Shown here piece by piece: positions 1-64,000 of a DNA stretch of 64,000 bases; position 1 is the stretch's first letter, and each line of letters begins with the position of its first letter. Location of the stretch: the NCBI GenBank assembly GCA_947361355.1, contig CANAIR010000002.1, positions 46,976-110,975 of the forward strand. The letters are read 5' to 3'. Source of the DNA: an uncultured Clostridium sp. (GTDB taxonomy: Bacteria > Bacillota > Clostridia > TANB77 > CAG-465). A program made the translations under genes and the position numbers. The notes under the pieces are model-generated. The model saw only the letters and a program-made list of their open reading frames with translations. It was not told the origin of the DNA and did no database searches.

Positions 1-220
1 AGAATATATTAATTAATGATATATATTTTTTTACTATTTGTATTATTATAACTGTAATGATCATTGAAATACTAGAAAGCATTATTTGTTTTTTAGAAAA
101 GTTGTTTTTAGTAATTAATTTTGCCATACTTATCATAAAATATGTAAGAGCAATGCTTTGTACAATAGTACTAATTATAAATATTATTACGTTTTCCATA
201 ATTTTAAATTTCTCCTTTGT

Positions 221-937
221 TTAGCTTAATTCAAAATATGAATTAATTGGACATTTATTCTTCTTAGTAAAATATGCGTATTGTGATTTCCTATCAATAC
301 TAATAATTTTATTTTCATTTAATACAAAAGATCTATGACATTTTCTAAAATTATTAGGTAAATCATTTAAAAGGCTATCAAGCGATTTAGAAGTAGTATA
401 TTCATCAAAACTTGTAATAATTTTAGATTTATTTTTATCCCTTTCAATATATAAAATATCATTAATTCTTATAGATACCCATTTGTTTAGGTTTAAAAAT
501 AAATTTTTATTAAGATTAAATTCAGATTTTAATCTTGATACTAAATCTTGTATAACATACCTGTTAGCAGGCTTAACTAAATAATCATAAACTTTTACAT
601 AAAAGGATACGTGCATATAGCGTTGATGAGCAGATAGAAAAATAAGAAAAAAGTCCTTATTTATATTTCGTAAATCGCTTGCAAAGTCTAATCCATTTTT
701 TCCTTTATTTTTAAAATCTATATCTAAAAATAGAATATCTATTTTATGATAATAAATTGCATCAAAAATATCTTTTTGGTTATCCGTAATCATAGTGATT
801 TCTGCATTTAAGTTTTGCTCCATTATTTCAGATTCAATTAGTTTTACTACTGAAATTACACAGTCTAAGTCATCATCACATATGCCAATTTTCAATATAT
901 AATTTTCTCTTTGTTTCATATTTTTACACATGCACAT
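221..937 (-). CDS. LytTR-family two-component response regulator (AgrA/LytR-like); receiver domain with C-terminal LytTR DNA-binding domain
   Basis: ORF translation: N-terminal receiver-like segment (IGICDDD...LFLDIDF) followed by a LytTR-like C-terminal region. The true start may be the internal Met at 919; no strong RBS is visible. Confidence 0.75.
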   Translation of the reverse strand: MCMCKNMKQRENYILKIGICDDDLDCVISVVKLIESEIMEQNLNAEITMITDNQKDIFDAIYYHKIDILFLDIDFKNKGKNGLDFASDLRNINKDFFLIFLSAHQRYMHVSFYVKVYDYLVKPANRYVIQDLVSRLKSEFNLNKNLFLNLNKWVSIRINDILYIERDKNKSKIITSFDEYTTSKSLDSLLNDLPNNFRKCHRSFVLNENKIISIDRKSQYAYFTKKNKCPINSYFELS

Positions 938-1069
938 AATATACTACATATTAGTATAAAAGTCAATGATTTATTCGATATTTTTCTTACAAAATTTCTA
1001 CTTTTTTCGACAATTCAAAGTTATTTATTTACTCATAAAAAGATACTAAAATAATATAATGTAGAAGGA

Positions 1070-1417
1070 GTGGTTTATGTGAATACTAAAAAAAGAGAAA
1101 AGAAGAAATGGTATAAAGGAATAAAGCAAAACTTGAAAGTAAAAGAAAAAATAAATTTAACAAAAGAAAGAGTATCCGAATTTTTAGAGTTACCAAAGGA
1201 AGTTATGGCAAAAATTACCAAAATTACCATTATAGAAGATAATAATGTTTTAATAGAGGGATATCAAAAAATTGTAGATTACTATGATGATTATATAAAA
1301 ATAAAAGCAAATAATATAGACATTATAATAGATGGAAAGGAATTAGATATACAAGAAATTACTGATTATGAACTAGTTATACAAGGAACAATTTATAGTA
1401 TAAACTATAAAAAGTAA
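1070..1417 (+). CDS. yqfC: Sporulation protein YqfC (YabP/YqfC family)
   Basis: Small protein with a YabP-like C-terminal beta region, lying immediately upstream of yqfD as in Bacillus/Clostridium synteny. GTG start after a GAAGGAG RBS. Confidence 0.65.
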   Translation: MVYVNTKKREKKKWYKGIKQNLKVKEKINLTKERVSEFLELPKEVMAKITKITIIEDNNVLIEGYQKIVDYYDDYIKIKANNIDIIIDGKELDIQEITDYELVIQGTIYSINYKK

Positions 1418-1431
1418 AAATGGAGGGGAAA

Positions 1432-2649
1432 ATGGGAATAGTTAACAATGTAAAAAACAAAATGGGAATTGTTACAGTACAGATTGAAGGCTTTTTTACA
1501 GAACGTTTTATAAATCTTTGTAAAATAAATAATATAAAAATATGGGACATAAGAAATATTGTTAAAGGAGTAATAAGATTTAAAATTAATATATATGATT
1601 TTAAAAAGTTAAGAAAGGTTGCAAAAAAGACTAAATGTAAAGTAATGATAAAAAACAAAAAAGGTTTATATTTTACTTTATTCAAATATAGAAAAAGGAA
1701 ATTAGTTTTTTTGCTTGTCTTTTTAGCAATAATATTTAGTATAGTGTCTTCTACATTTATTTGGAGTATTGATATAAGTGGAAATATTAATATACCTAAT
1801 GAGAAAATAATTAGCGAATTGAAAAACAGTGGCGTTTATGTAGGAAAAAATAAAATAGGTATAAATAAAAAAAATGTTATAAATGATTTTAGAACTAGAA
1901 TGAATGATGTATCGTGGATTGGATTGCAAATAGAAGGAAGTAAAGCAATTGTTGAAATTGTTGAAAAGACAAAATTAGATGATAACGATCTTCAAAATAC
2001 TAGACTTGGAAATATAGTAGCAACAAAGTCAGGTTTAATTACAAAAATTATTCCAGAAAATGGTACAGCAGTATTTAAGGAAGGAAGTTTTGTGGAAGAA
2101 GGAAGTGTCTTAATAGAAGGCGCGGTATATAGCAAATACATTGAACCAATTAAAGTAGCTCCAAAAGGGGTTGTTAGGGCTAATCACGAATATATAAATG
2201 AAATTAACTATTCATATACTGAGATTTTAAAAAATTATCTTAATAAAGTAAGATATACAGTCGGAATTACTATAAATGGAAAAGAAAATATGATAAATTA
2301 TTTGAATAAAAGTCTAAAATATGATATAACTAAAAGTAGTAAAGAAATAAAAGTATTTAAAAATTCCATTTCGTTTGATATATATAAGTTTAAGCAATAT
2401 AACGAAGTATCTGTTAATAAAACAAAAGATGAATTACTTCAATTAGCTAATGCAGACATTCAAAATTATTTGAACAATAATATACTTCCAAATACTCAAA
2501 ATGGTGAATTAGTAGATCAAATTATTGAAGTATTTGATATAGAAAATGGAATAAAAGTGGTTACTAAATATATAGTAAATGAAGAAATTGGAAAATTTAT
2601 AGAAGGTGAACCGCAAATTAGGCAACAGCTAGAAGAAGGAGTAAACTAA
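1432..2649 (+). CDS. yqfD: Stage IV sporulation protein YqfD
   Basis: About 400 aa with a single central TM segment. The N-terminus resembles B. subtilis YqfD (…IEGFF.ERFINLC…), and conserved yqfC-yqfD-ybeY synteny is retained. GGAGGGG RBS precedes the ATG at 1432. Confidence 0.8.
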   Translation: MGIVNNVKNKMGIVTVQIEGFFTERFINLCKINNIKIWDIRNIVKGVIRFKINIYDFKKLRKVAKKTKCKVMIKNKKGLYFTLFKYRKRKLVFLLVFLAIIFSIVSSTFIWSIDISGNINIPNEKIISELKNSGVYVGKNKIGINKKNVINDFRTRMNDVSWIGLQIEGSKAIVEIVEKTKLDDNDLQNTRLGNIVATKSGLITKIIPENGTAVFKEGSFVEEGSVLIEGAVYSKYIEPIKVAPKGVVRANHEYINEINYSYTEILKNYLNKVRYTVGITINGKENMINYLNKSLKYDITKSSKEIKVFKNSISFDIYKFKQYNEVSVNKTKDELLQLANADIQNYLNNNILPNTQNGELVDQIIEVFDIENGIKVVTKYIVNEEIGKFIEGEPQIRQQLEEGVN

Positions 2650-3164
2650 TGCAAAATAAGATAGATATAAATATAGATGAACAAATAATAAATTATGTGA
2701 ATGAAAGAATAGAAAATAATAATATCGATTTAGTTGGAAAAATAAAAAAAGTAGTTAAGTTTGTTTTGAGTGAAGAAAAAATTAATATAGAAAAAGTGTC
2801 TATATGTATTTCTAAAGAAGATGAATCAGGAATAAGAAAATTAAATAAAGAATATAGGAATATTGATAAATCAACAGATGTTTTATCATTTCCTATATTC
2901 GAAAGATATGAACTTGAAGAGATTATAAAACAAAAAGATGAAAATAAAATCATAAAAGAATTAGAACTTGGCGACATTATATTGTGTATGGAAATCGTAG
3001 AAAAGCAATCTAAAGAATACTCAACTGGATTATATAGAGAAACTTTATACATGATAACCCATGGTGTATGTCATCTCGTAGGGTATGACCACATTGAACC
3101 TAGTGACAAAAAAATTATGAGAGCGCTTGAGAAAAAAGCTTTAAGTGTTATAGGAGTTGAATAA
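2649..3164 (+). CDS. ybeY: Endoribonuclease YbeY (rRNA maturation factor)
   Basis: Conserved HGVCHLVGYDH zinc-binding motif; about 170 aa. Confidence 0.9.
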   Translation: MQNKIDINIDEQIINYVNERIENNNIDLVGKIKKVVKFVLSEEKINIEKVSICISKEDESGIRKLNKEYRNIDKSTDVLSFPIFERYELEEIIKQKDENKIIKELELGDIILCMEIVEKQSKEYSTGLYRETLYMITHGVCHLVGYDHIEPSDKKIMRALEKKALSVIGVE

Positions 3165-3165
3165 A

Positions 3166-3978
3166 ATGGTAGAAAATAAAAAGGATAAAAATATTGATGA
3201 TAAAACGTCAAGAGACGAAAGGATAAATAATTTAAAACAGGTAAAAAACAAAACATTTTATTCAGCTTTTGGACATGCTGTTGATGGAATAATTAGGGCG
3301 TTTAAAACTGAAAGAAATTTAAGAATAGATTATATAATTGGTCTTACAGTTTTTGTGTGTAGTTTATTTTTTGATTTTACAAAAACAGAATTTGCATGTT
3401 TATGTTTAACAATAGGATTTGTAATATTTGCAGAAATGATAAATTCTACAGTAGAATATATAGTAGATTTGGTTACAGACAAATATGATGATAGGGCAAA
3501 GGCAGCAAAAGATATTGCAGCAGGAGGTGTTCTTATAGCTTCAACTGTTTCAGTAGTAGTTGCATATTTTTTATTTGAAGATAAACTATATAATGCAACA
3601 ACACATATTATAACATCTATACTTTCATCTAAGTTGCATATATTGCTTACAATAATATTTGCTATTACACTTTTAGTAGTAATATTAAAAGGATTTTTTT
3701 CAAAAACTGATGAATACTCTAAATCACATCCAAGTCTTAGGGTAGCATTAGCATTTGGACTTACCACATATGCGTATTTAATTACCAAAAGCATGTTTGT
3801 TGGTGGAATAGCATTTTTACTTAGTATAATAATATCTCAAATGAAAGTTCAAAATAATAAAATCAAACCATTGTATATATTGTTTAGTGCATTACTTGGA
3901 ATTTTAATTGTAGTAATAATATATCAAATTGTGTTATTATCACCAACAATAGAAAATATATTAAGTAATCTATTTTAA
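3166..3978 (+). CDS. dgkA: Diacylglycerol/undecaprenol kinase DgkA domain fused to an extra C-terminal polytopic membrane domain
   Basis: The N-terminal ~150 aa match the DgkA family (AFGHAVDGI…, 3 TM). An additional ~120 aa carry 3-4 predicted TM helices. AGGAG RBS precedes the ATG at 3166. Confidence 0.7.
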   Translation: MVENKKDKNIDDKTSRDERINNLKQVKNKTFYSAFGHAVDGIIRAFKTERNLRIDYIIGLTVFVCSLFFDFTKTEFACLCLTIGFVIFAEMINSTVEYIVDLVTDKYDDRAKAAKDIAAGGVLIASTVSVVVAYFLFEDKLYNATTHIITSILSSKLHILLTIIFAITLLVVILKGFFSKTDEYSKSHPSLRVALAFGLTTYAYLITKSMFVGGIAFLLSIIISQMKVQNNKIKPLYILFSALLGILIVVIIYQIVLLSPTIENILSNLF

Positions 3979-3999
3979 AAATATAATAGGAGGAAAATT

Positions 4000-4407
4000 A
4001 TGCAAGTAAATGATTTAATAGATATTGCTAAAAATGCAAAAAAGAATGCGTATGCAAATATTACCAAATATAAAGTTGGAGCAGCTTTATTAGCAGAATC
4101 TGGTACAGTATATATTGGAGTAAACGTAGAAGAACCATCAATACTTGGTTTGTCAAATTGTGCAGAAAGAGTTGCAATTCAAAATGCAATTGCACATGGA
4201 GAAAGAAAATTTAAAGCAATTGCAGTAGTAGGTTCTAATTATGATGATAAATGTGATAGTACACTAGTACCTTGTGGAACATGTTTACAATATATTCTTG
4301 ATATGTGTGACAATGTGGATATTATATGTTATATGGGTGGTAAAATAACATCAAAAAAAGTAAAAGACCTTTTAAATTCTCCTTTTGAACTTGAAAAGCA
4401 AAATTAG
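4000..4407 (+). CDS. cdd: Cytidine deaminase
   Basis: CAER zinc-ligand motif and PCGTC motif; about 135 aa; strong AGGAGG RBS. Confidence 0.9.
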   Translation: MQVNDLIDIAKNAKKNAYANITKYKVGAALLAESGTVYIGVNVEEPSILGLSNCAERVAIQNAIAHGERKFKAIAVVGSNYDDKCDSTLVPCGTCLQYILDMCDNVDIICYMGGKITSKKVKDLLNSPFELEKQN

Positions 4408-4527
4408 TTAAAAAATATTTATTTTATAAAAGTAACAAATAGAAATAAAATTTTTTCTTTTTGTTATTTTTTATTTTTATCAAAATATTATTTTATTCTT
4501 AGCATATAATTATATTGGTGATAAAAT

Positions 4528-5238
4528 ATGACAAAAAAATATGTTTTAGCAATAATTATATTTTGCTGTTTTGCATTTAGTACATTAATTATGAAATTTA
4601 ATAATCAGATAATGCCAGTAGAAGTTAAAGAAGTTTTTAATAATAAAACTGTTGGTCAAACAAGTGTAAAAGAAATAAAAAGGAATGAGCAATATTATAA
4701 AGTAGAAATATATTATCCAGAAACAAAATATAAAAATTTGAATGAATATGTATTAAGTAAAGTAAATAAAGAATTAGAAGAATTTTTAAAGGAATTAAAT
4801 GAAATTTCAAAATTTTTGGATGGGAAAAAATGCAATTTAAATATTACATTTAATCAATATGAGTATAAATCATATATATCATTTGCTTTTGAAGTAGTTG
4901 TAGATTTATGTGGAGCTCATCCTAATAGTTATTATTTTACAGTAAATTATGATATAGATAATCAAAAGGTAATACAACTTGATGATATTGTTAAAAATAA
5001 TAAACATTTTTTAAATTATTTATCAAAAGAAAGCTACTTAATATTAAAAGAAGAAGAAAGTTTAAAAAAATATAGTGATGAAGAAAATATAAAAAAAGGA
5101 TTAAAACCTATAAAATCGAATTTTGAAAATATAATATTTGATAAAGATAAGTTAGTTTTATTTATTAATCCATATCAGGTTGGACCTTATGTTGCTGGAA
5201 GTTTTGAAGTAAGAATTCCTTACTCTAAAATTATGTAG
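4528..5238 (+). CDS. Membrane-anchored DUF3298/DUF4163-like protein (RsiV/PdaC C-terminal domain-like)
   Basis: N-terminal TM helix followed by a domain pattern resembling DUF4163+DUF3298 (…HPNSYYFTVNYDIDNQKVIQLDDI…). Family assignment is from memory only. Confidence 0.45.
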   Translation: MTKKYVLAIIIFCCFAFSTLIMKFNNQIMPVEVKEVFNNKTVGQTSVKEIKRNEQYYKVEIYYPETKYKNLNEYVLSKVNKELEEFLKELNEISKFLDGKKCNLNITFNQYEYKSYISFAFEVVVDLCGAHPNSYYFTVNYDIDNQKVIQLDDIVKNNKHFLNYLSKESYLILKEEESLKKYSDEENIKKGLKPIKSNFENIIFDKDKLVLFINPYQVGPYVAGSFEVRIPYSKIM

Positions 5239-5412
5239 TTTTTTTGTTATAAAAGTTATAAAATTATGAAAGAAATCAAATATATTGTATAAAAATTACA
5301 TAAAAATAATACTAAAAATTAAATTTATATTGACTAATTTTACATAATGTGATATAATTTTAGACATATACAGTTTAAAATTAATTTAAATATAGCAAAG
5401 AGGTAGCAAAAA

Positions 5413-7062
5413 ATGGCAATATTAACAAGTATAGAAAGTGGGTTTAATTGCTTATATAATAGGCAATCAGAGCTTGATAAACTAATTTCAAAATTTACTT
5501 TATCAAATGAAGAAAGATATAAAATGGAAAAGTTGAAGAGTGAAATATCTGATATTTTAACAGATATTTTAGCTTTGCAATGCGAAGATGTTTTATCTTC
5601 ATCATTTTATTTACAAGTAAATAATATAGAGCAGGAAATATATAATATATTGGAAGAAAAAAGAAAAAAATTGAATAAACTAGTTGCGTATAAAGATGGA
5701 ATATATGAAACAATTGACGAAATACTTGCAATAATTTATTCTATCGATATTTTGGAAAAAAGCTTTCATGTGAATGCTGATTCTCAAGCATATCTTTTAG
5801 AAATAAAAAATTTAGTAAGTTCAAAAGAAGTTTCAGATAAAAAAATACTTGCACTAGAATATATTAAAGAAAAGTTGCCTGCCTATAAACAAGGAATTTT
5901 AGATATTATATTAATAGCAAATAAAAATATTTTAAAAAGAGAATTACCATTTGAGAAAAAACAAGAAATATTTGATATATTTTCATCAATTTCATTAAAA
6001 ACTCAAAGAGTTAAAAATCATACAAAAGTATTTAATGAAGATTACGAAATTAATAATGAAAGTAAATATACATTAGATTATTTAGAATGGTTTGAAAATA
6101 TATTTTTAGATATGGGTAAATATGTAAATTTATATTTAGATTCTTATTGTAAAGAAATTAAAAATATGATATATAATAATGTTGTTACATATGAAAATGT
6201 GGAAAATATAGCAGATTATATTTTTAATAGATATAAAAATGAAATTGACAAATATTTAGAAAAAATAACAAATTTTAGAGATAATTCAGAAAGTAATATA
6301 AGAAGACAATTAAAAGCTTGCTTAGATTATGATGGAATTACAGATTATAAACAAATAATAAATAGTGTGATTGATAACAAGGAATTACCTGATTATTTAA
6401 AGGATAGTATTTGCAAAGAAAAACTAAATAATATACTTTTTGAACTTAATGTACCAACTAGCAATAAGGTAAAAATTCAAAATGTATTAGGTGATTTAAG
6501 GGAAGCAATTATTTCATGTTTTGATGAAACTAAATACTTAGAATTATATAAGTATAAATATAACTCTAGTTTAAAAACTATACAAATTGCTAGTTATCGT
6601 CAGTATTATTTATCTACCCTTGAAGCAGCAAGAGAAAAAGTAAAACAAGATTACATTGATAAAATTGAAGATATTGTTTCTAAAAAACAATTAAAACCTT
6701 ATTCAAACGCTGTTTTATTAAGGCAAATTGAAAAATTAAAAAAAGATATAGAATTACTTAAAGAGGCTTTAAAATATATTAGTAAAAATTATAGAGATTT
6801 TTCAAATACTAATCTTAAATTATATATTAATTCAATTCAAAGTAGATATCAAATATATAATTTATATGATAATATTTTAGCTAAAAAATCTAACTTTGTA
6901 TATAAGTTAATGGCTAAATCAAAATTAAATGAGGAGAAGAGACTTTTATACGATTTTGCAAATAAAAGAGAAATAAAAGAAAAACTTCAAAATGAACTTA
7001 TGAGAAACATATTTATAGATTCTAATGAGTTAAAGGAAGAAATTATATGTAGCTTATCATAA
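5413..7062 (+). CDS. Hypothetical cytoplasmic alpha-helical/coiled-coil protein (549 aa), no recognised domain
   Basis: Long ORF preceded by a good RBS (AAGAGGTAGCAAAAAATG). Lys/Glu-rich with heptad-like periodicity and no catalytic motifs recognised. Followed by a strong intrinsic terminator. Confidence 0.6.
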   Translation: MAILTSIESGFNCLYNRQSELDKLISKFTLSNEERYKMEKLKSEISDILTDILALQCEDVLSSSFYLQVNNIEQEIYNILEEKRKKLNKLVAYKDGIYETIDEILAIIYSIDILEKSFHVNADSQAYLLEIKNLVSSKEVSDKKILALEYIKEKLPAYKQGILDIILIANKNILKRELPFEKKQEIFDIFSSISLKTQRVKNHTKVFNEDYEINNESKYTLDYLEWFENIFLDMGKYVNLYLDSYCKEIKNMIYNNVVTYENVENIADYIFNRYKNEIDKYLEKITNFRDNSESNIRRQLKACLDYDGITDYKQIINSVIDNKELPDYLKDSICKEKLNNILFELNVPTSNKVKIQNVLGDLREAIISCFDETKYLELYKYKYNSSLKTIQIASYRQYYLSTLEAAREKVKQDYIDKIEDIVSKKQLKPYSNAVLLRQIEKLKKDIELLKEALKYISKNYRDFSNTNLKLYINSIQSRYQIYNLYDNILAKKSNFVYKLMAKSKLNEEKRLLYDFANKREIKEKLQNELMRNIFIDSNELKEEIICSLS

Positions 7063-7071
7063 AATATAGGG

Positions 7072-7100
7072 AAGATGACTAAAAGTAGTCATCTTTTTTT
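7072..7100 (+). terminator. Rho-independent terminator (9-bp perfect stem AGATGACTA/TAGTCATCT + T7)
   Basis: Inverted repeat followed by a T-run directly after the stop codon of the 549-aa ORF. A second short hairpin (CCCCAGA…TCTGGGG) lies at 7112-7130. Confidence 0.65.
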
Positions 7101-7464
7101 GTGTAAGAAAACCCCCAGATAGTCTGGGGTTCAGTAAAGCTTTAGCGATGAATAGACAAAAAACCCTTTCGATATATAATAATATTGCGACTGACAATTG
7201 CAAATACCATATAGTATTTGCACAAAATATAGAAGAAAAGTATTTTATGAAAGTAAAAGATTAGAAATAGAAAAAATATTAAGTAAATATAAGAAGTTTA
7301 GTAGCATGAAATGTAGAGTTATGTAAAGTTTAAAAACATATAGGGATTTTTGCACCCTTTTTTAGTAATAAAAAGTAAAGATATAAAGAAATCAATGAAA
7401 AAATTCTATTAACAAAATATTGTTAAAAAATTTTTATATGATATAATATTTATTGGTGAAAAAT

Positions 7465-7917
7465 ATGAAAAAAAATGTAATTATTATAGTTAGTACAATT
7501 GTACTTTGTATAATAGTATATATATTATATAATACTTTTGGAAGTTTTAAAGTAAAAAATAATAGTTATTTTAAAAAAGTTTATAATCAAAATATAGATG
7601 TTTCAGAAATAAATATGTATATTTATAATATAAAAAATGGTAAACAGACTTTAATCGAAAATAAGGAAGATGTATTATTTATTATGAATAATATAAAAGA
7701 AATACATGCCAAAGTAAAAAAAATTCCTTCAAGTGAACTTTTACTTGGAGGTTCTTGTAGATTTATTATTGAAAATATTAATAGAAATACAAGTTTAGAA
7801 TTAAGGCTTCAAAATAGCCAGATAACAATTGAGAATAGAACATATAAATTTGATTCAACTGTATGGGAAGAAGTTTTAAAAATTGTTAAAAAATATGATT
7901 CTAATAGTATTGGTTAA
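7465..7917 (+). CDS. Hypothetical small N-terminally membrane-anchored protein
   Basis: ORF with an N-terminal hydrophobic helix; the ATG at 7465 follows GGTGA. Confidence 0.45.
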   Translation: MKKNVIIIVSTIVLCIIVYILYNTFGSFKVKNNSYFKKVYNQNIDVSEINMYIYNIKNGKQTLIENKEDVLFIMNNIKEIHAKVKKIPSSELLLGGSCRFIIENINRNTSLELRLQNSQITIENRTYKFDSTVWEEVLKIVKKYDSNSIG

Positions 7918-8523
7918 TACTAAATTTATCTTATTAATAAATTAATAAAGGAAGAATTATAAAAAATAGGTTCTTTGCCGATAGTTTTGGTGAAAAATCA
8001 AAAAAAGATTAGAACTAAAGAAGAAGTAGACAAATTTTCTATTTCTTCTTTAACTGTTCTTTTTTTGCTGTGAACTTTTTGAAATTCACTTCATTTTTCT
8101 GTTGCTTTTTTTACATAAATTTAAGTTTAATTAAGAAAAATTGGACATAAAAAATAATTAGCAAATCAATTAAAAGAAGACAGACTAAGTAATCAGTTAA
8201 CAATAGAAGATATAGACCCATTTAATGGTTAGTAAGTAATAGTTTCAAAAGTCAGTCATAAAAAAATACATCTTTAGACATTGCTAGTAAAGAAGTCACT
8301 ATAAGCGAAAAGGAAAAAACATTAGCTAGGCCAGTAAATATTTTTTATATTATAGAAAGGGAGTAAATTTTAATTGACAGATAAGTTTGTAATACACAAT
8401 GCAGTTTTAGTGTAGAAAGTGTAACAAATAAAAAATATAATAACATAAAGTATAATACTATTCATAAAATAAATGTCGAATAATATAATGTAGTATAAAG
8501 GTATTTGAGGTGAAAATAGTATT

Positions 8524-9765
8524 ATGTATAAAAATAAAATAGTGGGAATTGTAATAATTTTGATATTATGTACAAGTACAGTAATTAGTACTCCTTTTAT
8601 GTATAGTCCAAGAGAAAAATTTAAAACAGAAAATTCTAGTATAAGTACAGTAGCAAATGTTATTACTCCAGAATTTCAGTTTCAATCACAGGCACAGTAT
8701 TTGATTGAACCGGTTACAAATACTGTATTATATGCAAATAATGAAAATGAAAAACTACTTCCAGCATCAGTTACAAAGGTTATGAGTTTACTTTTGATAA
8801 TGGAACAAATAGATAATGGAAAACTTAAATATACTGATATGATAAAATGTAGTGAAAAGGCTTCTAAAATGGGTGGTTCACAAATATGGTTTAAACATGG
8901 TGAAGAACTTTCAGTTGAAGACTGCTTGAAAGCAATATGTGTTGTTTCTGCAAATGATTGCGTTGTTGCTATGGCAGAGCATATATCTGGAAGTGAAGAA
9001 AATTTCGTTAAAATGATGAATGAGAAGGCAAAAGCTTTAGGAATGGAAAATACAAATTTTATGAACTGTCATGGAATTGATGAAGATAATCATTATACGA
9101 GTGCAAAAGATATAGCAATAATGTCAAGAGAGTTAATTATAAACCATCCAGATATTTTAAAATATACATCAATTTGGATGGATACATTAAGAGACGGTAC
9201 ATTTGGACTTACAAATACAAATAAGCTAATAAGATTTTATGATGGAGCTACAGGATTAAAAACGGGTTCAACATCTCAAGCTTTGTTTAATTTGGTTGCA
9301 ACTGCAACAAGAGATAATACCACTTTTTTATCAGTAGTTATGAAAGCTCCATCATCAAATATAAGAAGTGAAGAATCAACACAACTATTAAACTATGCTT
9401 TTTCTAATTTTGGAATTGAAAATATATATGAAAAAGAAGCAGTAATAGAGGATAAAAAGATAAATAAGTGTATTAGTGATAATGCACAAGTAGCAATAAA
9501 AGACAATATATCAACATTAGTAAATAAAGGGCAAAAAGTAGAGGTAGAACAAAATATAACATATAATGATAATATTACAGCTCCATTACAAAAAGGGGAA
9601 TTTATTGGAAAAATAGAAGTATTTGACAAGAATACAAAAGAAAAATTAGGAGAAAGAGATTTGATTTGTTTAAATGATATAAAAAAGTCTGATTTTAAAG
9701 ATTATATTAAGAAGATGGTAAATATTATGGGGAGTAAAAATGATGTAAAAAATGGCAATGTTTAA
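8524..9765 (+). CDS. D-alanyl-D-alanine carboxypeptidase (PBP5/DacF-like serine peptidase S11)
   Basis: SVTK (SxxK), SAND (SxN) and KTGST (KTG) motifs are in the correct order and spacing. N-terminal signal peptide and C-terminal PBP5 domain are present. Confidence 0.85.
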   Translation: MYKNKIVGIVIILILCTSTVISTPFMYSPREKFKTENSSISTVANVITPEFQFQSQAQYLIEPVTNTVLYANNENEKLLPASVTKVMSLLLIMEQIDNGKLKYTDMIKCSEKASKMGGSQIWFKHGEELSVEDCLKAICVVSANDCVVAMAEHISGSEENFVKMMNEKAKALGMENTNFMNCHGIDEDNHYTSAKDIAIMSRELIINHPDILKYTSIWMDTLRDGTFGLTNTNKLIRFYDGATGLKTGSTSQALFNLVATATRDNTTFLSVVMKAPSSNIRSEESTQLLNYAFSNFGIENIYEKEAVIEDKKINKCISDNAQVAIKDNISTLVNKGQKVEVEQNITYNDNITAPLQKGEFIGKIEVFDKNTKEKLGERDLICLNDIKKSDFKDYIKKMVNIMGSKNDVKNGNV

Positions 9766-9793
9766 ATTTATTTTTTTTTTTTGTTGTATATTA

Positions 9794-9826
9794 ATGAGTG
9801 AAGTTTTTCACTCATTTTTTTATATC
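9794..9826 (+). terminator. Rho-independent terminator after the carboxypeptidase gene
   Basis: ATGAGTGAA…TTCACTCAT stem followed by a T-run. Confidence 0.6.
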
Positions 9827-9947
9827 ATTTTATTTATGTATAAAATTAATATAAAATACTGTATTTTAAAACAAATTTCATTTTAATTACATAAATATTA
9901 CAATTATATAACATTTTTGTTTACTTGAATTTTTTTAATAAAAAAAC

Positions 9948-9976
9948 TTGCATTCAAAAAAAATAAGCGATATAAT
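9948..9976 (+). promoter_or_regulatory. Sigma-A-type promoter (TTGCAT-17-TATAAT) upstream of the pilus-like operon
   Basis: Near-consensus -35 and -10 hexamers with a 17-nt spacer, about 45 nt upstream of the cpaB-like start. Confidence 0.45.
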
Positions 9977-10023
9977 ACAAAAAGGATTAACATTTTTAAT
10001 AAAAAAATTGGAGGTTGAAACAT

Positions 10024-11055
10024 ATGATAGGAATGAGTCAAATTAAAAAGAAGACTTTACAAGGTGTAGCAATTGGAGGTGCAATAGGAGTTGTTGGTAT
10101 AGGACTAACTTTGTTTTTCTCATATAAAACAATAAAGTCATATCAAGATGGTAGTAATAAAAATTACCAAAAAAATTATACAGCAAATGTTGCTGTGCTA
10201 ACAAAAGATGTTATTCAAGGTGAAATAATTACAGATGATATGATAAAAAATGTAAGAATTAATAAAAGTACAGTTCCAGAGGGTGCACTTACATCTGGCG
10301 AGATAGCAGGTAAAGTAGCAAAATATAGTATTGCTGCAAATGTACCTCTTATAAGTTCAATGATTACAGAAGAGATTATTGATTCTGATATAAGAAGCCA
10401 AGAAGTAAATACAATAGTTATGCCTAGTGATTTAAATGTTGGTGATAGTGTTGATATTAGAATAATGTATCCTAATGGTACTGACTATATAGTTTTAGCT
10501 CAAAAAAGAGCAGAACAAATTGAAGGTCAAACTATGTGGTTACAATTATCTGAGGATGAGAGACTATTATTAAATTCAGCTATTGTAGATTCATTTTTAA
10601 CTCAAGGTACAAAATTATATGCAACAAAATATGTTGATCAAGATGCTCAAATAAAAGCTTCTGATGATGCAGCAGATAAAGCAGAAGGTTATGTATCTGA
10701 AAGAATAAAGGATAAAATGACTGATATACAAAGTGCAGATGAAGTAGAATTAACTACTATAATATTTGATTTAATTAAAGAGTATAAAAATTTTGCTACA
10801 ACTGTAACAAGAACAAAAGAAAATTACCAACCAAATACATATGTAATGGATGCAATGAAAAATAATACTAATATTTTAGAACAAGCAAAATCAAAATTAA
10901 GTGAGGATGCTAGAACAAATATTGAAAATGCTATAAAAGATTATGCTAATTCTAATGAAGAAGAATATAGTAATGTTGTATCTGGTGCAAAAGAGGCTAT
11001 AAGTAATCAAAAAACTCAAAGAGATCAATTAGTTAATGGAACAGTTGTAGAATAA
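10024..11055 (+). CDS. cpaB: Flp/Tad pilus assembly protein CpaB/RcpC-like (N-terminal TM + SAF domain)
   Basis: N-terminal TM segment, then a SAF-domain-like region (…VAVLTKDVIQGEIITDDMI…VPEGALTSGEIAGKVAKYSIAANVPLISSMI…). Long acidic C-terminal region. GGAGG RBS precedes the ATG at 10024. Confidence 0.65.
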   Translation: MIGMSQIKKKTLQGVAIGGAIGVVGIGLTLFFSYKTIKSYQDGSNKNYQKNYTANVAVLTKDVIQGEIITDDMIKNVRINKSTVPEGALTSGEIAGKVAKYSIAANVPLISSMITEEIIDSDIRSQEVNTIVMPSDLNVGDSVDIRIMYPNGTDYIVLAQKRAEQIEGQTMWLQLSEDERLLLNSAIVDSFLTQGTKLYATKYVDQDAQIKASDDAADKAEGYVSERIKDKMTDIQSADEVELTTIIFDLIKEYKNFATTVTRTKENYQPNTYVMDAMKNNTNILEQAKSKLSEDARTNIENAIKDYANSNEEEYSNVVSGAKEAISNQKTQRDQLVNGTVVE

Positions 11056-11083
11056 TAATAAAGACAATATAGGAGGAATATAA

Positions 11084-11797
11084 ATGCAAGTAATAGGGTT
11101 GATAGGTTATGTTGATAAATATGATTTTGTTATAAACCTTGCCAAGACAATAAATATTATGGGAAAATCTGTCTTAGTAGTTGATGCTACGTTGGATAGA
11201 AAATTAAAATATGTTATACCATCATTAAGTAATGTTGGTAGATCATATATAACTCAATATAATGATATAGATTTTGCTTTAGGTTTTGATAGTATGCACG
11301 ATGTAGAAAACTATTTAGCTGAACAAAGTATAAATATAGGATTATATGATTTTATATTAATTGATATAGACAGTCCAAAATCATTTGAATTCTTTAGGAC
11401 AAGAGGTATGGATAAAAGATGTTTCTTTATTGATTCTAGTGTTTTATCTGTTGCTAAAAATAAAGATATAATAAAGGCTGTTAGAATATATAGTCAAGAT
11501 CCTGATAATATACAAATGACAAAAATATCATATAAAGGAGTAATGTCAAGGGCAGCAGAAGATTACTTTAAAAAACAAATTGAAGAATATGGAATTAAGT
11601 GGCAAGAGCCAGAATATGAATTTCCACAGGATGAAATGGATAAAATTGCTGATATTGATTCACAATATAGTGGTTTAATTGATGTAAAAAAACATACTAA
11701 AATGTATTTAAATTCATTATCTGACTTAACTGCTGAAATTATAGGAGATGTTACTAGTAAGGAAGTAACAAAGGCAATTAAAAGGAGGAGAGACTAA
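11084..11797 (+). CDS. Degenerate ParA/MinD-fold protein (TadZ/CpaE-like, no intact Walker A)
   Basis: Strong RBS. Sits between cpaB-like and tadA-like genes. ParA-like beta-alpha pattern (VIGLIGYVDK…, DFILIDIDSP…) but lacks the GKGGxGK[ST] P-loop. Confidence 0.45.
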   Translation: MQVIGLIGYVDKYDFVINLAKTINIMGKSVLVVDATLDRKLKYVIPSLSNVGRSYITQYNDIDFALGFDSMHDVENYLAEQSINIGLYDFILIDIDSPKSFEFFRTRGMDKRCFFIDSSVLSVAKNKDIIKAVRIYSQDPDNIQMTKISYKGVMSRAAEDYFKKQIEEYGIKWQEPEYEFPQDEMDKIADIDSQYSGLIDVKKHTKMYLNSLSDLTAEIIGDVTSKEVTKAIKRRRD

Positions 11798-12612
11798 TGG
11801 CAAGAGTAGTATTTTGGAGTCCTGATGCTACTATGACAGGTAATACTCATACTGCAGTAGCTGTTAGTAGTTTAATGGGCATTGAGCATAAGGCAAGCTG
11901 CCTTTTAATGCAAGGTAATTTTGATTCTAAAAAAATAGAATCTTCATATACAATGTATGAACAATTAAGAGAAAGTGGAGCTTTGGAAAATGCAAACTTG
12001 GGTGTAAGTGCATTAATTAGATTGGTAACAAGTAATAAACTTACATCTGATGCTATACAAAACTATGCAAAACCCGTTTTAAAGGGAAGGTTAGATTTAC
12101 TTTATGGTATGACAGCCAAAGATAAAGACGGATATAAAGATTTGGTAAATAATTTGCCATATATTACAAGAAAAGCGGCAGAAATATATGATTTAGTATT
12201 TATCGATTTGCCAAAAACAGCAAATTATAAATATATAAAAGATACTTTGGCTGATTCTGAAATAGTTGTTTGTACAGTTAATCAAGACGTTGTAAAACTA
12301 GATCAATTTTTTGAAAAAGTTCAAAAGATAGATGAACTTAAAGAAAAAAATGTTATTTATGTGATTTCAGATTATGAAAATAAATCTAAATTTAATATAT
12401 CAAATATTAAAATAAAATATAGAATAAAAGATGAAATATATGCTGTACCACATAATTTCGTTTTTACAGATGCCTGTAATTCAGGAGATGTAATAAATTT
12501 CTTTTACAAAAATATCAATTCAGATCCAAAAGATTATAATGGATATTTTATAAGTAAAACAAATGAAATAGTTTCAAAAATATTTGAATTATCAAAGTTA
12601 AAAGATAATTAG
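11797..12612 (+). CDS. Degenerate ParA/MinD-fold protein (TadZ/CpaE-like pseudo-ATPase)
   Basis: VVFWSP…TGNTHTAVAVSS replaces the deviant Walker A. DLVFIDLP is Walker-B-like. Translationally coupled, with its ATG overlapping the upstream stop. Confidence 0.5.
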   Translation: MARVVFWSPDATMTGNTHTAVAVSSLMGIEHKASCLLMQGNFDSKKIESSYTMYEQLRESGALENANLGVSALIRLVTSNKLTSDAIQNYAKPVLKGRLDLLYGMTAKDKDGYKDLVNNLPYITRKAAEIYDLVFIDLPKTANYKYIKDTLADSEIVVCTVNQDVVKLDQFFEKVQKIDELKEKNVIYVISDYENKSKFNISNIKIKYRIKDEIYAVPHNFVFTDACNSGDVINFFYKNINSDPKDYNGYFISKTNEIVSKIFELSKLKDN

Positions 12613-12641
12613 TTTTTGAATAAAAATAAAAAAGAGGTGAT

Positions 12642-14537
12642 ATGATGACAGTTGCATTTATATTTAATATCTTATTAATACTTTTACTTATCGGTTTAGT
12701 TGTTAGCTTTTTTGTATACAAAATAAAAAAATCCGATAGTAAAGAAGCAACTGATGAATTATCAAGAGAAAGAGAAAAATACAGCATTGAAAAAATGAAA
12801 GCATTCATAAAGAAACAATTTGATGAGATTACTAGAATGAATTTGTATGATCTTGCACTTTCAGAAGAAGAATTTGAAAGAAGAAAGAATGTAAAATATG
12901 AGCTAAAAAAAGCTTTACGTGGTGCAGGATATGCAGATAAAAATGACAAAAAGTATGTTAAAACTTTAATGTTTGATTTATTAAGAAATAATTATAAAGT
13001 AAACAGTTTTAATATAAATAATGCAATTCCTTTTGATAATTTTGACTCTTTATCTTCACAAGATAAATTTGAGATATTAATGCACGTTTATAAAAAAGCA
13101 TATAAAACTGATGCTTTAACACAAATAATTACTAAATATAATTTGGATATGCCAAAATATGAGTTTGATCCTGAGGTCCCATCTTATGTTATTACTTCAA
13201 GAGAAATAGATCAAATATTTGCTGCTGAAATAACAGATGATACGCTAACTTTTGATGATAAACTTGAAATAGTAGTACAAAGAATTTATCAAGAATATAA
13301 GGGTTATAGTGTAGTAGATGATATTCGTGATATGAATATAGATGGTGTATCTGGTGGTGTATCTGGTATTCCACCTTCATTCCTTGATCAACTTACTGAT
13401 ATGGATGACTATTTAGAACAAATGGAAGGTAGAAAGCTACCAATGTCATATGATAGTGTATGGATATTCTATAAAGGTAAAGCTACGTATTTATCTTTTC
13501 TATCGTTTGGTAGTGAAACAGAATTAAAAAGAGTATGTCAAAATATATATAAATATAATAATCCAGGTCAATTGTCTGAATCTGTTGGTTATAAAATAAA
13601 CGAAATGAAAGATGGTTCCCGTGTAGTTGTACTTAGACCTAATTTTTCTGAGTCTTGGGCATTCTTCGTAAGAAAATTTGCTCCACCTACTCTTATATCT
13701 GCAGAACAATTGCTTGTTCATGAAAATAAAGAAACAGTAATTGAATTATTAAAATATTTAATAAGAGGTGCAAGAGTAACAGCTATAACTGGTGAGCAAG
13801 GTTGTGGTAAAACAACACTTCTAATGGCTATAATGAAATATTTATATCCTACAATTACAATTCGTGTACAGGAAACTGCATTTGAATTGCATTTAAGAAA
13901 AATTTACCCATACCACAATATCTTATCTTTAAGAGAAACTGATACAATTAATGGTCAAGAAGGTCTTGATGTTCAAAAGAAAACAGATGGTGGTGTTAAC
14001 ATCCTTGGAGAGGTTGCAACTGATCCCGTTGCTGCTTGGATGATTCAAATGGCTCAGGTTGCATCTAAATTTACATTATTTACGCACCATGCTAAAACAT
14101 TCCCTAATTTAATAACTGCACTTAGAAACTCGCTTTTGAAAATAGGTATGTTTAATTCTGAAAATGTTGCAGAAGTGCAAGTTGTACAAGTTATAAACTT
14201 TGATATACATTTAAAAAGAGGTACTGATGGTACAAGATATATTGAAAGAATAACTGAGTGTATTCCACTTGAAAAAGAATTTAAATATAATAATGACTAT
14301 AAAAAAGTAAATGACATGGATAAAAAAATGGATAAGTTTATGGATAATGCTGTTGAATATTTTACTCATATGACTCAAACTAGTAATTATACATATAAAA
14401 ATATAGTTGAATTTGTAGATGGTGCTTATGTATTTAGAAATCCTATTAGTGAAGAGAATATAAAAGCAATGAGAGACAATATGTCACCAGAAGATGTTAA
14501 ATCATTTGACAACTTCATAGATATGGCATGGAGGTGA
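12642..14537 (+). CDS. tadA: Tad/CpaF-family secretion ATPase (TadA-like) with an N-terminal TM helix and ~350-aa extension
   Basis: Walker A AITGEQGCGKTT. CpaF-like motifs DGSRVVVLRPNFSESWAFFVRKF and NILGEVATDP…FTHHA. A hydrophobic N-terminal segment precedes a long, poorly conserved domain. Confidence 0.85.
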   Translation: MMTVAFIFNILLILLLIGLVVSFFVYKIKKSDSKEATDELSREREKYSIEKMKAFIKKQFDEITRMNLYDLALSEEEFERRKNVKYELKKALRGAGYADKNDKKYVKTLMFDLLRNNYKVNSFNINNAIPFDNFDSLSSQDKFEILMHVYKKAYKTDALTQIITKYNLDMPKYEFDPEVPSYVITSREIDQIFAAEITDDTLTFDDKLEIVVQRIYQEYKGYSVVDDIRDMNIDGVSGGVSGIPPSFLDQLTDMDDYLEQMEGRKLPMSYDSVWIFYKGKATYLSFLSFGSETELKRVCQNIYKYNNPGQLSESVGYKINEMKDGSRVVVLRPNFSESWAFFVRKFAPPTLISAEQLLVHENKETVIELLKYLIRGARVTAITGEQGCGKTTLLMAIMKYLYPTITIRVQETAFELHLRKIYPYHNILSLRETDTINGQEGLDVQKKTDGGVNILGEVATDPVAAWMIQMAQVASKFTLFTHHAKTFPNLITALRNSLLKIGMFNSENVAEVQVVQVINFDIHLKRGTDGTRYIERITECIPLEKEFKYNNDYKKVNDMDKKMDKFMDNAVEYFTHMTQTSNYTYKNIVEFVDGAYVFRNPISEENIKAMRDNMSPEDVKSFDNFIDMAWR

Positions 14538-14541
14538 TAAT

Positions 14542-16599
14542 ATGGTTACAAACATAGCAATAGGTTTAGTAGCAATCTCCGTAATTGGTCTTCTTGCACT
14601 TTTTATTTACTATAAAATTGTTCGTCACAAATATATAAAAAATTCTGCTCTTTATTCTAAAGATAGACTTGTAGTAAAAGAAAAGAAAAGTAATAAAGAC
14701 ACATTAGATAAAATATATCAAATCGTATATTTAACTTTTGTAAAAATGCCTATTATAAAATACTATACAAAAAAGACAAGATTAAAATTAGAAATGACAA
14801 ATGATTATACAGAATATGAGTTAAGAAGAAGAACTGGTAAGACTATGTTAACTGCTATTATATTTATGTTTGTATCATTATTTGTATTCTTAAATTTAGT
14901 TAATGATTTGTATATGTCATTAATTGTTATAGTAGGTGTATTAATAGTAACAGAAAAGGTAATAGATATAGGAATTACTTCTGTATCGGAAAAAATACTT
15001 AAACAAATGCCAGAAGCTTTTACTAGTATAAGGCATGCCTTTCATGAGCATGGAATGGTAGAAGAATCTTTTAATTCTGCTATTGATGATTTAGGTGAAA
15101 GGGAGGTAGTACCACAACTTAGAAGAATTAAGGAAGCTATGCTTGCTGAAAATCCTGAAATAGAACTTGAAAGATATTATGACACAGCACCAAATAGATT
15201 TTTAAAATTATTTGCTGGAGTATCATATTTAACTTTGGATTTAGGTGATAGAAAAGTTGATGGAACATCTGTGTATCTTAAAAACTTAAATAATATATTA
15301 AGTGAGATACATCTTGAAATCTTAAAAAGAGATAAAATTAATTATATGTTTAGAAGCTTAACTGTAATTGCAGTAGCTCCACTTGTAGCGATAAAACCTT
15401 TGCAAACATGGGCTGAATCAAACTTTCCAGCACTACTTAATTTTTATGATAGTAGTATAGGATTTTTTATGCAGTCTTTGATTATAGTTTCAATATTTAT
15501 TTCATATTTAATGTTAAGAATTGTTAAAGAAGACGTTGAAGAAATAAAATTTGATAGGGTTTCTGGAGTTAAATGGCAAGAAAAAGTCTATAAATATCGT
15601 TTTGTAAAGATTATAGTTGATGCTTTTAAATCAAGAGAAAATACAAGAAAAAGAAGAAATGAAGAAACACTTATTAAAAATACAAATGCGTATCTTACAA
15701 TAGAATGGTTATATGTTAATAAACTAACAGCTGCATTAATAGCTTTTCTATTATCATTATTACTTTTATTAAATATGCAGCATATTGATGTTTCGGGGGT
15801 ATATAATAAGATTAGTGATGAGTTTTTATCTTTTGGTAAGCTTAGTCCTACACAACAAGCAGCAGCTGATGCTATAAATAGAACAGACAATGAATATATT
15901 GAAAAATATAAAGGCAAAAAAGTAACAAAAGAGCAAATAGCAAGCGAAATGGTTGATCCTGTTACTGGTGAAGTTGACTCAACAGCTGTTGATAGAATAT
16001 ATACAAAAATAGAAACAGTTAAAAATTCGTACTTAAAATTTTGGCAAGTACTTACAGCTTTGATAATTGCAGTAGTAGCATATTTTATTCCAAGTCTTGT
16101 ATTAGTTATAAAAAATAAAATAAGAGAAATGGAAAAAGAAAATGAAATTATGCAATTCCAATCAATAATATTGATGCTTATGTATATCGATAGAGTTGAT
16201 GTTCAAACCATTCTTGAATGGTTAGCAAGATTTTCATATGCTTTTAAAGAACCAATTTCTACTTGTCTAAACAATTATGAATCTGGAGCAGAAATAGCAC
16301 TTGATGAGTTAAAAGAAGCTGTACCATATAAGGATTTCCAAAGAATAGTAGAACAATTAATTTCTGCTGTTGAAAGAATACCTGTTAGAGCTGCTTTTGA
16401 TGAACTTGAAACTGAAAGAGCTTATTTCCATGAAAGAAGAAAAGAGGGAAATGAAAGATTGGTTCAAAAGAAAGTTACAATAGGAAAAGTACTTGGATTT
16501 GCTCCAATGGTATTACTTATAGGTGGTTATTTAGTAGCACCACTTATGATAGTAAGTATAATGCAAATGATGAGTTACTTTAGTAACATGTCATTTTAA
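14542..16599 (+). CDS. Polytopic membrane protein, probable TadB/TadC (T2SS-F domain) fusion
   Basis: 685 aa with multiple TM helices separated by cytoplasmic helical domains, sited immediately after the tadA-like gene. The T2SSF assignment comes from position and architecture, not from a recognised motif. Confidence 0.55.
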   Translation: MVTNIAIGLVAISVIGLLALFIYYKIVRHKYIKNSALYSKDRLVVKEKKSNKDTLDKIYQIVYLTFVKMPIIKYYTKKTRLKLEMTNDYTEYELRRRTGKTMLTAIIFMFVSLFVFLNLVNDLYMSLIVIVGVLIVTEKVIDIGITSVSEKILKQMPEAFTSIRHAFHEHGMVEESFNSAIDDLGEREVVPQLRRIKEAMLAENPEIELERYYDTAPNRFLKLFAGVSYLTLDLGDRKVDGTSVYLKNLNNILSEIHLEILKRDKINYMFRSLTVIAVAPLVAIKPLQTWAESNFPALLNFYDSSIGFFMQSLIIVSIFISYLMLRIVKEDVEEIKFDRVSGVKWQEKVYKYRFVKIIVDAFKSRENTRKRRNEETLIKNTNAYLTIEWLYVNKLTAALIAFLLSLLLLLNMQHIDVSGVYNKISDEFLSFGKLSPTQQAAADAINRTDNEYIEKYKGKKVTKEQIASEMVDPVTGEVDSTAVDRIYTKIETVKNSYLKFWQVLTALIIAVVAYFIPSLVLVIKNKIREMEKENEIMQFQSIILMLMYIDRVDVQTILEWLARFSYAFKEPISTCLNNYESGAEIALDELKEAVPYKDFQRIVEQLISAVERIPVRAAFDELETERAYFHERRKEGNERLVQKKVTIGKVLGFAPMVLLIGGYLVAPLMIVSIMQMMSYFSNMSF

Positions 16600-16671
16600 A
16601 AGAGGTATAAACATTATAGTTTGATAATGTTGTACATATATTAAAACATAAAATAAGGGGGGAATTTTATT

Positions 16672-17163
16672 ATGGATAATGCTCAAAAGGCAATCATGAT
16701 TGGTGTTGGTTTGTTTATTACTATTATTGTTATTGCAGCTGTTATGCTTATAACAGGTATGGGACAAGATATGTTACAATCAGGTCAACAACAAGTATCT
16801 AACATTTCTGCTAGTTTACAAGCGCAACTAACTTCAGATTTTGATGGAACAACTGTAACTGGTGCACAAGTTATAACAGCAGTTAAAAGATATTATCAAG
16901 ATGATACAATGGCAATATATGTTATAAATGGTACTAATCAAAAAAGTTATGGTAAAATAAATGCTACTGGTTATGCAAAAGGAACATATGACCAAGTTAC
17001 ATCAGTTGCAGCAAATAATTCACCAGAAAAAGTTGGAACTTTAACTGATACATCTGCTGCTAATACAGCAAATTATGTACCAAACTCAGCTAAATATAAA
17101 GCTAACATTTTAAAGATAAAAGGAACTAATGATGTTGTTGGTATTTGTTTTGAAAAAGACTAA
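16672..17163 (+). CDS. Pilin-like protein (short polar leader + N-terminal hydrophobic helix), paralog group A
   Basis: MDNAQKAIMIGVGLFITIIVIAAVML…; motif …FDGTTVTGAQVITAVKRYYQDD… is shared with the ORFs at 17354 and 18593. Strong RBS. Confidence 0.5.
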   Translation: MDNAQKAIMIGVGLFITIIVIAAVMLITGMGQDMLQSGQQQVSNISASLQAQLTSDFDGTTVTGAQVITAVKRYYQDDTMAIYVINGTNQKSYGKINATGYAKGTYDQVTSVAANNSPEKVGTLTDTSAANTANYVPNSAKYKANILKIKGTNDVVGICFEKD

Positions 17164-17353
17164 TCAACAAACATATCATTTTTATTATTACAACAAGGTA
17201 TATATTAAATTATATACCTTTTGTAATATAATTATTATAAATATAATTTAAATTATAATTTTATATATATTAAAATATCTATTATTTATATGTTTTAAAA
17301 ATTACTCATATCAATGAATAATTTTTAAAGCACATATTTTAAGGAGGAATATT

Positions 17354-17812
17354 ATGGATGAAAGTTCACTTATGCGAGCCTTAACAGTTGGTGTTGGTGT
17401 ATTTATAGCAATAGCAACAATAACAGCAGTATTATCGTATTATAATACTGCAAAAGATATGGTACAAGCAGTTGGTACTGGGGCAGACTTTGATAGAGAA
17501 TATTCAAATTATATAGAAAATACATTATTAAAAACACAAAATGTTTCATATATAACTGGAAATGATGTTAAAAATTTACTTAACTATTTTTATAAAGATG
17601 AAAAAGTTCAAATAAATATAGCATTAATAACACCATTGTATTTGGATAATGATGATAATTTATTATCATCAAATTTATCTGGAAATAATGTGAATAATCA
17701 TGAAAAGTTATATAATTCATTGAGTTCTAAAATAGTACCTACACAAAAATTTAAATTGGAAAGACAAAATACTTCTGGAAAATTAATTATAAATTTAAAT
17801 GGTATAAAATAA
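17354..17812 (+). CDS. Pilin-like protein, paralog group A
   Basis: MDESSLMRALTVGVGVFIAIATITAVL…; motif …ITGNDVKNLLNYFYKDEK…; strong AGGAGG RBS. Confidence 0.5.
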   Translation: MDESSLMRALTVGVGVFIAIATITAVLSYYNTAKDMVQAVGTGADFDREYSNYIENTLLKTQNVSYITGNDVKNLLNYFYKDEKVQINIALITPLYLDNDDNLLSSNLSGNNVNNHEKLYNSLSSKIVPTQKFKLERQNTSGKLIINLNGIK

Positions 17813-17823
17813 AGGAGTAGATT

Positions 17824-18573
17824 ATGGAGGATACATTACAAAGAGTATTTGCAATTATAATTGCTGTTGTTATATTCTTTTTATTACCACTATATATAGC
17901 TTTTGAAAAAAAAGATGATATTTCCTATTCACTTGCTTTAAGAATTACTACAAATTTTGTAGATAATGTGAAAAGCAAAGGATATTTAAGTAAGGAAATG
18001 TATGACAATTTCATTTCAAGGTTATCAATAACTGGTAATGTATATGATATAAAACTTGAACATATAGCGAAAAAATATAATCCAGTTATATATTCTTATG
18101 ATAATGACTATAAACAAATAAAAGAAAAATTTGATTATAATACTTATAAAGAGCAGTTTGAAAATGGTCAGATTAACTCTGCTACTGGAATTTATAAAAA
18201 CTTAGTATTAGCTTATGAGCTATATGAAGTTAGATATAATGAATCAAATATTATAGAGGCATTAGATTTGAATGAACAAATTATAAGACGTGTAGAAGAA
18301 GGGACATCTGAGGCTGAAAATTATAAGTCTGTAAACAGAGATAATATTCCTGTTATATCTGGAATATATCGAACAGATGAAAATAAAGCCTTATATCCTA
18401 TGAGTAAAGGTGATGAATTTACAGTTATTATAAAAAATACAAATACTACTGTTGCGAGTATATTATTTAATACTTTAACTTTTGGGGCTAATACAGGTAA
18501 TGATACTAAGGTATATATTAATTATGGCGGTTCTATACAAAGTGAAGAATATAGAAAAACAGTATTAGAATAA
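17824..18573 (+). CDS. Pilin-like protein, paralog group B (homologous to the N-terminal ~200 aa of the 715-aa protein)
   Basis: N-terminal hydrophobic helix. …TTNFVDNVKSKGYLSKEMYDNFISRLSITGNVYDIKLE… aligns to the 19480 ORF (…TTNFVDEVINCGYIDQQMYDNFIQKLSITGNLYDIQLE…). Confidence 0.5.
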   Translation: MEDTLQRVFAIIIAVVIFFLLPLYIAFEKKDDISYSLALRITTNFVDNVKSKGYLSKEMYDNFISRLSITGNVYDIKLEHIAKKYNPVIYSYDNDYKQIKEKFDYNTYKEQFENGQINSATGIYKNLVLAYELYEVRYNESNIIEALDLNEQIIRRVEEGTSEAENYKSVNRDNIPVISGIYRTDENKALYPMSKGDEFTVIIKNTNTTVASILFNTLTFGANTGNDTKVYINYGGSIQSEEYRKTVLE

Positions 18574-18592
18574 CTATTGGAGGTGATTTATT

Positions 18593-18985
18593 TTGGATTT
18601 GGCAGCTAATAAAGCTATAACAATTGCTACCGCAGTTTTTATAACTATTATAATAACATCTGGTGTGTTATTTTCAATTGGGCAAATGCAAAGTATATAT
18701 TCACAAGTGTATGAAACAGATATTAATATTCAAAATAGATTTGGAGAATTTGAATCATTTGATAATACTGAAAAGACAGGTATAGATGTAATGAATGTGT
18801 CTAAAAAGTACAGAGATTCAGATTTAGTAAATATATACATTTTAGGAAGCAGTGAAAAATTAAATACTTCTGCTGGTATTAATCGTCTTCCATCAAGGCT
18901 TGGTACAAATCCAGGTGAGGTATTATATAAAAGTACTGTAAAAGATGTAAATGGAAGAATAACAATAGAATTTACAAAAAAATAG
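18593..18985 (+). CDS. Pilin-like protein, paralog group A (TTG start)
   Basis: MDLAANKAITIATAVFITIIITSGVLF…; GGAGG RBS 9 nt before the TTG. Confidence 0.45.
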   Translation: MDLAANKAITIATAVFITIIITSGVLFSIGQMQSIYSQVYETDINIQNRFGEFESFDNTEKTGIDVMNVSKKYRDSDLVNIYILGSSEKLNTSAGINRLPSRLGTNPGEVLYKSTVKDVNGRITIEFTKK

Positions 18986-18997
18986 AGGTGAAATATT

Positions 18998-19462
18998 ATG
19001 GAAGATTCAGCATTTGATGCGTTATACACAGGTACATATGTATTAGTATTTATTATAGCTCTTACTATAACACTTTATTTGTTTAACTCTATTATAGACT
19101 TTTCAGACTTAGCATATGAATTTAATACAAAAGTTGAAGACAATTCTACCATAATTGATGCTCCAGTTGAGGCAAATAGATTACTTTCTGGTGAAGAAGT
19201 ATTATCCTATTATTACAATTATGTTAAGCATGATTTATATTCCGAAAAGGTATCACCAGTTAATTATAACGTAAATATACAAATTGGTAGAACTACAAAC
19301 GAGCTTGCTGGTATGTCACTTTTAGAAATTTCACAAGCAATCGGAATGGAAAATAAGTTTATTTTAAGATACAAAGGCGCAAAATATGGCGATGATGGTG
19401 TAAAAAATATAGATATAGATATAGTGAAAGCAACACAAGAACAAATAGATGCTTTAGTTTAG
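18998..19462 (+). CDS. Pilin-like protein (N-terminal hydrophobic segment)
   Basis: MEDSAFDALYTGTYVLVFIIALTITLYLF…; AGAGGTGA RBS. Confidence 0.45.
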   Translation: MEDSAFDALYTGTYVLVFIIALTITLYLFNSIIDFSDLAYEFNTKVEDNSTIIDAPVEANRLLSGEEVLSYYYNYVKHDLYSEKVSPVNYNVNIQIGRTTNELAGMSLLEISQAIGMENKFILRYKGAKYGDDGVKNIDIDIVKATQEQIDALV

Positions 19463-19479
19463 AAAGGTGTGAAATATAA

Positions 19480-21627
19480 TTGAAGGATAATTTAAGTATT
19501 ATTGTAACTATGCTTGTTTTTGTTATTTTGATAGTTATATTTCCATTATATAACTACTTTGAAAGACAAGATGATATGTCATATAATATTGTTTTAAAGT
19601 CTACGACAAACTTTGTAGATGAAGTTATAAATTGTGGTTATATAGATCAACAAATGTATGATAATTTTATTCAAAAATTATCAATAACAGGAAATTTATA
19701 TGATATCCAGTTAGAAGCCCATAAAAGAACGTATACTAAAGATCCATATAATATGCGCTTAGATACTTTTATTGAGCAGTATAATATTGATTATAATAAT
19801 GATATTTTTGATCAAGGTACTGGTGTTACTAAACAAAGTAATGTAAGTGTAGATAATAAAGTGTTAAAAAATGGCGTTTATTACCTAAATGTTGGAGATC
19901 AAATATATGTAAAATTGAAAAATAGTGGAACTACTATGGCTGGCGCAATATTTAATATAATAGTTCCAACTTCTAAGCAAGAAAGAGTTACAGTAAATTA
20001 TGGTGGAATTATAAAGAATAACGCATGGGAAAAACAAGATATTAGTAATTTGTTTCAAAAAGACATTTATACAGAAATATATGTAGATAAGGCAGTTACA
20101 CCTGGACTTACTAATAAAATTAATGATAGACCTACATATTCATTAAATGAAAGTAGTGAAATAAAAGTAGTAGTTAAAATATTAAATTACGAAAAATCCC
20201 AGGAATCAAATATAGCAAGTATTTTAAAAGACAATTTAAAAATAACAGGATTTGAATCTAAAAAAACAATATTGCCTACAAGTGTAATAAAAAGTGCAAG
20301 CTCACCAGAGTGGGTAGCAACATATAATGTAAATAGTATTTCATCTTCTGTTGAAGAATACTTTGGTGGAAATACATATAAAACATGTCAAGTAGAATTA
20401 GAACCTGATTTAATTCAAGGAAACTATTTTAAAAATAGTTTAACCTCATCTGATACATTTGTAATAAAGAAAAATAACACAGATACTGCTACACCTGATA
20501 TTACAGGTGCATATCTAAATGGTAGTTCTTCAGTTGTAAATAACATTGAAATTGGCAGTACTGTAATTTATTATTTGAATTATTATGATTCTACATTAAT
20601 TGCATCAGCAAATGAAATGAAAAACTATATATCAGCTACTAATTTTACTTATGATGACTTGGTTGTTCAACATGATAGTGGTTCCAAAAGATTTAAGCTT
20701 ACTTTTTCAAATGTAAGCGGTGAACCAGATGTTAGAATAAAAATAAATGTTGCAGGTGATTGGGCCCAATACTCACAAGGTGGTACAATAAAAAAAGTAG
20801 GGACACTTTCATCTCGTGAATCAACTCTTAAGTTTTTACCAAAAAATTATACAACACCTGGTATATATAAATTTGTTATACCTTCTGATGGTAGATATAG
20901 ATTAGAAGTTGTAGGTGCAAATGGTGGTGGAAATGCTAACTATTCCTCAAATAGGGGAAGTAGAGGCGGAAAAGGTGGAAGAACCGCTGGTACTATTGCA
21001 CTTACCAAAGGGCAAGTTTTATACATTGTTGTTGGTGGCTCAGGTAAGTCTGCAATTTCTGGCTCTGTTGGTACAGGTGGTTATAATGGTGGTGGAAACG
21101 GTACTAAATCATTAACTGATAACACAAAATTTGGTTTTGGTGGCGGTGGAGCTACTGATATAAGATTGTCAGATACTAATATCTCTAGTCCAATTGATGG
21201 CTTAAGCAAGAGAATTATTGTTGCTGGCGGAGGCGGAGGCGCTGACGATATTGATATTGATGGAACAACAAATTCTGGAGTACTTGGTAGTATAGATGAT
21301 GGTTCAGGAGGATTTGGAGCTGGAGGATTAAATAATGGTGGTTATGGTTTTGTTGATGGTTCAGTATCAGGTGGTGCTAAACCAGGAACAACAACATCAG
21401 GATTTAGTCTAGGAATAGGACAAAATGCTTCTTCTAGTAATGATGCTGGAGGTGGAGGCGGAGGCTATTATGGTGGCTTTGCATCTCCAACTTCGAATTC
21501 AAATTCAGGTGGAGCTGGTGGTTCGGGATACATAGCAGCAGGATTTATAGACATTGTAGGCGCTAATGGAGTAAATTCATCAACTATTGGAAATGGAAGT
21601 GCTTCTATAACATATATGGGAAAGTAA
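19480..21627 (+). CDS. Large pilin-like protein with a ~270-aa glycine-rich (polyglycine-motif) C-terminal domain; candidate tip/adhesin subunit
   Basis: TTG start after AAAGGTG. N-terminal hydrophobic helix and paralogy to the ORF at 17824. The C-terminal domain is full of spaced GGxGG/GGGGG motifs (GANGGGNAN, GGKGG, GFGGGGAT, AGGGGGADD, DAGGGGGGYYGG, SGGAGGSGY). Confidence 0.55.
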   Translation: MKDNLSIIVTMLVFVILIVIFPLYNYFERQDDMSYNIVLKSTTNFVDEVINCGYIDQQMYDNFIQKLSITGNLYDIQLEAHKRTYTKDPYNMRLDTFIEQYNIDYNNDIFDQGTGVTKQSNVSVDNKVLKNGVYYLNVGDQIYVKLKNSGTTMAGAIFNIIVPTSKQERVTVNYGGIIKNNAWEKQDISNLFQKDIYTEIYVDKAVTPGLTNKINDRPTYSLNESSEIKVVVKILNYEKSQESNIASILKDNLKITGFESKKTILPTSVIKSASSPEWVATYNVNSISSSVEEYFGGNTYKTCQVELEPDLIQGNYFKNSLTSSDTFVIKKNNTDTATPDITGAYLNGSSSVVNNIEIGSTVIYYLNYYDSTLIASANEMKNYISATNFTYDDLVVQHDSGSKRFKLTFSNVSGEPDVRIKINVAGDWAQYSQGGTIKKVGTLSSRESTLKFLPKNYTTPGIYKFVIPSDGRYRLEVVGANGGGNANYSSNRGSRGGKGGRTAGTIALTKGQVLYIVVGGSGKSAISGSVGTGGYNGGGNGTKSLTDNTKFGFGGGGATDIRLSDTNISSPIDGLSKRIIVAGGGGGADDIDIDGTTNSGVLGSIDDGSGGFGAGGLNNGGYGFVDGSVSGGAKPGTTTSGFSLGIGQNASSSNDAGGGGGGYYGGFASPTSNSNSGGAGGSGYIAAGFIDIVGANGVNSSTIGNGSASITYMGK

Positions 21628-21636
21628 GGTGAAAAT

Positions 21637-22878
21637 GTGAAAATAACAGATTTAGCTTTAGTATTTATTGGAATCATATTACCAATTATAATAGTAGTAT
21701 ATATAAATGTTTCTTTTACAATTAAAGCTCAAGAACAAGAAATGTACTATCAAAATATAATTGATATAGCAGCGCAAGATGCAGCAAATCAAATGAAGGA
21801 AGTCGAAAATGATGATTCAAATGTAGATTATGGATATTCTGGAGTAGATAACCAAAAAATAAGTGTTAATGCACAAATAGCTGTTGACACATTTTTAAAT
21901 AATTTATATAATAACTTTAATATAAAAGGTAATGAGGCGGCGCAAAAATATTTACAACTTTTTGTACCTGCAATTGCAATTATAGATTATGATGGTGTCC
22001 AAATATCATCAGTTGAATCCTCAAAAGATATGACAGATACAGAAGTACAAAGTGGAAAAATAAATACATATAATAGTGATTGGAGTGTTACAAAGCATGT
22101 ATTAAAACCAAAAAGATACTATACATATACTTATTCTATAATTAGAGAAGGTGGAGCAAGCGGAATTGAATATAAAATGGTAGATGGAATATCTTCTAAT
22201 CCAAATGCTGTTTCATATCATGAAATAGAATTTACTATGGATGATTATTTAACACATAGACAGTATGAAAAAAATGATACTAAAGAAAGCCAGCCAGAAA
22301 GTTTTTATTTAACAGATGGTAAGTATAATGATAGTCTTGTAAGTGGTATAAGAGCTAGTGAAGCGTCAAATGCAGCTTCATTTAAACAGGAAGTAATACA
22401 AAAACTTTCAAGTAAACGTGAAGATACAATTGCAAATACTTTAATAAAAGAAATGACATATGCAACAAATGCTAATAACTCATATGCTAGAAGTGCAGGA
22501 ATTACGTATAATTTCTCATTTCCAACAACAACACATGAAGAATTATATGGAACAATAAAAAATGTAGGATTTATGGCCTTTGTACAGGGGTTATCAGTTG
22601 GTACAAAATATTTGAACACAAAAGCATACGGACTAAATAACTTAGGTCTTGCAACAAGATACTATTTTACAATTCCTAATATAGATTCAAAATATAAGCT
22701 TAATTTATATCATAAAGATACAACTTGTCCAGAGTATGTGGTTTCTAAGGTAGATGATATATCACCTAGATATGCTATAACAAAACAACAAGCTGCATCA
22801 ATGAAAGTTGGATGTACAATTAATGATATAGAATTAACATTCCAAGGATTTTATCCTTGCCCTATATGTAGTCCATAA
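21637..22878 (+). CDS. N-terminally anchored protein with a Cys-rich C-terminus (CPEY…GCT…CPICSP); last gene of the pilus-like operon
   Basis: GTG start 5 nt after AAGGTG. Hydrophobic N-terminal helix. Four Cys residues lie in the last ~60 aa. Confidence 0.5.
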   Translation: MKITDLALVFIGIILPIIIVVYINVSFTIKAQEQEMYYQNIIDIAAQDAANQMKEVENDDSNVDYGYSGVDNQKISVNAQIAVDTFLNNLYNNFNIKGNEAAQKYLQLFVPAIAIIDYDGVQISSVESSKDMTDTEVQSGKINTYNSDWSVTKHVLKPKRYYTYTYSIIREGGASGIEYKMVDGISSNPNAVSYHEIEFTMDDYLTHRQYEKNDTKESQPESFYLTDGKYNDSLVSGIRASEASNAASFKQEVIQKLSSKREDTIANTLIKEMTYATNANNSYARSAGITYNFSFPTTTHEELYGTIKNVGFMAFVQGLSVGTKYLNTKAYGLNNLGLATRYYFTIPNIDSKYKLNLYHKDTTCPEYVVSKVDDISPRYAITKQQAASMKVGCTINDIELTFQGFYPCPICSP

Positions 22879-23140
22879 TATGTATAAATATATTAAAAGT
22901 AAAGGAGAGTATTTAATTACTCTTCTTCATTTTTATATAATTACTTGTTATTTAAGTATTAAAACTAAAAGGTAAGAAAATTCAAAATATAGGTTATATA
23001 TTATAAAAATAGAATAAAATATTAAATATAAGATGAAAATAAAATTAATTATATTGTAAAAAAAATAATTTTGATGTAAAATATAAATAGATTAATAAAA
23101 AAATATGTAAACAAGGGGAGAGAAAAGTATGATAAAACTA

Positions 23141-23164
23141 CACACACACACACACACACACACA
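23141..23164. repeat. (CA)12 dinucleotide microsatellite embedded in an RBS-preceded mini-ORF (23129..23185)
   Basis: Perfect CA x12 tract read directly from the sequence. AAGGGGAG RBS 8 nt before the ATG at 23129. The mini-ORF encodes MIKL(HT)4DAIYIK. Confidence 0.9.
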
Positions 23165-23413
23165 GATGCTATATACATAAAATAGTAGAAGATGATTATA
23201 CAAATTTTGTAAGAAATGTAAATAAGAATATATATATTAATCTAGTTAAAGAAACAGGATTTCTTTAACTAGGTTTGTTATGTAAAAAATGTATATGTAA
23301 AATGTTATATAGCTATATATAATAGTAAAAAATCAAAATAAAAAGTAATTTTTTTATTGCAATTTATATATATAAGAAGTATAATCAAAATATGATTAAA
23401 TTTTTGGTAAAGG

Positions 23414-24151
23414 ATGGTATATATGATAAGATTAGATAACTTAACAAAAAAGTTTGGTGATTTTGTAGCAGTTGATAATTTATCGCTTGATGTAAAAGAA
23501 GGGGAAATTATTGGATTACTTGGTGAAAATGGTGCAGGTAAAACTACTACTTTAAGAATGCTTGCAACAATGTTAAAACCAACATCAGGTTCTGCTTTAA
23601 TAGATGGATTTGATACAGTAAATCAAGATGAAAAGGTAAGAGAATCAATAGGAATTTTATTTGGTGGAGAAACTGGTTTATATGATAGGTTAACAGCAAG
23701 AGAAAATATAGAATATTTTGGAAAACTATATGATATGCCAAAGGATAAACTTGAAAATCAAATAAAAATAATTATTGAAGCACTTGATATGAAAGAATAT
23801 ATTGATAAAAGAGTTGCCAACTTTTCTAAAGGAATGAAGCAAAAAACAGCATTTGCAAGAGCTATTATTCATAATCCTAAAGTATTACTTTTAGATGAAC
23901 CAACATCTGGGCTTGATGTAACAGCCGCTGTTCAAGTACATGACTTTATAAAGTCATGTAAAAAAGAAGGAAAAACTATTGTTTTTTCATCTCACACAAT
24001 GGGAGAAGTAGAAAAACTTTGTGATAGAGTAGCAATAATACATAAAGGAAAATTAATTATAGTTGATACACTAGATAATTTAAGAAAAAAATATAATAAT
24101 GAAAATTTAGAAGAAATTTTCACAAGTTTAATAAATGGAGGTGAAAAGTAA
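23414..24151 (+). CDS. ABC transporter ATP-binding protein (NatA-like)
   Basis: Walker A GENGAGKTT, ABC signature LSKGMKQK, Walker B LLLDEPTSGLD. Confidence 0.9.
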   Translation: MVYMIRLDNLTKKFGDFVAVDNLSLDVKEGEIIGLLGENGAGKTTTLRMLATMLKPTSGSALIDGFDTVNQDEKVRESIGILFGGETGLYDRLTARENIEYFGKLYDMPKDKLENQIKIIIEALDMKEYIDKRVANFSKGMKQKTAFARAIIHNPKVLLLDEPTSGLDVTAAVQVHDFIKSCKKEGKTIVFSSHTMGEVEKLCDRVAIIHKGKLIIVDTLDNLRKKYNNENLEEIFTSLINGGEK

Positions 24152-25395
24152 TGAATTTTAAACATATATGGATTGTTTTTACAAAAGAGCTAAAAGATTC
24201 ATTTAGAGATAGAAAATCAGTGCTTAGTAATATATTATTACCTCTAATACTTATTCCAGTTATGTATTATTGTATGAATTTATTTATGAAATCAACAACT
24301 GATGAAGTAGAAAATAATATGAAGATTGCAATTTCTACTAATGAGAGTATAGAAGTAGCAAAAGAATTTACTAAACAAAATGTAATTGGAGAAGATAAAA
24401 TACAAATAATTGAATTTAGTTCAAATGAAGAAGCTAAAAATGCCCTAAATGTAGGAGATATAAATTGTATTTTAGTATATTCAGATGGATTTTTTGAAAA
24501 TATAGAAAAAGGTATAATTTCAAAAATTGAAATAGAGTATAATTCATTAAAAAGTGCTTCGGAGATGGGAGCTCAAGTTTTAAATTCAAAACTTATGGTA
24601 CTTAATCAAAGTTTAGCAACTCAAAAACTTATTAGTATGCAAATATCTCCTGAAATATTAAATTTAGTAAGTATTTCACAAATTGATACGTCAAAAGAAC
24701 TTGGAAATGATAATAATTCTTCAAGTCAAATGCTTATGATGATAATTCCAATGTATTTAGTAATAGTAATAGTTACAGCAGGTGTTCCACTTGCAATAGA
24801 TGTTTTAGCTGGAGAAAGAGAAAGAAATACATTTGAGGCTCTACTTTCGACAAAAGCTAATAGATTATCAATTTTACTTGGTAAATATCTTGCAATATTA
24901 GTATTTTCAATAATAGCTATTGTAATGTCATTTATTGGATTAATACTTGGAATAGTTTTAAATCCAGAAATGTTTTCTACTGGTGAAGAGGTTATGACAC
25001 TTGCAACAATATTTGAATCAATGAATGTTCCAGTAGGCGCACTTATATTAGCGCTTCTTTGTGCAATTACACTAGCAGTTGTATTTGCAGGAATACAAAT
25101 TGCTATAAGTACATGGGCTAAAACAGTTAAAGAGGCTCAAACATATTTATCATATATGTCTTTCCCAGCTATGATAATTGGGCTTTCAACAATGTTTATG
25201 GGTGCGGGAGATATGCAAGGTTTTATGGCATATATTCCAATATTTAATACAGTTGCATCTTTGAAAATGGTACTTGGTGGAGTAATAAATTATTCATTTT
25301 TAATTACAAGTGTTATTGTAAATATAATATTCATAGTAATAGTAATTTTCTTTATTATTCGTATGTTTAATAATGAAAAAATTGTAATAAAATAA
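24151..25395 (+). CDS. ABC-2 family permease (NatB-like)
   Basis: 414 aa with an N-terminal TM, a large extracytoplasmic loop and a C-terminal multi-TM bundle. Start overlaps the upstream stop. Confidence 0.75.
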   Translation: MNFKHIWIVFTKELKDSFRDRKSVLSNILLPLILIPVMYYCMNLFMKSTTDEVENNMKIAISTNESIEVAKEFTKQNVIGEDKIQIIEFSSNEEAKNALNVGDINCILVYSDGFFENIEKGIISKIEIEYNSLKSASEMGAQVLNSKLMVLNQSLATQKLISMQISPEILNLVSISQIDTSKELGNDNNSSSQMLMMIIPMYLVIVIVTAGVPLAIDVLAGERERNTFEALLSTKANRLSILLGKYLAILVFSIIAIVMSFIGLILGIVLNPEMFSTGEEVMTLATIFESMNVPVGALILALLCAITLAVVFAGIQIAISTWAKTVKEAQTYLSYMSFPAMIIGLSTMFMGAGDMQGFMAYIPIFNTVASLKMVLGGVINYSFLITSVIVNIIFIVIVIFFIIRMFNNEKIVIK

Positions 25396-25412
25396 AAATA
25401 TAAAAATATAAA

Positions 25413-25450
25413 AAATCGAAACTAAAAGATATGTTAGTTTCGATTTTTTT
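25413..25450 (+). terminator. Rho-independent terminator
   Basis: AATCGAAACTAA…TTAGTTTCGATT stem followed by a T-run. Confidence 0.65.
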
Positions 25451-25585
25451 GTTATGAATTTTTAGTAATATATATTATTTTTTCTTTTTACTTTTTTATT
25501 CAAATTATAAAAATTTTAATTTTTATGGACAAACAGTAATATTATAATTAAAAGTGAATATATATAATACTATGGGTGATGATAT

Positions 25586-26614
25586 TTGAGAAAATATAAT
25601 TTTTTATTCTATAATTTTATGTGTTTTTTAATCATAATTACAATTGCCCTTTTTATAATAAATTTGTTAAGTGAAATAGGTAATAATAAAAAAGAAGAAG
25701 AAAAAGTATTAGAGCAAAAAGAAGAAAAACATACAATAGAATATAAAGCTAATGAGACTATAAGAATAAAGTTTTCAAAAACAGGGGAAATAGTAGCTAT
25801 GGATATGAATGATTATCTAAGAGGAGTAGTTCCATCTGAAATGTCTCCAAGTTATGAAATAGAAGCATTAAAAGCGCAAGCATTGGTAGCTAGAACATAC
25901 ACATATAAAAAAATAAGTGGAGGTGGCGAAGGTCAAGGCGCTGATATGTGTGATAATTTTGCTCATTGTCAAGCTTTTTATACAAAAGAAAAGTTATTTG
26001 AAATTTGGAGTAGAAAAGGTTATGACGAAAAAACTATTTTTGAATTTTGGGATAAAGTAAATGAGGCAATTGTTTCTACACAAAATGAAATTATAACATA
26101 TAATGGTGAATGTATAAAAGCTTTTTTTCATGCTAGTAGTCCACAAAAAACTGAAGATATAAGTCAAATATGGGGTGGAGAGACTTTACCGTATTTAAAA
26201 TCAGTTGAAAATATTGAGGACGAAGGTTACGTAAATAGGACTAGTAAAGTTGAAATTTCATTTGAGGATTTTTTGAATAAATTAAAAGAAAATAATAAAG
26301 AATTTAATGAGGTAACTAATGAAAATATAAAAGATACTAAAATAAGTGATTATACAATAAGTGGAAGAGTAAAAAATATTGAGGTATCAGGAATTAAAGT
26401 TAATGCTGAGAAGCTTAGAACTATGTATGGTCTTAAATCTACAAATTTTACAATAGAAATAATAGATAATAAGATCATATTTAATGTAATAGGCTATGGT
26501 CATGGAGTTGGTCTTAGTCAAGTAGGCGCAAATTATTATGCAAAAAGTGGAATGAAATATGATGAAATTATAAAACATTATTATACAGGTGTTGAAATAA
26601 AAAAATTAAATTAA
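25586..26614 (+). CDS. spoIID: Stage II sporulation protein D (SpoIID lytic transglycosylase)
   Basis: SpoIID-family signature (…LRGVVPSEM…EALKAQALVARTYTY…). Synteny spoIID-spoIIQ-spoIIID-mbl as in Clostridia. TTG start. Confidence 0.85.
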   Translation: MRKYNFLFYNFMCFLIIITIALFIINLLSEIGNNKKEEEKVLEQKEEKHTIEYKANETIRIKFSKTGEIVAMDMNDYLRGVVPSEMSPSYEIEALKAQALVARTYTYKKISGGGEGQGADMCDNFAHCQAFYTKEKLFEIWSRKGYDEKTIFEFWDKVNEAIVSTQNEIITYNGECIKAFFHASSPQKTEDISQIWGGETLPYLKSVENIEDEGYVNRTSKVEISFEDFLNKLKENNKEFNEVTNENIKDTKISDYTISGRVKNIEVSGIKVNAEKLRTMYGLKSTNFTIEIIDNKIIFNVIGYGHGVGLSQVGANYYAKSGMKYDEIIKHYYTGVEIKKLN

Positions 26615-26635
26615 ACAAATGAAAAGGAGAATTGT

Positions 26636-26893
26636 ATGAAAATTAGATTCAATAATATTATAAAAAATAAAGAGGCATTAAAAAAAGATAGATTAAATGG
26701 TGAAATGAGTAAAAAAGAATATATTAAAGAAAAATCTTCAAATAATAATACAAAAAAGAATAAAGAAATAATAAATAGAAACGTTTTGAAAGAAGAAAAA
26801 CAAAGGAATATATCTGATACTTATGTAACACCAATATTTAAAGTATATAAAAATGGACGGAGACATTATAAAATATGTACCAAATGTTGTTAA
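26636..26893 (+). CDS. Small Lys-rich ORF with strong RBS, overlapping the start of the M23 peptidase gene; possibly the true 5' end of the spoIIQ-like gene (frameshift)
   Basis: AAAAGGAGA RBS; overlaps the next ORF by 41 nt in a different frame. Confidence 0.3.
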   Translation: MKIRFNNIIKNKEALKKDRLNGEMSKKEYIKEKSSNNNTKKNKEIINRNVLKEEKQRNISDTYVTPIFKVYKNGRRHYKICTKCC

Positions 26894-27716
26894 AGATAAA
26901 AAACAAAATGAAGATAGCAAAAATGAAGAAGTAAAAATTGAAAACCAAATTAAAGAAATCGATGATAGTAAATACAATAAAAAAGTAAATTCAAACAATG
27001 AAAAAAAAGTACCAAAAAGTTCATTTTTCCTATTTTTTTTAATGGTACTGCTTGCAGTTTCTAGTGTAATGTTTGCATATAAAAATTACAAAAATTTAAA
27101 TCAAGAAAGTTATTCTGTATATAGTAGTATTGATGAAGATAATGTAAAGAATGAAAATAAGACAGAAGAAGAACAAAGTGCTCAGTCTAATAATAAAGAT
27201 GTAATTCAAAAACAAGAAAATCAAAATCAAGTAGAAAAAGCTAACCAAAAAAGCAAAAGTGCAACTAATATTAAAAATCCTACTAAGACACAAACGCCCA
27301 AAATTATACCATTAAATTTTGTAAAACCAATTGATGGTGAAGTACAAAAGATATATTCAAAAGATAAAGTTATATATTCAAAGACTTTAGAACTTTGGAA
27401 AACACACGAGGGAATAGATATAAAAGCTAATGAAAATGCTATTGTAAAATCTATTGAAAAAGGTACAGTAGAAAAAATATATGATGATTCTTTTTATGGA
27501 AAAACTGTAGTAATAGATCATGGTCAAGGATACAAAAGTAGTTATTCAAATTTAAGTGAAGATATTTTTGTAAAAGAAAAGCAAGTTATAACAAAACTTA
27601 CTAAAATAGGAAAGATTGGAAAAACAGCAATAGGAGAGATAAAAGATGATTCACATTTACATTTTGCACTTATGAAAAATAATGTAATTATTGATCCAAG
27701 TAGTATATTTAAATAA
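26853..27716 (+). CDS. spoIIQ: M23/LytM-family peptidase, SpoIIQ-like (TM anchor + LytM domain with intact HxxxD and HxH)
   Basis: HEGIDIKA and HLHF motifs, with a TM segment before the LytM domain. Positioned between spoIID and spoIIID. The annotated ATG has no RBS. Confidence 0.65.
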   Translation: MDGDIIKYVPNVVKDKKQNEDSKNEEVKIENQIKEIDDSKYNKKVNSNNEKKVPKSSFFLFFLMVLLAVSSVMFAYKNYKNLNQESYSVYSSIDEDNVKNENKTEEEQSAQSNNKDVIQKQENQNQVEKANQKSKSATNIKNPTKTQTPKIIPLNFVKPIDGEVQKIYSKDKVIYSKTLELWKTHEGIDIKANENAIVKSIEKGTVEKIYDDSFYGKTVVIDHGQGYKSSYSNLSEDIFVKEKQVITKLTKIGKIGKTAIGEIKDDSHLHFALMKNNVIIDPSSIFK

Positions 27717-27792
27717 TTTTGTCAAATAATAATAGTAATATATTTATAAAAAATGAATATTATGTATTATAAGGTAAAAAGGGGAGATTAAT

Positions 27793-28047
27793 TTGTTAGA
27801 TATAGATGAAAGAGCAAAAGTGCTTGCAACATATATTATTGAGACAAAAAGTACAGTTAGACAAACAGCAAGAAAGTTTAATATAAGTAAGTCTACTGTG
27901 CATAAAGATATTTCAGAAAGATTACAAAAAGTTAATCCTTCTCTTGCTAGCGAAGCTAAGAAAGTTTTAGAAATAAATAAAGCTCAAAGGCATATAAGAG
28001 GTGGGCTTGCGACTAAGATGAAGTATCAAAAAATAAAAGTAGATTAA
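27793..28047 (+). CDS. spoIIID: Stage III sporulation protein D (HTH transcription factor)
   Basis: Close match to B. subtilis SpoIIID (…KSTVRQTARKFNISKSTVHKDISERL…HIRGGLATKMKY…). TTG start after GGGGAG. Confidence 0.85.
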   Translation: MLDIDERAKVLATYIIETKSTVRQTARKFNISKSTVHKDISERLQKVNPSLASEAKKVLEINKAQRHIRGGLATKMKYQKIKVD

Positions 28048-28127
28048 AATAATAAAGTTTTACAAATTATATTGCAATTGAAATGAAAATGTAATATAAT
28101 TGTAACAGAAAAACGGGAGGATAAAAA

Positions 28128-29144
28128 GTGATATTTGGACAGGACATAGGAATTGATTTAGGAACTGCAACAATACTAGTATATGTTAAGGGTAAGGGTA
28201 TAGTATTAAGAGAACCATCAGTAGTTGCAATTGATAAAAATACTAATGAAGTTTTGGCTGTTGGACAAGAGGCTAGAAAAATGCTTGGTAGAACTCCAGG
28301 AAATATTATTGCTTTACGACCTTTAAAAGATGGTGTGATTTCAGACTATACAATTACTGAAAAAATGTTAAAATACTTTATTGGCAAAGTATGTGGTAAA
28401 TTTATTTTATCACCTAGAATTATGATATGTATTCCATCTTGCGTTACAGAAGTTGAAAAAAAAGCTGTAATAGATGCGGCTACTCATGCAGGTGCTAGAA
28501 AAGTATCATTAATAGAAGAACCAATTGCAGCAGCTATTGGAGCAGGTATAGATATAGGTAAACCATATGGAAGTATGATAGTAGATATAGGTGGAGGTAC
28601 AGCTGATATAGCAGTTATTTCGTTAGGTGGTGCTGTAAAGAGTACTTCTTTAAAAGTTGCTGGAGATAAATTTGATGAAGCAATTATAAAATATATAAAG
28701 AAAAATCGTAATGTGATTATAGGTGAAAGGACAGCAGAAGATGTAAAAATCAATATTGGGTGTATGTATCCAAAAACAACACTTGAGACAATGCAAATTA
28801 AAGGAAGAGACTTAACAAGTGGACTTCCAGTTGAGATAGAGCTTACATCTGAAGAAATGTTTGAGGCATTAAAAGAGCCTGCAAATTTGATAGTAGAGGG
28901 AGTACATACTGTTTTAGAAGAGACACCACCAGAACTTTCAGCTGACATTTCGGAAAGAGGTATATATATAACTGGAGGTGGCGGATTAGTCTGGGGGCTT
29001 GATAAACTAATTGAAGAAAGAACTGGTATTCAAGTAATGATAGCAGAAGATGCTGTTTCGTGTGTTGCAATGGGAACAGGAAAAGCTCTAAATCATATAG
29101 AGTTATTAGAAACTGGTAATGCAGTTAAGATTAAAAAGTTTTAA
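28128..29144 (+). CDS. mbl: Rod-shape determining actin homolog MreB/Mbl
   Basis: Actin-fold phosphate motifs (DLGTAT, DIGGGTADIA), about 338 aa, downstream of spoIIID as for B. subtilis mbl. GTG start after GGGAGG. Confidence 0.9.
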   Translation: MIFGQDIGIDLGTATILVYVKGKGIVLREPSVVAIDKNTNEVLAVGQEARKMLGRTPGNIIALRPLKDGVISDYTITEKMLKYFIGKVCGKFILSPRIMICIPSCVTEVEKKAVIDAATHAGARKVSLIEEPIAAAIGAGIDIGKPYGSMIVDIGGGTADIAVISLGGAVKSTSLKVAGDKFDEAIIKYIKKNRNVIIGERTAEDVKINIGCMYPKTTLETMQIKGRDLTSGLPVEIELTSEEMFEALKEPANLIVEGVHTVLEETPPELSADISERGIYITGGGGLVWGLDKLIEERTGIQVMIAEDAVSCVAMGTGKALNHIELLETGNAVKIKKF

Positions 29145-29150
29145 AAACAA

Positions 29151-29191
29151 AATACTCAGATATATTAAAAAGTATATCTGAGTATTTTTTG
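29151..29191. terminator. Bidirectional rho-independent terminator between convergent mbl and ferritin-like genes
   Basis: 14-bp perfect inverted repeat AATACTCAGATATA/TATATCTGAGTATT with T-runs. Confidence 0.65.
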
Positions 29192-29845
29192 TTAATCAGT
29201 AGGCTCGTTAGTATCTTTAGATAACATATTGAATCTATTTTTTCCTACTAAAAAATTAAATTTTCCAGAATGTCCAATTTCGTCTATCATTATTTCCATC
29301 AAAATTGAACTATTTTTTCTATCTGGCATTGCACTCATGATTTTTCTGTATTTATTTGCTGCTTCAATTTCTCCAAATAAGGCTTTTTTTAAATTAGCTA
29401 AATATGAATTTGTAGGTAACACCTCACTTTGTTTTGATTGTGGTAGTGTTATTCCTGTAAGTGAATAATATACATCTCTTAAAAGTCTATTATGTTTCAT
29501 TTCATCATCTCTAATACTCATAATGATTTCTTTATCTTCATCCTCAATTGCTTGGTTAATTAATGCACTATAAAACATTTCATCGTTTAATTCGTCCATT
29601 ACAGAGTTTTTAATCATTTCTAATGCTTCATCAAGTTTATTTTGTTTTATTAAAAAATAATTTTCGGAATTTCTATATTCAGATGAAAAGTTGTCTCTTT
29701 CATAATTTGGTTTTTTAAAATTTGTTGTATAGTATGTAACGTTATCTTGGTTTGAAAATTCCATTGGCTCGTATGTAAATGAGTTATTTGTATTATTTTG
29801 GTACTGTGCTTTATTAAAGTAACTATTTTCATTAAAATATTCCAT
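29192..29845 (-). CDS. Ferritin-like/rubrerythrin-fold domain protein
   Basis: Paired E…ExxH-type helices (…DEMKHNRLL… and …MIDEIGHSGKF…). AAAGGATGA RBS precedes the ATG for MEYFNE. Confidence 0.55.
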   Translation of the reverse strand: MEYFNENSYFNKAQYQNNTNNSFTYEPMEFSNQDNVTYYTTNFKKPNYERDNFSSEYRNSENYFLIKQNKLDEALEMIKNSVMDELNDEMFYSALINQAIEDEDKEIIMSIRDDEMKHNRLLRDVYYSLTGITLPQSKQSEVLPTNSYLANLKKALFGEIEAANKYRKIMSAMPDRKNSSILMEIMIDEIGHSGKFNFLVGKNRFNMLSKDTNEPTD

Positions 29846-30153
29846 AATAATCATCCTTTCATATAATATATATAATATGCAATAATACAAATTATGTTAC
29901 AAATGTTAAAATTCTCTTATATGTATAGTTAATATATAATATGTTTGTAAGTAATTTAATATAAAAATAAAGTTTTAGTAATAAAAATAGATATAGATAT
30001 AAAATATAAAGACTTTAACTAAAATGATGGAATTTAAATAAATATTGTTAATAAAGATAAAAATTATTTTATCTTTATTTTTATGTCTTCACTTTGTGGA
30101 CAAAGAAAAAAAAAAATAGTATAATTAATATGTCAAAAAAGGGGGAAAAAATT

Positions 30154-33100
30154 TTGGATAAACAAGTAAAAGATGTATTTACAAATTTAGCAAATGAAGA
30201 TAATAATTTTTGTAATGCGTATGTATCAGAAATAAAATTCTCTAAGAAATTTAATGCTGTAATACTTAATGCAAAAAGCCAAGAAAATATTTCTCTTTTT
30301 GATATAGAACGATTTGAAAGAAGAGCATGTAAAGAATATGAATTAAATAGTTTTAAAGTTGATTATATATATGATGGAAAAACAAATGAAATTACAAAGA
30401 AAAACATACAAAATATTTTGATGGTTTTAACATCTAAGCAAGATTATACAAAAAGGATATTTGAAAATTGTAATATAGATATAAATTTAGATAATAAATT
30501 TGTTACTATTATGCTTAAACAACAGTATGCAGATTTTCTATCTTTCAAGAAAGTAGATAAATATATTAATAAATGTATAGATGTAGAATATGGTACAGGC
30601 TATACTGTAAAAATTATGGATGATCCAAGTTTAGTAAAGAATGAAAGTGATAAGCCAAAAATGATAAAACTTTGTGATTTACCACAGTCAAAAATAAATG
30701 TAGAACTAGATCAAAATGGCAATCCTGTAAATATGCCAAATGTTACAGTGGGACAGTCTGGAAATGATAAAAAGACTTTTGTTAGACCTAAGCTTACAGA
30801 AGAGGAAAAAGAAGAAAGAAAACTTGCAAAACAACCTCAGCCAGAAAATGTTATATATGGTATAAATATAACTACATCTGATAGAATTAAAATAAAAGAT
30901 ATAAATACAAATTATGATAGAGTTTGTTTTGAGGGGCAAATTTTTGAAAGAGATGAAAGAGAACTAAAAAGTGGAAAAATACTTTTAACTTTAGATGTAA
31001 CTGATTACACAAATACAATAGCTTGTAAAATGTTTTTGGATAAACAAAAATTCGAACAAGTTGATTTAAAATTAAAAAAGGGAAAATATATTTTAGTGCA
31101 AGGAAGACCACAAATTGATACTTTTGCTAAAGAGTTAGGTATAATGGTAAATAATATAAATACTACTGAACAACCAGAAGTAGTATATAGATCAGATGAT
31201 GCAGATAAAAAAAGAGTGGAACTACATTTGCATACTAAAATGAGTGCAATGGATGGTGTTTCATCTGCAACTGATATACTTGAACAAGCGGTTAGATTTG
31301 GCCATAAAGCAATAGCAATTACTGATCATGGCGTAGCACAATCATTTCCAGAAGCTCTACATTTTATAACAGGAAAATTTGGTAAGCTTGTAAAGAAAGA
31401 AAAAGGTTATCCAACAACACAAGAAATATTGGACGCTGCACCTTTAAAAGTAATATATGGGGTTGAAGGTTATTTAACACAAGATGTAGAACCATTTGCA
31501 CCTACTTTTGATACTTACTGTGTATTTGATTTAGAGACAACAGGTTTTAATCCAAAGGTAGAAAAAATTACAGAAATTGCTGTTTGTAAAGTAAGAAATG
31601 GTGAGATTATTGATGAATTTACAACTTTTGTAAATCCAGAAAAACCAATACCAAAGACAGTTCAAGAACTTACGCATATAACTGATGAAATGGTAAAAGA
31701 TGCACCAAAGATATATGAAGTTTTACCAGAATTTTTAGAATTTACAAAAGATTCTATATTAGTTGCACATAATGCTAAATTTGATGTAAGTTTTATAAAA
31801 CATTTTGCTGATGAACAAAAATTAGAATTTAAACCTAGTGTTATGGATACATTAACTATTGCAAGAGAGCTATATCCAACATTTGAAAATCATAAGCTAG
31901 GTACAATTGCACAAAATTTAGGCGTTGAGTTAGAAGGAGCACACAGGGCAATTAATGATACTAGAGCAACTGCAAAAGTTTTTGTACTTATGTTGGAAGA
32001 AGCAAAAAAACATGGGGTAGATCCAATTTGGTATATGTATACAAATATTGATGATGAGGCAAAAAAATTACCATATTTTCATATAATATTGCTTGCTAAA
32101 AATTATGTAGGGCTAAAAAATTTATACAAGTTAATTTCTTATTCGCATATTAAGTATTTTAATAGAAGACCAAGAATTCCAAGATCATTGCTTAATAGAT
32201 ATAAGGAAGGAATTATAATAGGGTCTGCTTGTGAAAGAGGCGAGCTTTATCAAGCAATACTTAATAATGAATCAGAAGAAAAAAAGGAAAATATTGCCAA
32301 ATATTATGACTATTTAGAAATACAACCACTTGGTAATAACCAGTTTTATATAGACCAAGGGAAATTATCATCAAAAGAAGATTTAATAAGAATAAATAAA
32401 GAAATAATAGAATTAGGTGATAAATTAGGAAAACCTGTTGTGGGTACTTGCGATGTTCACTTTCTAAATCCAGATGATGAAATATACAGAAGAATTATAA
32501 TGGCTGGACAAGGTTTTTCAGATGCCGATAAACAAGCACCACTTTATCTTAGAACAACTGAGGAAATGTTAAAAGAGTTTGATTATTTATCACCAGAAAA
32601 AGCTTATGAAATTGTTGTGGAAAATACTAATAAAGTTTCAGATTGGTGCGATAGAATAAGTCCTATATCAGATGAAAAATGTCCACCACATATCGATGGT
32701 TGTGAAAAAACGATTGAAGATATTGCAATGAATAGGGCAAAAGAGCTATATGGTGAAAATCTTCCTACAATAGTAAAAGAAAGACTTGAAAAGGAACTAG
32801 ATTCAATTATAAAAAATGGATTTTCTGTTATGTATATTATTGCCCAAAAATTGGTTTGGAAATCTAATGAAGATGGTTACTTGGTTGGTTCAAGAGGCTC
32901 TGTTGGTTCATCATTTGTTGCAAACATGACAGGTATAACAGAAGTTAACTCTTTAATACCACATTATAGATGTCCAAATTGTAAATTTTCTGATTTTTCA
33001 CCACATGGAGTAAAAAATGGATTTGATTTGCCAGATAAACAGTGTCCAGAGTGTGGAACAACGTTAGAAAAGGATGGAATGGATATACCATTTGAAACGT

Positions 33101-34572
33101 TTCTTGGATTTAATGGAGACAAAGAACCTGATATCGACCTTAACTTTTCTGGTGAATATCAAGCAAAAGCACATAAATATACAGAAGTAATATTTGGTAA
33201 GGGAACAACATATAAAGCTGGGACAATAGGTACAGTTGCAGATAAAACAGCATATGGATTTGTTTTAAAATATCTAGAAGAAAGAAATAAAACAATGTTA
33301 TCACCTGAAATAAATAGAATTTCTAAGGGGTGTACTGGAATAAAAAGAACAAGTGGACAACATCCTGGTGGAATTATAGTTGTACCAAAAGGAAGGGAAA
33401 TATATGAATTTTGTCCTGTGCAGCATCCAGCTGATGATCCAAGATCAGATATAGTTACAACACATTTTGATTATCATTCAATAGACAAAAACTTGTTAAA
33501 ACTTGATATATTAGGTCATGATGATCCTACTGTAATTAGGATGCTTCAAGATATTACAGGGATTGATCCTAAAAAAATTCCACTTGATGATAAAGATACA
33601 ATGTCTATATTTAGTTCAACTGACGCACTTGGTGTAACACAAGAACAAATAAATTCTGAAGTGGGAACTTTTGGAATACCAGAATTTGGTACTAAATTTG
33701 TTAGGGGAATGCTTGTTGATACCAAACCTACTACGTTTGAAGAATTAATTAGAATATCAGGACTTTCTCATGGTACAGATGTGTGGTTAAATAATGCACA
33801 AACGCTTATTGAACAAGGCGTTACTACGCTAAATGAAGCAATCTGTACAAGAGATGATATTATGATTTATTTAATAAATAAAGGATTACCACCAAACTCA
33901 GCATTTAAAATAATGGAGACAGTACGTAAAGGAAAAGCACTAAAAGATCCAGAAAAATGGGCTGAATATAGAGCACTCATGAAAGAGCATGATGTCCCTG
34001 ATTGGTATATTGAATCTTGTGAAAAAATAAAATATATGTTCCCGAAAGCACATGCTGCTGCATATGTAACAATGGCATTTCGTATAGCGTGGTTTAAAGT
34101 TCATAAACCAAAAGCATATTATGCAGCCTTTTTCTCAATTAGGGCAGATGATTTTGATGGAGATTTTATGTTACATGGAAAACAAGTTGTAGTAGATAAA
34201 ATGAAAGAAATAGATCAAATGGGAAATGCAGCTGGAAATAAAGAGAAAAATATGTACCCCATTTTAGAGATTGTCCTTGAAATGTATGAGCGTGGGATAA
34301 ACTTTTTACCAGTTGATATATATAAATCAGATGCTATAAAATTTTTAGTAGAAGAAGATGGAATAAGACCTCCACTTTCTCGTTTAACTGGTTTTGGTGA
34401 AGTTGACGCTGGAAAATTAGTAGAAGCTAGAAAAGAAGAAAGATTTACTTCAATTGAACAAATGGCAAGTAAAGCAAAACTTGGTAAGGTAGCAGTAGAA
34501 ACATTGCAAAAAGCTGGATGCTTAGATGGAATGCCAAGATCAGAACAAATGGATATGTTTGATTTGTTGTAA
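30154..34572 (+). CDS. polC: DNA polymerase III alpha subunit, Gram-positive type (PolC) with PHP, exonuclease and polymerase domains
   Basis: Near-collinear match to B. subtilis PolC (RVELHLHT, exo FDLETTG, GSRGSVGSS, Zn-finger CPNC…CPEC, KAHAAAY). The start is either the TTG at 30154 (GGGGG RBS) or the ATG at 30130; the ORF is open from 30094. Confidence 0.95.
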   Translation: MDKQVKDVFTNLANEDNNFCNAYVSEIKFSKKFNAVILNAKSQENISLFDIERFERRACKEYELNSFKVDYIYDGKTNEITKKNIQNILMVLTSKQDYTKRIFENCNIDINLDNKFVTIMLKQQYADFLSFKKVDKYINKCIDVEYGTGYTVKIMDDPSLVKNESDKPKMIKLCDLPQSKINVELDQNGNPVNMPNVTVGQSGNDKKTFVRPKLTEEEKEERKLAKQPQPENVIYGINITTSDRIKIKDINTNYDRVCFEGQIFERDERELKSGKILLTLDVTDYTNTIACKMFLDKQKFEQVDLKLKKGKYILVQGRPQIDTFAKELGIMVNNINTTEQPEVVYRSDDADKKRVELHLHTKMSAMDGVSSATDILEQAVRFGHKAIAITDHGVAQSFPEALHFITGKFGKLVKKEKGYPTTQEILDAAPLKVIYGVEGYLTQDVEPFAPTFDTYCVFDLETTGFNPKVEKITEIAVCKVRNGEIIDEFTTFVNPEKPIPKTVQELTHITDEMVKDAPKIYEVLPEFLEFTKDSILVAHNAKFDVSFIKHFADEQKLEFKPSVMDTLTIARELYPTFENHKLGTIAQNLGVELEGAHRAINDTRATAKVFVLMLEEAKKHGVDPIWYMYTNIDDEAKKLPYFHIILLAKNYVGLKNLYKLISYSHIKYFNRRPRIPRSLLNRYKEGIIIGSACERGELYQAILNNESEEKKENIAKYYDYLEIQPLGNNQFYIDQGKLSSKEDLIRINKEIIELGDKLGKPVVGTCDVHFLNPDDEIYRRIIMAGQGFSDADKQAPLYLRTTEEMLKEFDYLSPEKAYEIVVENTNKVSDWCDRISPISDEKCPPHIDGCEKTIEDIAMNRAKELYGENLPTIVKERLEKELDSIIKNGFSVMYIIAQKLVWKSNEDGYLVGSRGSVGSSFVANMTGITEVNSLIPHYRCPNCKFSDFSPHGVKNGFDLPDKQCPECGTTLEKDGMDIPFETFLGFNGDKEPDIDLNFSGEYQAKAHKYTEVIFGKGTTYKAGTIGTVADKTAYGFVLKYLEERNKTMLSPEINRISKGCTGIKRTSGQHPGGIIVVPKGREIYEFCPVQHPADDPRSDIVTTHFDYHSIDKNLLKLDILGHDDPTVIRMLQDITGIDPKKIPLDDKDTMSIFSSTDALGVTQEQINSEVGTFGIPEFGTKFVRGMLVDTKPTTFEELIRISGLSHGTDVWLNNAQTLIEQGVTTLNEAICTRDDIMIYLINKGLPPNSAFKIMETVRKGKALKDPEKWAEYRALMKEHDVPDWYIESCEKIKYMFPKAHAAAYVTMAFRIAWFKVHKPKAYYAAFFSIRADDFDGDFMLHGKQVVVDKMKEIDQMGNAAGNKEKNMYPILEIVLEMYERGINFLPVDIYKSDAIKFLVEEDGIRPPLSRLTGFGEVDAGKLVEARKEERFTSIEQMASKAKLGKVAVETLQKAGCLDGMPRSEQMDMFDLL

Positions 34573-34596
34573 TAAAAAAGATAATAAATATAAAAA

Positions 34597-34639
34597 ATAA
34601 GCCTTAAATCATATTTTAGATTTAAGACTTATTTTTTTA
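34597..34639. terminator. Bidirectional rho-independent terminator between convergent polC and the 170-aa ORF
   Basis: AATAAGCCTTAAATC…GATTTAAGACTTATT stem followed by a T-run. Confidence 0.6.
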
Positions 34640-34649
34640 GAGAAGCTAT

Positions 34650-35162
34650 TTATTTACATTCAAGCACATCTCCGATTAAAGTAATTTCTTTTGGAACCAG
34701 CATTGGGATGTAAGGTCCAGACTGATAAAATGAGATTGACGACCCATTAGGATTATATTCTCCATTTTTTAATTTGGAAGCTGTAACATGCCATCCCCTT
34801 TTTCCATTTTGCTTTGAAAATTTTGTCTTTGTAACAATATATTCACCGCAAAATATCGACGTGTTAAACATTTCTTCTTTTAAACTTATATTTAAGCTTT
34901 TTAAGAAGCTGTTAATTTTTTCTTCGGATACACATAACCCATGTGCTAAAAAATCTTTTTTGATGTCATCTCGAAGTTCAATCATATCGGCTGTTTTAGT
35001 AACTGCAGATAAAGAAAAAACTTCGCCAACAGTTATTATCTCGTATGTTTTTCTGTTTGAATTTCTCAAGTTTTTGTACAAATATTTTGCAGGTATTTCT
35101 GTATAAACTTGCATTCCCTTCTCTATTTTAAAAATGTTTCCTCTTTGCAATAATTTTTTCAT
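34650..35162 (-). CDS. Hypothetical cytoplasmic protein (170 aa)
   Basis: ORF with a GGAAAGAGGAT RBS; no domain recognised. Confidence 0.5.
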   Translation of the reverse strand: MKKLLQRGNIFKIEKGMQVYTEIPAKYLYKNLRNSNRKTYEIITVGEVFSLSAVTKTADMIELRDDIKKDFLAHGLCVSEEKINSFLKSLNISLKEEMFNTSIFCGEYIVTKTKFSKQNGKRGWHVTASKLKNGEYNPNGSSISFYQSGPYIPMLVPKEITLIGDVLECK

Positions 35163-35265
35163 GTTTTATCCTCTTTCCTCTTCTTAGTAAAGCATTGGTT
35201 AATAAAGTTTCTTATATATTATATCAAATATTACATAAAAAGTCAACATAATTTAGAAAAATAAC

Positions 35266-35294
35266 TTGACATTTTAAAAAAAATATGTTAATAT
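35266..35294 (+). promoter_or_regulatory. Sigma-A promoter (TTGACA-17-TAATAT) driving a ~190-nt leader upstream of an ABC transporter
   Basis: Consensus -35 with a 17-nt spacer; a second TATAAT lies at 35301. Confidence 0.5.
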
Positions 35295-35435
35295 ATTAGT
35301 ATAATTCAATATAAAAAAAGAGTGTGTATAAACAAAAATGCGAGCTACACAGCCTAGGTAATAGGTACACTTACATGGAGATATTTTCATAAAAGGAGTC
35401 TTTAAAAAAGAAACTTTTTATGAGAATATCTTTTT

Positions 35436-35457
35436 TTGTTATATAAATATATAACAA
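35436..35457. promoter_or_regulatory. Perfect 10-bp inverted repeat TTGTTATATA-AA-TATATAACAA (candidate operator) just upstream of the ABC transporter RBS
   Basis: Read directly from the sequence. Lies downstream of a terminator-like hairpin in the leader. Confidence 0.4.
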
Positions 35458-35496
35458 AGATACTCTCAAAAATAATTTTTTGAAAGGAAATATTAT

Positions 35497-36477
35497 ATGA
35501 AAACACAGATTTATGCAAAAGATTTAGTAAAGGAATTTGAAGTAAAGGAGAGAAAAAATTTTTTAAGTAGAAAAAGTGTTATAAAATTAAAAGCAGTTGA
35601 TAACATTAATTTAAATATAAATGAAGGAGAAATAGTAGCATTTATTGGACCAAATGGAGCTGGAAAGTCGACAACTATAAAAATGTTTACTGGTATAATA
35701 CATCCAACTTTTGGAGAAATTTTAATTGAAGGATTATCACCAATTAAGCAAAGAAAAAAACTTGCATATAAAATTGGATGTATGTTTGGACAAAAATCTC
35801 AGCTATATATGCACTTATCTGTAATTGAAAGTTTTACGTTACTTGGAAGTATATATGATATGTCTAATGAAGAAATTTCGTATCAAATAGAATATATTTC
35901 TAAATTATTTAATATTAAACATTTACTTTATAGGACTGTAAAATCATTATCTTTAGGACAAAGAATGATTTGTGAAATAGCTGGAAGTATAATTCATAAT
36001 CCAAAAATTATTTTTTTGGATGAACCAACTATTGGGTTAGATGTTATTGCTAAGCAAAATGTAAGAGATGTTATAAAAAAATTAAATAAAGAAAAAAATA
36101 CTACTATATTTTTAACAAGTCATGATGTAGGAGATGTAGAAAATATTTGTAATAGATTAGTAATTATAAATAATGGTAAAATTGTAAAAGATGAAAAAAT
36201 TTTGGATTTAAGAAAACAGTATATGAATATAAAAGATATAACAATTTATTTTTCTTCTATTTTAGATAGTAGTAATATACTTTTAAAACTAAATGATGTA
36301 TATCACGAAAATTTTGAAGTTATACAAGATAAATTATATATGAAAGTGGATATATCAAAAAATAATATAGTAGAAGTTATAAATTATTTTTCTAAGCTTG
36401 TAAAAATAGAAGATATACAAATTAAAAGTATAAGTATGGAAGATATAATAACTAAAATATATAAGGAGAAAAAATAA
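35497..36477 (+). CDS. ABC transporter ATP-binding protein (ABC-2 subfamily, C-terminal extension)
   Basis: Walker A GPNGAGKST, signature LSLGQRM, Walker B IFLDEPTIGLD. Confidence 0.9.
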   Translation: MKTQIYAKDLVKEFEVKERKNFLSRKSVIKLKAVDNINLNINEGEIVAFIGPNGAGKSTTIKMFTGIIHPTFGEILIEGLSPIKQRKKLAYKIGCMFGQKSQLYMHLSVIESFTLLGSIYDMSNEEISYQIEYISKLFNIKHLLYRTVKSLSLGQRMICEIAGSIIHNPKIIFLDEPTIGLDVIAKQNVRDVIKKLNKEKNTTIFLTSHDVGDVENICNRLVIINNGKIVKDEKILDLRKQYMNIKDITIYFSSILDSSNILLKLNDVYHENFEVIQDKLYMKVDISKNNIVEVINYFSKLVKIEDIQIKSISMEDIITKIYKEKK

Positions 36478-36478
36478 T

Positions 36479-37249
36479 ATGTGTAAGTATTTTAAAGTTA
36501 TTATATTTAATTTAAAGAGTGAATTAAATTTTAAAGCAGACTTTATTGCATCTTTATTTTCATTTACAATACATGTTTTAGTATTTAATTTTTTATGGGA
36601 TTTTATTTTAGGAAATAAGCTTACTTTCAATTATACTAAAAACCAACTTATTTGGTATGTAATAATAGGAGAATTAATTACATATACAAGTAGTCGAAGT
36701 TATAAGAAGATATCAGATATGATAAAAACTGGTCAAGTAAGTATTATGCTAATAAAACCAATAAACTTTTTAGGATATATTATATGTGAAGAAAGCATAG
36801 CAATTGTAAAATTTATATTTAATTTTATATTTGCTATAATACTTGGAGTATTATTAGCAGGGAATATTAGATTAAATTTTATTAACATTATATATTTTTC
36901 ATTATCAATGTTTTTTAGCACATTTTTACTGACTAGTCTTCAAGTAGTAATAGGAATAAGTGCTTTTATAATAGAAGAAAATAGAGCAATATATAATATA
37001 GTTATAAAATTTATATTACTTCTACTTTTTACTCCGCTTGAATTTTTTTCAAATAAAATTAAAATACTTTTAAAGATGTTACCGACAACATATGTAGTTT
37101 ATCCAACTTCTAAAATATTTGTTAAATTTAATTTTATAGAAGATATTTATTTAATATTAGGACAATTAATATCTATTATTATTATATGGTTTTTAATTAT
37201 AATATTATATAAAAAAGGAGTGAAAAATATAAATGTTAATGGTGGCTAA
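36479..37249 (+). CDS. ABC-2 type transporter permease
   Basis: About 256 aa with 6 predicted TM helices; start is 2 nt after the ATPase stop. Confidence 0.65.
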   Translation: MCKYFKVIIFNLKSELNFKADFIASLFSFTIHVLVFNFLWDFILGNKLTFNYTKNQLIWYVIIGELITYTSSRSYKKISDMIKTGQVSIMLIKPINFLGYIICEESIAIVKFIFNFIFAIILGVLLAGNIRLNFINIIYFSLSMFFSTFLLTSLQVVIGISAFIIEENRAIYNIVIKFILLLLFTPLEFFSNKIKILLKMLPTTYVVYPTSKIFVKFNFIEDIYLILGQLISIIIIWFLIIILYKKGVKNINVNGG

Positions 37250-38033
37250 GAAGAATATGAAATTTTTTGTAGTATCCTTACTTATTAATTTAAAATCTGT
37301 TCTTGTATATAAAACATCATTTTTAGTACAATCAATATTTATGGTAATAAATAATTCATTTTTAGTAATATTTTGGATTAAAATATTTCAGAATGGTAAT
37401 GAAATTACAGCTTTTTCATTTAATGATATATTGTCACTTTGGTCAATATCAGCTTTAGCATATGGTATAACCTATTTCTTTTTTGGTGGAGTATTAAATA
37501 TAAATAGGTATATAATTGATTGTACAATGGATAGTTATATGTTGCAACCAAAATCAATCCTATTAAATATTATACTATCAAAAAGTGATTTTTCAGCTTT
37601 TGGGGATATGCTTTTTGGTATAATCATTATAGTAATTTCACATAAGGAAAATTTATTTGATATTATATTATTAATATTTTTTGGTATATTTGGAAGTATA
37701 TTTTTTCTATCAACGGAAATTATTATGAGATCAATTAGTGTATGGATTGGAGATACTGAAAAATTAAGTGAAAGATATATTCATACTTTGCTAACTAATT
37801 TTTCTGTTTATCCAGAACAAATATTTCCAAAATGGATAAGAGCAATTTTGTATACTATTGTTCCAGCAGGATTACTTTCATATTTACCAATAAATTTATT
37901 AAGTAATTTTAGTATATTAAAAATATCAATATATTTTATATGCGCAATAATATATTTATTTATTGCTATATTTGTTTTTAATCTTGCAATTAGAAATTAT
38001 AATTCAGGAAATTGTTTTAGTCTAAAAATATAA
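37233..38033 (+). CDS. ABC-2 type transporter permease (second subunit)
   Basis: About 266 aa, 6 TM; start overlaps the preceding permease. Confidence 0.65.
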   Translation: MLMVAKKNMKFFVVSLLINLKSVLVYKTSFLVQSIFMVINNSFLVIFWIKIFQNGNEITAFSFNDILSLWSISALAYGITYFFFGGVLNINRYIIDCTMDSYMLQPKSILLNIILSKSDFSAFGDMLFGIIIIVISHKENLFDIILLIFFGIFGSIFFLSTEIIMRSISVWIGDTEKLSERYIHTLLTNFSVYPEQIFPKWIRAILYTIVPAGLLSYLPINLLSNFSILKISIYFICAIIYLFIAIFVFNLAIRNYNSGNCFSLKI

Positions 38034-38126
38034 TAATTTAGTTATTTATGAAAGATTAGTGAAAAAAGCTCTAAACACTTGAAAAATTATTAAAATAGTG
38101 TATAATATAGGTGTGAGGTGAATGCT

Positions 38127-38480
38127 ATGAAATTAGATTTAACAGGGCTTCGTATAGAAGTAACAGATGCTTTTAAAGAATTTACTGAAAGAAAAATTGA
38201 AAAACTATCAAAGTTTTTCGAGCCAGATACTATTTGTCATGTAACATTTACAGATAGGTCAAAAGGTAAACAACATATAGACATTAGAATTGAATACAGA
38301 TCTCGTACTTATATTGCTGAAGAAGAGTGCGAGGATATATACTATGGTTTAGAAGAGGTAATTTCTAAAATTGAGGGTCAAATAAGAAAAGATAAAACTT
38401 TAGCTGAGAAAAAAAGAAAAGAGACTATTAATTCTGAAGAAACAGTTGAAGATATTGAAAATCTTATGGATGAAGAATAG
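38127..38480 (+). CDS. hpf: Ribosome hibernation-promoting factor, short form (YfiA/HPF family)
   Basis: …LTGLRIEVTDAFKEFTERKIEKLSKFF… matches the sigma-54-modulation/HPF fold. GAGGTG RBS precedes the ATG at 38127. Confidence 0.75.
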   Translation: MKLDLTGLRIEVTDAFKEFTERKIEKLSKFFEPDTICHVTFTDRSKGKQHIDIRIEYRSRTYIAEEECEDIYYGLEEVISKIEGQIRKDKTLAEKKRKETINSEETVEDIENLMDEE

Positions 38481-38490
38481 TATTTATAGT

Positions 38491-38523
38491 AGTTCTGCAA
38501 CATATTTTGTTGCAGAATTTTTA
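38491..38523 (+). terminator. Rho-independent terminator after hpf
   Basis: TTCTGCAACA…TGTTGCAGAA stem followed by a T-run. Confidence 0.65.
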
Positions 38524-38627
38524 TATAATAGTATATGTAAGAAAAATGTCAATTTAATTATGTAGAGTTGTTGACATTAAATTTTGTTTATGCTATAATT
38601 ATTTGTATATTGAAGTGAGGTTGAGTC

Positions 38628-39236
38628 ATGAAAATTAAGTCAAGAATAACAGAAATTGTAATTTTAATTTTAATAATTGTAATTGCATCAATAATTGCTA
38701 TTAATGTTAAGGATGCTCTTAATAAATCTGAACTTGAAAAGTTAAGTGAAGCAAGTGATATTGCTAAAACTTTAGATGAATCTATAAATGTTGAAAATGC
38801 TGAACAATTACCAGAAGAAGAAAAAATAAGCTTGGCTAAAGGTTCAATTGCTGTTATAGATATACCATCTGTTGGAATAAGAGGGCAAGTTGTTGAAGGA
38901 ACTTCTGATGCAGTATTAAAAAATTATATTGGAAAATTTATTGGTTCAGCTGATCCTGGACAAAGTGGTAATTTTTGTGTAGCTGCTCATAATAATATAT
39001 ATACAGAAATATTTAGAAATTTATATAAATTAGAAGTAAATAGTGAAGTAAGAGTTATTACTAAAGAAAAAGAGTATATATATTTAGTAAAATCAGTAAA
39101 TAAAATACAGCCTACACAAATTGAAGTTTTAAATGAAAATCCTAATTTACATGAAATAACTTTAATAACATGTGCAGATATGGCAAAAACTAGAATTGTT
39201 GTTAAAGGAGATTTAGTTTCAGAAAAAGAAATTTAG
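38628..39236 (+). CDS. Sortase (TLITC active site; class D/sporulation-associated-like) adjacent to its LPVTG substrate
   Basis: N-terminal TM, His in …CVAAHNN…, Cys in HEITLITCAD, Arg in TRIVVKG. A TTGACA-17-TATAAT promoter lies at 38572-38605. Confidence 0.85.
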   Translation: MKIKSRITEIVILILIIVIASIIAINVKDALNKSELEKLSEASDIAKTLDESINVENAEQLPEEEKISLAKGSIAVIDIPSVGIRGQVVEGTSDAVLKNYIGKFIGSADPGQSGNFCVAAHNNIYTEIFRNLYKLEVNSEVRVITKEKEYIYLVKSVNKIQPTQIEVLNENPNLHEITLITCADMAKTRIVVKGDLVSEKEI

Positions 39237-39386
39237 AAAATTGAATTTATGTAATCTTTTTTAAATAATATTGTGCAAAATAGCATAAAAAATGTTGACT
39301 TTCTTCATTTTTTATGCTATAATTGTATTATGGTTAGGAATTATGTAAATAATATATAATAAATGTAGAAAAATGGAGGAAAAGAA

Positions 39387-42300
39387 ATGAAAAAAATTAA
39401 TAATTTTAAACTAAAAATATGTATGCTTATTTTTGTATTAGTCCTTATGATAGTACAAGTAGGTCCTTTTTTAGTTTATGCAGATGAAAGTAGATTAACA
39501 TTTTCTTGGGTAAGTTTTGGCCTACCATGTACAAATGAATATTACAATGGTAATGGCTTAGCTTTTGCCAAAGCACGTGTTGGTCAACATGTTGGTTATT
39601 GTTTAGATTATGGAGTACCTTTACCAACAGGAACTGGTGGTACAGTACAATATTTAAGAAAGTTATCTCCAGTAACTACTGCAGTAATAAGATATGGTTA
39701 TCCTAATGTATCAGCAGCTTCACTTGGTGTTAATAGTGATGAAGAAGCTGAATTTGCAACACAAATAGCAGTTTGGGGAGTTGTAAACTCATCTAATTCT
39801 AAAGATTCATATAAAACTAGTTGTGTTTTAGATATGGATAACTTAAAACCTACATATGGTTATGAAGCTTATATGACTAGAGTAAAAGCCGCTGCAAGAA
39901 GACTTATGGAAAGAGCATGGGCTGATCCTTATTACTCTAATCCTAAATGTTATATTAATCCAGCTAATGCTAAAATGAATGTTGGTTCTGAATATATGTT
40001 AGCAGGACCATATGAAATAAAAGCAACTGGATTTGAAGTTTCAAGTATATCAGTTAGCTTATCTAATGCTCCAAGTTCAGCACAAATTACTGATGCTAAT
40101 GGTAATGCAATATCAAAAGTTAACAATGGAACTAATGTATATGTAAAATTACCAAAAACATTATCAGGTTCTGAACTTACATTAAATGTTACTGCTAGTG
40201 GTAGCACAGCAGTAGGTAAAGCTTATGGTACTGGTAATATGTCAGATGCTAAACAAGATTATGGTATAGTGACAACTGAACCAGTTCAATTAAGTGATTC
40301 TTGTAAAGTTAAATGGTCTTCTTTAACAGGTAATGTTAGAATTTATAAAGTAGATCAATATGGAACTAAAATTCCAGGTGTAAAATTTGATCTTAAAGAT
40401 ATGAATAATAATGTTGTTGCATCAGGTACAACAGATACAAATGGTATATTAGAATTCAAGAATTTAAAAGTTGGTAGATATAAATTAGTTGAAGTTTCAG
40501 TACCAAGTAATTATATAATGGCAAAAGATCCATTTGAATTTGAAGTTACTACTGGAACAACAAAAGAAATTACTTTCCAAAATAAAAAAGTAGCTCCTGG
40601 TAAAATTCAAATTACAAAAATAGATCAAAATAATAACACAATACCAGGTTGTACATTCGAATTAAAAGATGCAAATGGTAAGGTTATTTACACAGGAACT
40701 ACAGATAAAGATGGTATTTTATCTTTTGATAACTTAGAGCAAGGTAAATATTATTTACAAGAAGTATCTGCTCCAGAAGGTTATGAAATGAAAAAAGATG
40801 CTGTTGAAATTGATGTTCCAAATAATAAAATAGTTACACTAAAATTCCCAAATAGAAGGGTAAATGGTGGACTAAAAATAATTAAAGTTGATGAAAATCA
40901 AAAACCTCTTGAAGGTGTAAAATTTGAAATATTAGATGCAAACAAAAAAGTTATAGATACAATAACAACTAATAAAGATGGTATTGCTGTAACTACTGCA
41001 AAATTAACAGTTGGAACATATTATTACAGAGAAATTTCAGCACCAGATAATATTATAATTGATACAAATGAATATCAATTTAAAATCAATGGTTATGATG
41101 AAGTAGTTATAAAAAATATAGTAAATAAAATCAAAAAAGGTAGACTTACAATACACAAAGTTACTGAAGGTGACAACAAACCACTAGCAAATGTAACATT
41201 TGAAATATTAGATGCAAATAAAAATGTTGTAGATACAATTGTTACAGATGCAAATGGTAATGCAGTTACTAAAGAATTACCAGAAGGTAAATATTATTAT
41301 AGAGAAACTAAAGTACCAGAAGGAATAAAATTAGATACTACAGAACATGAATTTACAATGGGTTACCAAAGTATTACAAAAGAAGTAGTAAATGAGTATT
41401 CTAAAGGTAAATTAAAAATAATAAAAGTAGATGAAAATGATAAACCTCTTGAAGGTGTAACATTCCAAATACTAGATGAAAACAAAAATGTAGTTGATAC
41501 AATTGTTACTAACAAAGAAGGAATTGCTGTAAGTACTGCTGATTTAACAGTTGGTAAGTATTATTACAAAGAAATTTCAGCACCAAATAATATTATAATA
41601 GATACTAATGAATATGAATTCAAAATCTCTAAAGATAATGAAGTTGTAATTAAAAATATAGTAAATAAAATCAAAAAAGGTAGACTTACAATTCATAAAG
41701 TTTCAGAAGGAGATAAAAAACCAATAGCAAATGTAACATTCCAAATATTAGATGCAAACAAAAAAGTAGTTGATACAATTGTTACAGATGCAAATGGTAA
41801 TGCAGTTACTAAAGAATTACCAGAAGGTAAATACTATTATAAAGAAGTAAAAGTTCCTGCAGAATATAAATTAGATGAAACAGAGTATGAATTTACAATG
41901 GATTATCAAGATGTAACAAAAGAAGTAGTAAACAAATATGCTAATGGTAAACTTAAAATATTAAAAGTAGATGAAAATGATATTCCTCTTAAAGGTATAG
42001 AATTTGAAATCTATGATGAAAACAAAAACCTAGTAGATACAATTGTTACTAATGAAAAAGGTGAAGCAATTTCTAAAGATTTACCTTTAGGTAAATACTA
42101 TTATAAAGAAACAAAAGCACCTGAAAATGTTATAATTGATAATAATATGTATGAATTTAAAATTTCTAAAGACAATGAAGTTGTTATAAAAAATGTTATT
42201 AATAAACTTATAAAAGGTAAATTAAAAATAGTTAAAACAACTGAAACAGGAACTCCAGTTCCAAATGTAACTTTCCAAATTTTAAATGAAGCAAAAGAAG

Positions 42301-43160
42301 TAATTGAAACAATTACTACAGATAAAGATGGTATTGCTGAAACTAAACTTTTACAATCTGGAAAATATTACTATCGTGAAATAGAAGCACCTGTAAATGT
42401 TATTGCTGATCTTACAGAATATGAATTTATAGTTGCAACAAACGATGAAGTTATCGAAAAAGAAGTAATTAATAAATTAGTAAAAGGAAGCTTAAAAATA
42501 GTTAAAACAGACGATTTAAAAGCACCTCTTGCAAATGTTAAATTTGAAATACTTGATAAAGATAAAAAAGTAATACAAACAATTGTAACTGATGAGAAAG
42601 GTATAGCTATATCAGACAAATTAACAATAGGAAAATATTACTATCGTGAAGTAGAAGCACCTGAAAATGTTGTAATGGACACAAAAGAACATGAATTTAA
42701 AGTTACTGAAAATAATCAAGTTATCGAAAAAGAAATCGAAAACAAGAGAATTGAAGGAAAACTTATAATTTATAAAAAAGACAAAGATACAAAGAAACCA
42801 ATTGAGGGTGTAACATTCCAAGTACTAAATGAAGCAAAAGAAGTAATTGCTACAATTACTACAGATAAAGATGGTATTGCTAGACAAGGTGAATTACTAA
42901 AAGGAAAATACTATTTTAAAGAAATAGAAGCTCCAGAAGAGTATATCATGAATACAAAAGAGTTCTCTTTTGAAATCAAAAAAGATATGCAAACTGAAGA
43001 AGTAACTGTATTCAACGAGCACAAAAAATTACCAGTAACAGGTGGATTTATTGGAACTAATACTTTAATAGTTATTATAGTATCAGTAGTTGTAATAGCA
43101 GGTTATGTGGTAGTAAAACTAGTACTTAATAGAAAGAATGAAGGTCATGATAATAACTAA
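39387..43160 (+). CDS. LPVTG-anchored surface adhesin: signal peptide + thioester domain (TED) + ~10 tandem CnaB-type (isopeptide-fold) repeats
   Basis: TED motifs: Cys in VGYCLDYG and Gln in FATQIAVWG (TQxAIW). About 10 repeats of ~88 aa (GKLKIIKVDENDKPLEGVTFQILD…GKYYYKEISAP…) with a K/E/N triad pattern. C-terminal LPVTGG + hydrophobic segment + KLVLNRKNEGH tail. Confidence 0.85.
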   Translation: MKKINNFKLKICMLIFVLVLMIVQVGPFLVYADESRLTFSWVSFGLPCTNEYYNGNGLAFAKARVGQHVGYCLDYGVPLPTGTGGTVQYLRKLSPVTTAVIRYGYPNVSAASLGVNSDEEAEFATQIAVWGVVNSSNSKDSYKTSCVLDMDNLKPTYGYEAYMTRVKAAARRLMERAWADPYYSNPKCYINPANAKMNVGSEYMLAGPYEIKATGFEVSSISVSLSNAPSSAQITDANGNAISKVNNGTNVYVKLPKTLSGSELTLNVTASGSTAVGKAYGTGNMSDAKQDYGIVTTEPVQLSDSCKVKWSSLTGNVRIYKVDQYGTKIPGVKFDLKDMNNNVVASGTTDTNGILEFKNLKVGRYKLVEVSVPSNYIMAKDPFEFEVTTGTTKEITFQNKKVAPGKIQITKIDQNNNTIPGCTFELKDANGKVIYTGTTDKDGILSFDNLEQGKYYLQEVSAPEGYEMKKDAVEIDVPNNKIVTLKFPNRRVNGGLKIIKVDENQKPLEGVKFEILDANKKVIDTITTNKDGIAVTTAKLTVGTYYYREISAPDNIIIDTNEYQFKINGYDEVVIKNIVNKIKKGRLTIHKVTEGDNKPLANVTFEILDANKNVVDTIVTDANGNAVTKELPEGKYYYRETKVPEGIKLDTTEHEFTMGYQSITKEVVNEYSKGKLKIIKVDENDKPLEGVTFQILDENKNVVDTIVTNKEGIAVSTADLTVGKYYYKEISAPNNIIIDTNEYEFKISKDNEVVIKNIVNKIKKGRLTIHKVSEGDKKPIANVTFQILDANKKVVDTIVTDANGNAVTKELPEGKYYYKEVKVPAEYKLDETEYEFTMDYQDVTKEVVNKYANGKLKILKVDENDIPLKGIEFEIYDENKNLVDTIVTNEKGEAISKDLPLGKYYYKETKAPENVIIDNNMYEFKISKDNEVVIKNVINKLIKGKLKIVKTTETGTPVPNVTFQILNEAKEVIETITTDKDGIAETKLLQSGKYYYREIEAPVNVIADLTEYEFIVATNDEVIEKEVINKLVKGSLKIVKTDDLKAPLANVKFEILDKDKKVIQTIVTDEKGIAISDKLTIGKYYYREVEAPENVVMDTKEHEFKVTENNQVIEKEIENKRIEGKLIIYKKDKDTKKPIEGVTFQVLNEAKEVIATITTDKDGIARQGELLKGKYYFKEIEAPEEYIMNTKEFSFEIKKDMQTEEVTVFNEHKKLPVTGGFIGTNTLIVIIVSVVVIAGYVVVKLVLNRKNEGHDNN

Positions 43161-43182
43161 TATTGATTGTTATAATTTAAAA

Positions 43183-43217
43183 GAAGAATAGTTTAACTAT
43201 TCTTCTTTTTCAAGAAT
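43183..43217 (+). terminator. Rho-independent terminator after the adhesin gene
   Basis: AAGAAGAATAGTT…AACTATTCTTCTT stem followed by a T-run. Confidence 0.65.
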
Positions 43218-43272
43218 AAATGAGAAATATTAATATTTATAAAACTTGTTTTATTATAGGATTGTGATAAAA

Positions 43273-44319
43273 ATGGAATTATTAGATTTTAAGGAAAAAA
43301 TAGATTTAAAACAATTAGAAAAAGTGGCTAATTGTATAAAAAAAGGTAAGTTAGTTGTATTCCCAACTGAAACAGTTTATGGAATAGGTACCAATGCGTT
43401 TGATGAAATGGCAGTCTCAAATATTTTTAAAGCAAAGGGAAGACCTAGTGATAATCCTTTAATTGTACATATAGCAAATTTTAAAATGCTAGATGAATTA
43501 GTGACTAACGTAAATGAAGTAGAAAAAAAGTTAATGAAAGCATTTTGGCCTGGTCCTTTGACAATAATATTGCCCAAAAAAGACGTTTTACCGCAAAATG
43601 TAACATGTGGTCTTGACACTGTAGGAATTAGAATGCCTAATAATGATATAGCTTTAAAACTTATAAAAATGGCTAATGTGCCAATTGCTGCTCCAAGTGC
43701 AAATGTATCTGGAAAGCCTAGTGGAACAACAATTGAAGATATTTATTTAGAGTTAAAAGATAAAGTTGAATATATGATAGATTCTTCTATTACTAATATA
43801 GGAGTAGAATCAACAGTAGTAAAAATTATAGACAATGAAGTAGTAATTTTAAGACCTGGAAAAATTTCGCCTGATGATATAAAAAAAGTGGGTGTGAATG
43901 TAAAATTACATGATCATTTATTTAAAAATATTAATATAAATGATAGAGTTGAGTCTCCAGGAATGAAACATAGGCATTATGCGCCATCTACTAAAACAAT
44001 TTTGGTAGATGGTGTGGATAATGAAAAAACGTGTGATAAAATTTTTAAATTGTTAGATGAAAATAAAACAAAAAAAATAGCTTTATTAAGTTACGAAGAA
44101 AACAAAAAAGTATTTGATAATTTTGACATTGAATATTTAAGTCTTGGAAAAATGGGTGATTTAAATGTTATATCACAAAATATTTTCACAAACCTTAGAA
44201 AAGTTGATAAATTAAATGTAGATTTTTGTATTGTTCAAGGAGTAGAAAAAGAAGGTGTTGGTATTGCTATAATGAACCGATTAACAAGGGCTTGTGAATA
44301 TAATGTAATAAATGTGTAA
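43273..44319 (+). CDS. tsaC: L-threonylcarbamoyladenylate synthase (Sua5/YwlC; TsaC + Sua5 domains)
   Basis: TETVYGIGTNAF and KGRPSDNPLIVH motifs plus a C-terminal Sua5 domain. The ORF is open from 43246; the ATG at 43273 (MELLDF…) is the probable start. Confidence 0.85.
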   Translation: MELLDFKEKIDLKQLEKVANCIKKGKLVVFPTETVYGIGTNAFDEMAVSNIFKAKGRPSDNPLIVHIANFKMLDELVTNVNEVEKKLMKAFWPGPLTIILPKKDVLPQNVTCGLDTVGIRMPNNDIALKLIKMANVPIAAPSANVSGKPSGTTIEDIYLELKDKVEYMIDSSITNIGVESTVVKIIDNEVVILRPGKISPDDIKKVGVNVKLHDHLFKNININDRVESPGMKHRHYAPSTKTILVDGVDNEKTCDKIFKLLDENKTKKIALLSYEENKKVFDNFDIEYLSLGKMGDLNVISQNIFTNLRKVDKLNVDFCIVQGVEKEGVGIAIMNRLTRACEYNVINV

Positions 44320-44409
44320 TAAAAAATGAAATATTTTATAAAAATAATTTACATTTGATATGATTTGTGCAATAATATATATTGTGATTTTTTAATTGGG
44401 GGGATTTAA

Positions 44410-45030
44410 ATGGTATATATATTAACAGGGGGACCTGCTACAGGAAAAGGAACAAGATCAGATATATTATCTAAAGCTTTAAATATACCACATATTTCAA
44501 CAGGTGATATATTAAGGGAAGTTGCAACAAGGGATAATGATATAAATCAAAGACTTGCTAAAGGAGAATTAATTTCCGATGAAATTATTACTAAATTATT
44601 AGAAGAAAGATTATCAAAAGATGATTGTAAAAATGGTTTTGTACTTGATGGTTATCCTAGAACTTTGTCACAAATAAAATTACTTGATAAAGTACTTGAA
44701 AAACTTGGAAAAAAAGTTGATAGAGTTATAGAACTTACAGCTCCAGATGAATTAGTTTTTAAAAGAATATTAGAAAGAAAAAAATGTGATAACTGTGGTA
44801 AAATGTATGGTATTGACTTTCCATCTAGAGTTGAAAATGTTTGTGATGACTGTGGTGGTAAGTTATCTATTAGAGCAGATGATACAAAAGAAACTTTAAA
44901 AAATAGAATTGAAACTTATAGAAAAAATTCTAAAGAAATATTAGAATATTATAAAAATATTGGACTTTTAAAGACTGTTGATTCTTCAGGTCATTCAGAA
45001 AGAATTGTAAAAGAAGCAACAGAAGACTAG
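44410..45030 (+). CDS. adk: Adenylate kinase with zinc-binding LID (divergent P-loop GGPATGKGT, Gln->Arg)
   Basis: …PHISTGDILRE…, CDNCGK…CDDCGG Zn LID, about 206 aa. GGGGGG RBS. Located upstream of map as in the spc/alpha operon, but not preceded by secY. Confidence 0.85.
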   Translation: MVYILTGGPATGKGTRSDILSKALNIPHISTGDILREVATRDNDINQRLAKGELISDEIITKLLEERLSKDDCKNGFVLDGYPRTLSQIKLLDKVLEKLGKKVDRVIELTAPDELVFKRILERKKCDNCGKMYGIDFPSRVENVCDDCGGKLSIRADDTKETLKNRIETYRKNSKEILEYYKNIGLLKTVDSSGHSERIVKEATED

Positions 45031-45044
45031 TAAAAATAGAAAGT

Positions 45045-45827
45045 GTGATAAAAGTGATAAATATAAAAACAGAAAAACAAATAAAATTAATGGAAGAATC
45101 TGCTGTGTGTCTAAAAGCAGCACTTAAAGCAATTGAAGAAAATATACGTCCTGGTGTTTCAACGCTATATTTAAATGAAGTTGCACAAAAAGCTATGAAA
45201 GAACATGGGGCAATACCAGCTTTTAAAGGGGTACCATGTCCATATAGGGGAGGAAAACCATATAAATGGGCAATATGTACATCTGTAAATGATGAGATAA
45301 TACATGGTATACCATCTAGTGATGTCATTTTAAAAGAGGGAGATATCGTAAGTGTTGATTTAGGCACATACAAAAATGGTTGGGCTTCTGATGCAGGTAG
45401 AACATATGCTGTTGGAAAAGTATCACCTGTATGTGAAAAATTAATAAAGGTAGCTAAGTCGGCATTTTTTGCTGGAGTAGATAAGGCAATCGTAGGTAAT
45501 AGAATTGGAGATATTTCAAATGCAATTCAAACATATGTAGAAAGTCAAGGATTTTCTTTACTTAGAGAATATCAAGGTCATGGTATTGGTGAAGATATGC
45601 ACGAAGATCCAGGTGTTCCAAATATAGGTAAAAAAGGAAAAGGACCACGTTTACAAAAAGGTATGGCACTTGCAATTGAACCAATGATATGTGAAGGTAG
45701 TCCAGAGGTATATGTAAAAAGAGACATGTGGACAGTTGCCACTTGTGATAAAAAAATGACAGCATATTATGAAAATACAATTGTTATTACAGATAAAGAG
45801 GCAAAAATATTAACACTTGATTATTAA
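45045..45827 (+). CDS. map: Methionine aminopeptidase type I
   Basis: Metal-ligand pattern (D…D…H…E…E), about 260 aa. GTG start. Confidence 0.9.
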   Translation: MIKVINIKTEKQIKLMEESAVCLKAALKAIEENIRPGVSTLYLNEVAQKAMKEHGAIPAFKGVPCPYRGGKPYKWAICTSVNDEIIHGIPSSDVILKEGDIVSVDLGTYKNGWASDAGRTYAVGKVSPVCEKLIKVAKSAFFAGVDKAIVGNRIGDISNAIQTYVESQGFSLLREYQGHGIGEDMHEDPGVPNIGKKGKGPRLQKGMALAIEPMICEGSPEVYVKRDMWTVATCDKKMTAYYENTIVITDKEAKILTLDY

Positions 45828-46029
45828 TTTTTTAAAAGATAGAGTAAAGTTCTATCTTTTTTATTTTGTAGTTTTTAAATGTATATTTGTTTTTGGTAAA
45901 GCAAAAAAAATATAAAATATATTGTTTTTAAACTATATTTTATTTTTTTTATAAAAAATTATGTAAATTTTTTTAAAAAGTATTGCAAATAAATTATATA
46001 TATTTTATAATAGTATTGAGGTGATTTTT

Positions 46030-47442
46030 TTGAAGAGATATATCGATGAGGGAACAGGAAAAATTGTTAATATCTTAAATAATGATGAAGCAAATAAAGT
46101 TGTAAAAATTTTTATAGACTTTTTCTTTACAGAAACTACTATGCCAGAAGGTAGATTAAATTTAGTAGTATTACTTAGAGACTTTATAAAATTAACAGAA
46201 ATGGAAAATATTTATAAATTCATAGAATATATAGAAGAATACAAAAAAAGTTTAAAACTTTCTAAAGATGATGAAAAAGATTTTGATGTATTATATAGAT
46301 TTTTTAAAGCATATAAGGACTTTAGTGAACCAACTATCAATATTGAAGATGCTAAAAATTATATAAGTGATATGACTAATAAAGAAGAAGAACTTTCTAA
46401 AAAACCTAAAGATAGTTTAGATAAAACTGAAAAAATTCTTAATGTGCTTTTTGAAAATGGTTTTGTTCTATGTAGACTTGCAAAAATATCATGTGATACA
46501 TGGGAAAACAAAATTCAAAATCAAATAAAAAATGATAAGAAAGAAGCCATAATTTCAATAGAACAAGAAATAGCATATCAAGATTTATTAGAATTTGCTT
46601 CAAAAGAAAAAGTTGGAACTTCTAAAAAAATAAGTAGTAAAGATGTTAATACAAATAGTACAAATTCTACAAATGAAAATAAGGAAAAAGAAAAAGTAAA
46701 TGAATCTGAAATTAGTGCATCAAAAAATAGTAAAGTAAGTATTGATGTACAGGTTCCAGAAAAGAAAGAACCAATTAAAATAGAAGTAGAAACTAAAAAA
46801 GCAGAAATAAATGATAAAAAAGAAGAAAAAATTGAAAATGTTCCAAATAAAGAAGTAAAAACATCAACTATACAAATAAATCATGGATTTGATATAGGAA
46901 ATAACGTTACTCCTGAACCTCAAATAACAATTAATGCAAATAAACCTGAAAATATTCAAAAAGAAAAAGTATCAGAAAAAAAAGAAGATAAGGGACCAGA
47001 AATTCAAATCAATCGTGGTATTCAAATAGAAGATGATGTTCCACAAAGGCCATCAAAGCCTCAAATGCAAGATAAGGCAGAAAATATTTCTAAAATAGAT
47101 AACTCGCAAAATAAGGTTGAAAAAGAACCTACAATACAAATAAATCGTGGAATACAAATTGATGATGTTCCACAAAAACCAAAGCCAAGTGCAAATGATC
47201 AAAAACCACAAGTAGATAATAACTTAGAAAAAAATAAAAAAGATGAAGGGTATATTTCAAATATACATATATATGTACCTGGAGTTGATGATGAAGAAAA
47301 AGAACCTAAAAACGTAAGTCCTTTAGAAATTAAAAATGCTACTGAGGATGTGAATCTTAAAGATTCTGTTGAATTTTTCTCTAGTGTATTAGATAGTAGA
47401 AGATCAAATGACGATGATGAAGAAGATAGTTTTAGAGATTAA
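46030..47442 (+). CDS. Hypothetical protein with a low-complexity Lys/Glu-rich region and three IQIN(R/H)G(I/F)(Q/D)I…VP repeats; inserted between map and infA
   Basis: GAGGTGA RBS then TTG at 46030 (ORF open from 46021). Three repeats of TIQINRGIQI(E)DDVPQ(R/K)P. Acidic C-terminus. Confidence 0.5.
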   Translation: MKRYIDEGTGKIVNILNNDEANKVVKIFIDFFFTETTMPEGRLNLVVLLRDFIKLTEMENIYKFIEYIEEYKKSLKLSKDDEKDFDVLYRFFKAYKDFSEPTINIEDAKNYISDMTNKEEELSKKPKDSLDKTEKILNVLFENGFVLCRLAKISCDTWENKIQNQIKNDKKEAIISIEQEIAYQDLLEFASKEKVGTSKKISSKDVNTNSTNSTNENKEKEKVNESEISASKNSKVSIDVQVPEKKEPIKIEVETKKAEINDKKEEKIENVPNKEVKTSTIQINHGFDIGNNVTPEPQITINANKPENIQKEKVSEKKEDKGPEIQINRGIQIEDDVPQRPSKPQMQDKAENISKIDNSQNKVEKEPTIQINRGIQIDDVPQKPKPSANDQKPQVDNNLEKNKKDEGYISNIHIYVPGVDDEEKEPKNVSPLEIKNATEDVNLKDSVEFFSSVLDSRRSNDDDEEDSFRD

Positions 47443-47444
47443 AT

Positions 47445-47690
47445 ATGCAAAATGATGATTATACATATTCAATAACACAAACAAATTATATCATTAATTC
47501 TCTGTCAACAGATGTAAAAGAAAAAATACCACAAGGTGTTGTTAATTTCTTTGATTATAATTCTGATATGACATTGATAAGTGATGAAAATGATAAAAAA
47601 AATATGTTTGATAATTTTACAGAAGATACATTAAAATTTCTAAAGGTAATAGATTATTATATTAATAATAATTCTAATTTTAAAATGTAG
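47445..47690 (+). CDS. Small hypothetical ORF (81 aa) immediately downstream of the repeat protein
   Basis: Starts 2 nt after the upstream stop; weak RBS; no similarity recognised. Confidence 0.3.
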   Translation: MQNDDYTYSITQTNYIINSLSTDVKEKIPQGVVNFFDYNSDMTLISDENDKKNMFDNFTEDTLKFLKVIDYYINNNSNFKM

Positions 47691-47775
47691 AAAAATAGTT
47701 TATAATATCCTAATATAAATTAGATAAAATCTAGTTTTATTTAGGGTATTTTTTATATAATATTCTTATTTTTTA

Positions 47776-47804
47776 TTGACAGTTTAACATAAATTTGTTA
47801 TAAT
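47776..47804 (+). promoter_or_regulatory. Sigma-A promoter (TTGACA-17-TATAAT) upstream of infA
   Basis: Consensus hexamers read from the sequence. Confidence 0.5.
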
Positions 47805-47870
47805 ATATGTGTTAATTAATGCCTTGATGAAAATAGGTGTTAAAAAAGCATATAAATAGGAGGAATTGTA

Positions 47871-48089
47871 GTGGCTAAAGATGATGTTATAGAAGTTGAG
47901 GGAATAGTAACAGATGCGTTACCAAATGCTAATTTTAAAGTAAAATTAGAAAATGGTCATGAAGTATTAGCGCATATATCTGGAAAGTTAAGAATGCACT
48001 ATATAAAAATATTACCTGGTGATAAAGTAAAGCTTGAATTATCAACTTATGATTTAACTAAAGGTAGAATTACATGGAGAGGAAAATAA
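47871..48089 (+). CDS. infA: Translation initiation factor IF-1
   Basis: [11 protein letters not shown]…S1-like fold, 72 aa. GTG start after AGGAGG. Confidence 0.95.
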
Positions 48090-48240
48090 AATTCCAAATA
48101 TTTATTAATTTAGAAATAAACATTTATACTAGAGCGGCTGTGGAAGTTGCAGGCCTCGTAACTTCTAATTTAGTTTTATGTTTATTATATATACTTACTT
48201 TTGTTAAATAGATTTAACAAAACTTTAAGGAGGATTTAAA

Positions 48241-48354
48241 ATGAAAGTAAGACCATCAGTAAAAAAAATTTGTGATAAGTGTAAGGTTATCAGAAGACAT
48301 GGAGTAGTTCGTGTAATCTGTGAAAATCCAAAACACAAACAAAGACAAGGTTAA
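48241..48354 (+). CDS. rpmJ: 50S ribosomal protein L36
   Basis: [37 protein letters not shown] (37 aa, below the cutoff of the ORF track). AAGGAGG RBS. Confidence 0.9.
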
Positions 48355-48373
48355 TGTGGGGGTGTAAGATTAA

Positions 48374-48745
48374 ATGGCACGTATAGCTGGAGTAGATTTA
48401 CCAAAAAATAAAGTTGCAGAAATAGGATTAACATCAATATATGGTATTGGTCGTTCTGCATCAAGAAAAATACTAGCTGAAGCTGGTATAGAAATTACTA
48501 AAAGAGTGAAAGATTTCACAGAAGAAGAAGAAGCAAAAATAAGAGAAATAATCGATAGAGATTATACTGTAGAAGGAGATCTTCGTAAAGAAGTTGCTCT
48601 TAATATTAAAAGATTAATGGAAATTAATTGTTACAGAGGTCAAAGACATAAAAGAAGACTTCCTGTTCGTGGACAAAGAACAAAAACTAATGCTAGAACT
48701 AGAAAAGGTAAAGCAAAACCTATTGCAGGAAAGAAAGGAGTATAG
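48374..48745 (+). CDS. rpsM: 30S ribosomal protein S13
   Basis: [10 protein letters not shown]…, 123 aa. Confidence 0.95.
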
Positions 48746-48748
48746 AAA

Positions 48749-49141
48749 ATGGCTGGAAAAAGAAAAGTAGTAACAAAGAAAAAAGTAAAAAAGAATATAT
48801 CTACTGGAGCTGCACATATTCAATCATCATTTAACAATACAATTGTTACAATGACAGATTCGCAAGGTAATGTTATATCTTGGGCAAGTGCAGGTGGACT
48901 TGGTTTTAAAGGTTCAAGAAAAAATACTCCTTATGCAGCAGGTCAAGCAGCTGAAACAGCAGCTAATGCAGCAAAAGAACATGGATTAAAAAGTATAGAA
49001 GTTTATGTTAAAGGACCTGGTTCAGGTAGAGAAGCTGCAATAAGATCACTTCAAGCAGCAGGATTGGAAATAAACATGATAAAAGATGTTACTCCAATAC
49101 CACATAATGGTTGTAGACCACCAAAAAGAAGAAGAGTATAG
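48749..49141 (+). CDS. rpsK: 30S ribosomal protein S11
   Basis: …[15 protein letters not shown]…[16 protein letters not shown]. Confidence 0.95.
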
Positions 49142-49159
49142 TGGGGGTGTAAAGATAAA

Positions 49160-49789
49160 ATGGCAAGATATACAGACGCAGTATGTAAAAAATGCAGAAG
49201 AGAAGGTATTAAACTTTTCTTAAAAGGTGAAAGATGTAATTCTAATAAATGTGCAATTGATAGAAGAACATATGCACCAGGTCAACATGGAAAATCAAGA
49301 TCAAAATTATCTGAATATGGACTTCAACTTAGAGCAAAACAAAGAGCAAAAACTTATTATAGGGTTTCTGAATCACAATTCAGAAAATATTATGATGAAG
49401 CATTCAGACGTGAAGGTGTAACATCTGATATCTTATTTGAACAATTAGAATTAAGATTAGATAATGTAGCCTATAGAATGGGAGTAGGTACTTCTAGAGC
49501 AGAATCAAGACAACTTGTTGGTTATGAAATGTTAGAAGTTAATGGAAGAAAAGTAAATATTCCATCTTATATTTGTAAAGTTGGAGATGTTATAAAAGTT
49601 AGAGATGAAAAAAAGGATAATAAAACAGTAGTTTCTGTTTTAGAAGCTAATAAATTAAAAGCTATTCCTTCTTGGTTAGAATTTAATAAAGAAAAATTAG
49701 AAGCAAAAGTTCTAAGAAAACCAGTTAGAGAGGATGTAGACTTAGAAGTAGCTGAAAACTTAATTGTTGAGTTATACTCTAAAAACTAG
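49160..49789 (+). CDS. rpsD: 30S ribosomal protein S4
   Basis: MARYTDAVCKKCRREG… zinc ribbon followed by an S4 domain. Confidence 0.95.
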   Translation: MARYTDAVCKKCRREGIKLFLKGERCNSNKCAIDRRTYAPGQHGKSRSKLSEYGLQLRAKQRAKTYYRVSESQFRKYYDEAFRREGVTSDILFEQLELRLDNVAYRMGVGTSRAESRQLVGYEMLEVNGRKVNIPSYICKVGDVIKVRDEKKDNKTVVSVLEANKLKAIPSWLEFNKEKLEAKVLRKPVREDVDLEVAENLIVELYSKN

Positions 49790-49847
49790 TTAAAATCATT
49801 TAAATTAAATAGTGTGTGTAATCAGAGCACACTAGAAGGAGGAAAAA

Positions 49848-50795
49848 ATGATTGAAATGCAAAGACCAGAGATAAAATGTGTTGAAGTTGACGTTGACAC
49901 ATATTATGCAAGATTTGAAGTAGAACCTTTAGAAAGAGGTTTTGGAATTACATTAGGTAATTCTTTAAGAAGAATATTACTTTCTTCTTTACCAGGATAT
50001 GCAATAAATACTATAAAAATAGACGGAATAACTCATGAGTTTTCTACAATTCCTGGTGTTACAGAAGATGTTACAGATTTAATACTAAACTTAAAGCAAA
50101 TATGCTTAAAATCTAATGATATGGATCAAAAGGAAATGAGTATTAAAGCTAAAGGACCTTGTGAAGTAACAGCTGGAGATATTATAACTGATTCTACAAT
50201 AGAAGTTGTAAATAAAGATTTACATTTAGCATATGTAGATGAAGGTGCAGAATTAAATATTGAAATGACTGCTGTAAAAGGCAGAGGATATATTGCAGGC
50301 GATAGAGCAAAAGAGCCAGTAGCATCTGTAAATATACTTCCTATTGATTCAATATTTACTCCTGTAAAAAAAGTAAATTTTGATGTACAAAAAACAAGAG
50401 TTGGTCAAGACGCTGATTATGATAAACTAATTATGGAGATTTGGACTAATGGTGTTATAGAACCATATCAAGCTCTTAGTATGGCAGCAAAAATATTAAA
50501 TGAACATTTAGAAATGTTTATAGATTTATCTGAAATAGCTAAGACTATGTCAATTATGTCACAAAAAGAATTATCTATGAAAGATAAACTTTTAGAGACA
50601 GCTATTGAAGATCTAGATTTTTCTGTAAGATCATTTAATTGCTTAAAAAGAGCTGGAATTCATACAGTTGCAGATATTGTTAATAAATCTGAACAAGATA
50701 TGATTAAGGTTAGAAATCTAGGTAAAAAATCTTTAGAAGAAGTTATCAAAAAGGTAGCAGACTTAGGACTTGAATTTAAAAATAAAGAAGACTAA
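49848..50795 (+). CDS. rpoA: DNA-directed RNA polymerase alpha subunit
   Basis: N-terminal dimerisation domain and C-terminal alpha-CTD (…SVRSFNCLKRAGIHTVADI…). Confidence 0.95.
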   Translation: MIEMQRPEIKCVEVDVDTYYARFEVEPLERGFGITLGNSLRRILLSSLPGYAINTIKIDGITHEFSTIPGVTEDVTDLILNLKQICLKSNDMDQKEMSIKAKGPCEVTAGDIITDSTIEVVNKDLHLAYVDEGAELNIEMTAVKGRGYIAGDRAKEPVASVNILPIDSIFTPVKKVNFDVQKTRVGQDADYDKLIMEIWTNGVIEPYQALSMAAKILNEHLEMFIDLSEIAKTMSIMSQKELSMKDKLLETAIEDLDFSVRSFNCLKRAGIHTVADIVNKSEQDMIKVRNLGKKSLEEVIKKVADLGLEFKNKED

Positions 50796-50814
50796 TTAAG
50801 GGAGGAAAAGTAAA

Positions 50815-51336
50815 ATGGCAGGAACAAGAAAACTTTCTAGAACAACTTCTCAAAGAAAAGCTTTATTAAACGGATTAGTTACATCTTTAATATTAAATGG
50901 GAAAATTGAAACTACTCTTGCAAAAGCAAAAGAAATTAAACCATTAACAGATAGTTTAATTGATTTAGCTATAAAAGAAAAAGACAATTTTGAAGTTAAA
51001 GAAAAAACTGTATCTCGTGCAAAATTAGATAAAAATGGTAAAAAAGTAAAAGTTCAAAAAACTTCTAAAAATGGAAACAAATATGAAGTTATTGATAGAG
51101 AAGTAGTTACTGAAAAAGTAAATGTAGATAAACCATCTAAACTTGCAGCAAGAAGAAAAATGTTTAAAACATTAAATAAAATTAAAGATTTCAATGGAAA
51201 AACTGTTGATTTGACAGAAAAATTATTTAATGAAATTGCACCTAAATATGAGGCAAAGGGTGGATATACTAGAATAATAAAATTAGTTGCTAGAAAAGGC
51301 GATGGAGCTGAAATGGCAGTAATTGAATTAATATAG
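50815..51336 (+). CDS. rplQ: 50S ribosomal protein L17 (with internal Lys-rich insertion)
   Basis: [18 protein letters not shown]… and C-terminal GGYTRIIKL…. Confidence 0.95.
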
Positions 51337-51351
51337 TAAATATATAAAGAA

Positions 51352-51388
51352 AATCATGTAGAATTAGTTCTATGTGATTTTTTTTGCA
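51352..51388 (+). terminator. Rho-independent terminator after rplQ
   Basis: AATCATGTAGAA…TCTATGTGATT stem (2 G-U pairs) followed by T8. Confidence 0.55.
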
Positions 51389-51725
51389 TTAAAATAATTA
51401 TTAAATTAACAATAACTAAATAGGATTTTATATATGTATGAAAATAATAGTATATATTATATATTTAGAATACGAAAAAATGATAATGAAAGTGGTGGAT
51501 AGAAAAAAACATAGTTGTTTGTGGCGTAGTTAGATACCGCTCAAGTCCTTCTATTTCAGGTTATAAATTTTAGAGTAGAGGTATATCATCAGATGGAATA
51601 ACATCACGGACTCAATTATATATAAAATAAAAGATTACATAAAATTTGACTTTTCTTAGGTGATTTGATATAATATATTGTACTATAAAAATAATTCTAA
51701 AATTAATATGGAGGAAGAAGGAAAA

Positions 51726-52355
51726 ATGATTAGGAATATTATTTTTGATGCTACAAATGTTTTATTTGAATTTAACAAAAATAATTTAATATATCGATGT
51801 GGAGCTACTTCAAGTAATTATGACATTTTAGAAGATGAAATATTTAATAAAGTAATGCCATTACTTTATGCAGGTCTTATTGATAAAAAAGAGGCTGTAA
51901 AAATGAGTTGTATAAGTTTGTTAAATAGTGGTAATAATGATTTAGTTCCAGTTTGTTTAGCAATATATGACAAATTAAGTAGTTTTCTAAAAATAAATGA
52001 AAACATGTTAGATTTAGTATCAAGTTTAAGGGTTACTGGTTATAAATGTTATATTTTATCGAATGCAGTTGATGATTTAATATGTTCTTTAAATGAAATG
52101 AAAAGTAAAAAAGGTAATTTTTTATTATTTAATGCTTGTATGCTTTCTTGTAATGAGAGACTTTTAAAACCATCATTTGCAATTTTTGAAAAATTTTGCT
52201 ATGTTAATAAATTAGAAGCAACTGAGTGTTTATATATTGACAGTGATGTAAAAAATTTAGATATAGCAAAAAAACTTGGAATGAATTGTTATGATTTTAA
52301 AGGATACGATAAATTTAAGGAATTTTTAATTAAGGAAAATATGATTTTGTATTAA
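51726..52355 (+). CDS. HAD-superfamily hydrolase
   Basis: Motif I in IIFDATNVLF, then the downstream S/T and K…D…D motifs (YIDSD). GGAGGAAGAAGG RBS precedes the ATG at 51726; the ORF is open from 51678. Confidence 0.65.
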   Translation: MIRNIIFDATNVLFEFNKNNLIYRCGATSSNYDILEDEIFNKVMPLLYAGLIDKKEAVKMSCISLLNSGNNDLVPVCLAIYDKLSSFLKINENMLDLVSSLRVTGYKCYILSNAVDDLICSLNEMKSKKGNFLLFNACMLSCNERLLKPSFAIFEKFCYVNKLEATECLYIDSDVKNLDIAKKLGMNCYDFKGYDKFKEFLIKENMILY

Positions 52356-52362
52356 TATAAAA

Positions 52363-52396
52363 ACTACACAAATAGATTAAAGTCTATTTGTGTAGT
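52363..52396. terminator. Bidirectional terminator (14-bp perfect stem CTACACAAATAGAC) overlapping the 3' end of tmcAL
   Basis: CTACACAAATAGAT…GTCTATTTGTGTAG inverted repeat with flanking A/T runs. Confidence 0.6.
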
Positions 52397-53579
52397 CTTT
52401 TTGTATATTTGAATTAGTTATAATAGAATGAACATTTGAAGCTAATATATCGTATTTTAGATATTTTTTTGTATCCTCAGAAATATTATTTAGTACTTTG
52501 TTATTTAAAGATGTTATTAAATCAATATCAGATTTTTTAGCAATTTCAGATAAAAGTAATTTTCCATTTTCAGAACATGCAAGAATATGTGCATAACCAA
52601 CTTTATTTTTTATGGCGTAGTTAAAGTCCTGTTTTGTAATATTAAGTAATACGTTAATTAGCATTCTTTTAATTTTACTTAGTTGATATCTTTTCGATTT
52701 AATATTTTTTGTAAATTCTTCATAATTTAGAGAATTATTTATTTCCTTAACAATTTTATTTTCTAGTCCTTCTGTAACTTCATATATACTTTGTAAATAG
52801 TCTAAATTATTAGAAACAATTTTATATTTTATTATATTAAATAAATCGTCATTAAAAGTTGCTTTATTATTTTTTATTAAATTATATGTTCCTGTTGGAA
52901 TATATTTTTTTAATATATCAATTTTATTATCCTTTATGCTATTTCTTATACTAGTTGCACTAGTAAAATTATTATCATTGTTATTAAGTAAAATTTCATT
53001 AAAATCTGATGACTCACGTTTTATTAAATATGGCTCTATATTGCTATTTAAGAGCTTTAAATTTTTGATATATTGTAATCCTAAAATATTATTTGGCTTG
53101 CTTATAACGTAAATTTGATCATTTGATAGATATTTTGAAAGTGCATTTGTTCTAGCAGTTGCAAAAGATATACCATCTTTTAAATGTTTATTAATTTCTT
53201 CCCAAATTTCTTTATCTTTTTGTATAAATATATCTGATACAGCATTTAATAAAGAAATATTATCACATTCACTCCCAAAGCAAATACTATCTACTATATT
53301 TAATTTATTAAGTATATTTATAGCACCAAAAGCAAAAGAATCGGCACTTGAATTTGCATATATAGTTGGAAGTTCAATTACTAAATCTATTCCGCTTTTT
53401 ATAGCAATTTGCGCCCTTTGAAACTTATCATATATTGCAATATTTCCATTTTGTGTAAAACTACCAGACATTATTGCAATGCAAAAATCACAATTTGTTA
53501 TTTCTTTAGATTTATTTAAATGATAAATATGTCCATTGTGCATAGGGTTGTATTCTGCTATTATTCCTGTTACTTTCAA
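52377..53579 (-). CDS. tmcAL: tRNA(Met) cytidine acetate ligase TmcAL (YlbM/UPF0348 nucleotidyltransferase)
   Basis: N-terminal …GIIAEYNPMHNGHIYHL… HxGH-type nucleotidyltransferase motif. About 400 aa. TTG start after AAGGAGG. Confidence 0.75.
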   Translation of the reverse strand: MKVTGIIAEYNPMHNGHIYHLNKSKEITNCDFCIAIMSGSFTQNGNIAIYDKFQRAQIAIKSGIDLVIELPTIYANSSADSFAFGAINILNKLNIVDSICFGSECDNISLLNAVSDIFIQKDKEIWEEINKHLKDGISFATARTNALSKYLSNDQIYVISKPNNILGLQYIKNLKLLNSNIEPYLIKRESSDFNEILLNNNDNNFTSATSIRNSIKDNKIDILKKYIPTGTYNLIKNNKATFNDDLFNIIKYKIVSNNLDYLQSIYEVTEGLENKIVKEINNSLNYEEFTKNIKSKRYQLSKIKRMLINVLLNITKQDFNYAIKNKVGYAHILACSENGKLLLSEIAKKSDIDLITSLNNKVLNNISEDTKKYLKYDILASNVHSIITNSNIQKDYTNRL

Positions 53580-53697
53580 TAAATTACCTCCTTTTGCTAT
53601 TTACTTTTTCTTGTAAATTATATGTATATATGGTATCATATATATATATTAAGTTCAAGTAAAAAAATAAAATGAAAAAAGATTGGTAAGATGTAAT

Positions 53698-54378
53698 ATG
53701 TATTTATATGTAGTTATAAAAGAAGAAAGTGAGTGTAAATTAGATGTAGTCTTAAAGGATAAGGAAAATATAGAATTGGCTACTGGTAAAAAAGTTAAAA
53801 TTATACCATATAAAAAATTTACTATGAATGTTATAAATGAAGTATCACCAAAAGCTATTATATTTAGCGGTTTTGCTCCAGATTTAGATACTTTTGATAA
53901 AAATGACTTTTTAGTAATAGACAAAGTATTAAAAGAAGTAAATATTCCTATTCTTTGTATTTGTGATTCACATCAATTACTCACAGAATTATATAATAAG
54001 GATATATATGAGGTAGATAAATTATATAATTATTTAATAAAGCCAAAAAGTAAATGTGATAATAATAGATATAAAACAAATGGATTTTATACTATAAATA
54101 ATTTAAAAAATGATAGTATTTTTGAAAATTTGCCTAATAAGTGTAAAATGAAGTGTTTACATTCTTGTGAAGTAAAAGTTATTCCAAAAGAATTTATTTT
54201 AATTGCAAGTAGCTATCATTCAAAAGTTGAGTCAATTAGGCATAAAAGTAAATGTATATATAGTACACAATTTCATCCAGAAAAGTATGACAATGAACAT
54301 TTGGATGGAAAAATATTTCTTAGAAATTTTGCAAAAATAGTTGATAACTATTGGAAAGAAAAGTTGTTATTAACATAG
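53698..54378 (+). CDS. Class I glutamine amidotransferase-like protein (peptidase C26/GATase1 fold)
   Basis: Catalytic-triad pattern: Cys in ILCICDSHQLL and His/Glu in QFHPE. Start is uncertain (53698 or 53824); the ORF is open from 53683. Confidence 0.55.
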   Translation: MYLYVVIKEESECKLDVVLKDKENIELATGKKVKIIPYKKFTMNVINEVSPKAIIFSGFAPDLDTFDKNDFLVIDKVLKEVNIPILCICDSHQLLTELYNKDIYEVDKLYNYLIKPKSKCDNNRYKTNGFYTINNLKNDSIFENLPNKCKMKCLHSCEVKVIPKEFILIASSYHSKVESIRHKSKCIYSTQFHPEKYDNEHLDGKIFLRNFAKIVDNYWKEKLLLT

Positions 54379-54422
54379 TTTAGTTGATAATGTGGATAAT
54401 TTAATTTTATGGAGGAATAAAA

Positions 54423-54878
54423 GTGAATAGTAGTGAAAGAAAGAATGTTAAACTATATACAGATGGTGCATGTAGTGGAAATCCAGGACCAGGTGGATAT
54501 GGTGCAATTTTGATATATAAGGGAATTGAAAAAGAAGTATCAGGGTGCGAAAATAATACAACAAATAACAAAATGGAAATAATGGCTGTAATTAAGGGCT
54601 TAGAGATGATAAAAGAGCCTTGTAATGTAACAGTATATAGCGATAGTGCTTATGTAGTTAATGCAGTAAAAATGGGATGGCTTCAAAATTGGAAGAAAAA
54701 TAACTGGGTAAAAGCTGATAAAAAGCCAGTTAAAAATGTAGAACTTTGGGAAAAATTAATAGCACTTATGAAAATACATAATGTGGAATTTATAAAAGTA
54801 AAAGGTCATAGTGATAATGAGTACAATAATAGATGTGATAAACTTGCAGTTGAACAAAGAGAAAAACTTGTACTATAA
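54423..54878 (+). CDS. rnhA: Ribonuclease HI
   Basis: YTDGACSGNPGPGGYG…E…YSDSAY…KVKGHSD…NRCDKLA: D/E/D/D catalytic residues in order. GTG start after GGAGG. Confidence 0.9.
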   Translation: MNSSERKNVKLYTDGACSGNPGPGGYGAILIYKGIEKEVSGCENNTTNNKMEIMAVIKGLEMIKEPCNVTVYSDSAYVVNAVKMGWLQNWKKNNWVKADKKPVKNVELWEKLIALMKIHNVEFIKVKGHSDNEYNNRCDKLAVEQREKLVL

Positions 54879-54941
54879 ATATATTATAATTTAGAATAAA
54901 GAGTCACCATTTAACATATCATGTTGTGTGGTGATATTTTT

Positions 54942-55541
54942 ATGAAAGAATTTATAAAAGAATACATTAATGAAAATATAAAAATAATTTCAGTAATTTT
55001 TTTTAGTATTATTATAGGAGTAGTATTTGGACTATTTTTGTATCAAATTATTACTCCTGAGATTAGAACTGATTTAGTAAATACAATGAAATCAACATTA
55101 GATTTAACAAAGCAGGAAAATTTTGAGGGAATAAATATTATTAAAAATGGAATGGTTTCAAATATATTTTTAGTTATTATAATATATTTAATTTCTCTTA
55201 CTTTAATATCCCCATATTTAACTGGGTTGCTTTCATTATTTAAGGGAATATCAATTGGAATATATATACCAACACTTTTTCAAATATTTGGTGCGTCCAA
55301 AGGAATACTAGCAATATTTTTATTAGTTGTAATACCAAATTTAGTATATATTCCCTCATATATTTTTTTGGCTACTAATTCAATAAATTTTCATTATTCT
55401 TTAATAGGAAATGAAAATAAATTTACATTATTAATAAAAGAAATTATAAAAATAGTCATAGGTTTTTCAATTATGTTTTTAGGAGTAGTCTTAGAACAGC
55501 TTACTTCGTATTGGATAATATCGATATACAGTACATTGTAA
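54942..55541 (+). CDS. spoIIM: Stage II sporulation protein M (polytopic membrane protein)
   Basis: About 200 aa with 5-6 TM and SpoIIM-like topology. Conserved spoIIM-xerD adjacency. The ORF is open from 54921. Confidence 0.65.
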   Translation: MKEFIKEYINENIKIISVIFFSIIIGVVFGLFLYQIITPEIRTDLVNTMKSTLDLTKQENFEGINIIKNGMVSNIFLVIIIYLISLTLISPYLTGLLSLFKGISIGIYIPTLFQIFGASKGILAIFLLVVIPNLVYIPSYIFLATNSINFHYSLIGNENKFTLLIKEIIKIVIGFSIMFLGVVLEQLTSYWIISIYSTL

Positions 55542-55650
55542 AAATATGAAATTCGACAAAATTATAAAACATTACATAATTTTCAATAAAATACTTGCAA
55601 ATTTGAAAAAAATAGTGTACAATATTGATGTAAATACGGAGGAACTAAAC

Positions 55651-56529
55651 ATGAAAATTATAATAGACGAATTTATTGAAAGTTTAAAAGCTAGACAAGC
55701 TTCACAAAATACAATTGCATCATATGAGAGAGATATAATGCAATTTAGTAATTACTTTGAAGGACAAAATAAAAAGATATTTGATTTAACTAAAGAAGAT
55801 ATGCAAGATTATATTAATCATTTAATAGCACAAGGAAAATCGAATTCTACTATATCTAGAAGTACAGCATCTATAAAAAGTCTTTATAGATATTTATTGA
55901 ATAAAAATCTAGTAGAAGAAAATATTGCAGAAAGTATAGAAGCTCCAAAGGTTGATAGAAAAGAACCTATGATACTTACACAATCAGAAATAGAAACTTT
56001 ACTTGAACAACCAGATTTATCAGAATTAAAAGGACAAAGAGATAAAGCAATGCTTGAAATATTATATGCTACAGGTATAAGAGTAACAGAACTTATTTCT
56101 TTAAAATTAGAAGACGTTAATTTAACAAATGGCTATATAAAAGTTAAAAAGAAAAATAGTGAAAGACATATTCCATTAGGAAATCTTTCTTTAAAATGTC
56201 TAAAAGAATATATAAATAAAGTAAGACCTTTATTAATTAGGACTGAAGATGAAAAAACATTATTTATAAATACAAATGGTCAAAAAATGACAAGACAAGG
56301 TTATTGGAAGATTTTAAAACAATACAAAGAACAAGCAAAAATCGATAAAGATATAACTCCACATACAATTAGACATTCTTTTGCGGTTCATATGTTACAA
56401 AATGGTGCAGAAATAAAAACAGTCCAAGAATTATTAGGACATACTGACGTTGCATCTACTATGATGTATACACAAATGTCTAACCTTAATTTAAAGGATG
56501 ATTATTTAAAATCTCATCCAAGAGCGTAA
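55651..56529 (+). CDS. xerD: Tyrosine site-specific recombinase XerD/XerC (chromosome dimer resolution)
   Basis: R…HxxR…Y catalytic signature (…TPHTIRHSFAVHMLQNGAEIKTVQELLGHTDVASTMMYTQ). GGAGG RBS precedes the ATG at 55651. A TTGCAA-17-TACAAT promoter lies at 55596-55624. Confidence 0.85.
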   Translation: MKIIIDEFIESLKARQASQNTIASYERDIMQFSNYFEGQNKKIFDLTKEDMQDYINHLIAQGKSNSTISRSTASIKSLYRYLLNKNLVEENIAESIEAPKVDRKEPMILTQSEIETLLEQPDLSELKGQRDKAMLEILYATGIRVTELISLKLEDVNLTNGYIKVKKKNSERHIPLGNLSLKCLKEYINKVRPLLIRTEDEKTLFINTNGQKMTRQGYWKILKQYKEQAKIDKDITPHTIRHSFAVHMLQNGAEIKTVQELLGHTDVASTMMYTQMSNLNLKDDYLKSHPRA

Positions 56530-56545
56530 TAAAAATTTGAAATAA

Positions 56546-56586
56546 AAAGAGCATGGTTATTAAAATGGTAACCATGTTTTTTTTTA
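56546..56586 (+). terminator. Rho-independent terminator after xerD
   Basis: CATGGTTATTA…TGGTAACCATG stem followed by T9. Confidence 0.6.
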
Positions 56587-56739
56587 TGAATAGTATTATT
56601 TAGTAATTATTTATTAAGTTTATTTAAATAAATTATGTAAAATTTTGTTTATATAAATGTAATAAAATCTGATATTTATATTGACTATAATATTTACTTG
56701 TGATATAATTAAATACGAATATATAGTCGGAGGTTAAAA

Positions 56740-57375
56740 ATGTTTAATATAAAAAGATATGTAAAATTTATGTTTATTATAACAGTTATATATATTTCAA
56801 TATCTATTATGATACCATTTAAAGAAATAGTAGCTGCATCAAGTATTAGCATAAGTGGACCAACTGTTGTAATTGAAGGTCAAAGTGCTGTATTTAATGT
56901 AGTATATCCACAAAATGCAATATATATTAATTTATCAAGTGGAGATGTAGTTTTAAATGGTTTTCAAGCTACTATTAGTGTTACTGGTAGTGGTAATTCA
57001 AGAAAAATTATTTTAAATAATGTAAGAGGAACTGGAAATGGCAGAAGTATATCTATTGCTACTGGTACAGGTTATATAGGATCAAATAAAATTGAAGGAG
57101 TTACTTCGAATGCGTTTAGAATTAAAGGTGTAAATGATAGTACTGCTACACCAAAGCCAAATAAACCTCAAACTAATGTTAAACCAAATAATACTACTCC
57201 ACCTGTAAATAACAATCAACAACAAAATGGTCAAGAAAATAAAGATCAAAATAATAATGCAAAAGAAGAACCAGAAAAAAAAGAAGAGGAAAATAAGGAG
57301 CAAAATAAAGAAGAACAACCAGATAAAAATATAGATTACGATGCAAAAATTCCAATACCAAATACAGGAAAATAG
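56740..57375 (+). CDS. Secreted protein: signal peptide, beta-rich domain, low-complexity Pro/Asn/Gln/Glu linker, ending …IPIPNTGK-stop (sortase-motif-like but no membrane anchor)
   Basis: N-terminal hydrophobic signal; C-terminus PNTGK followed directly by TAG. Immediately upstream of a class-B-like sortase. Confidence 0.5.
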   Translation: MFNIKRYVKFMFIITVIYISISIMIPFKEIVAASSISISGPTVVIEGQSAVFNVVYPQNAIYINLSSGDVVLNGFQATISVTGSGNSRKIILNNVRGTGNGRSISIATGTGYIGSNKIEGVTSNAFRIKGVNDSTATPKPNKPQTNVKPNNTTPPVNNNQQQNGQENKDQNNNAKEEPEKKEEENKEQNKEEQPDKNIDYDAKIPIPNTGK

Positions 57376-57397
57376 TTTTTAGAAAGGAAGATAAATT

Positions 57398-58138
57398 ATG
57401 TTAAAAACAAATTTAAGTAATAAAAAGATTATAATAATTCTTATTTCTGTTTTAGTTGTAGCAATTATAGGCTTTATAATTTCTTTTTTCCTATCTAGAA
57501 ATAGTTTTTTTAATGAAGAATCAGAAGATAAAAGTAAAGTTATAACAGATTCGAAACAAGAAAATAGAGATTTGCAAAAAGAAATATCAGTAATTAATGA
57601 AACATATAAGGATGCTAAAGCATGGATTAAAGTACCTGGCACTAGTATAGATTCACCTGTGTATCAATCAGATAATAATGATAGATATTTAAGAAACGAT
57701 AAAGATAATGCACAAACAAGATGGGGAGAAAATTTCTTAGATTATAGATGTAATATAGATAATATAAATAAAGAAAAGCAACATTATATTGTATATGGTC
57801 ATAACACTGAAATAGATTCAAGATTTACACCACTTTTAAATTACAAGAATGAGGATTTCTTTAAAGAGCATAAATATGTAGAATTTGCTACATTAAATGG
57901 TAGCTATAAATTTGAAGTATTTTCTGCTTATTCAACAAGTACAGATTTTTACTATATAGATACAACTTTTAGAAACCTAGATGAATTTGGAAATTATATA
58001 AAATCACTAAAAGAAAAAAGTGAATATGAAACAAATGTAGAAATTACAAGAGAAGATACAATTTTAACTTTATCTACATGTGATTATGATATTGCAGATG
58101 GAAGATATGTTGTACATGCAAAACTAATTAATGAATAA
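57398..58138 (+). CDS. Sortase, class B-like (N-terminal TM; YIVYGHN His; TLSTC Cys; RYVVHAK Arg)
   Basis: Catalytic His-Cys-Arg in the canonical order; about 246 aa, the typical SrtB size. Confidence 0.8.
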   Translation: MLKTNLSNKKIIIILISVLVVAIIGFIISFFLSRNSFFNEESEDKSKVITDSKQENRDLQKEISVINETYKDAKAWIKVPGTSIDSPVYQSDNNDRYLRNDKDNAQTRWGENFLDYRCNIDNINKEKQHYIVYGHNTEIDSRFTPLLNYKNEDFFKEHKYVEFATLNGSYKFEVFSAYSTSTDFYYIDTTFRNLDEFGNYIKSLKEKSEYETNVEITREDTILTLSTCDYDIADGRYVVHAKLINE

Positions 58139-58218
58139 TTAAAAAGCTAAGTCATTTAAATGATTTAGCTTTTTTATACTAAAAAACATAGATCGACATA
58201 TATAAATTTACATAAATA

Positions 58219-58247
58219 TTGACATTTTCACAAAAATATAGTATAAT
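58219..58247 (+). promoter_or_regulatory. Sigma-A promoter (TTGACA-17-TATAAT) with ~140-nt structured leader before the acidic secreted protein gene
   Basis: Consensus hexamers. The leader carries the hairpin GAAATTATT…AATAATTTC followed by a T-run at ~58296-58335. Confidence 0.5.
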
Positions 58248-58388
58248 ATAAGTGTAGGATTAGATTTTTTAGTCCCGTTTGTAACTATAAACGTGAGAAA
58301 TTATTGTTTTTTAATAATTTCCTTTTATTTTAAAAACTAAATATCGATTACAATTGAATATAGATTAAAATTTAAGGAGATTAAAAAA

Positions 58389-59273
58389 ATGGGTATTACA
58401 AAAAATATCGGTATAGCTGCAGTAAGCGCAGCAATGATTGGAATTTCAGCAGTGATGCTTTGGAGTCCATCAGATGATGTAAAAAAAGCAGAGCCAACAC
58501 CGATGAAGCCTAAGGTAACTTCTGAGAAAACTCTTGGTCGGCTTCCTAAAAAGTCTGATAAAGACAAAGAAAAAAAGGAAGAGAAGAAAGAGGAAGAAGT
58601 TTCCTACGAAGTAGTATATAATGGTTATGATAACTATGACTATTATGGCTATGGTTATGGCGGAGTAGGCGGAGATGCTTCGTATACAACAGCTGAACCT
58701 AATGCACATGTTGAAGAAAATACAGTTGCTAACCAGGCAGTTGTTGAGCAGCAAATTCAAGAAGATGCTGAGGAGCAGGCTGCTGAGGAAGCAAAGAAGG
58801 AAGTTGCTGAAAAGGAACTTCAGGTTGTTTATCTTGATGAAAGTAAAGAAACTACTACAGTTCAGGAACCAGTAGTAGTTGTAACAGATGATGGAAAAGT
58901 AACAACATCTACAGATGTCGGTGAAAGTGGTTCATCATCTACAGGCGACAACCGTGAGGTTATTGATTTAGGAGTAATTTCATTTGGAGATGAATCTACT
59001 GTATCAACTTCAACTCAGGCTGCAGCATCTGTTGCTACGCCACCACAGGAAGTTGTAGATACACAACCTCAGCCTGTAGTAACTCAACAGCCAGTTGTAG
59101 CAGAGCCTGTAGTAGAAGAGTTACCAGTAATTGAAACAGTTGTAACATCAGAGCCAGTACCAGACTATACAGGTTCAACAGTTGTTGCAGAGGGCTTTGA
59201 CGGAGCTGTTATCGATGGTGTGGAACTTCTTGAGGGTGAAGGGCTTTTAGAAGTAGTAATCATGAACGAGTAA
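58389..59273 (+). CDS. Secreted acidic low-complexity protein; C-terminal module paralogous to the C-terminus of the 664-aa protein at 60242; locally elevated GC
   Basis: Signal peptide (GIAAVSAAMIGISAVML). Shared motifs with the 60242 ORF (AEPNAHVEENTVANQAVVEQQIQEDAEEQAAEEAKKEV…; DNREVIDLGVISFGDEST). Codon usage is visibly GC-richer than its neighbours. Confidence 0.6.
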   Translation: MGITKNIGIAAVSAAMIGISAVMLWSPSDDVKKAEPTPMKPKVTSEKTLGRLPKKSDKDKEKKEEKKEEEVSYEVVYNGYDNYDYYGYGYGGVGGDASYTTAEPNAHVEENTVANQAVVEQQIQEDAEEQAAEEAKKEVAEKELQVVYLDESKETTTVQEPVVVVTDDGKVTTSTDVGESGSSSTGDNREVIDLGVISFGDESTVSTSTQAAASVATPPQEVVDTQPQPVVTQQPVVAEPVVEELPVIETVVTSEPVPDYTGSTVVAEGFDGAVIDGVELLEGEGLLEVVIMNE

Positions 59274-59377
59274 AATTTATTAGAAAGAATGGTCAAATTT
59301 TTGATCATTCTTTTTTTGGTGCAAATTATGACAAACTTTTGCATTTATATATGGTATAATAGTTTTGAGGTGGGAAT

Positions 59378-59683
59378 ATGAAATATAAATATGAAGATGG
59401 AAATTTAAATATTAATTTAAATGAAGAATTAGATATGAAAAATTGTAAGTTATTAAGAACGGTAATAGATGGTTATATTATGAAATATCAACCAAAAGAA
59501 TGTGTACTGGATTTAAGTAATGTTGAATTTATGGATAGTAGTGGTATTGGACTTTTAATAGGAAGATATAATCTACTTAAAATGTTAGACTCTAAAATGA
59601 CAATTATAAATCCAACAAGTAGTATAAAAAGAGTATTAGAATTATCTAATATAGGAAAAAGTATAACTATGAGGTGTGAATAA
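59378..59683 (+). CDS. spoIIAA: Anti-sigma-F factor antagonist SpoIIAA (STAS domain)
   Basis: …LDLSNVEFMDSSGIGLLIGRY… matches SpoIIAA, including the phosphorylatable Ser in DSSG. Confidence 0.85.
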   Translation: MKYKYEDGNLNINLNEELDMKNCKLLRTVIDGYIMKYQPKECVLDLSNVEFMDSSGIGLLIGRYNLLKMLDSKMTIINPTSSIKRVLELSNIGKSITMRCE

Positions 59684-60132
59684 TGAATAATTTTATAAAA
59701 ATAGAAATAAAGGCATTACTTGAAAATGTAGCCTGTGCAAGGGTTGCTATAACATCTTTTGTTTCTAATTTAGAAATTACAATAGATGAATTAATGGATA
59801 TAAAAACGGCATTATCAGAGGCTGTTACAAATAGTATAGAACATGGATATGAAAACATATTAGATGAAAACTCTACCGTTGAAATTAAAGCATATATTTA
59901 TGAGCAAGATGATGATAGCTTTGTAAAATTGGAAATAAAAGATAGAGGAATAGGAATAGATGATATAGAACTTGCGCTTACTCCTACATATACAACAAAA
60001 CCAGAACTTGAACATGCTGGCATGGGATTTACTATAATGGAAAGTTTCATGGATGAGATTTTAATAGACTCAGATAAGGAAAATGGTACAGTTGTTACTT
60101 TGATAAAAAAGATTAAGAAAAAAAAGTCATGA
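59683..60132 (+). CDS. spoIIAB: Anti-sigma-F factor SpoIIAB (GHKL serine kinase)
   Basis: …ELMDIKTALSEAVTNSIEHGY…TKPELEHAGMGFTIMESFMDE… is near-identical in motifs to B. subtilis SpoIIAB. Confidence 0.9.
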   Translation: MNNFIKIEIKALLENVACARVAITSFVSNLEITIDELMDIKTALSEAVTNSIEHGYENILDENSTVEIKAYIYEQDDDSFVKLEIKDRGIGIDDIELALTPTYTTKPELEHAGMGFTIMESFMDEILIDSDKENGTVVTLIKKIKKKKS

Positions 60133-60241
60133 TTTGTTAAAAAAATCGAAAATTTCTAAATATTTTTTACATAAGTATTGTAAATTCTTTTATTTAAGTA
60201 TATAATCATAGTATATTATATGAGGTTGATGGAGGAAGTAT

Positions 60242-62236
60242 ATGGAAAGAAAAGAGTTTAACAGTGTAGAAGAAGCAATAGAATCCCTAAATAGTGTTAG
60301 AAACATTGATTATTCAAGTGTAGATAATGTAGGTGAGATTACAGAAAGAGAATTTTATAACAACTTAATGAATAATTTTATGGGAACAAGAAATATAAGA
60401 TTTACTGCTGAACAAAGAAGAAATTATCAAGAGGCTTTAAGAAAAAAAGGTCTATTATCTTATGCTGATTGGAAAAGAAGACAACCTAATAGAGGGCAAA
60501 AGGTTACATGGAAAGACTCTGTTGAAAAGGGCTCACTTGATGTTCCTGTTAATTTGTTTAGCAAATTAGTTGAAACAGATGATGAAAGAAAATTTGAATA
60601 TATAAAAGAAGTTGCTACTGATGAAAGAAAATCAGATGTTGGTATAAAATGGCTTGATAAAAGTGCAGGTATTTTAAAAGATCTTATTTCTAAAAATAGA
60701 GACTCTAAAGCTACTAAATCAATAAATGCTGATACCAAAGTAATATTTGATGGTCAAAGTAAAGGAGAAAGAATTCTTTCTGATACTCAAAAAGATATTT
60801 CAAATTTTGTAGCAAGCGTATTAAATGAAAAAGAAAAACAAAAACAAAGAGATAATAGGACGGTTGATCAGATAATGGCTCAATCAGAAAAGGATTTATC
60901 AAATTTTGTTAATGATATCTTAGAGGAAAGGAAAGCTCAAGGACAGCAACAACATGCTAAAAAACGTGGTATTACAAAAAAACAAGAATTTGATGATTTC
61001 TTTACTAAAAGTCATAGAAATTTTAGAAATCATGATGAAGTAATTCAAGCTTTAAATTCTATTAAAAAAATAGATTTTGATAGAGGACCAAGTAAAGAAG
61101 AACAACAAAGATTTTATTACGATGTTATGCAAACTTTAGAAGATGCTAATGATTTGGAAATTCCAGACGGTGGAGAAGGTAGTGACATAGCTTTTCAATA
61201 TAGGCAAGCTTTAGGAAATATTGGTTGTAAAACGATGAAAGAGTTGAAAGTAGCTGGTGCTATGAATAGAAGTGTAAAGCGTCCTGCTAAAGTAATTGAT
61301 TCAATACTTAATTCAAGAAGACATAATGATAACAAAGGATTTAGAACTGCAGTAGATAAATTAAGAGATGATTATAAATTAAGAGATTGGATAGATGATA
61401 CTAAAATAACATTATTAGACAGAGATGAAAGAAAAAGGGAAAAACTTGAAAGAAGAGAAAAGTTTGTAAGAAGAGAAGAACCTGAAGAAAGAGAAAAAGA
61501 AAAATATCCAGTTCCAGTTACTAAAAAAAGAGGATTTTCTTCTATTAAAAAAGCTTTTACAAGAGCTGGAATAGCAACATTAGCATTTTTAGGAGTAACA
61601 GTAGGTGCTGCAGGTTCGCTTGGTAGCAAAACTCAAGCAGAAGATGTAGATGAAAAAGTACCTAAACCACTTAAAATAGAAGATCAAAAAGATAATAAGT
61701 CTAAAGATAAAGTAAAAGAAAATAAAAAATTAGAAAATAACCTTAAAGAAGCAGGTATAAATGCACAAAGTTTTGAAGATGAATTAAGAGATAGTACAAA
61801 TTATGTTGGAGGTAATTACTATAATTATCAAGCAGACCAAAATTATACTGTTGCACCAAATTCACATACTGAACAAAATACACAAGCTAATGAAAAAGAA
61901 GCTCAAATAAGAGCAGAAGAAGATCAAGCTGAGCAAGAAGCTATTGAAGCAAAAGAAGAAATTGCAGATGTTGAGTTAGAAGTAGTTATGGATGGTAATA
62001 ATGAAATAGGTGAAATAGTAGATAGTGGTACAAAAGCTCCAGAAACAGTAGTAGTTGGTAATGATGGGTCAACCGATATTCAAAGCCCAGTAACTCTTCC
62101 TGGTGATGGAAGTGATTCTATCATTGAGGATGATAGAGAAGTTGAGGATATGGGGGAAATTTCATTTGGAGATGAAGATTTTTCAGAAGATCTTGAAGAG
62201 GAAGATAAAACAGTTGATGATGATTACACAAGATAA
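60242..62236 (+). CDS. Single-pass membrane protein: ~430-aa cytoplasmic domain with internal duplication, one TM helix, extracellular acidic module paralogous to the 58389 gene; occupies the position normally held by sigF
   Basis: TM at …AGIATLAFLGVTVGAAGSLG…. Internal repeat (KDISNFVASVLNEKEKQKQ / KDLSNFVNDILEERKAQGQ). C-terminal …VAPNSHTEQNTQANEKEAQIRAEEDQAEQEAIEAKEE…DDREVEDMGEISFGDEDF. Confidence 0.6.
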   Translation: MERKEFNSVEEAIESLNSVRNIDYSSVDNVGEITEREFYNNLMNNFMGTRNIRFTAEQRRNYQEALRKKGLLSYADWKRRQPNRGQKVTWKDSVEKGSLDVPVNLFSKLVETDDERKFEYIKEVATDERKSDVGIKWLDKSAGILKDLISKNRDSKATKSINADTKVIFDGQSKGERILSDTQKDISNFVASVLNEKEKQKQRDNRTVDQIMAQSEKDLSNFVNDILEERKAQGQQQHAKKRGITKKQEFDDFFTKSHRNFRNHDEVIQALNSIKKIDFDRGPSKEEQQRFYYDVMQTLEDANDLEIPDGGEGSDIAFQYRQALGNIGCKTMKELKVAGAMNRSVKRPAKVIDSILNSRRHNDNKGFRTAVDKLRDDYKLRDWIDDTKITLLDRDERKREKLERREKFVRREEPEEREKEKYPVPVTKKRGFSSIKKAFTRAGIATLAFLGVTVGAAGSLGSKTQAEDVDEKVPKPLKIEDQKDNKSKDKVKENKKLENNLKEAGINAQSFEDELRDSTNYVGGNYYNYQADQNYTVAPNSHTEQNTQANEKEAQIRAEEDQAEQEAIEAKEEIADVELEVVMDGNNEIGEIVDSGTKAPETVVVGNDGSTDIQSPVTLPGDGSDSIIEDDREVEDMGEISFGDEDFSEDLEEEDKTVDDDYTR

Positions 62237-62431
62237 ATTTTGACTTTAAAATATTGACAATCATAAAAATTGAGATGAATTTTGTTTCGTCTCAATTTTT
62301 TTTAAACCATATATATTATAATATTTAATAATATAATAGTATAAAATGCAGATTTATACATAAATAATTGAAAAAAAGCTTAGAATAGTATATAATATAA
62401 TAACATATAATATGTTGAAAGGAATGATAAC

Positions 62432-63832
62432 ATGTTAAAATTATATAATACACTTACGAGAAAAAAAGAAAAGTTTGAACCAATAGATAAAGATAAAAAG
62501 ATTGTTAAGATATATACATGTGGACCAACCGTGTATAATTATGCTCATATAGGTAATATGAGAGCATATATTTTTATGGATACTTTAAGAAAAGTATTAA
62601 AATATAATGGATATAATTTAGAACATGTTATGAATATAACTGATGTTGGGCATTTGACATCTGATGCAGATGAAGGCGAGGATAAAATGGAAAAATCTGC
62701 AAAAGCTCAAAAAAAATCAGTATATGAAATAGCAGATATGTATACAAAAGCTTTCTTTAATGATTTAGATAGTTTAAATATCCAAAAACCTGAACATATT
62801 GTTAAGGCAACAGAACATATAAAAGAAATGGAGGAATATGTAAAGGAAATTGTAGAAAATGGTTATGGTTATGAAACCTCTAAAGGAATATATTTTGATA
62901 CATCTAAGTTGAAATCATATGGTGAACTATCAAAAATAAACATAGATAATCAAAAGGCTGGAGCAAGAATTGATGTAGATAAGGAAAAGAAAAATCCATT
63001 GGATTTTGCACTTTGGATAAAAGCCCCAAAAGAACATATAATGAAGTGGGATAGTAAATTTGGTCTTTGCTATCCAGGCTGGCATATAGAATGTAGTGCA
63101 ATGTCTAGGAAATACTTGGGTGAAAAATTTGATATACATACAGGTGGAGTTGACCATATACCAATTCATCATGAAAATGAAATAGCACAATCAAAAGGAG
63201 CTACTGGAATAAATCCTGCAAATATCTGGATGCACGTTGAATTTTTGTTAATTGACAACGGAAAAATGTCAAAAAGCTTAGGAAATGTATATAAAATTTC
63301 ACAATTGGAAGAGAGAGGTTTTGAAGCATTATCATATAGATATCTATCATATACATCACATTATAGAAATAAGTTAAATTTTACATGGGAAGGATTAAAG
63401 TCTTCACAAGTGTCACTTAATAGATTAAGGGAATTAACATTGTCTCATAAAAATAAAGAATGTAGAGTAGATGATAAAATATTAGATGAGTATAGACAAA
63501 AATTTTTAAATGCAATAAATGATGATATTAATATGCCTGTTGCTATGTCAGTTGTATGGGAGGCTGTAAAAATTGATAAAAAATCAGATGATATTTTTAA
63601 ATTAATAATGGAATTTGATAAAGTTTTATCATTAAAGTTAGATAAGGAAAATGATAAAAAAGAAAGTTTGATAGAAAAGCTACCTGAAGATATAAAAGAG
63701 TTACTACAAAAAAGAGAAGTGGCTAGAAATAAAAAAGATTATGATTTATCTGATTTAATTAGGGATAAACTAAAAGAAAAAGGGTATATAGTCAAAGATT
63801 CAAAAGAAGGACAAAAAATAGAGAAAGTGTAG
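62432..63832 (+). CDS. cysS: Cysteinyl-tRNA synthetase
   Basis: HIGN (AHIGNMRAY) and KMSKS motifs, with a zinc-binding Cys in the catalytic domain. Confidence 0.95.
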   Translation: MLKLYNTLTRKKEKFEPIDKDKKIVKIYTCGPTVYNYAHIGNMRAYIFMDTLRKVLKYNGYNLEHVMNITDVGHLTSDADEGEDKMEKSAKAQKKSVYEIADMYTKAFFNDLDSLNIQKPEHIVKATEHIKEMEEYVKEIVENGYGYETSKGIYFDTSKLKSYGELSKINIDNQKAGARIDVDKEKKNPLDFALWIKAPKEHIMKWDSKFGLCYPGWHIECSAMSRKYLGEKFDIHTGGVDHIPIHHENEIAQSKGATGINPANIWMHVEFLLIDNGKMSKSLGNVYKISQLEERGFEALSYRYLSYTSHYRNKLNFTWEGLKSSQVSLNRLRELTLSHKNKECRVDDKILDEYRQKFLNAINDDINMPVAMSVVWEAVKIDKKSDDIFKLIMEFDKVLSLKLDKENDKKESLIEKLPEDIKELLQKREVARNKKDYDLSDLIRDKLKEKGYIVKDSKEGQKIEKV

Positions 63833-63840
63833 GTAAAAAA

Positions 63841-64000
63841 ATGCCAATATTAAATAAACAAAATGAAAAAGATGTTAAAAAATATGAAAAATTTGTTTCA
63901 GAGTTTGATGGCGCTAGTTTAATGCAATCACTTAATTGGGCAAATGTAAAGTTTAATTGGATACAAGAAGCTGTATATGTAGAAGATGATGAAAAAAATA
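63841..64000 (+). CDS. 5' fragment of a FemAB-family (peptidoglycan interpeptide bridge peptidyltransferase)-like gene, truncated by window end
   Basis: N-terminus …FDGASLMQSLNWANVKFNW… resembles the FemX/FemA N-terminal motif; only ~53 aa are visible. Confidence 0.35.
   Translation, partial: MPILNKQNEKDVKKYEKFVSEFDGASLMQSLNWANVKFNWIQEAVYVEDDEKN

Follow-up and report, generated by a model that had tools for sequence, protein, structure and literature searches.

A probable TIE-type adhesin with a Class II thioester domain, encoded beside a sortase in an uncultured member of the Clostridia

A sortase gene and a putative surface adhesin form a two-gene unit

When a sortase gene lies next to a gene for a large wall-anchored protein, the question arises of what kind of protein is displayed and, if its head carries a thioester, which residues would form the bond. 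We addressed this question for a locus of an uncultured low-GC Clostridia member, within a 64,000-nucleotide stretch of DNA (the window). Two ORFs on the + strand, 38628-39236 (202 aa) and 39387-43160 (1257 aa), constitute a two-gene surface-display unit with the following features:

38491..38519, + strand: terminator-like hairpin (12-bp stem, 5-nt loop, T-run)
38571..38599, + strand: promoter-like element TTGACA-N17-(TG)cTATAAT, 5' of the sortase gene (12/12 consensus match)
38628..39236, + strand: sortase, 202 aa (Pfam Sortase, 94.4 bits)
39295..39323, + strand: promoter-like element TTGACT-N17-(TG)cTATAAT, 5' of the adhesin gene (11/12 match, TG present)
39387..39482, + strand: predicted Sec signal peptide, aa 1-32 (MKKINNFKLK, hydrophobic core, VYA/DE), from the translation
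39483..40328, + strand: Class II thioester domain (TED), aa 33-314 (Pfam TED, phmmer, AF2, Foldseek)
40329..43028, + strand: stalk of ten CnaB-type isopeptide domains, R1-R10, aa 315-1214 (Pfam SpaA)
40863..41702, + strand: most recent internal duplication, R3R4 versus R5R6 (540 bp spacing, 83-86% DNA identity)
43029..43160, + strand: cell-wall sorting signal including the stop codon (LPVTG, aa 1215-1219)
43181..43210, + strand: AT-rich hairpin AAGAAGAATAG-TTTAA-CTATTCTTCTT followed by a T-run, read from the sequence

The pair sits inside a conserved housekeeping block (polC...hpf / sortase-adhesin / sua5-adk-map...rpsM-rpoA), and the first hairpin would end the upstream hpf gene (ribosome hibernation factor), separating it from the unit. 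The order HPF-sortase-TED adhesin-(Sua5)-Adk recurs in two other uncultured Clostridia (loci L004 and L005), and each of the three species has one sortase and one substrate at the locus. The sorting signals of the two relatives are LPVTGG and LPQTGG, the latter in the L005 orthologue, and their stalks have 7 and 12 domains. The promoters and terminators assigned to the unit are candidates. The element 5' of the sortase has an extended -10 TG, its evidence being the consensus match only; 5' of the sortase, L005 has a similar element and L004 a near-match. The element 5' of the adhesin is followed by a GGAGG ribosome-binding site and has equivalents before the adhesin genes of both relatives. 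The AT-rich hairpin, which a G+C-based hairpin scan overlooked, is probably the adhesin transcript terminator, and the GAAGAATAG...CTATTCTTC hairpin was also found 3' of the L004 orthologue.

The Pfam score of the 202-aa protein is far above chance. It has a single N-terminal membrane anchor (aa ~6-31) and the catalytic residues His121 (AAHNN), Cys182 (TLITC) and Arg189 (KTRIV); the TLITC motif, already noted in an earlier, sequence-only reading of this DNA, starts at aa 178. Against the NCBIfam class-specific models it scored under every cutoff, the best being class E (91 bits vs 160). The nearest solved sortase is C. perfringens SrtD (CpSrtD, 4D70; E 1.9e-25, 36% identity), in which His, Cys and Arg align and which also has an N-terminal anchor. 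Like the sortase here, CpSrtD shares an operon with an LPXTG-type wall-anchor protein (PMC4498605), but it prefers LPQTGS, whereas the signal here is LPVTGG.

The N-terminus of the adhesin is conserved among homologs. The putative signal peptide cleavage site, between VYA and DE, was assigned by inspection rather than computed, and the adhesin would be exported by the Sec route. At the C-terminus, LPVTG is followed by a hydrophobic segment, GFIGTNTLIVIIVSVVVIAGYVVV, and a charged tail, KLVLNRKNEGHDNN, and KKLP[VQ]TGGF is kept in L004 and L005. The adhesin is the sole ORF with a sorting signal in the window, and it is the putative substrate of the adjacent membrane-anchored sortase. The enzyme would cut LPVTG between Thr and Gly and join the Thr to peptidoglycan, so that the adhesin would reach the surface in monomeric form rather than as a pilus.

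The head is a Class II TED with a predicted Cys72-Gln290 thioester

The sequence-only reading proposed a TED at the N-terminus of the 1257-aa protein. The Pfam TED model matched far above chance (40.4 bits, cutoff 22), while the NCBIfam TQXA_dom model reached 28.9 bits, just under its cutoff of 30.4. The closest solved sequences by phmmer were 6FWV (2e-10) and 6FWY (2e-9), both Class II. An AF2 model of the domain (pLDDT 92.9) agreed: in Foldseek it gave TM 0.75-0.76 to 6FWV and 0.65-0.67 to 6FWY (E about 2e-16), compared with a partial match of about 0.3 to Class I TEDs. By its best sequence and fold matches, BaTIE (6FWV) and EfmTIE86 (6FWY), the TED belongs to Class II. The beta-sandwich insert spans about aa 187-281; the Class II fold with this insert had gone unrecognised in the earlier reading.

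Both motifs named in that reading are present, VGYCLDYG at aa 69 (Cys72 of YCLD, codon 39600-39602) and FATQIAVWG at aa 123 (Gln126 of TQIAVW, codon 39762-39764). They had been taken to supply the two halves of the thioester. The predicted partner of Cys72 is instead a distal residue, Gln290 (AKQDY, codon 40254-40256). In TEDs the bond joins the Cys of a [YFL]C motif to a distal Gln (BaTIE Cys71-Gln266, EfmTIE86 Cys88-Gln292), and the TQxxΦW Gln adjoins the thioester but is inessential for making it (PMC6194298). Cys72 aligned with the thioester Cys of both structures and Gln290 with BaTIE Gln266. In the 6FWY alignment, EfmTIE86 Gln292 falls three residues off Gln290, beside a gap, so the case for this pairing comes from conservation and from the alignment to 6FWV. 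Among 62 sequences, Gln290 is present in 48/48 Cys-bearing homologs, and every sequence that has lost it lacks the Cys as well; Cys72 and Gln290 are invariant in A2.

A bond between Cys72 and Gln126 has in its favour that both motifs are highly conserved, Q126 being kept in 55/62 sequences and T125, Q126 and W130 being invariant in A2. However, seven homologs with A, K, G or E at position 126 retain both Cys72 and Gln290, and in all solved TEDs the TQxxΦW Gln and Trp merely lie beside the bond (PMC6194298). Together with the alignment of Gln290 to BaTIE Gln266, this makes a Cys72-Gln126 bond scarcely credible. The domain might alternatively be a non-reactive relic, forming no thioester and either binding non-covalently or merely capping the stalk. 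In approximately 16% of homologs the Cys has given way to Ser, Gly or Met, and the TED fold therefore persists without the thioester. Yet Cys72, Gln290 and TQxAVW are retained here and in both syntenic orthologues, and remained fixed while the TED fell to 46-47% identity; in the L004 protein (994 residues) the single cysteine is the thioester Cys. We therefore consider a relic improbable. In the favoured Cys72-Gln290 arrangement, Cys72 would lie on a head-lobe beta-strand and Gln290 at the tip of a long beta-hairpin coming back from the beta-sandwich insert, and folding would let the two form an internal thioester spontaneously, with two residues of the TQIAVW helix, Gln126 and Trp130, alongside. 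A target nucleophile, which in the known examples is mostly a Lys amine, would then attack the thioester, leaving the adhesin covalently attached.

The stalk consists of ten diverged isopeptide domains

The Pfam SpaA/CnaB-fold match covers 10 stretches (619 bits, far above chance). The model concerned is PF17802 (SpaA, prealbumin-like) and none named Cna_B was assigned, so that the earlier expectation of Cna_B holds for the fold but not for the model name. There are exactly ten repeats of 89-91 aa each, where about ten near-identical ones had been described; the count stands, the near-identity does not. Pairwise identity ranges over 28-80% in protein and 50-84% in DNA, and Tandem Repeats Finder reported no array. 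The only close pairs are R3/R5 (79% protein identity) and R4/R6 (80%), because a 540-bp two-domain unit was duplicated (matches D5, 300 nt at 84%, and D1 and D4, 85-86%).

The repeat alignment has only 12 invariant columns, and these include the K, E and N of the isopeptide pattern in all ten repeats, as the sequence-only reading had it. The three residues align to the crystallographic isopeptide triad of BaTIE, K297/E343/N373, and to K384. A model of R5 (pLDDT 96.5) gave TM 0.84-0.88 to BaTIE isopeptide domains and CnaB2. The predicted Lys-Asn bonds, with the catalytic Glu in brackets, are:

R1-R5: K321-N399 (E369), K411-N489 (E459), K500-N580 (E549), K591-N669 (E640), K680-N760 (E729)
R6-R10: K771-N849 (E820), K860-N939 (E908), K950-N1029 (E998), K1040-N1119 (E1088), K1130-N1210 (E1179)

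Each domain would lock itself by such a bond, catalysed by the conserved Glu, and ten locked domains would give a long stalk resisting protease and force.

The adhesin resembles known TIE proteins

The observations made directly on the unit concern domain composition, fold, residue conservation and co-variation, gene pairing and synteny. From these we consider it very probable that the protein is a TIE-type adhesin, with a Class II TED, a ten-domain isopeptide stalk, an LPXTG anchor and a neighbouring sortase. Sequence, predicted fold and conserved synteny bear out this assignment, made in the sequence-only reading, whose ORFs, motifs and adhesin family hold and whose thioester Gln does not. 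The adhesin fits an already known family of Gram-positive surface adhesins.

BaTIE (BasC/BA5258, Bacillus anthracis; Miller, Banfield & Schwarz-Linek 2018, PMC6194298) shares the signal peptide, Class II TED, CnaB-type isopeptide domains and LPXTG; its Cys, TQxxΦW and distal Gln align and its isopeptide K/E/N are in register, although TED sequence identity is only about 19%. BaTIE has three stalk domains against ten here, one Lys-Asp bond where all ten predicted here are Lys-Asn, and a 38-residue disordered linker before LPATG, whereas LPVTGG directly follows the last domain here. EfmTIE86 of vancomycin-resistant Enterococcus faecium has the closest motif similarity (NIGYCMD / YATQLVSW / YQD), is likewise anchored by sortase and is predicted to carry five CnaB isopeptide domains, but identity is only 21% and its stalk is shorter. 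TIEpLS20 (p34, Bacillus subtilis plasmid pLS20) also combines a Class II TED (Cys68-Gln256 predicted) with a CnaB stalk, and its Cys is essential for function (PMC8092201). Its bonding Gln was assigned by modelling and conservation, paralleling our approach to Gln290. In contrast to the chromosomal adhesin, with its canonical sorting signal and adjacent sortase, TIEpLS20 is encoded on a plasmid, in a conjugation operon, does not depend on a sortase and lacks LPXTG. The Class I TED adhesins (S. pyogenes SfbI, Cpa and FbaB; C. perfringens CpTIE) use the same chemistry, a Cys-Gln thioester capturing a target amine, as in the attachment of SfbI to a Lys of fibrinogen (Walden et al. 2015, PMC4450167). 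They have the head-lobe fold and TQxxΦW motif in common with the TED here, but have neither the slipknot nor the beta-sandwich insert of roughly 75 residues.

Pilus assembly and the nature of the target

CnaB domains are also typical of pilins, and many structural matches to the repeat were pilins. The NCBIfam model 'SpaH/EbpB family LPXTG-anchored major pilin' matched at 111 bits (cutoff 95), and Cpa, the earliest described TED protein, is a pilus tip adhesin (PMC6194298). The protein might therefore be part of a pilus built by a class C sortase, serving as the adhesin at its tip or as the pilin of its shaft. The NCBIfam match, however, is made of six separate CnaB-like stretches and is not full-length, and the pilin motif [WYFIL]PK[NDH] is absent throughout the protein. 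The sortase lacks the class C lid motif DP[WYF], has one N-terminal TM segment and has a class D enzyme as its nearest solved relative. Shaft and basal pilin genes are absent at the locus in all three species. A pilus component is very unlikely on this evidence, which favours a monomeric wall-anchored adhesin.

Covalent binding to a host was an assumption of the sequence-only reading. The same architecture might instead serve aggregation or cell-cell adhesion, directed at a second bacterium or at a polymer from the environment or the diet; TIEpLS20, the best-studied functional Class II example and the sole one whose cellular role has been demonstrated, mediates bacterium-to-bacterium contact in mating-pair formation (PMC8092201), and the proposed collagen binding of BaTIE was unsupported by ELISA (PMC6194298). 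The sequence itself points to no host ligand. Conjugation and mobile-element genes are nevertheless absent nearby, where the conserved housekeeping block is found instead, and the canonical sorting signal sets the adhesin apart from TIEpLS20. One related genome, moreover, carries the title Clostridium sp. CAG:921, the name of a human-gut metagenome species. On balance, we give a non-host target a minor but appreciable probability.

A sortase and an adhesin with a Class II thioester domain

The two open reading frames claimed by the sequence-only reading are real, and all of the motifs quoted from them were found: VGYCLDYG at residue 69, FATQIAVWG at residue 123 and LPVTG at residue 1215 of the adhesin, and TLITC at residue 178 of the sortase.

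38628-39236, + strand: sortase, 202 aa
39387-43160, + strand: adhesin, 1257 aa, with an N-terminal thioester domain (TED), ten CnaB-type domains (R1-R10) and an LPVTGG signal

The Pfam matches of both proteins were far above chance. The first matched Sortase at 94.4 bits, and the adhesin matched TED (PF08341) at 40.4 bits, with a gathering score of 22, and SpaA (PF17802) in ten stretches at 619 bits. On the proposed profile check the two TED models were split, with Pfam above its cutoff and NCBIfam TQXA_dom (TIGR03934), at 28.9 bits, slightly short of its 30.4.

When the N-terminal 338 aa of the adhesin were searched against the PDB, two real matches emerged, BaTIE (6FWV, 2e-10) and the TED of EfmTIE86 (6FWY, 2e-9), the structures that established Class II TEDs (PMC6194298). 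TED identity to these solved Class II relatives is low, at about 19-21%. An AlphaFold2 model of residues 31-320, made with 34 homologs, had a pLDDT of 92.9 and a pTM of 0.86. Foldseek superimposed the model on 6FWV at a TM-score of 0.75-0.76 (278-281 columns) and on 6FWY at 0.65-0.67, each with an E-value of about 2e-16 and with alignments to the two structures spanning 278-291 columns. The Class I TEDs Cpa and SfbI were matched only partially, at TM-scores of 0.30-0.32. Class II TEDs are marked by a seven-stranded β-sandwich of ~75 residues between α3 and the Gln-bearing hairpin and do not have the N-terminal indel of Class I (Miller et al. 2018; PMC6194298). The model consists of a head lobe, a helical region, an all-β block at model residues 157-251 and then a long terminal hairpin. 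As modelled, the head of the adhesin is a Class II TED, with the block expected for the β-sandwich insert. A slipknot, in which the Q/P hairpin would pass through the N-terminal lobe, is implied for the model only by its high TM-score to 6FWV.

The predicted thioester joins Cys72 and Gln290

The TED bond joins the Cys of a [YFL]CΦζ motif to the distal Gln of a weak ΦQζΦΦ motif, as in the pairs Cys71-Gln266 of BaTIE, Cys88-Gln292 of EfmTIE86 and Cys296-Gln467 of SaTIE; the Gln and Trp of the TQxxΦW motif adjoin the thioester, and bond formation does not need them (PMC6194298). Each of these elements is present in the adhesin, the distal motif being matched in part only, as the residue preceding Gln290 is Lys and not hydrophobic.

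TED motifs in the adhesin and their place in the model
[YFL]CΦζ motif: YCLD, Cys72; end of model strand 38-42 (aa 68-72), head lobe
TQxxΦW accessory motif, helix α2: TQIAVW, aa 125-130; model helix 88-103 (aa 118-133)
Distal Gln (weak ΦQζΦΦ motif): Gln290, AKQDY; C-terminal to the helical region

The thioester had earlier been assigned to Cys72 and Gln126, a pairing that both the solved TED structures and conservation contradict. In the PDB search alignments Cys72 aligned with Cys71 of BaTIE and Cys88 of EfmTIE86, and Gln290 (DAKQDY) aligned with Gln266 of BaTIE; the 6FWY alignment is ambiguous for the bonding Gln because Gln292 falls three residues off, beside a gap. The N-terminal structure prediction, proposed as a check on the earlier assignment, returned a fold that superimposes on the Class II TED 6FWV; in the sequence alignment, the residue paired with the bonding Gln of BaTIE was Gln290 and not the Gln of TQIAVW.

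With the TED as query, a word-indexed search returned 3 proteins only, and an exhaustive phmmer search against 1.84 billion representatives gave 158 matches. To assess conservation, the query and 61 homologs spanning the TED (62 sequences) were aligned with MAFFT. Cys72 was kept in 48/62 sequences and Gln290 in 56/62; Gln290 was present in every one of the 48 Cys-bearing sequences and was lost solely where the Cys was also lost. Seven homologs that keep both residues have A, K, G or E in place of Gln126. In a trimmed alignment of 14 TED sequences, the invariant columns included Cys72 and Gln290 as well as Thr125, Gln126, Ala128 and Trp130. Because of the alignment with BaTIE Gln266, the co-occurrence of the Cys and the Gln, and the replaceability of Gln126, the thioester of the adhesin is predicted to be Cys72-Gln290.

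A stalk of ten divergent CnaB-type domains

The stalk comprises ten repeats of 89-91 aa each (aa 315-1214). They had been described as near-identical, which they are not: pairwise identity is 28-80% for protein and 50-84% for DNA, and Tandem Repeats Finder reported no array over 39300-43300. The repeats were too divergent for that program, and motifs and MAFFT were used to segment them. Identity between neighbouring domains is no more than 35-54%. The closest pairs are R3/R5 (79%) and R4/R6 (80%), and DNA repeats 540 bp apart have 84-86% identity, showing duplication of a two-domain unit.

In the alignment of all ten repeats just 12 columns are invariant, including the Lys of GxLxIxK, the Glu of YYxxE..P and an Asn near the C-terminus. 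All ten therefore carry the CnaB residues, which are a Lys in the first strand, an Asn or Asp in the last strand and a catalytic Glu or Asp. Two consecutive repeats matched the BaTIE isopeptide domains (1.5e-19), and counting through the alignment put the repeat Lys, Glu and Asn in register with BaTIE Lys297, Glu343 and Asn373; Lys297-Asn373 is a crystallographic isopeptide pair and Glu343 its catalytic Glu (PMC6194298). The model of R5 (pLDDT 96.5) had TM-scores of 0.84-0.88 and an rmsd of 1.6-1.8 Å to the BaTIE isopeptide domains, 0.85-0.88 to the CnaB2 domain 8BDW and 0.69 to FbaB CnaB2 (2X5P); the structures that it superimposed on included L. plantarum CnaB2 and BcpA. Together with the ten PF17802 stretches, this model indicates a CnaB, or prealbumin-like, β-sandwich fold for the repeats. 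From the fold of R5 and the invariant residues in BaTIE register, ten Lys-Asn isopeptide bonds are predicted. The stalk of BaTIE has three domains compared with the ten found here.

Wall anchoring and the sortase

In the sorting signal of the adhesin, LPVTGG is followed by a hydrophobic segment of 24 residues and then by a charged KLVLNRK... tail; no second sorting signal was found elsewhere in the window. The sortase has a single N-terminal membrane segment, and its nearest solved relative is C. perfringens SrtD (CpSrtD; 4D70), with an E-value of 1.9e-25 and 36% identity. His121, Cys182 (of TLITC) and Arg189 align with the CpSrtD triad His109, Cys171 and Arg178. Among the NCBIfam sortase models, only the generic TIGR01076 passed its cutoff; the class models scored below theirs, at 91 bits for class E (cutoff 160), 63.7 for class C (160), 63.1 for SrtD (140) and 49.5 for class D (165). 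As no class model exceeded its cutoff, we call the enzyme CpSrtD-like after its closest solved sequence and assign it to no class. The CpSrtD gene likewise adjoins the gene of a wall-anchor protein, and CpSrtD prefers LPQTGS (PMC4498605). The eLife paper is silent on whether that wall-anchor protein is a TIE protein.

The locus is conserved among housekeeping genes

Upstream of the sortase gene lie, in order, polC, a small unassigned ORF, an ABC-2 transporter gene and hpf. Downstream of the adhesin gene lie sua5, adk, map, two unassigned ORFs, infA, rpmJ, rpsM, rpsK, rpsD, rpoA and rplQ. Judged by sequence, the genes flanking the pair are housekeeping genes.

The exact adhesin was present on two ENA metagenome contigs, and two independent assemblies of the species both encode 1257 aa. 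A genome scan with the single protein found no relative, while a scan with a 4-sequence alignment found two loci. One belongs to a Clostridia MAG (L004) and the other to Clostridium sp. CAG:921 (L005), and in both the order hpf-sortase-TED adhesin-(sua5)-adk recurs; L005 has no sua5 between adhesin and adk. The sortase thus stands next to a sorting-signal protein in all of these genomes. The L004 adhesin (5884-8868) has 7 SpaA stretches and ends in LPVTGG, and the L005 adhesin (5911-10239) has 12 and ends in LPQTGG, so that stalk length varies by species from 7 through 10 in the window to 12. Both orthologues keep the YCLD, TQxAVW and GTG...QD[YF] motifs, and the thioester Cys is the sole cysteine among the 994 residues of the L004 adhesin. 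Identity of these two loci to the window is 79% for PolC, 74-79% for HPF, 66-74% for Adk, 57-61% for the sortase, 48-52% for the stalk and 46-47% for the TED. The low values of stalk and TED make the adhesin the fastest-evolving gene of the block, and surface proteins commonly evolve fast.

Both genes have a TTGAC-N17-TGnTATAAT element ahead of them; these are putative promoters, identified by consensus match only (12/12 and 11/12 positions). Terminator-like hairpins lie 3′ of hpf and 3′ of the adhesin gene. L004 and L005 both retain the promoter-like element of the adhesin gene, and L004 also retains the hairpin that follows this gene. Other features observed in the window are as follows.

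34650-35162, - strand: 170-aa ORF between polC and the ABC-2 transporter gene, no Pfam match; also a gene call on the metagenome contig L001
38571-38599: promoter-like element of the sortase gene
39295-39323: promoter-like element of the adhesin gene
46021-47442, + strand: 473-aa Lys/Glu-rich protein, no Pfam match, three '...IQINRGIQI(E/D)DDVPQ(R/K)P...' repeats
47445-47690, + strand: 81-aa ORF directly after it, no match

The two promoter-like elements have almost the same -10 region (TATGCTATAATT), which suggests that sortase and adhesin are not one operon and that each is transcribed by itself, with similar control. The 473-aa and 81-aa ORFs lie between map and infA, within an otherwise housekeeping block. 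An Rfam scan of the whole window (1-64000) at gathering thresholds returned 0 RNA families, so that the locus has no known riboswitch or leader close by. Ribosomal-protein operons, which are present in the window, often carry r-protein leaders.

Identity, proposed mechanism and significance of the adhesin

Every testable defining feature of Class II TED TIE proteins was found in the adhesin, and its earlier description as a TIE-type adhesin is upheld. A sortase-assembled pilus would call for pilin features, and the adhesin has no pilin motif (YPKN-like Lys), the sortase lacks the class C lid motif DP[WYF], and the locus holds one substrate gene, with no further pilin genes, in three species. 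Since both the pilin motif and other pilin genes are absent, monomeric wall anchoring is favoured over pilus assembly. A role as conjugation adhesin would bring to mind TIEpLS20, of plasmid pLS20, the only Class II TED protein whose function has been dissected, which acts in bacterium-to-bacterium contact (PMC8092201). Here, ten flanking products were scanned and not one matched a mobile-element or conjugation family, and the housekeeping synteny is conserved, which argues against that role. Periscope proteins have stalks of variable length whose tandem repeats are almost the same in DNA. The stalk here does differ between species in domain number, but its repeats are too unlike in DNA. The adhesin is a Class II TED TIE protein and not a pilus, a conjugation adhesin or, strictly speaking, a periscope protein.

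With the chemistry taken from established TED knowledge (PMC4450167, PMC6194298), the adhesin would be exported through Sec, its TED would spontaneously form the Cys72-Gln290 thioester, and each of the ten CnaB domains would form a Lys-Asn isopeptide bond. The sortase would cut LPVT|G and link the adhesin to peptidoglycan. The stalk would keep the reactive head off the wall, where a target nucleophile could open the thioester and so give covalent attachment. A host target is plausible, because one related genome is titled Clostridium sp. CAG:921, the name of a human-gut metagenome species, though TIEpLS20 acts between bacteria. No relevant newer work on Class II TEDs in gut Clostridia came up in a literature search.

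The gain is a well-supported Class II TED adhesin from uncultured gut-type Clostridia with a precise bond prediction, Cys72-Gln290 and ten Lys-Asn isopeptides. To our knowledge, no such adhesin has been studied in this lineage. The current understanding of TIE proteins is unchanged by it, and the main practical value of the analysis is the corrected assignment of the thioester residues. Also useful is the conserved pairing of the CpSrtD-like sortase with an LP[VQ]TGG signal, a natural enzyme-substrate pair for a poorly classified sortase group. As a source of protein-ligation parts, the TED and the CnaB modules, which are divergent and self-crosslinking, could also be of use.

Serine variants of the thioester domain

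In 10 of the 61 TED homologs the thioester Cys is replaced by Ser (YS[LIM]DY), and 7 of these 10 retain the distal Gln (P0001, P0013, P0014, P0021, P0039, P0048 and P0085). The seven are complete proteins of 366-590 aa with an N-terminal membrane anchor and one to three SpaA domains, and LPXTG is absent from all of them. Since the C68S substitution inactivates TIEpLS20 (PMC8092201), the Ser variants may be either non-covalent pseudo-TEDs or formers of a Ser-Gln ester.

A joint reading of both groups, which we consider improbable, would place the sortase-TED pair in the core genome of an uncultured low-GC Clostridia lineage, as a covalent adhesin passed on by vertical descent. On this reading the pair is fixed at its place between hpf and sua5/adk in three or more species, and its head evolves faster than any neighbour gene and perhaps binds a ligand class new for TEDs; among its closest relatives, a sister sub-lineage would have changed the thioester Cys to Ser and given up sortase anchoring in favour of an N-terminal membrane anchor, perhaps forming a Ser-Gln oxoester or acting as a non-covalent pseudo-TED.

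The closest TED homolog, at 57% identity, is the Ser variant P0001. It is encoded on the related locus L003 (1-8113; Logan contig SRR23924962_2045854), where its neighbours are a second TED protein, two small TIR_2-domain proteins, a RyR-domain protein and a metallophosphatase, a neighbourhood that is unusual for an adhesin.

Follow-up and report, generated by a model that had tools for sequence, protein, structure and literature searches.

In Bacillus subtilis, the canonical spoIIA region is arranged as dacF-spoIIAA-spoIIAB-sigF. Variable surface-protein loci are also well known in Firmicutes, the S-layer/cwp cassettes of Clostridioides difficile being one example. Recombination has been linked to GC content within bacterial genomes independently of selection on codons, through GC-biased gene conversion (PMC4450053). 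Here we analysed a 64,000-nucleotide stretch of DNA from an uncultured Clostridium sp. (the window; positions count from its first letter), in which two genes, designated A and B, flank an spoIIAA-spoIIAB pair. The features of the locus are as follows.

58219..58247, plus strand: sigma-A-type promoter of A (TTGACA, 17 nt, TATAAT), 12/12 consensus match
58248..58388, plus strand: structured leader of A, about 140 nt, RNA fold −30.1 kcal/mol, z = −4.1
58389..59273, plus strand: gene A, 294 aa, GC 0.412
58674..59003, plus strand: shared module in A, approximately aa 96-205 (Y-T-T-A-E-P-N-A-H...A-N, amphipathic helix, VVVTDDGK, DNREVIDLGVISFGDE)
59282..59317, plus strand: intrinsic terminator of A, an AT-rich 15-pair hairpin and then a T run, −15.5 kcal/mol, z = −5.9
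59378..59683, plus strand: spoIIAA-like anti-sigma-factor antagonist gene (STAS), PF01740 at 2.3e-14
59683..60132, plus strand: spoIIAB-like anti-sigma F factor/serine kinase gene (HATPase_c_2), TIGR01925 equivalog 165.7, cut-off 135
60242..62236, plus strand: gene B, 664 aa, host-typical codon usage
61832..62185, plus strand: shared module in B, aa 531-648
62265..62303, plus strand: intrinsic terminator after B, −16.5 kcal/mol, z = −6.7, then T8

The open reading frames of A and B and the peptides quoted for them in an earlier note on this DNA were confirmed. That note had also described the two genes as bracketing spoIIAA-AB, which holds with SpoIIAB passing its equivalog cut-off and the STAS gene passing at superfamily level only: the latter scored 83.9 bits against the SpoIIAA equivalog TIGR02886, below the cut-off of 114.75, and exceeded only that of the anti-sigma-antagonist superfamily TIGR00377 (68.9 against 53.45). 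Directly downstream of spoIIAB no sigF was found, and B, which lacks sigma-70 Pfam regions, follows instead. In related loci spoIIAB is followed by B, hslO-like or rluD-like genes, with sigF missing from this place in 17 of 17 related MAG loci. The order A-spoIIAA-spoIIAB-B-cysS is kept in the related contigs L002, L004, L006 and L041, the last of which matches the window from rpsD through femAB, and the A-side order is visible in L003, L042 and L043; A and B stay in this arrangement in every related locus long enough to show it. A occupies the same position in L003, L004, L041, L042 and L043 and is present as fragments in L002 and L006. Both genes are rare, with 6 clusters for B and 2 for A among 5.8e9. 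A profile search of 1.84e9 cluster representatives gave 28 matches, 5 of them A-like, and no A-like protein outside one small AT-rich clade; B had no relative in a scan of GTDB species genomes, and none of the 17 uncultured Clostridia MAG loci from a SpoIIAB scan carried a homologue of A or B. These results show that spoIIAA-spoIIAB lies between A and B in one small clade of gut Clostridia, which are uncultured and very AT-rich.

With its own consensus promoter, structured leader, strong Shine-Dalgarno sequence and terminator, gene A is confidently predicted to be a separate transcription unit. The promoter is kept upstream of A orthologues, at 12/12 in L003 and L004 and 11/12 in L041. At the transcript start the leader forms a predicted 5' stem-loop (GGATTAGA...TAGTCC), followed by two CT(A/G)AATAT boxes (58337-58344 and 58354-58361) and a strong AAGGAG Shine-Dalgarno sequence that is paired within the last predicted hairpin; stem-loop and boxes also occur in L003 (7 boxes) and L004 (2 in the leader). 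The A terminator escaped a consensus scan because that scan demands at least 3 G-C pairs, and an Rfam scan of the whole window found nothing. The encoded protein runs from an N-terminal membrane anchor or signal (aa 3-25) through an acidic/basic linker and the shared module to a Val/Glu/Pro/Thr-rich tail, for which AlphaFold2 predicted a transmembrane helix at 3-25, a helix at 106-141 (pLDDT 73-86) and a small hairpin at 162-174, with pLDDT below 50 elsewhere. Profile searches assigned A to no Pfam, NCBIfam or PHROG family, and an L7Ae match on its helix (0.0023) was treated as chance. A lies next to srtB; examined as a sortase B substrate, it showed no C-terminal NPxTG-type sorting motif with a hydrophobic tail, its C-terminus being ...LLEVVIMNE and those of its orthologues ...VVVEW, ...IVIDAA and ...TMVA. 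Overlapping or antisense reading frames inside A (58337-58567, 58470-58760 and 58675-58875) are apparently by-products of a locally lower stop-codon density.

The cytoplasmic part of B (about 430 aa) holds two copies of a helical domain (aa about 1-150 and 250-400) of an undescribed family, followed by a basic stretch, a transmembrane segment (aa about 442-461) and the acidic module, in which a single helix (542-580) is predicted and the remainder has pLDDT below 50. The hydrophobic segment comes after a KKRGFSSIKKAFTR stretch and before an acidic tail, suggesting an N-in/C-out orientation by the positive-inside rule only. B had no Pfam or NCBIfam match at E<0.01, so no recognisable N-terminal anti-sigma domain, and nothing significant emerged from PDB sequence and Foldseek searches; across Pfam, NCBIfam, PHROGs and PDB, neither A nor B matched a fold or family. 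A PHROG terminase match on B aa 2-81 (0.0011) was treated as chance, and the genomic contexts of soluble proteins bearing B's N-terminal domain (P0021 and P0028) were uninformative. In the spoIIAB-B spacer the hairpin is not significant (z = −0.5) and a promoter-like site scores 10/12 (60178-60206). B could be transcribed by readthrough from spoIIAB, with its transcript probably ending at its own terminator.

A collinear module shared by the two proteins had been proposed, and composition-adjusted BLASTP bore this out, aligning A aa 3-202 with B aa 426-645 at 33% identity (E=2e-18). The Smith-Waterman score of A against B was 234. Block shuffles of A (10 or 20 residues per block), which preserve local composition, scored 101-103 ± 13 (z = 10), and reversed A scored 60; the core module alone gave z = 11.7. 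Given that the score stands far above those of block-shuffled and reversed A, the similarity is more than the E/Q low-complexity bias that would have explained it away. Both modules contain Y-x-x-(A)P-N/D-x-H...A-N, one long amphipathic helix, a DDG(S) hairpin and D-N/D-R-E-V-I-D-x-G-x-I-x-F, and in each protein a single transmembrane helix leads into an acidic, mostly disordered segment with conserved short motifs. As judged from sequence, A is a paralogue of the C-terminal third of B, and both have been inherited vertically. The suggested extracytoplasmic placement of the modules is likewise supported, being probable under the positive-inside rule.

The phylogeny of the two copies placed A with B of the same lineage in three cases (L041 pair 82%, L006-type 62%, window-type 60%) and failed to group the L004 pair, in a tree of moderate support built from 182 low-complexity columns with 40 replicates. 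A and B of L041 also have in common a lineage-specific duplication of the DDGS unit. Such clustering by lineage points to concerted evolution of the two modules. Recent gene conversion between A and B was not detected, the longest identical runs being 19 nt in the window and 24 nt in L041, too short for fresh conversion tracts. Between the window and L003, the A coding sequence is only 49-67% identical, except for an island at 58545-58644 (80%), whereas identity in both flanks, the non-coding leader among them, is 81-92%. At third codon positions, A of the window has an identity of 0.45 with A of L003 and 0.38 with that of L041, values not strictly comparable across genes differing in codon bias. 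Hypervariability within species was not seen, A being nearly invariant in its 90%-identity cluster (4 variable residues and an N-terminal start difference).

The GC content of A compares with 0.26 for the window, and local GC is 0.40-0.43 at A against 0.22-0.30 in its flanks. GC1/GC2/GC3 are 0.637/0.376/0.224, the means of the other 57 genes being 0.396/0.292/0.122, and the excess falls by 57% on position 1, 20% on position 2 and 24% on position 3. The GC-richness of A is mainly caused by the amino-acid composition of a Val/Glu/Ala/Gly/Asp-rich protein. For these amino acids, encoded with the codon usage of the window, the expected number of G/C-ending codons is 32.5, and 66 were observed (z = 6.9), a real but modest synonymous excess, and in GC3 A ranks second of 58 genes, behind only 34650..35162 on the minus strand (0.259). 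Raised codons are GAG 38%, CAG 69%, AAG 42%, AAC 50%, ATC 27%, GGC 22% and CTT 73%, with mostly G-ending GAG/AAG/CAG making up the third-position excess (45 G3 against 21 C3). Of the GC-richer codons listed in the earlier note, GGC, CAG and GAG are among those raised, and CCG and CGG occur once each. The same test on B gave z = −1.1, in agreement with the host-typical AT-rich codons ascribed to this copy. B aa 430-664 have a GC1 of 0.58 but a GC3 of only 0.08. Because the B module combines an A-like amino-acid bias with this low GC3, amino-acid context is excluded as the cause of the GC3 excess in A.

In every complete A orthologue the excess recurs (z = 8.5 in L003, 5.5 in L004 and 4.6 in L041), GC is raised too and GC3 stays at 0.21-0.24, while the L006 fragment of A shows no rise in GC3 (z = 0.9 over 91 codons). 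Lineages differ in the gene that fills the slot upstream of spoIIAA, and these genes are non-homologous, indicating that the gene content of the slot turns over; the occupants in remoter relatives are membrane-anchored repeat proteins, and A and B profiles found no homologue on their loci. These occupants also have a GC3 excess, with z of 16.7 in L018, 13.8 in L019, 15.0 in L021, 8.8 in L015, 4.6 in L016, 3.1 in L022 and 2.2 in L013, values that are inflated for repeat-rich genes because repeat units are not independent. Taken together, these results show that the synonymous GC3 excess of A is stably tied to the gene position immediately before spoIIAA, that it outlasts near-random third positions in the orthologues and that it is absent from the B module.

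On balance, we favour an explanation that joins vertically inherited A and B paralogues, a stable GC3 excess of the slot, outward-facing modules with a shared partner and a local GC-ward force. Both modules would face outward and may interact, either with a partner common to both or with one another. B would couple this binding to its cytoplasmic domain, and A, as an anchor-only and probably abundant version, may modulate or compete with B. A local GC-ward force is the likeliest cause by which the GC3 excess of A would be maintained, and foremost among the candidates for it is GC-biased gene conversion, connected with recombination and turnover in a fast-evolving slot.

The main alternative force is selection on the mRNA of A, which we regard as possible but doubtful. 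Here G/C-ending codons would be favoured in a strongly transcribed gene for reasons other than translation speed: a stabler mRNA in a very AT-rich cell, fewer long A runs in Lys/Glu stretches, or slower translation of a secreted disordered chain. The perfect consensus promoter of A leaves room for an expression-linked cause other than classical codon bias, and the perfect or near-perfect promoters in four lineages, the 5' stem-loop, Shine-Dalgarno sequence and terminator, the mostly G-ending excess and the 11/12 promoters of the positional analogues are all consistent with one. However, the similar Lys/Glu-rich stretches of B use AAA at 91% and GAA at 86%, and other secreted or low-complexity genes in the window are low in GC3 (z = −2.1 for 56740..57375 and −3.3 for 39387..43160).

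An ancient acquisition of A by the clade ancestor from a GC-richer donor, with incomplete amelioration and a B module derived from A, is unlikely. A is a compositional outlier and its slot does change gene content between lineages, yet with third positions near random among the orthologues (0.38-0.45 identity) a relic of foreign composition should have decayed, and GC3 is instead uniformly held. A-like proteins are confined in our searches to the clade. Furthermore, the grouping of A and B by lineage places their last exchange after the lineage splits, and the B module nevertheless has a low GC3.

Strong expression-driven codon bias, in its classical form of translational selection on a highly expressed gene, had been offered as one cause and is very improbable. 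The consensus promoter of A would suit it, as would the C-ending and CTT preferences (AAC, ATC, GAC and CTT), which resemble those reported for other low-GC Firmicutes. By contrast, ribosomal-protein genes shift the opposite way: rpsM, rpsK, rpsD, rpoA and rplQ in the window have a GC3 of 0.065-0.11 (z = −1.3 to −2.1), the same holding in L041, and usage of GAG/AAG/CAG is 0.10/0.09/0.00 in the ribosomal-protein and rpoA genes against 0.38/0.42/0.69 in A. A recent horizontal transfer of a compositionally foreign A, suggested by the GC jump at its borders, is the least credible reading and is refuted by synteny, since gene order and composition are conserved in at least five related lineages, the atypical composition common to all complete orthologues does not discriminate a horizontal island, promoter and leader share 81-82% identity with those of L003, A is not bounded by a tRNA, repeat or mobility gene (a tRNA scan of the whole window was empty), and the XerD-type recombinase gene at 55546 keeps its position in relatives whether or not they carry A.

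Beyond the favoured explanation, we entertain as a long shot a joint reading in which the slot upstream of spoIIAA would be a conserved strong-promoter expression site and B a partner of the SpoIIAA/SpoIIAB switch. Genes for membrane-anchored surface proteins would be replaced or remodelled unusually fast in the slot and driven to a higher GC3 equilibrium, the slot being either a localised hot spot of recombination or biased conversion or a region with a codon regime of its own. In the window's subclade, B, at the usual place of sigF, would be the membrane-spanning partner of the switch, and a sensor ectodomain common to B and A might let a signal from outside the cell act on the first compartment-specific step of sporulation.

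Whichever force acts, high GC in one gene of an AT-rich genome is not in itself a sign of foreign origin: here amino-acid composition accounts for most of the signal and a conserved local equilibrium for the remainder. If the GC3 shift of the slot is true genome-wide, it would offer a clean natural contrast between biased gene conversion and synonymous-site selection in bacteria, with paralogous modules about 3 kb apart (module to module) that have the same amino-acid bias and GC3 of 0.22 and 0.08. The clade-wide lack of sigF at the spoIIA locus, with a novel membrane protein there in one subclade, is relevant to the evolution of sporulation control.

As in the B. subtilis region, a gene for an exported or membrane protein precedes the spoIIAA-spoIIAB pair, but A is not a D-Ala-D-Ala carboxypeptidase and has its own vegetative-type consensus promoter and terminator, and B rather than sigF follows spoIIAB. 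The predicted topology of B (cytoplasmic N-terminal domain, one transmembrane segment and extracytoplasmic C-terminus) and its proximity to sigma-regulatory genes recall single-pass membrane anti-sigma factors of the RsgI or zf-HC2 type; unlike these, B has no Pfam or NCBIfam anti-sigma domain and no adjoining sigma gene, and its cytoplasmic part is long. A resembles the S-layer/cwp cassettes in its strong promoter, long structured leader and fast-diverging coding sequence between conserved flanks, and differs from them in having a transmembrane helix as anchor, low within-species diversity and no cell-wall-binding, SLH or sorting-signal domain. Finally, while the effect at A follows one syntenic slot across non-homologous genes, a pattern outside what PMC4450053 describes, and recombination there is putative, A agrees with the cases of GC-biased gene conversion (PMC4450053) in a GC3 raised against codon-usage selection, in a fast-evolving locus and in apparent concerted evolution with a paralogue.

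The window has a GC content of 26.3% and a gene set of the sporulating Clostridia type (yqfD-like, spoIID-like, spoIIM, a Tad pilus cluster, polC and ribosomal-protein genes). Genes A and B flank spoIIAA-spoIIAB in the following arrangement:

54921, + strand: spoIIM-like gene
55546, + strand: xerD-type recombinase gene
56740-57375, + strand: secreted low-complexity protein, just upstream of srtB
57398-58138, + strand: srtB, class B sortase
58219-58247, + strand: promoter of A, TTGACA-17-TATAAT, 12/12 consensus
58389..59273, + strand: gene A, 294 aa
59378, + strand: STAS gene (spoIIAA), passing only the superfamily cut-off
59683, + strand: HATPase_c_2 gene (spoIIAB), passing the SpoIIAB equivalog cut-off (165.7 vs 135)
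60242..62236, + strand: gene B, 664 aa
62432, + strand: cysS

The protein encoded at 56740-57375 ends in ...IPNTGK with the stop codon directly after, an NPxTG-type sorting motif without a hydrophobic tail or charged anchor, and proteins in the same position of related loci end in ...NPNTGR or ...NPNTGK at the stop (L007 2587-3444, L010 3868-4749). Between B and cysS, the related contigs L041 and L042 carry an additional 106-aa ORF (L041 11485-11805) that the window lacks.

A and B had been proposed to share a collinear module, and this was borne out. Composition-adjusted BLASTP aligned A aa 3-202 with B aa 426-645 at 33% identity (E=2e-18), and the Smith-Waterman score of A against B was 234, compared with a mean of 101-103 (sd 13; z=10) for A shuffled in blocks of 10 or 20 residues. 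The core module by itself gave z=11.7 in the shuffle test, and reversed A scored 60 against B. Scores so far above those of shuffled or reversed A indicate homology rather than common E/Q richness, so that low-complexity bias can be discounted and A and B are true paralogues. Given that the alignment begins at the membrane helix in both proteins, A is equivalent to B without the 430 cytoplasmic residues but with an added tail rich in Val, Glu, Pro and Thr.

The AlphaFold2 model of A contains a transmembrane helix (3-25), a long helix (106-141, pLDDT 73-86) and a small hairpin at VVVVTDDGKVTT, with the remainder disordered. The AlphaFold2 prediction for B has a helical N-terminal part (pLDDT 70-90) and a single helix (542-580) equivalent to that of A, the remainder again being disordered. 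The cytoplasmic part of B (aa 1-400, 60242-61441) consists of two tandem copies of a helical domain (~130 residues, with conserved EREFY, ..AL...GC and W..S). This domain had no match in Pfam, PDB or PHROG; other Firmicutes have small soluble proteins that contain 1-3 copies of it (P0013, P0016-P0032). By the positive-inside rule, both modules would face outward, where they may interact with each other or with a shared partner, with B relaying to the cytoplasm and A acting as an anchor-only modulator.

Gene A has a GC content of 0.412 (GC1 0.637, GC2 0.376, GC3 0.224), compared with mean GC1/GC2/GC3 of 0.396/0.292/0.122 for the other 57 window genes. Because 57% of this excess falls on position 1 (20% on position 2 and 24% on position 3), the visible GC-richness of A mostly reflects a Val/Glu/Ala/Gly/Asp/Thr-rich protein. 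The synonymous part of the excess is real: given the amino acids of A and window codon usage, 32.5 G/C-ending codons were expected and 66 observed (z=6.9), with the same z ranging from -3.3 to +2.6 for all other + strand genes. Of the codons named for A in the earlier note, GAG, CAG and GGC are raised, together with AAG, AAC, ATC and CTT; CCG and CGG occur once each. The host-typical usage ascribed to B agrees with its z of -1.1. A ranks 2/58 in GC3 among window genes. The highest value (0.259, composition-corrected z=5.7) belongs to 34650..35162 on the - strand, a 170-aa gene between polC and an ABC transporter.

Amino-acid context was rejected as the source of the GC3 excess, because B aa 430-664 has a composition of the same kind (GC1 0.58) yet a GC3 of 0.08. 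Expression-driven codon bias in the classical sense, one of two explanations put forward earlier, fails as well: the rpsM-rpsK-rpsD-rpoA-rplQ genes of the window have a GC3 of 0.065-0.11 and use GAG/AAG/CAG at 0.10/0.09/0.00 vs 0.38/0.42/0.69 in A, and L041 shows the same contrast.

The other explanation, recent acquisition of a compositionally foreign A, is excluded. The order A-like, STAS, HATPase, B-like, cysS, femAB was found in every contig of sufficient length, with L041 syntenic to the window from rpsD to femAB. GC content is high in all A orthologues (0.37-0.42, GC1 0.53-0.69), and each complete one retains the surplus of G/C-ending synonymous codons (z=8.5, 5.5 and 4.6 in L003, L004 and L041, respectively). 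Third-position identity of A is 0.45 between window and L003 and 0.38 between window and L041. A foreign relic would have decayed, but GC3 stays at 0.21-0.24 across orthologues although synonymous sites have largely turned over; it therefore looks like an equilibrium rather than a relic, and ancient transfer is also unlikely. A and B are vertically inherited. In a search space of 5.8 billion, B had 6 homologue clusters and A 2; searching 1.84 billion representatives with a profile yielded 28 matches (5/28 A-like). The gene pair represents families not previously described, from a narrow uncultured clade.

Scanning with SpoIIAB recovered 17 loci at 55-73% identity, from MAGs of uncultured Clostridia in gut samples (rabbit, mouse, buffalo and others), and no A or B homologue was found in any of them. 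A gene that separates spoIIAA from srtB (or from a large surface protein) encodes, where present, a membrane-anchored, repeat-rich protein of another family. These slot genes are GC3-enriched in L018, L021, L019 and L015 (z=16.7, 15.0, 13.8 and 8.8) and less so in L016, L022 and L013 (4.6, 3.1 and 2.2), values that are inflated by non-independent repeat units. The direction is the same across slot loci and opposite in adjoining large surface-protein genes (e.g. L018 1301-3916, z=-3.6). Several slot genes have 11/12 consensus promoters. In five of these more distant relatives (L018 4062-5558, L019 2225-4117, L015 3982-5565, L021 2957-4105, L022 2398-3372), the slot product is multi-TM or TM-anchored and built of short repeats in tandem, among them GDVNVNEGDVNVDK, EELTADKAVV and the Cys-rich unit CTxxGYTxYxCxCGxSYK; GC3 there reaches 0.42, with ~0.17-0.22 expected in the respective genomes. 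spoIIAB is followed in the clade by B, an hslO-like gene, an rluD-like gene or a 90-aa ORF; sigF directly followed it in 0/17 scan loci, and likewise did not follow spoIIAA-spoIIAB in L001-L023, L041 or the window (59378-60132).

A is a separate, strongly signalled transcription unit. Conservation of its promoter extends to L003, L004 and L041, and its 140-nt leader (58248-58388), with no Rfam match, has a strong predicted fold (z=-4.1) with the Shine-Dalgarno sequence paired in a hairpin and a 5' stem-loop, the latter conserved. CT(G/A)AATAT boxes in the leader (2 in the window, 7 in L003 at 330-578, 2 in L004 at 440-535) may form a binding array for a regulator. The unit ends in a 15-pair hairpin followed by a T run. 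No significant structure is predicted for the spacer between spoIIAB and B (z=-0.5), and a strong terminator follows B, indicating that B can be read by read-through from spoIIAA-spoIIAB, and also from a weaker promoter-like site before it.

Between window and L003, the A coding sequence forms a divergence valley (49-67% nucleotide identity, except for an 80% island at 58545-58644) within flanks, including non-coding promoter and leader, that are 81-92% identical; within species, A is nearly invariant. Codons at conserved residues are identical in 52% of cases for the A orthologue pair and 83% for spoIIAA, suggesting faster synonymous turnover in A, a gap partly expected from its more even codon usage. 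A and B did not form separate groups in a neighbour-joining tree built from 182 columns of the post-membrane region with 40 bootstrap replicates; sequences grouped by lineage (L041 pair, 82%; L006-type A with L005/L006 B, 62%; window/L003 A with window/L001 B, 60%), with the L004 pair ungrouped. Consistent with this grouping, the DDGS unit is duplicated, with a spacer rich in Pro, in both A and B of L041, and PETNAEVYG.AN occurs in both of the L006 type, the others having P-N/D-S/T-H. A and B thus co-vary by lineage. No fresh A/B conversion tracts were found, the longest identical runs being 19-24 nt (window, L041), indicating either that homogenisation took place long ago on the timescale of synonymous turnover or that the two proteins co-evolve.

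The GC3 excess of A is thus conserved and linked to position, and is explained neither by amino-acid context nor by ribosomal-type codon preference. We favor a local GC-ward force, with selection on the mRNA of the strongly transcribed A as a serious rival. In its original form the observation is modestly interesting; what merits further work is the GC3 shift specific to the slot, together with the spoIIA locus that lacks sigF. A candidate for the favored GC-ward force is GC-biased gene conversion, which would fit a fast-evolving locus with putative sequence exchange with its paralogue; in bacteria, GC3 has been associated with recombination independently of codon selection (PMC4450053).

Follow-up and report, generated by a model that had tools for sequence, protein, structure and literature searches.

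A spoIIAA-spoIIAB pair without an adjacent sigF in a clade of uncultured AT-rich gut Clostridia

Endospore formers are almost universally expected to carry the operon spoIIAA-spoIIAB-sigF, which serves as a signature of them, and co-transcription of its genes is believed to contribute to the stoichiometry between sigma-F, the inhibitor and the antagonist. In the window analysed here, which is a stretch of 64 kb from an uncultured Clostridium sp., spoIIAA and spoIIAB are followed, as an earlier note on this DNA had pointed out, not by sigF but by a gene for a bitopic 664-aa membrane protein and then by cysS. The note offered two readings, that sigF has been displaced to elsewhere in the genome or that the two genes are an orphan partner-switching pair, and by placing the 664-aa protein where sigF is expected it implied a third, that this protein stands in for sigF. 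The question is thus what has become of the third cistron, and whether the pair is still a functional sigma-F switch.

All the features given below lie on the + strand of the window. The gene spoIIAA (59378..59683) encodes an anti-anti-sigma factor of 101 aa with a STAS domain (Pfam STAS, 2.3e-14), and spoIIAB (59683..60132) encodes the anti-sigma F factor and SpoIIAA kinase, of 149 aa, with the spoIIAA stop codon and the spoIIAB start codon overlapping as ATGA at 59683; both open reading frames lie where the earlier note had put them, and its naming of the two genes holds. SpoIIAB scores 165.7 bits with the NCBIfam model TIGR01925 ('anti-sigma F factor'), above the equivalog cutoff of 135, while the RsbW models give only 64-76 bits against cutoffs of 145-155; the protein is 49% identical to SpoIIAB of B. 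subtilis and contains the motif TKPELEHAGMGFTIME that had been quoted for it. For SpoIIAA the best NCBIfam match is spore_II_AA (TIGR02886), with 83.9 bits under an equivalog cutoff of 114.75, and the anti-anti-sigma superfamily model TIGR00377 is passed with 68.9 bits (cutoff 53.45). Both the phospho-acceptor serine in DSSG (FMDSSGIG) and the equivalent of Glu21 (NEELD), the roles of which are described in PMC7340262, are present in SpoIIAA.

By alignment, the ATP-binding and catalytic residues of the GHKL fold of SpoIIAB (Glu46, Asn50, His54, Gly55, Thr99, Gly107, Gly109 and Thr130) are all conserved, and so are the sigma-contact residues Arg20 and Lys41 and the SpoIIAA-contact residues Thr49 and Glu104, with the roles of contact and catalytic residues taken from PMC10345196 and PMC4166321. 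The clade-specific changes are Glu16Val, Ile53Glu, Arg105His and Ser106Ala, together with an insertion of 3-4 residues relative to the canonical protein. Position 105, the arginine of which stabilises the transition state of phosphotransfer (PMC10345196), is histidine here and in all clade members (PELEHAG versus PELERSG), and Glu16Val lies near the SpoIIAA interface; both Glu16 and Arg105 are otherwise invariant in the canonical SpoIIAB proteins compared. The substituted positions belong to the SpoIIAA and catalytic side of the protein, away from the sigma side (PMC10345196). Since Glu16Val and Arg105His are found together with a SpoIIAA under its equivalog cutoff, the module has been altered in some way.

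The neighbourhood places the pair at its ancestral position. A spoIIM-like gene (54921..55541; Pfam SpoIIM, with NCBIfam spo_II_M as the best match but below cutoff), which every clade locus has upstream of spoIIAA, begins the block of synteny that extends to spoIIAA and adjoins a gene for a xerD-type tyrosine recombinase with Phage_integrase and SAM-like domains in Pfam (55546..56529 as the longest ORF; gene callers put the start at ~55651, giving 292 aa). Because a XerD homologue precedes spoIIAA at a distance of 3-8 kb in Bacilli as well as here, the spoIIAA-spoIIAB pair is at the ancestral locus. As judged from the equivalog cutoff and from XerD and spoIIM upstream as in Bacilli, SpoIIAB is clearly orthologous to the anti-sigma factor of the sigma-F switch. 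Between xerD and spoIIAA there are genes for a 211-aa secreted protein with an N-terminal hydrophobic segment and the end ...IPIPNTGK at the stop (56740..57375), which has no Pfam match and the C-terminal PNTG[KR] of which is kept in six clade orthologues; a class B sortase (57398..58138; TIGR03064, 175.4 bits against a cutoff of 153.75); and a 294-aa acidic protein with an N-terminal anchor (58389..59273). The last gene is followed by an intrinsic-terminator-like hairpin with a U-run (59282..59318; 15-bp stem, -15.5 kcal/mol, z = -5.35), as stable as which none of 200 shuffled sequences folds, and since this hairpin ends the upstream gene, spoIIAA opens a new transcription unit. On the other side, cysS, for cysteinyl-tRNA synthetase (62432..63832; Pfam tRNA-synt_1e, 6.5e-94), is preceded by a promoter-like site at 62368-62396. 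No match to Rfam is found in the window.

The absence of sigF from this place is a property of the clade and not of one contig. A tblastn search with B. subtilis SigF detects no sigma-70-family gene in the whole 64-kb window, even at E<1, and independent assemblies from different samples (ENA, NCBI and Logan) give the same gene order on at least 20 contigs of the species. Among 80 GTDB species representatives, an adjacent sigF is present in 73/73 of those with SpoIIAB 46-52% identical to ours, bearing out the statement that the tricistronic order is nearly invariant elsewhere, and in 0/7 of those with SpoIIAB 55-67% identical; 8 additional clade contigs, with SpoIIAB 70-80% identical, likewise have none, so that the arrangement is stable over species spanning 55-100% SpoIIAB identity. 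Among the matches listed, practically all AT-rich metagenomic sigF loci that include enough of the DNA upstream are tricistronic. The missing adjacent sigF is thus the mark of the clade as a whole, a group of uncultured gut Clostridia with AT-rich DNA. In 15 clade loci no sigma-70-family gene occurs within 10 kb of spoIIAB.

The pair is under purifying selection like that on a housekeeping gene: relative to an 80% relative, dN/dS is 0.16 for spoIIAA and 0.125 for spoIIAB, close to 0.119 for cysS. Genes of the sporulation programme surround it. SpoIID (286 bits versus 235) and SpoIIID (114.3 versus 111.5) are both over their equivalog cutoffs, the window also holds yqfC, yqfD, spoIIM and an M23/spoIIQ-like gene, and relatives carry sipL, yunB and ctpB as well as a SigK-type sigma. 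It is noted that sigF is present in every known spore-former, and all those surveyed have the four sporulation sigmas (bioRxiv 10.1101/2022.02.25.481979). Because of the purifying selection on a level with cysS, the retained sigma-contact residues and the intact sporulation genes around, sigF is most likely encoded elsewhere in the genome. Of the two readings offered by the earlier note, neither is proven, and the evidence favours a sigF elsewhere over an orphan pair.

The search for the gene itself covered the DNA at hand for the species and the clade. No sigma-70-family gene is found in the ~94 kb seen for the species (the 64-kb window, 10 kb to its left, and downstream), and the sole match of B. 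subtilis SigF over the fetched clade loci by tblastn is a SigK-type fragment in L012. Many AT-rich lineages carry the order spoIIAA-AB-sigF-spoIID, and sigF was accordingly considered beside spoIID in the clade; this is rejected, the clade having its spoIID in a spoIID-M23-spoIIID-mbl cluster with no sigma gene within 10 kb, as seen in two clade relatives. Metagenome contigs were also scanned with a codon-biased DNA motif for the SigF-specific QVQVSR[LI]EK, giving at least 120 loci, none of which, among the matches listed, is attributable to the clade, all of them being canonical, truncated, or deletion or fusion scars of other organisms; as an exact codon pattern is needed for a match, this negative result is weak. 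In viral contigs the motif finds just phage sigma-like fragments. A group of SigF loci with contigs that break before sigF (L118, L122, L128 and L158) was set aside as lying outside the clade, because its SpoIID is merely 37-46% identical to ours, and a contig with clade-like HIGH_NTase1 and RNaseH genes beside the SigF motif (L190) is chimeric, with 1.8x coverage. In the literature searched, no sporulating lineage is described in which sigF is unlinked or missing.

We therefore consider it likely, with fair confidence, that SpoIIAA and SpoIIAB form a genuine functional module of a sporulating clade, from which sigF has been separated and to which the 664-aa protein is unrelated. Based on this reading, the third cistron would have split from spoIIAA-spoIIAB at the base of the clade, with the pair staying downstream of spoIIM and xerD. 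SpoIIAB would act as the anti-sigma factor and kinase for a forespore sigma encoded elsewhere, most probably the unlinked sigF, with binding of the sigma predicted from the retained contact residues, and SpoIIAA would be the phosphorylatable antagonist of SpoIIAB. The site after spoIIAB would since have become a rearrangement breakpoint, receiving different genes in different subclades.

A first alternative is that sigF is truly lost, with SpoIIAA and SpoIIAB controlling another sigma, most plausibly sigma-G, in a lineage with a single forespore sigma. No sigF is found in any sequence examined, the substitutions at invariant SpoIIAB positions and the divergent SpoIIAA could reflect a changed network of partners, and an interaction of SpoIIAB with sigma-G is documented for B. 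subtilis (Serrano 2004 and Evans 2003, as cited in PMC3174212). However, the visible part of any clade genome is a small fraction, all four sporulation sigmas occur in all the spore-formers surveyed (bioRxiv 10.1101/2022.02.25.481979), and the sigma contacts Arg20 and Lys41 are unchanged, the changes being on the SpoIIAA and catalytic side (PMC10345196). We regard this alternative as unlikely. A wider form of it, in which an endospore-forming clade lacks a canonical sigF and the remodelled SpoIIAA-SpoIIAB (Arg105His, Glu16Val) gates sigma-G or a highly divergent sigma, is improbable to the same degree.

Somewhat less probable still is that sporulation has been lost in the clade and that spoIIAA-spoIIAB is a decaying leftover, or has been co-opted for partner switching outside sporulation. 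Besides the operon without sigF, such a reading could draw on the spoIIQ-like gene, which is split by a frameshift into ORFs of 85 aa and 287 aa in all assemblies of the species, and on deletion scars known from other lineages of the gut (L102, L103, L117 and L173), where spoIIAA-AB and a portion of sigF are gone. By contrast, the dN/dS of 0.13-0.16 is at the level of a housekeeping gene, the arrangement persists over 55-100% SpoIIAB identity, and a large number of further sporulation genes remain intact, with conserved synteny, throughout the clade; even in the split gene, the 287-aa ORF keeps its own ATG, a transmembrane segment and the M23 domain.

There remains the 664-aa protein (60242..62236), which begins after a spacer of 109 nt from spoIIAB. 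It has a single hydrophobic segment at about aa 442-464 (~61565-61633), preceded by Lys and Arg and followed by an acidic tail (pI 4.05), so that the N-terminus is cytoplasmic and the C-terminus outside; the acidic extracellular module of the earlier note is thus recovered (ectodomain 61634-62233), and so is its duplicated cytoplasmic domain, with copy 1 at aa 1-150 (60242-60691) and a weaker copy 2 at ~256-400 (~61007-61441), the latter being detected in orthologues with iE 1e-13 to 1e-8. The anchor and ectodomain are paralogous to the 294-aa protein encoded upstream of spoIIAA, which matches aa 426-645 of the 664-aa protein (BLASTP 2e-18 over 236 aa). The two genes share collinear patches of DNA repeat of 74-79% identity, and the similarity of these paralogues within the genome exceeds that of orthologues between genomes. 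The protein would then be a fusion in which two copies of a helical cytoplasmic domain are joined to a duplicate of the anchor and acidic ectodomain of the 294-aa protein, with gene conversion keeping the two ectodomain copies alike.

Could this protein act in the operon as a third functional component, a membrane regulator of anti-sigma-like or SpoIIE-like kind that takes over from the sigma-F switch or modulates it? Its gene shares strand and position with sigF, its N-in single-pass topology recalls membrane anti-sigma factors, and its N-domain is moderately constrained (dN/dS 0.35). Terminator-like hairpins also bracket the three genes, the downstream one with a U-run at 62265..62304 (15-bp stem, -17.1 kcal/mol, z = -3.2), and since no terminator is found in the spacer between spoIIAB and the 664-aa gene, which has no significant structure (z = -0.54), co-transcription is possible. 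Against this, the gene has its own sigma-A-type promoter-like site, TTGTAA-17-TATAAT with 10/12 matches, followed by a GGAGG ribosome-binding site (60178..60206), and TTGTA(T)-N17-TATAAT also precedes the 620-aa orthologue in the 80% relative (L092). The gene is limited to a subclade including this relative, and most clade members have the sigF-less pair without it, the position after spoIIAB being taken there by HSP33, RluD-type pseudouridine synthases or DUF6514. Over its whole length it is weakly constrained (dN/dS ~0.77), and its ectodomain copies the neighbouring surface-protein gene. No anti-sigma, PP2C/SpoIIE or other known domain is found in the protein by sequence or by fold. With one transmembrane segment against ten, it does not belong with the SpoIIE-type PP2C phosphatases, and, having neither an anti-sigma domain nor an adjacent cognate sigma gene, it does not belong with the membrane-anchored anti-sigma factors. 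Distantly related to the N-domain are soluble proteins built of 1-3 repeats, for which no link to a sigma factor is known, and none of them is found in viral contigs; note also that the profile of the N-domain lacks a conserved stretch fit for a scan of loci. A role in the switch is thus very doubtful, and the implied substitution for sigF falls away: the 664-aa protein is probably a lineage-specific neighbour rather than a replacement of sigF, functionally unrelated to sigma-F control, which would be transcribed mainly from its own promoter and would act as an envelope or surface protein. It adds an uncharacterised all-helical domain family, and nothing ties the family to the switch.

Finally, removal of sigF by an error of assembly or binning, which the earlier note had allowed for, can be dismissed, as the at least 20 independent contigs share the junctions and all relatives, with conserved synteny, are sigF-less at the locus.

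If switch genes under strong selection coexist with an unlinked sigF, the operon is not obligatory, and separate transcription raises the question of how the ratio of sigma to anti-sigma is set. Annotation by gene order, or the scoring of sporulation signatures in gut MAGs, could miscall the clade. If sigF were absent altogether, the four-sigma core of sporulation would need revision.

Taken as a whole, the locus is a modest variation on the known spoIIAA-spoIIAB-sigF system. With the spoIIA operon of Bacillus and Clostridium it shares an orthologous SpoIIAB, the phospho-serine of SpoIIAA, the overlapping stop and start codons, the neighbourhood of spoIIM and xerD, and most of the catalytic, sigma-contact and SpoIIAA-contact residues; it differs in that the sigF cistron is missing at the locus in the whole clade, leaving it short of tricistronic, in the four substitutions and the insertion of SpoIIAB, in the SpoIIAA below its equivalog cutoff, and in its immediate upstream neighbourhood, where a sortase B module together with a variable surface protein stands instead of dacF. 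The RsbV-RsbW-SigB system has the same logic of a STAS protein and a GHKL kinase, but RsbW models score far lower, there is no sigB, RsbU or RsbX nearby, and the context is one of sporulation genes. The partner-switching genes of the chlamydial Rsb system are dispersed and lie apart from their sigma factor. Unlike that system, which does not serve sporulation and the target of which is debated (PMC11619594), the pair described here is clearly orthologous to the sigma-F switch. As to the 664-aa protein, it resembles the single-pass membrane anti-sigma factors of RsgI/RsiW type in its N-in/C-out orientation, which puts an N-terminal domain in the cytoplasm and the C-terminal region outside the cell. 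It differs from them in that neither HMM nor fold comparison reveals an anti-sigma domain, that a cognate sigma gene is lacking, and that the ectodomain is of low complexity, acidic and paralogous to the neighbouring surface protein.

In the window, which is very AT-rich (G+C about 26%), spoIIAA (59378-59683) encodes a 101-aa STAS protein with SpoIIAA as its best curated match, scoring 83.9 bits against the SpoIIAA model, under the cutoff of 114.75, and exceeding the cutoff of the anti-anti-sigma superfamily model. The start of spoIIAB (59683-60132) overlaps spoIIAA by ATGA, and its 149-aa GHKL product passes the SpoIIAB equivalog model (165.7 bits vs a cutoff of 135), the scores against the RsbW models being far lower. 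After a spacer of 109 nt comes the ORF of a 664-aa protein without Pfam or NCBIfam match (60242-62236), and then cysS (62432-63832). By tblastn with B. subtilis SigF, no sigma-70-family gene was found in the 64 kb window, even at E<1. The model scores, ORFs and tblastn thus bear out in every detail the observation of the earlier note that spoIIAA-spoIIAB occurs without sigF and is followed by the 664-aa gene and cysS.

Among 80 GTDB species-representative loci with SpoIIAB, sigF lies at most 400 nt downstream in 73 of the 73 with SpoIIAB 46-52% identical to that of the window, while it is not adjacent in 7 of the 7 with SpoIIAB 55-67% identical, all of which are uncultured 'Clostridia bacterium' or 'Clostridium sp.' MAGs of 26-33% G+C. 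Eight more contigs of this clade (SpoIIAB 70-80% identical) likewise have no adjacent sigF. The bicistronic spoIIA operon is real and somewhat unusual, and it extends across the whole clade.

The upstream gene order is clade-wide: rpoA, rplQ, a HIGH_NTase1 gene, RNase H, spoIIM, xerD, a ~210-aa protein, sortase B, a variable surface protein, spoIIAA and spoIIAB. Since XerD is likewise encoded a few kb 5' of the spoIIA operon in Bacilli, the pair is at the ancestral locus, and the gene that has left it is specifically sigF. The gene 3' of spoIIAB differs between clade members. It is the 664-aa or a 620-aa protein, then cysS, in the window species and its 80% relative. The 70-73% relatives, as well as L012 and L024, have HSP33 and/or two RluD/RsuA-type pseudouridine synthases, then ctpB, veg, sipL and yunB; L017 has miaB and rho; and the 55-60% relatives have a conserved DUF6514 protein of ~80-92 aa directly in the position of sigF (L013 6515-6781; L014 ~10446-10690; L015 1453-1725; L016 5011-5289).

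It is noted that immediately 5' of the class B sortase lies a ~210-300-aa secreted protein (56740-57375, with orthologues in L012, L092, L094, L216 and L218), the conserved ending of which, (I/N)P(I/N)PNTG(K/R), stands at the stop codon or one residue short of it, with no hydrophobic segment or charged tail past it, an arrangement atypical for a sortase sorting signal. Note also a ~13 kb gene cluster (10015-22878), the first gene of which encodes a SAF-domain protein and which contains a P-loop/T2SSE-like ATPase (12642-14537), a 715-aa protein with an ALK/LTK-type glycine-rich domain (19480-21627) and several small proteins without Pfam match. This cluster may represent a Tad/pilus-like apparatus, and in L017 its beginning is found just 3' of spoIIAB-miaB-rho.

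The simplest reading is that the clade sporulates and carries sigF elsewhere in the genome. The window encodes SpoIID and SpoIIID, both over their equivalog cutoffs, together with yqfC, yqfD, spoIIM, an M23/spoIIQ-like protein and mbl, and clade relatives encode sipL, yunB, ctpB and a SigK-type sigma; sigF, sigG, sigE and sigK were present in every spore-former among 180 Firmicutes genomes surveyed (bioRxiv 10.1101/2022.02.25.481979). An unlinked sigF, taken jointly with the rest of the present account, is the likely and ordinary explanation. No sigma gene was found in the 10 kb left of the window, where an Agr-type module lies, or in the relative's sequence downstream up to infB. Nor did any clade locus have one within 10 kb of spoIIAB, and the surroundings of spoIID in two clade relatives had none either. 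Metagenome contigs scanned with a codon-biased motif for AT-rich sigF gave at least 120 loci, and among the matches listed none was attributable to the clade. That sigF is truly lost, with SpoIIAB controlling sigma-G or another sigma, we regard as unlikely.

Several side observations belong here. A frameshift at an A-run (~26848-26852) divides the M23/spoIIQ-like gene that lies downstream of spoIID into ORFs of 85 aa (26636-26893) and 287 aa (26853-27716), the latter keeping both its transmembrane segment and its M23 domain; the relatives have a single protein of 338-347 aa. The split is real, because many independent assemblies of the species show the two pieces as separate ORFs. In metagenome contigs from unrelated organisms (L103 12501-13157, L102, L173, L117), the 3' half of sigF is fused in-frame to a foreign 5' end, which in L103 encodes a dacF-like signal peptide, in L173 a pilin-like N-terminus and in L117 a glycogen-branching-enzyme C-terminus. 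These fusions look like scars left by the deletion of spoIIAA-AB together with the 5' end of sigF in gut lineages that have lost sporulation, or else like assembly chimeras. Left of the window, the Agr-type quorum-sensing module next to its edge (agrB, HATPase_c_5 kinase, LytTR regulator) is adjoined in one strain (L221 1-4500) by a prophage end (holin, CHAP-LysM endolysin, M78 peptidase/HTH pair) that is missing from another strain (L222).

That the pair is a decaying orphan we hold to be quite improbable: dN/dS relative to the 80% relative is 0.16 for spoIIAA and 0.125 for spoIIAB, matching cysS (0.119). In alignment, SpoIIAB keeps its ATP-binding and catalytic residues, the reported sigma contacts Arg20 and Lys41 and the reported SpoIIAA contacts Thr49 and Glu104; in SpoIIAA the phospho-acceptor Ser (DSSG) is kept, as is the acidic equivalent of Glu21, the residue that displaces sigma-F (residue roles and contact sites from PMC10345196, PMC4166321, PMC7340262). 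As a caveat, the clade SpoIIAB departs from all canonical sequences at otherwise invariant positions, Glu16Val (Val/Ile clade-wide), Ile53Glu, Arg105His and Ser106Ala, of which Glu16 is near the SpoIIAA interface and Arg105 is the transition-state residue, and it has a 3-4-residue insertion; the clade SpoIIAA is unusually divergent. These substitutions and the sub-cutoff SpoIIAA suggest that the kinase-antagonist interface, on the SpoIIAA/kinase side of the switch, has co-evolved, and on the sigma side no change is apparent.

That the 664-aa protein belongs to the switch is very unlikely: most clade members with the same sigF-less pair lack it, and no link from it to sigma-F control was found. 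It is bitopic, as the earlier note had described. It has one transmembrane segment (~aa 442-464), Lys/Arg on the N-side and an acidic tail outside (pI 4.05), and its cytoplasmic part has a duplicated ~150-aa domain, copy 1 being clear and copy 2 weak here, with iE 1e-13 to 1e-8 in orthologues. Among 1.84 billion cluster representatives searched exhaustively with HMMER, only 25 proteins matched, seven of them full-length orthologues (552-664 aa) and the others small soluble proteins with 1-3 domain copies. The N-domain is moderately constrained (dN/dS 0.35), while the rest evolves almost freely. We take it for a lineage-specific envelope protein whose position at the breakpoint is incidental.

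The transmembrane segment and ectodomain of the 664-aa protein are paralogous (BLASTP 2e-18) to the 294-aa protein just upstream of spoIIAA (58389-59273 vs 61500-62236; in the 80% relative, L092, 7595-8716 vs 9685-11547). In these two species the within-genome paralogues score 73-87 bits vs 25-33 bits for the between-genome orthologues, which indicates that gene conversion has acted across spoIIAA-AB; similarity in the DNA itself is now confined to collinear patches of 74-79% identity. The module common to both flanking genes is a transmembrane segment plus an acidic ectodomain, YTxxPxxHxExxTxAN ... EL.VV ... DDREVIDLGxISFGDE, and those of L092 further share a Cys/His-rich CxCHKCxxH motif. A promoter-like site (TTGTAA-17-TATAAT) with a GGAGG ribosome-binding site precedes the 664-aa gene, the promoter-like site being kept before the L092 orthologue. 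Strong terminator-like hairpins stand before spoIIAA and after the 664-aa gene, with no terminator between spoIIAB and the latter, so that some read-through from the sporulation operon would be possible.

An assembly error removing sigF, which the earlier note had raised, is effectively refuted, as contigs carrying the identical SpoIIAB protein come from at least 20 different samples (in ENA, NCBI and Logan assemblies) and share the order 294-aa gene, spoIIAA, spoIIAB, 664-aa gene, cysS, femAB.

Finally, in the canonical spoIIA operon sigF is the third cistron, whereas the clade operon consists of spoIIAA-spoIIAB alone at the ancestral locus. In many AT-rich canonical lineages (L113, L127, L153, L157, L160, L170, L184, L191, L200, L204, L215 and others) the operon runs on as spoIIAA-spoIIAB-sigF-spoIID(-M23/spoIIQ), unlike the textbook clostridial continuation sigF-spoVAC/AD/AE.
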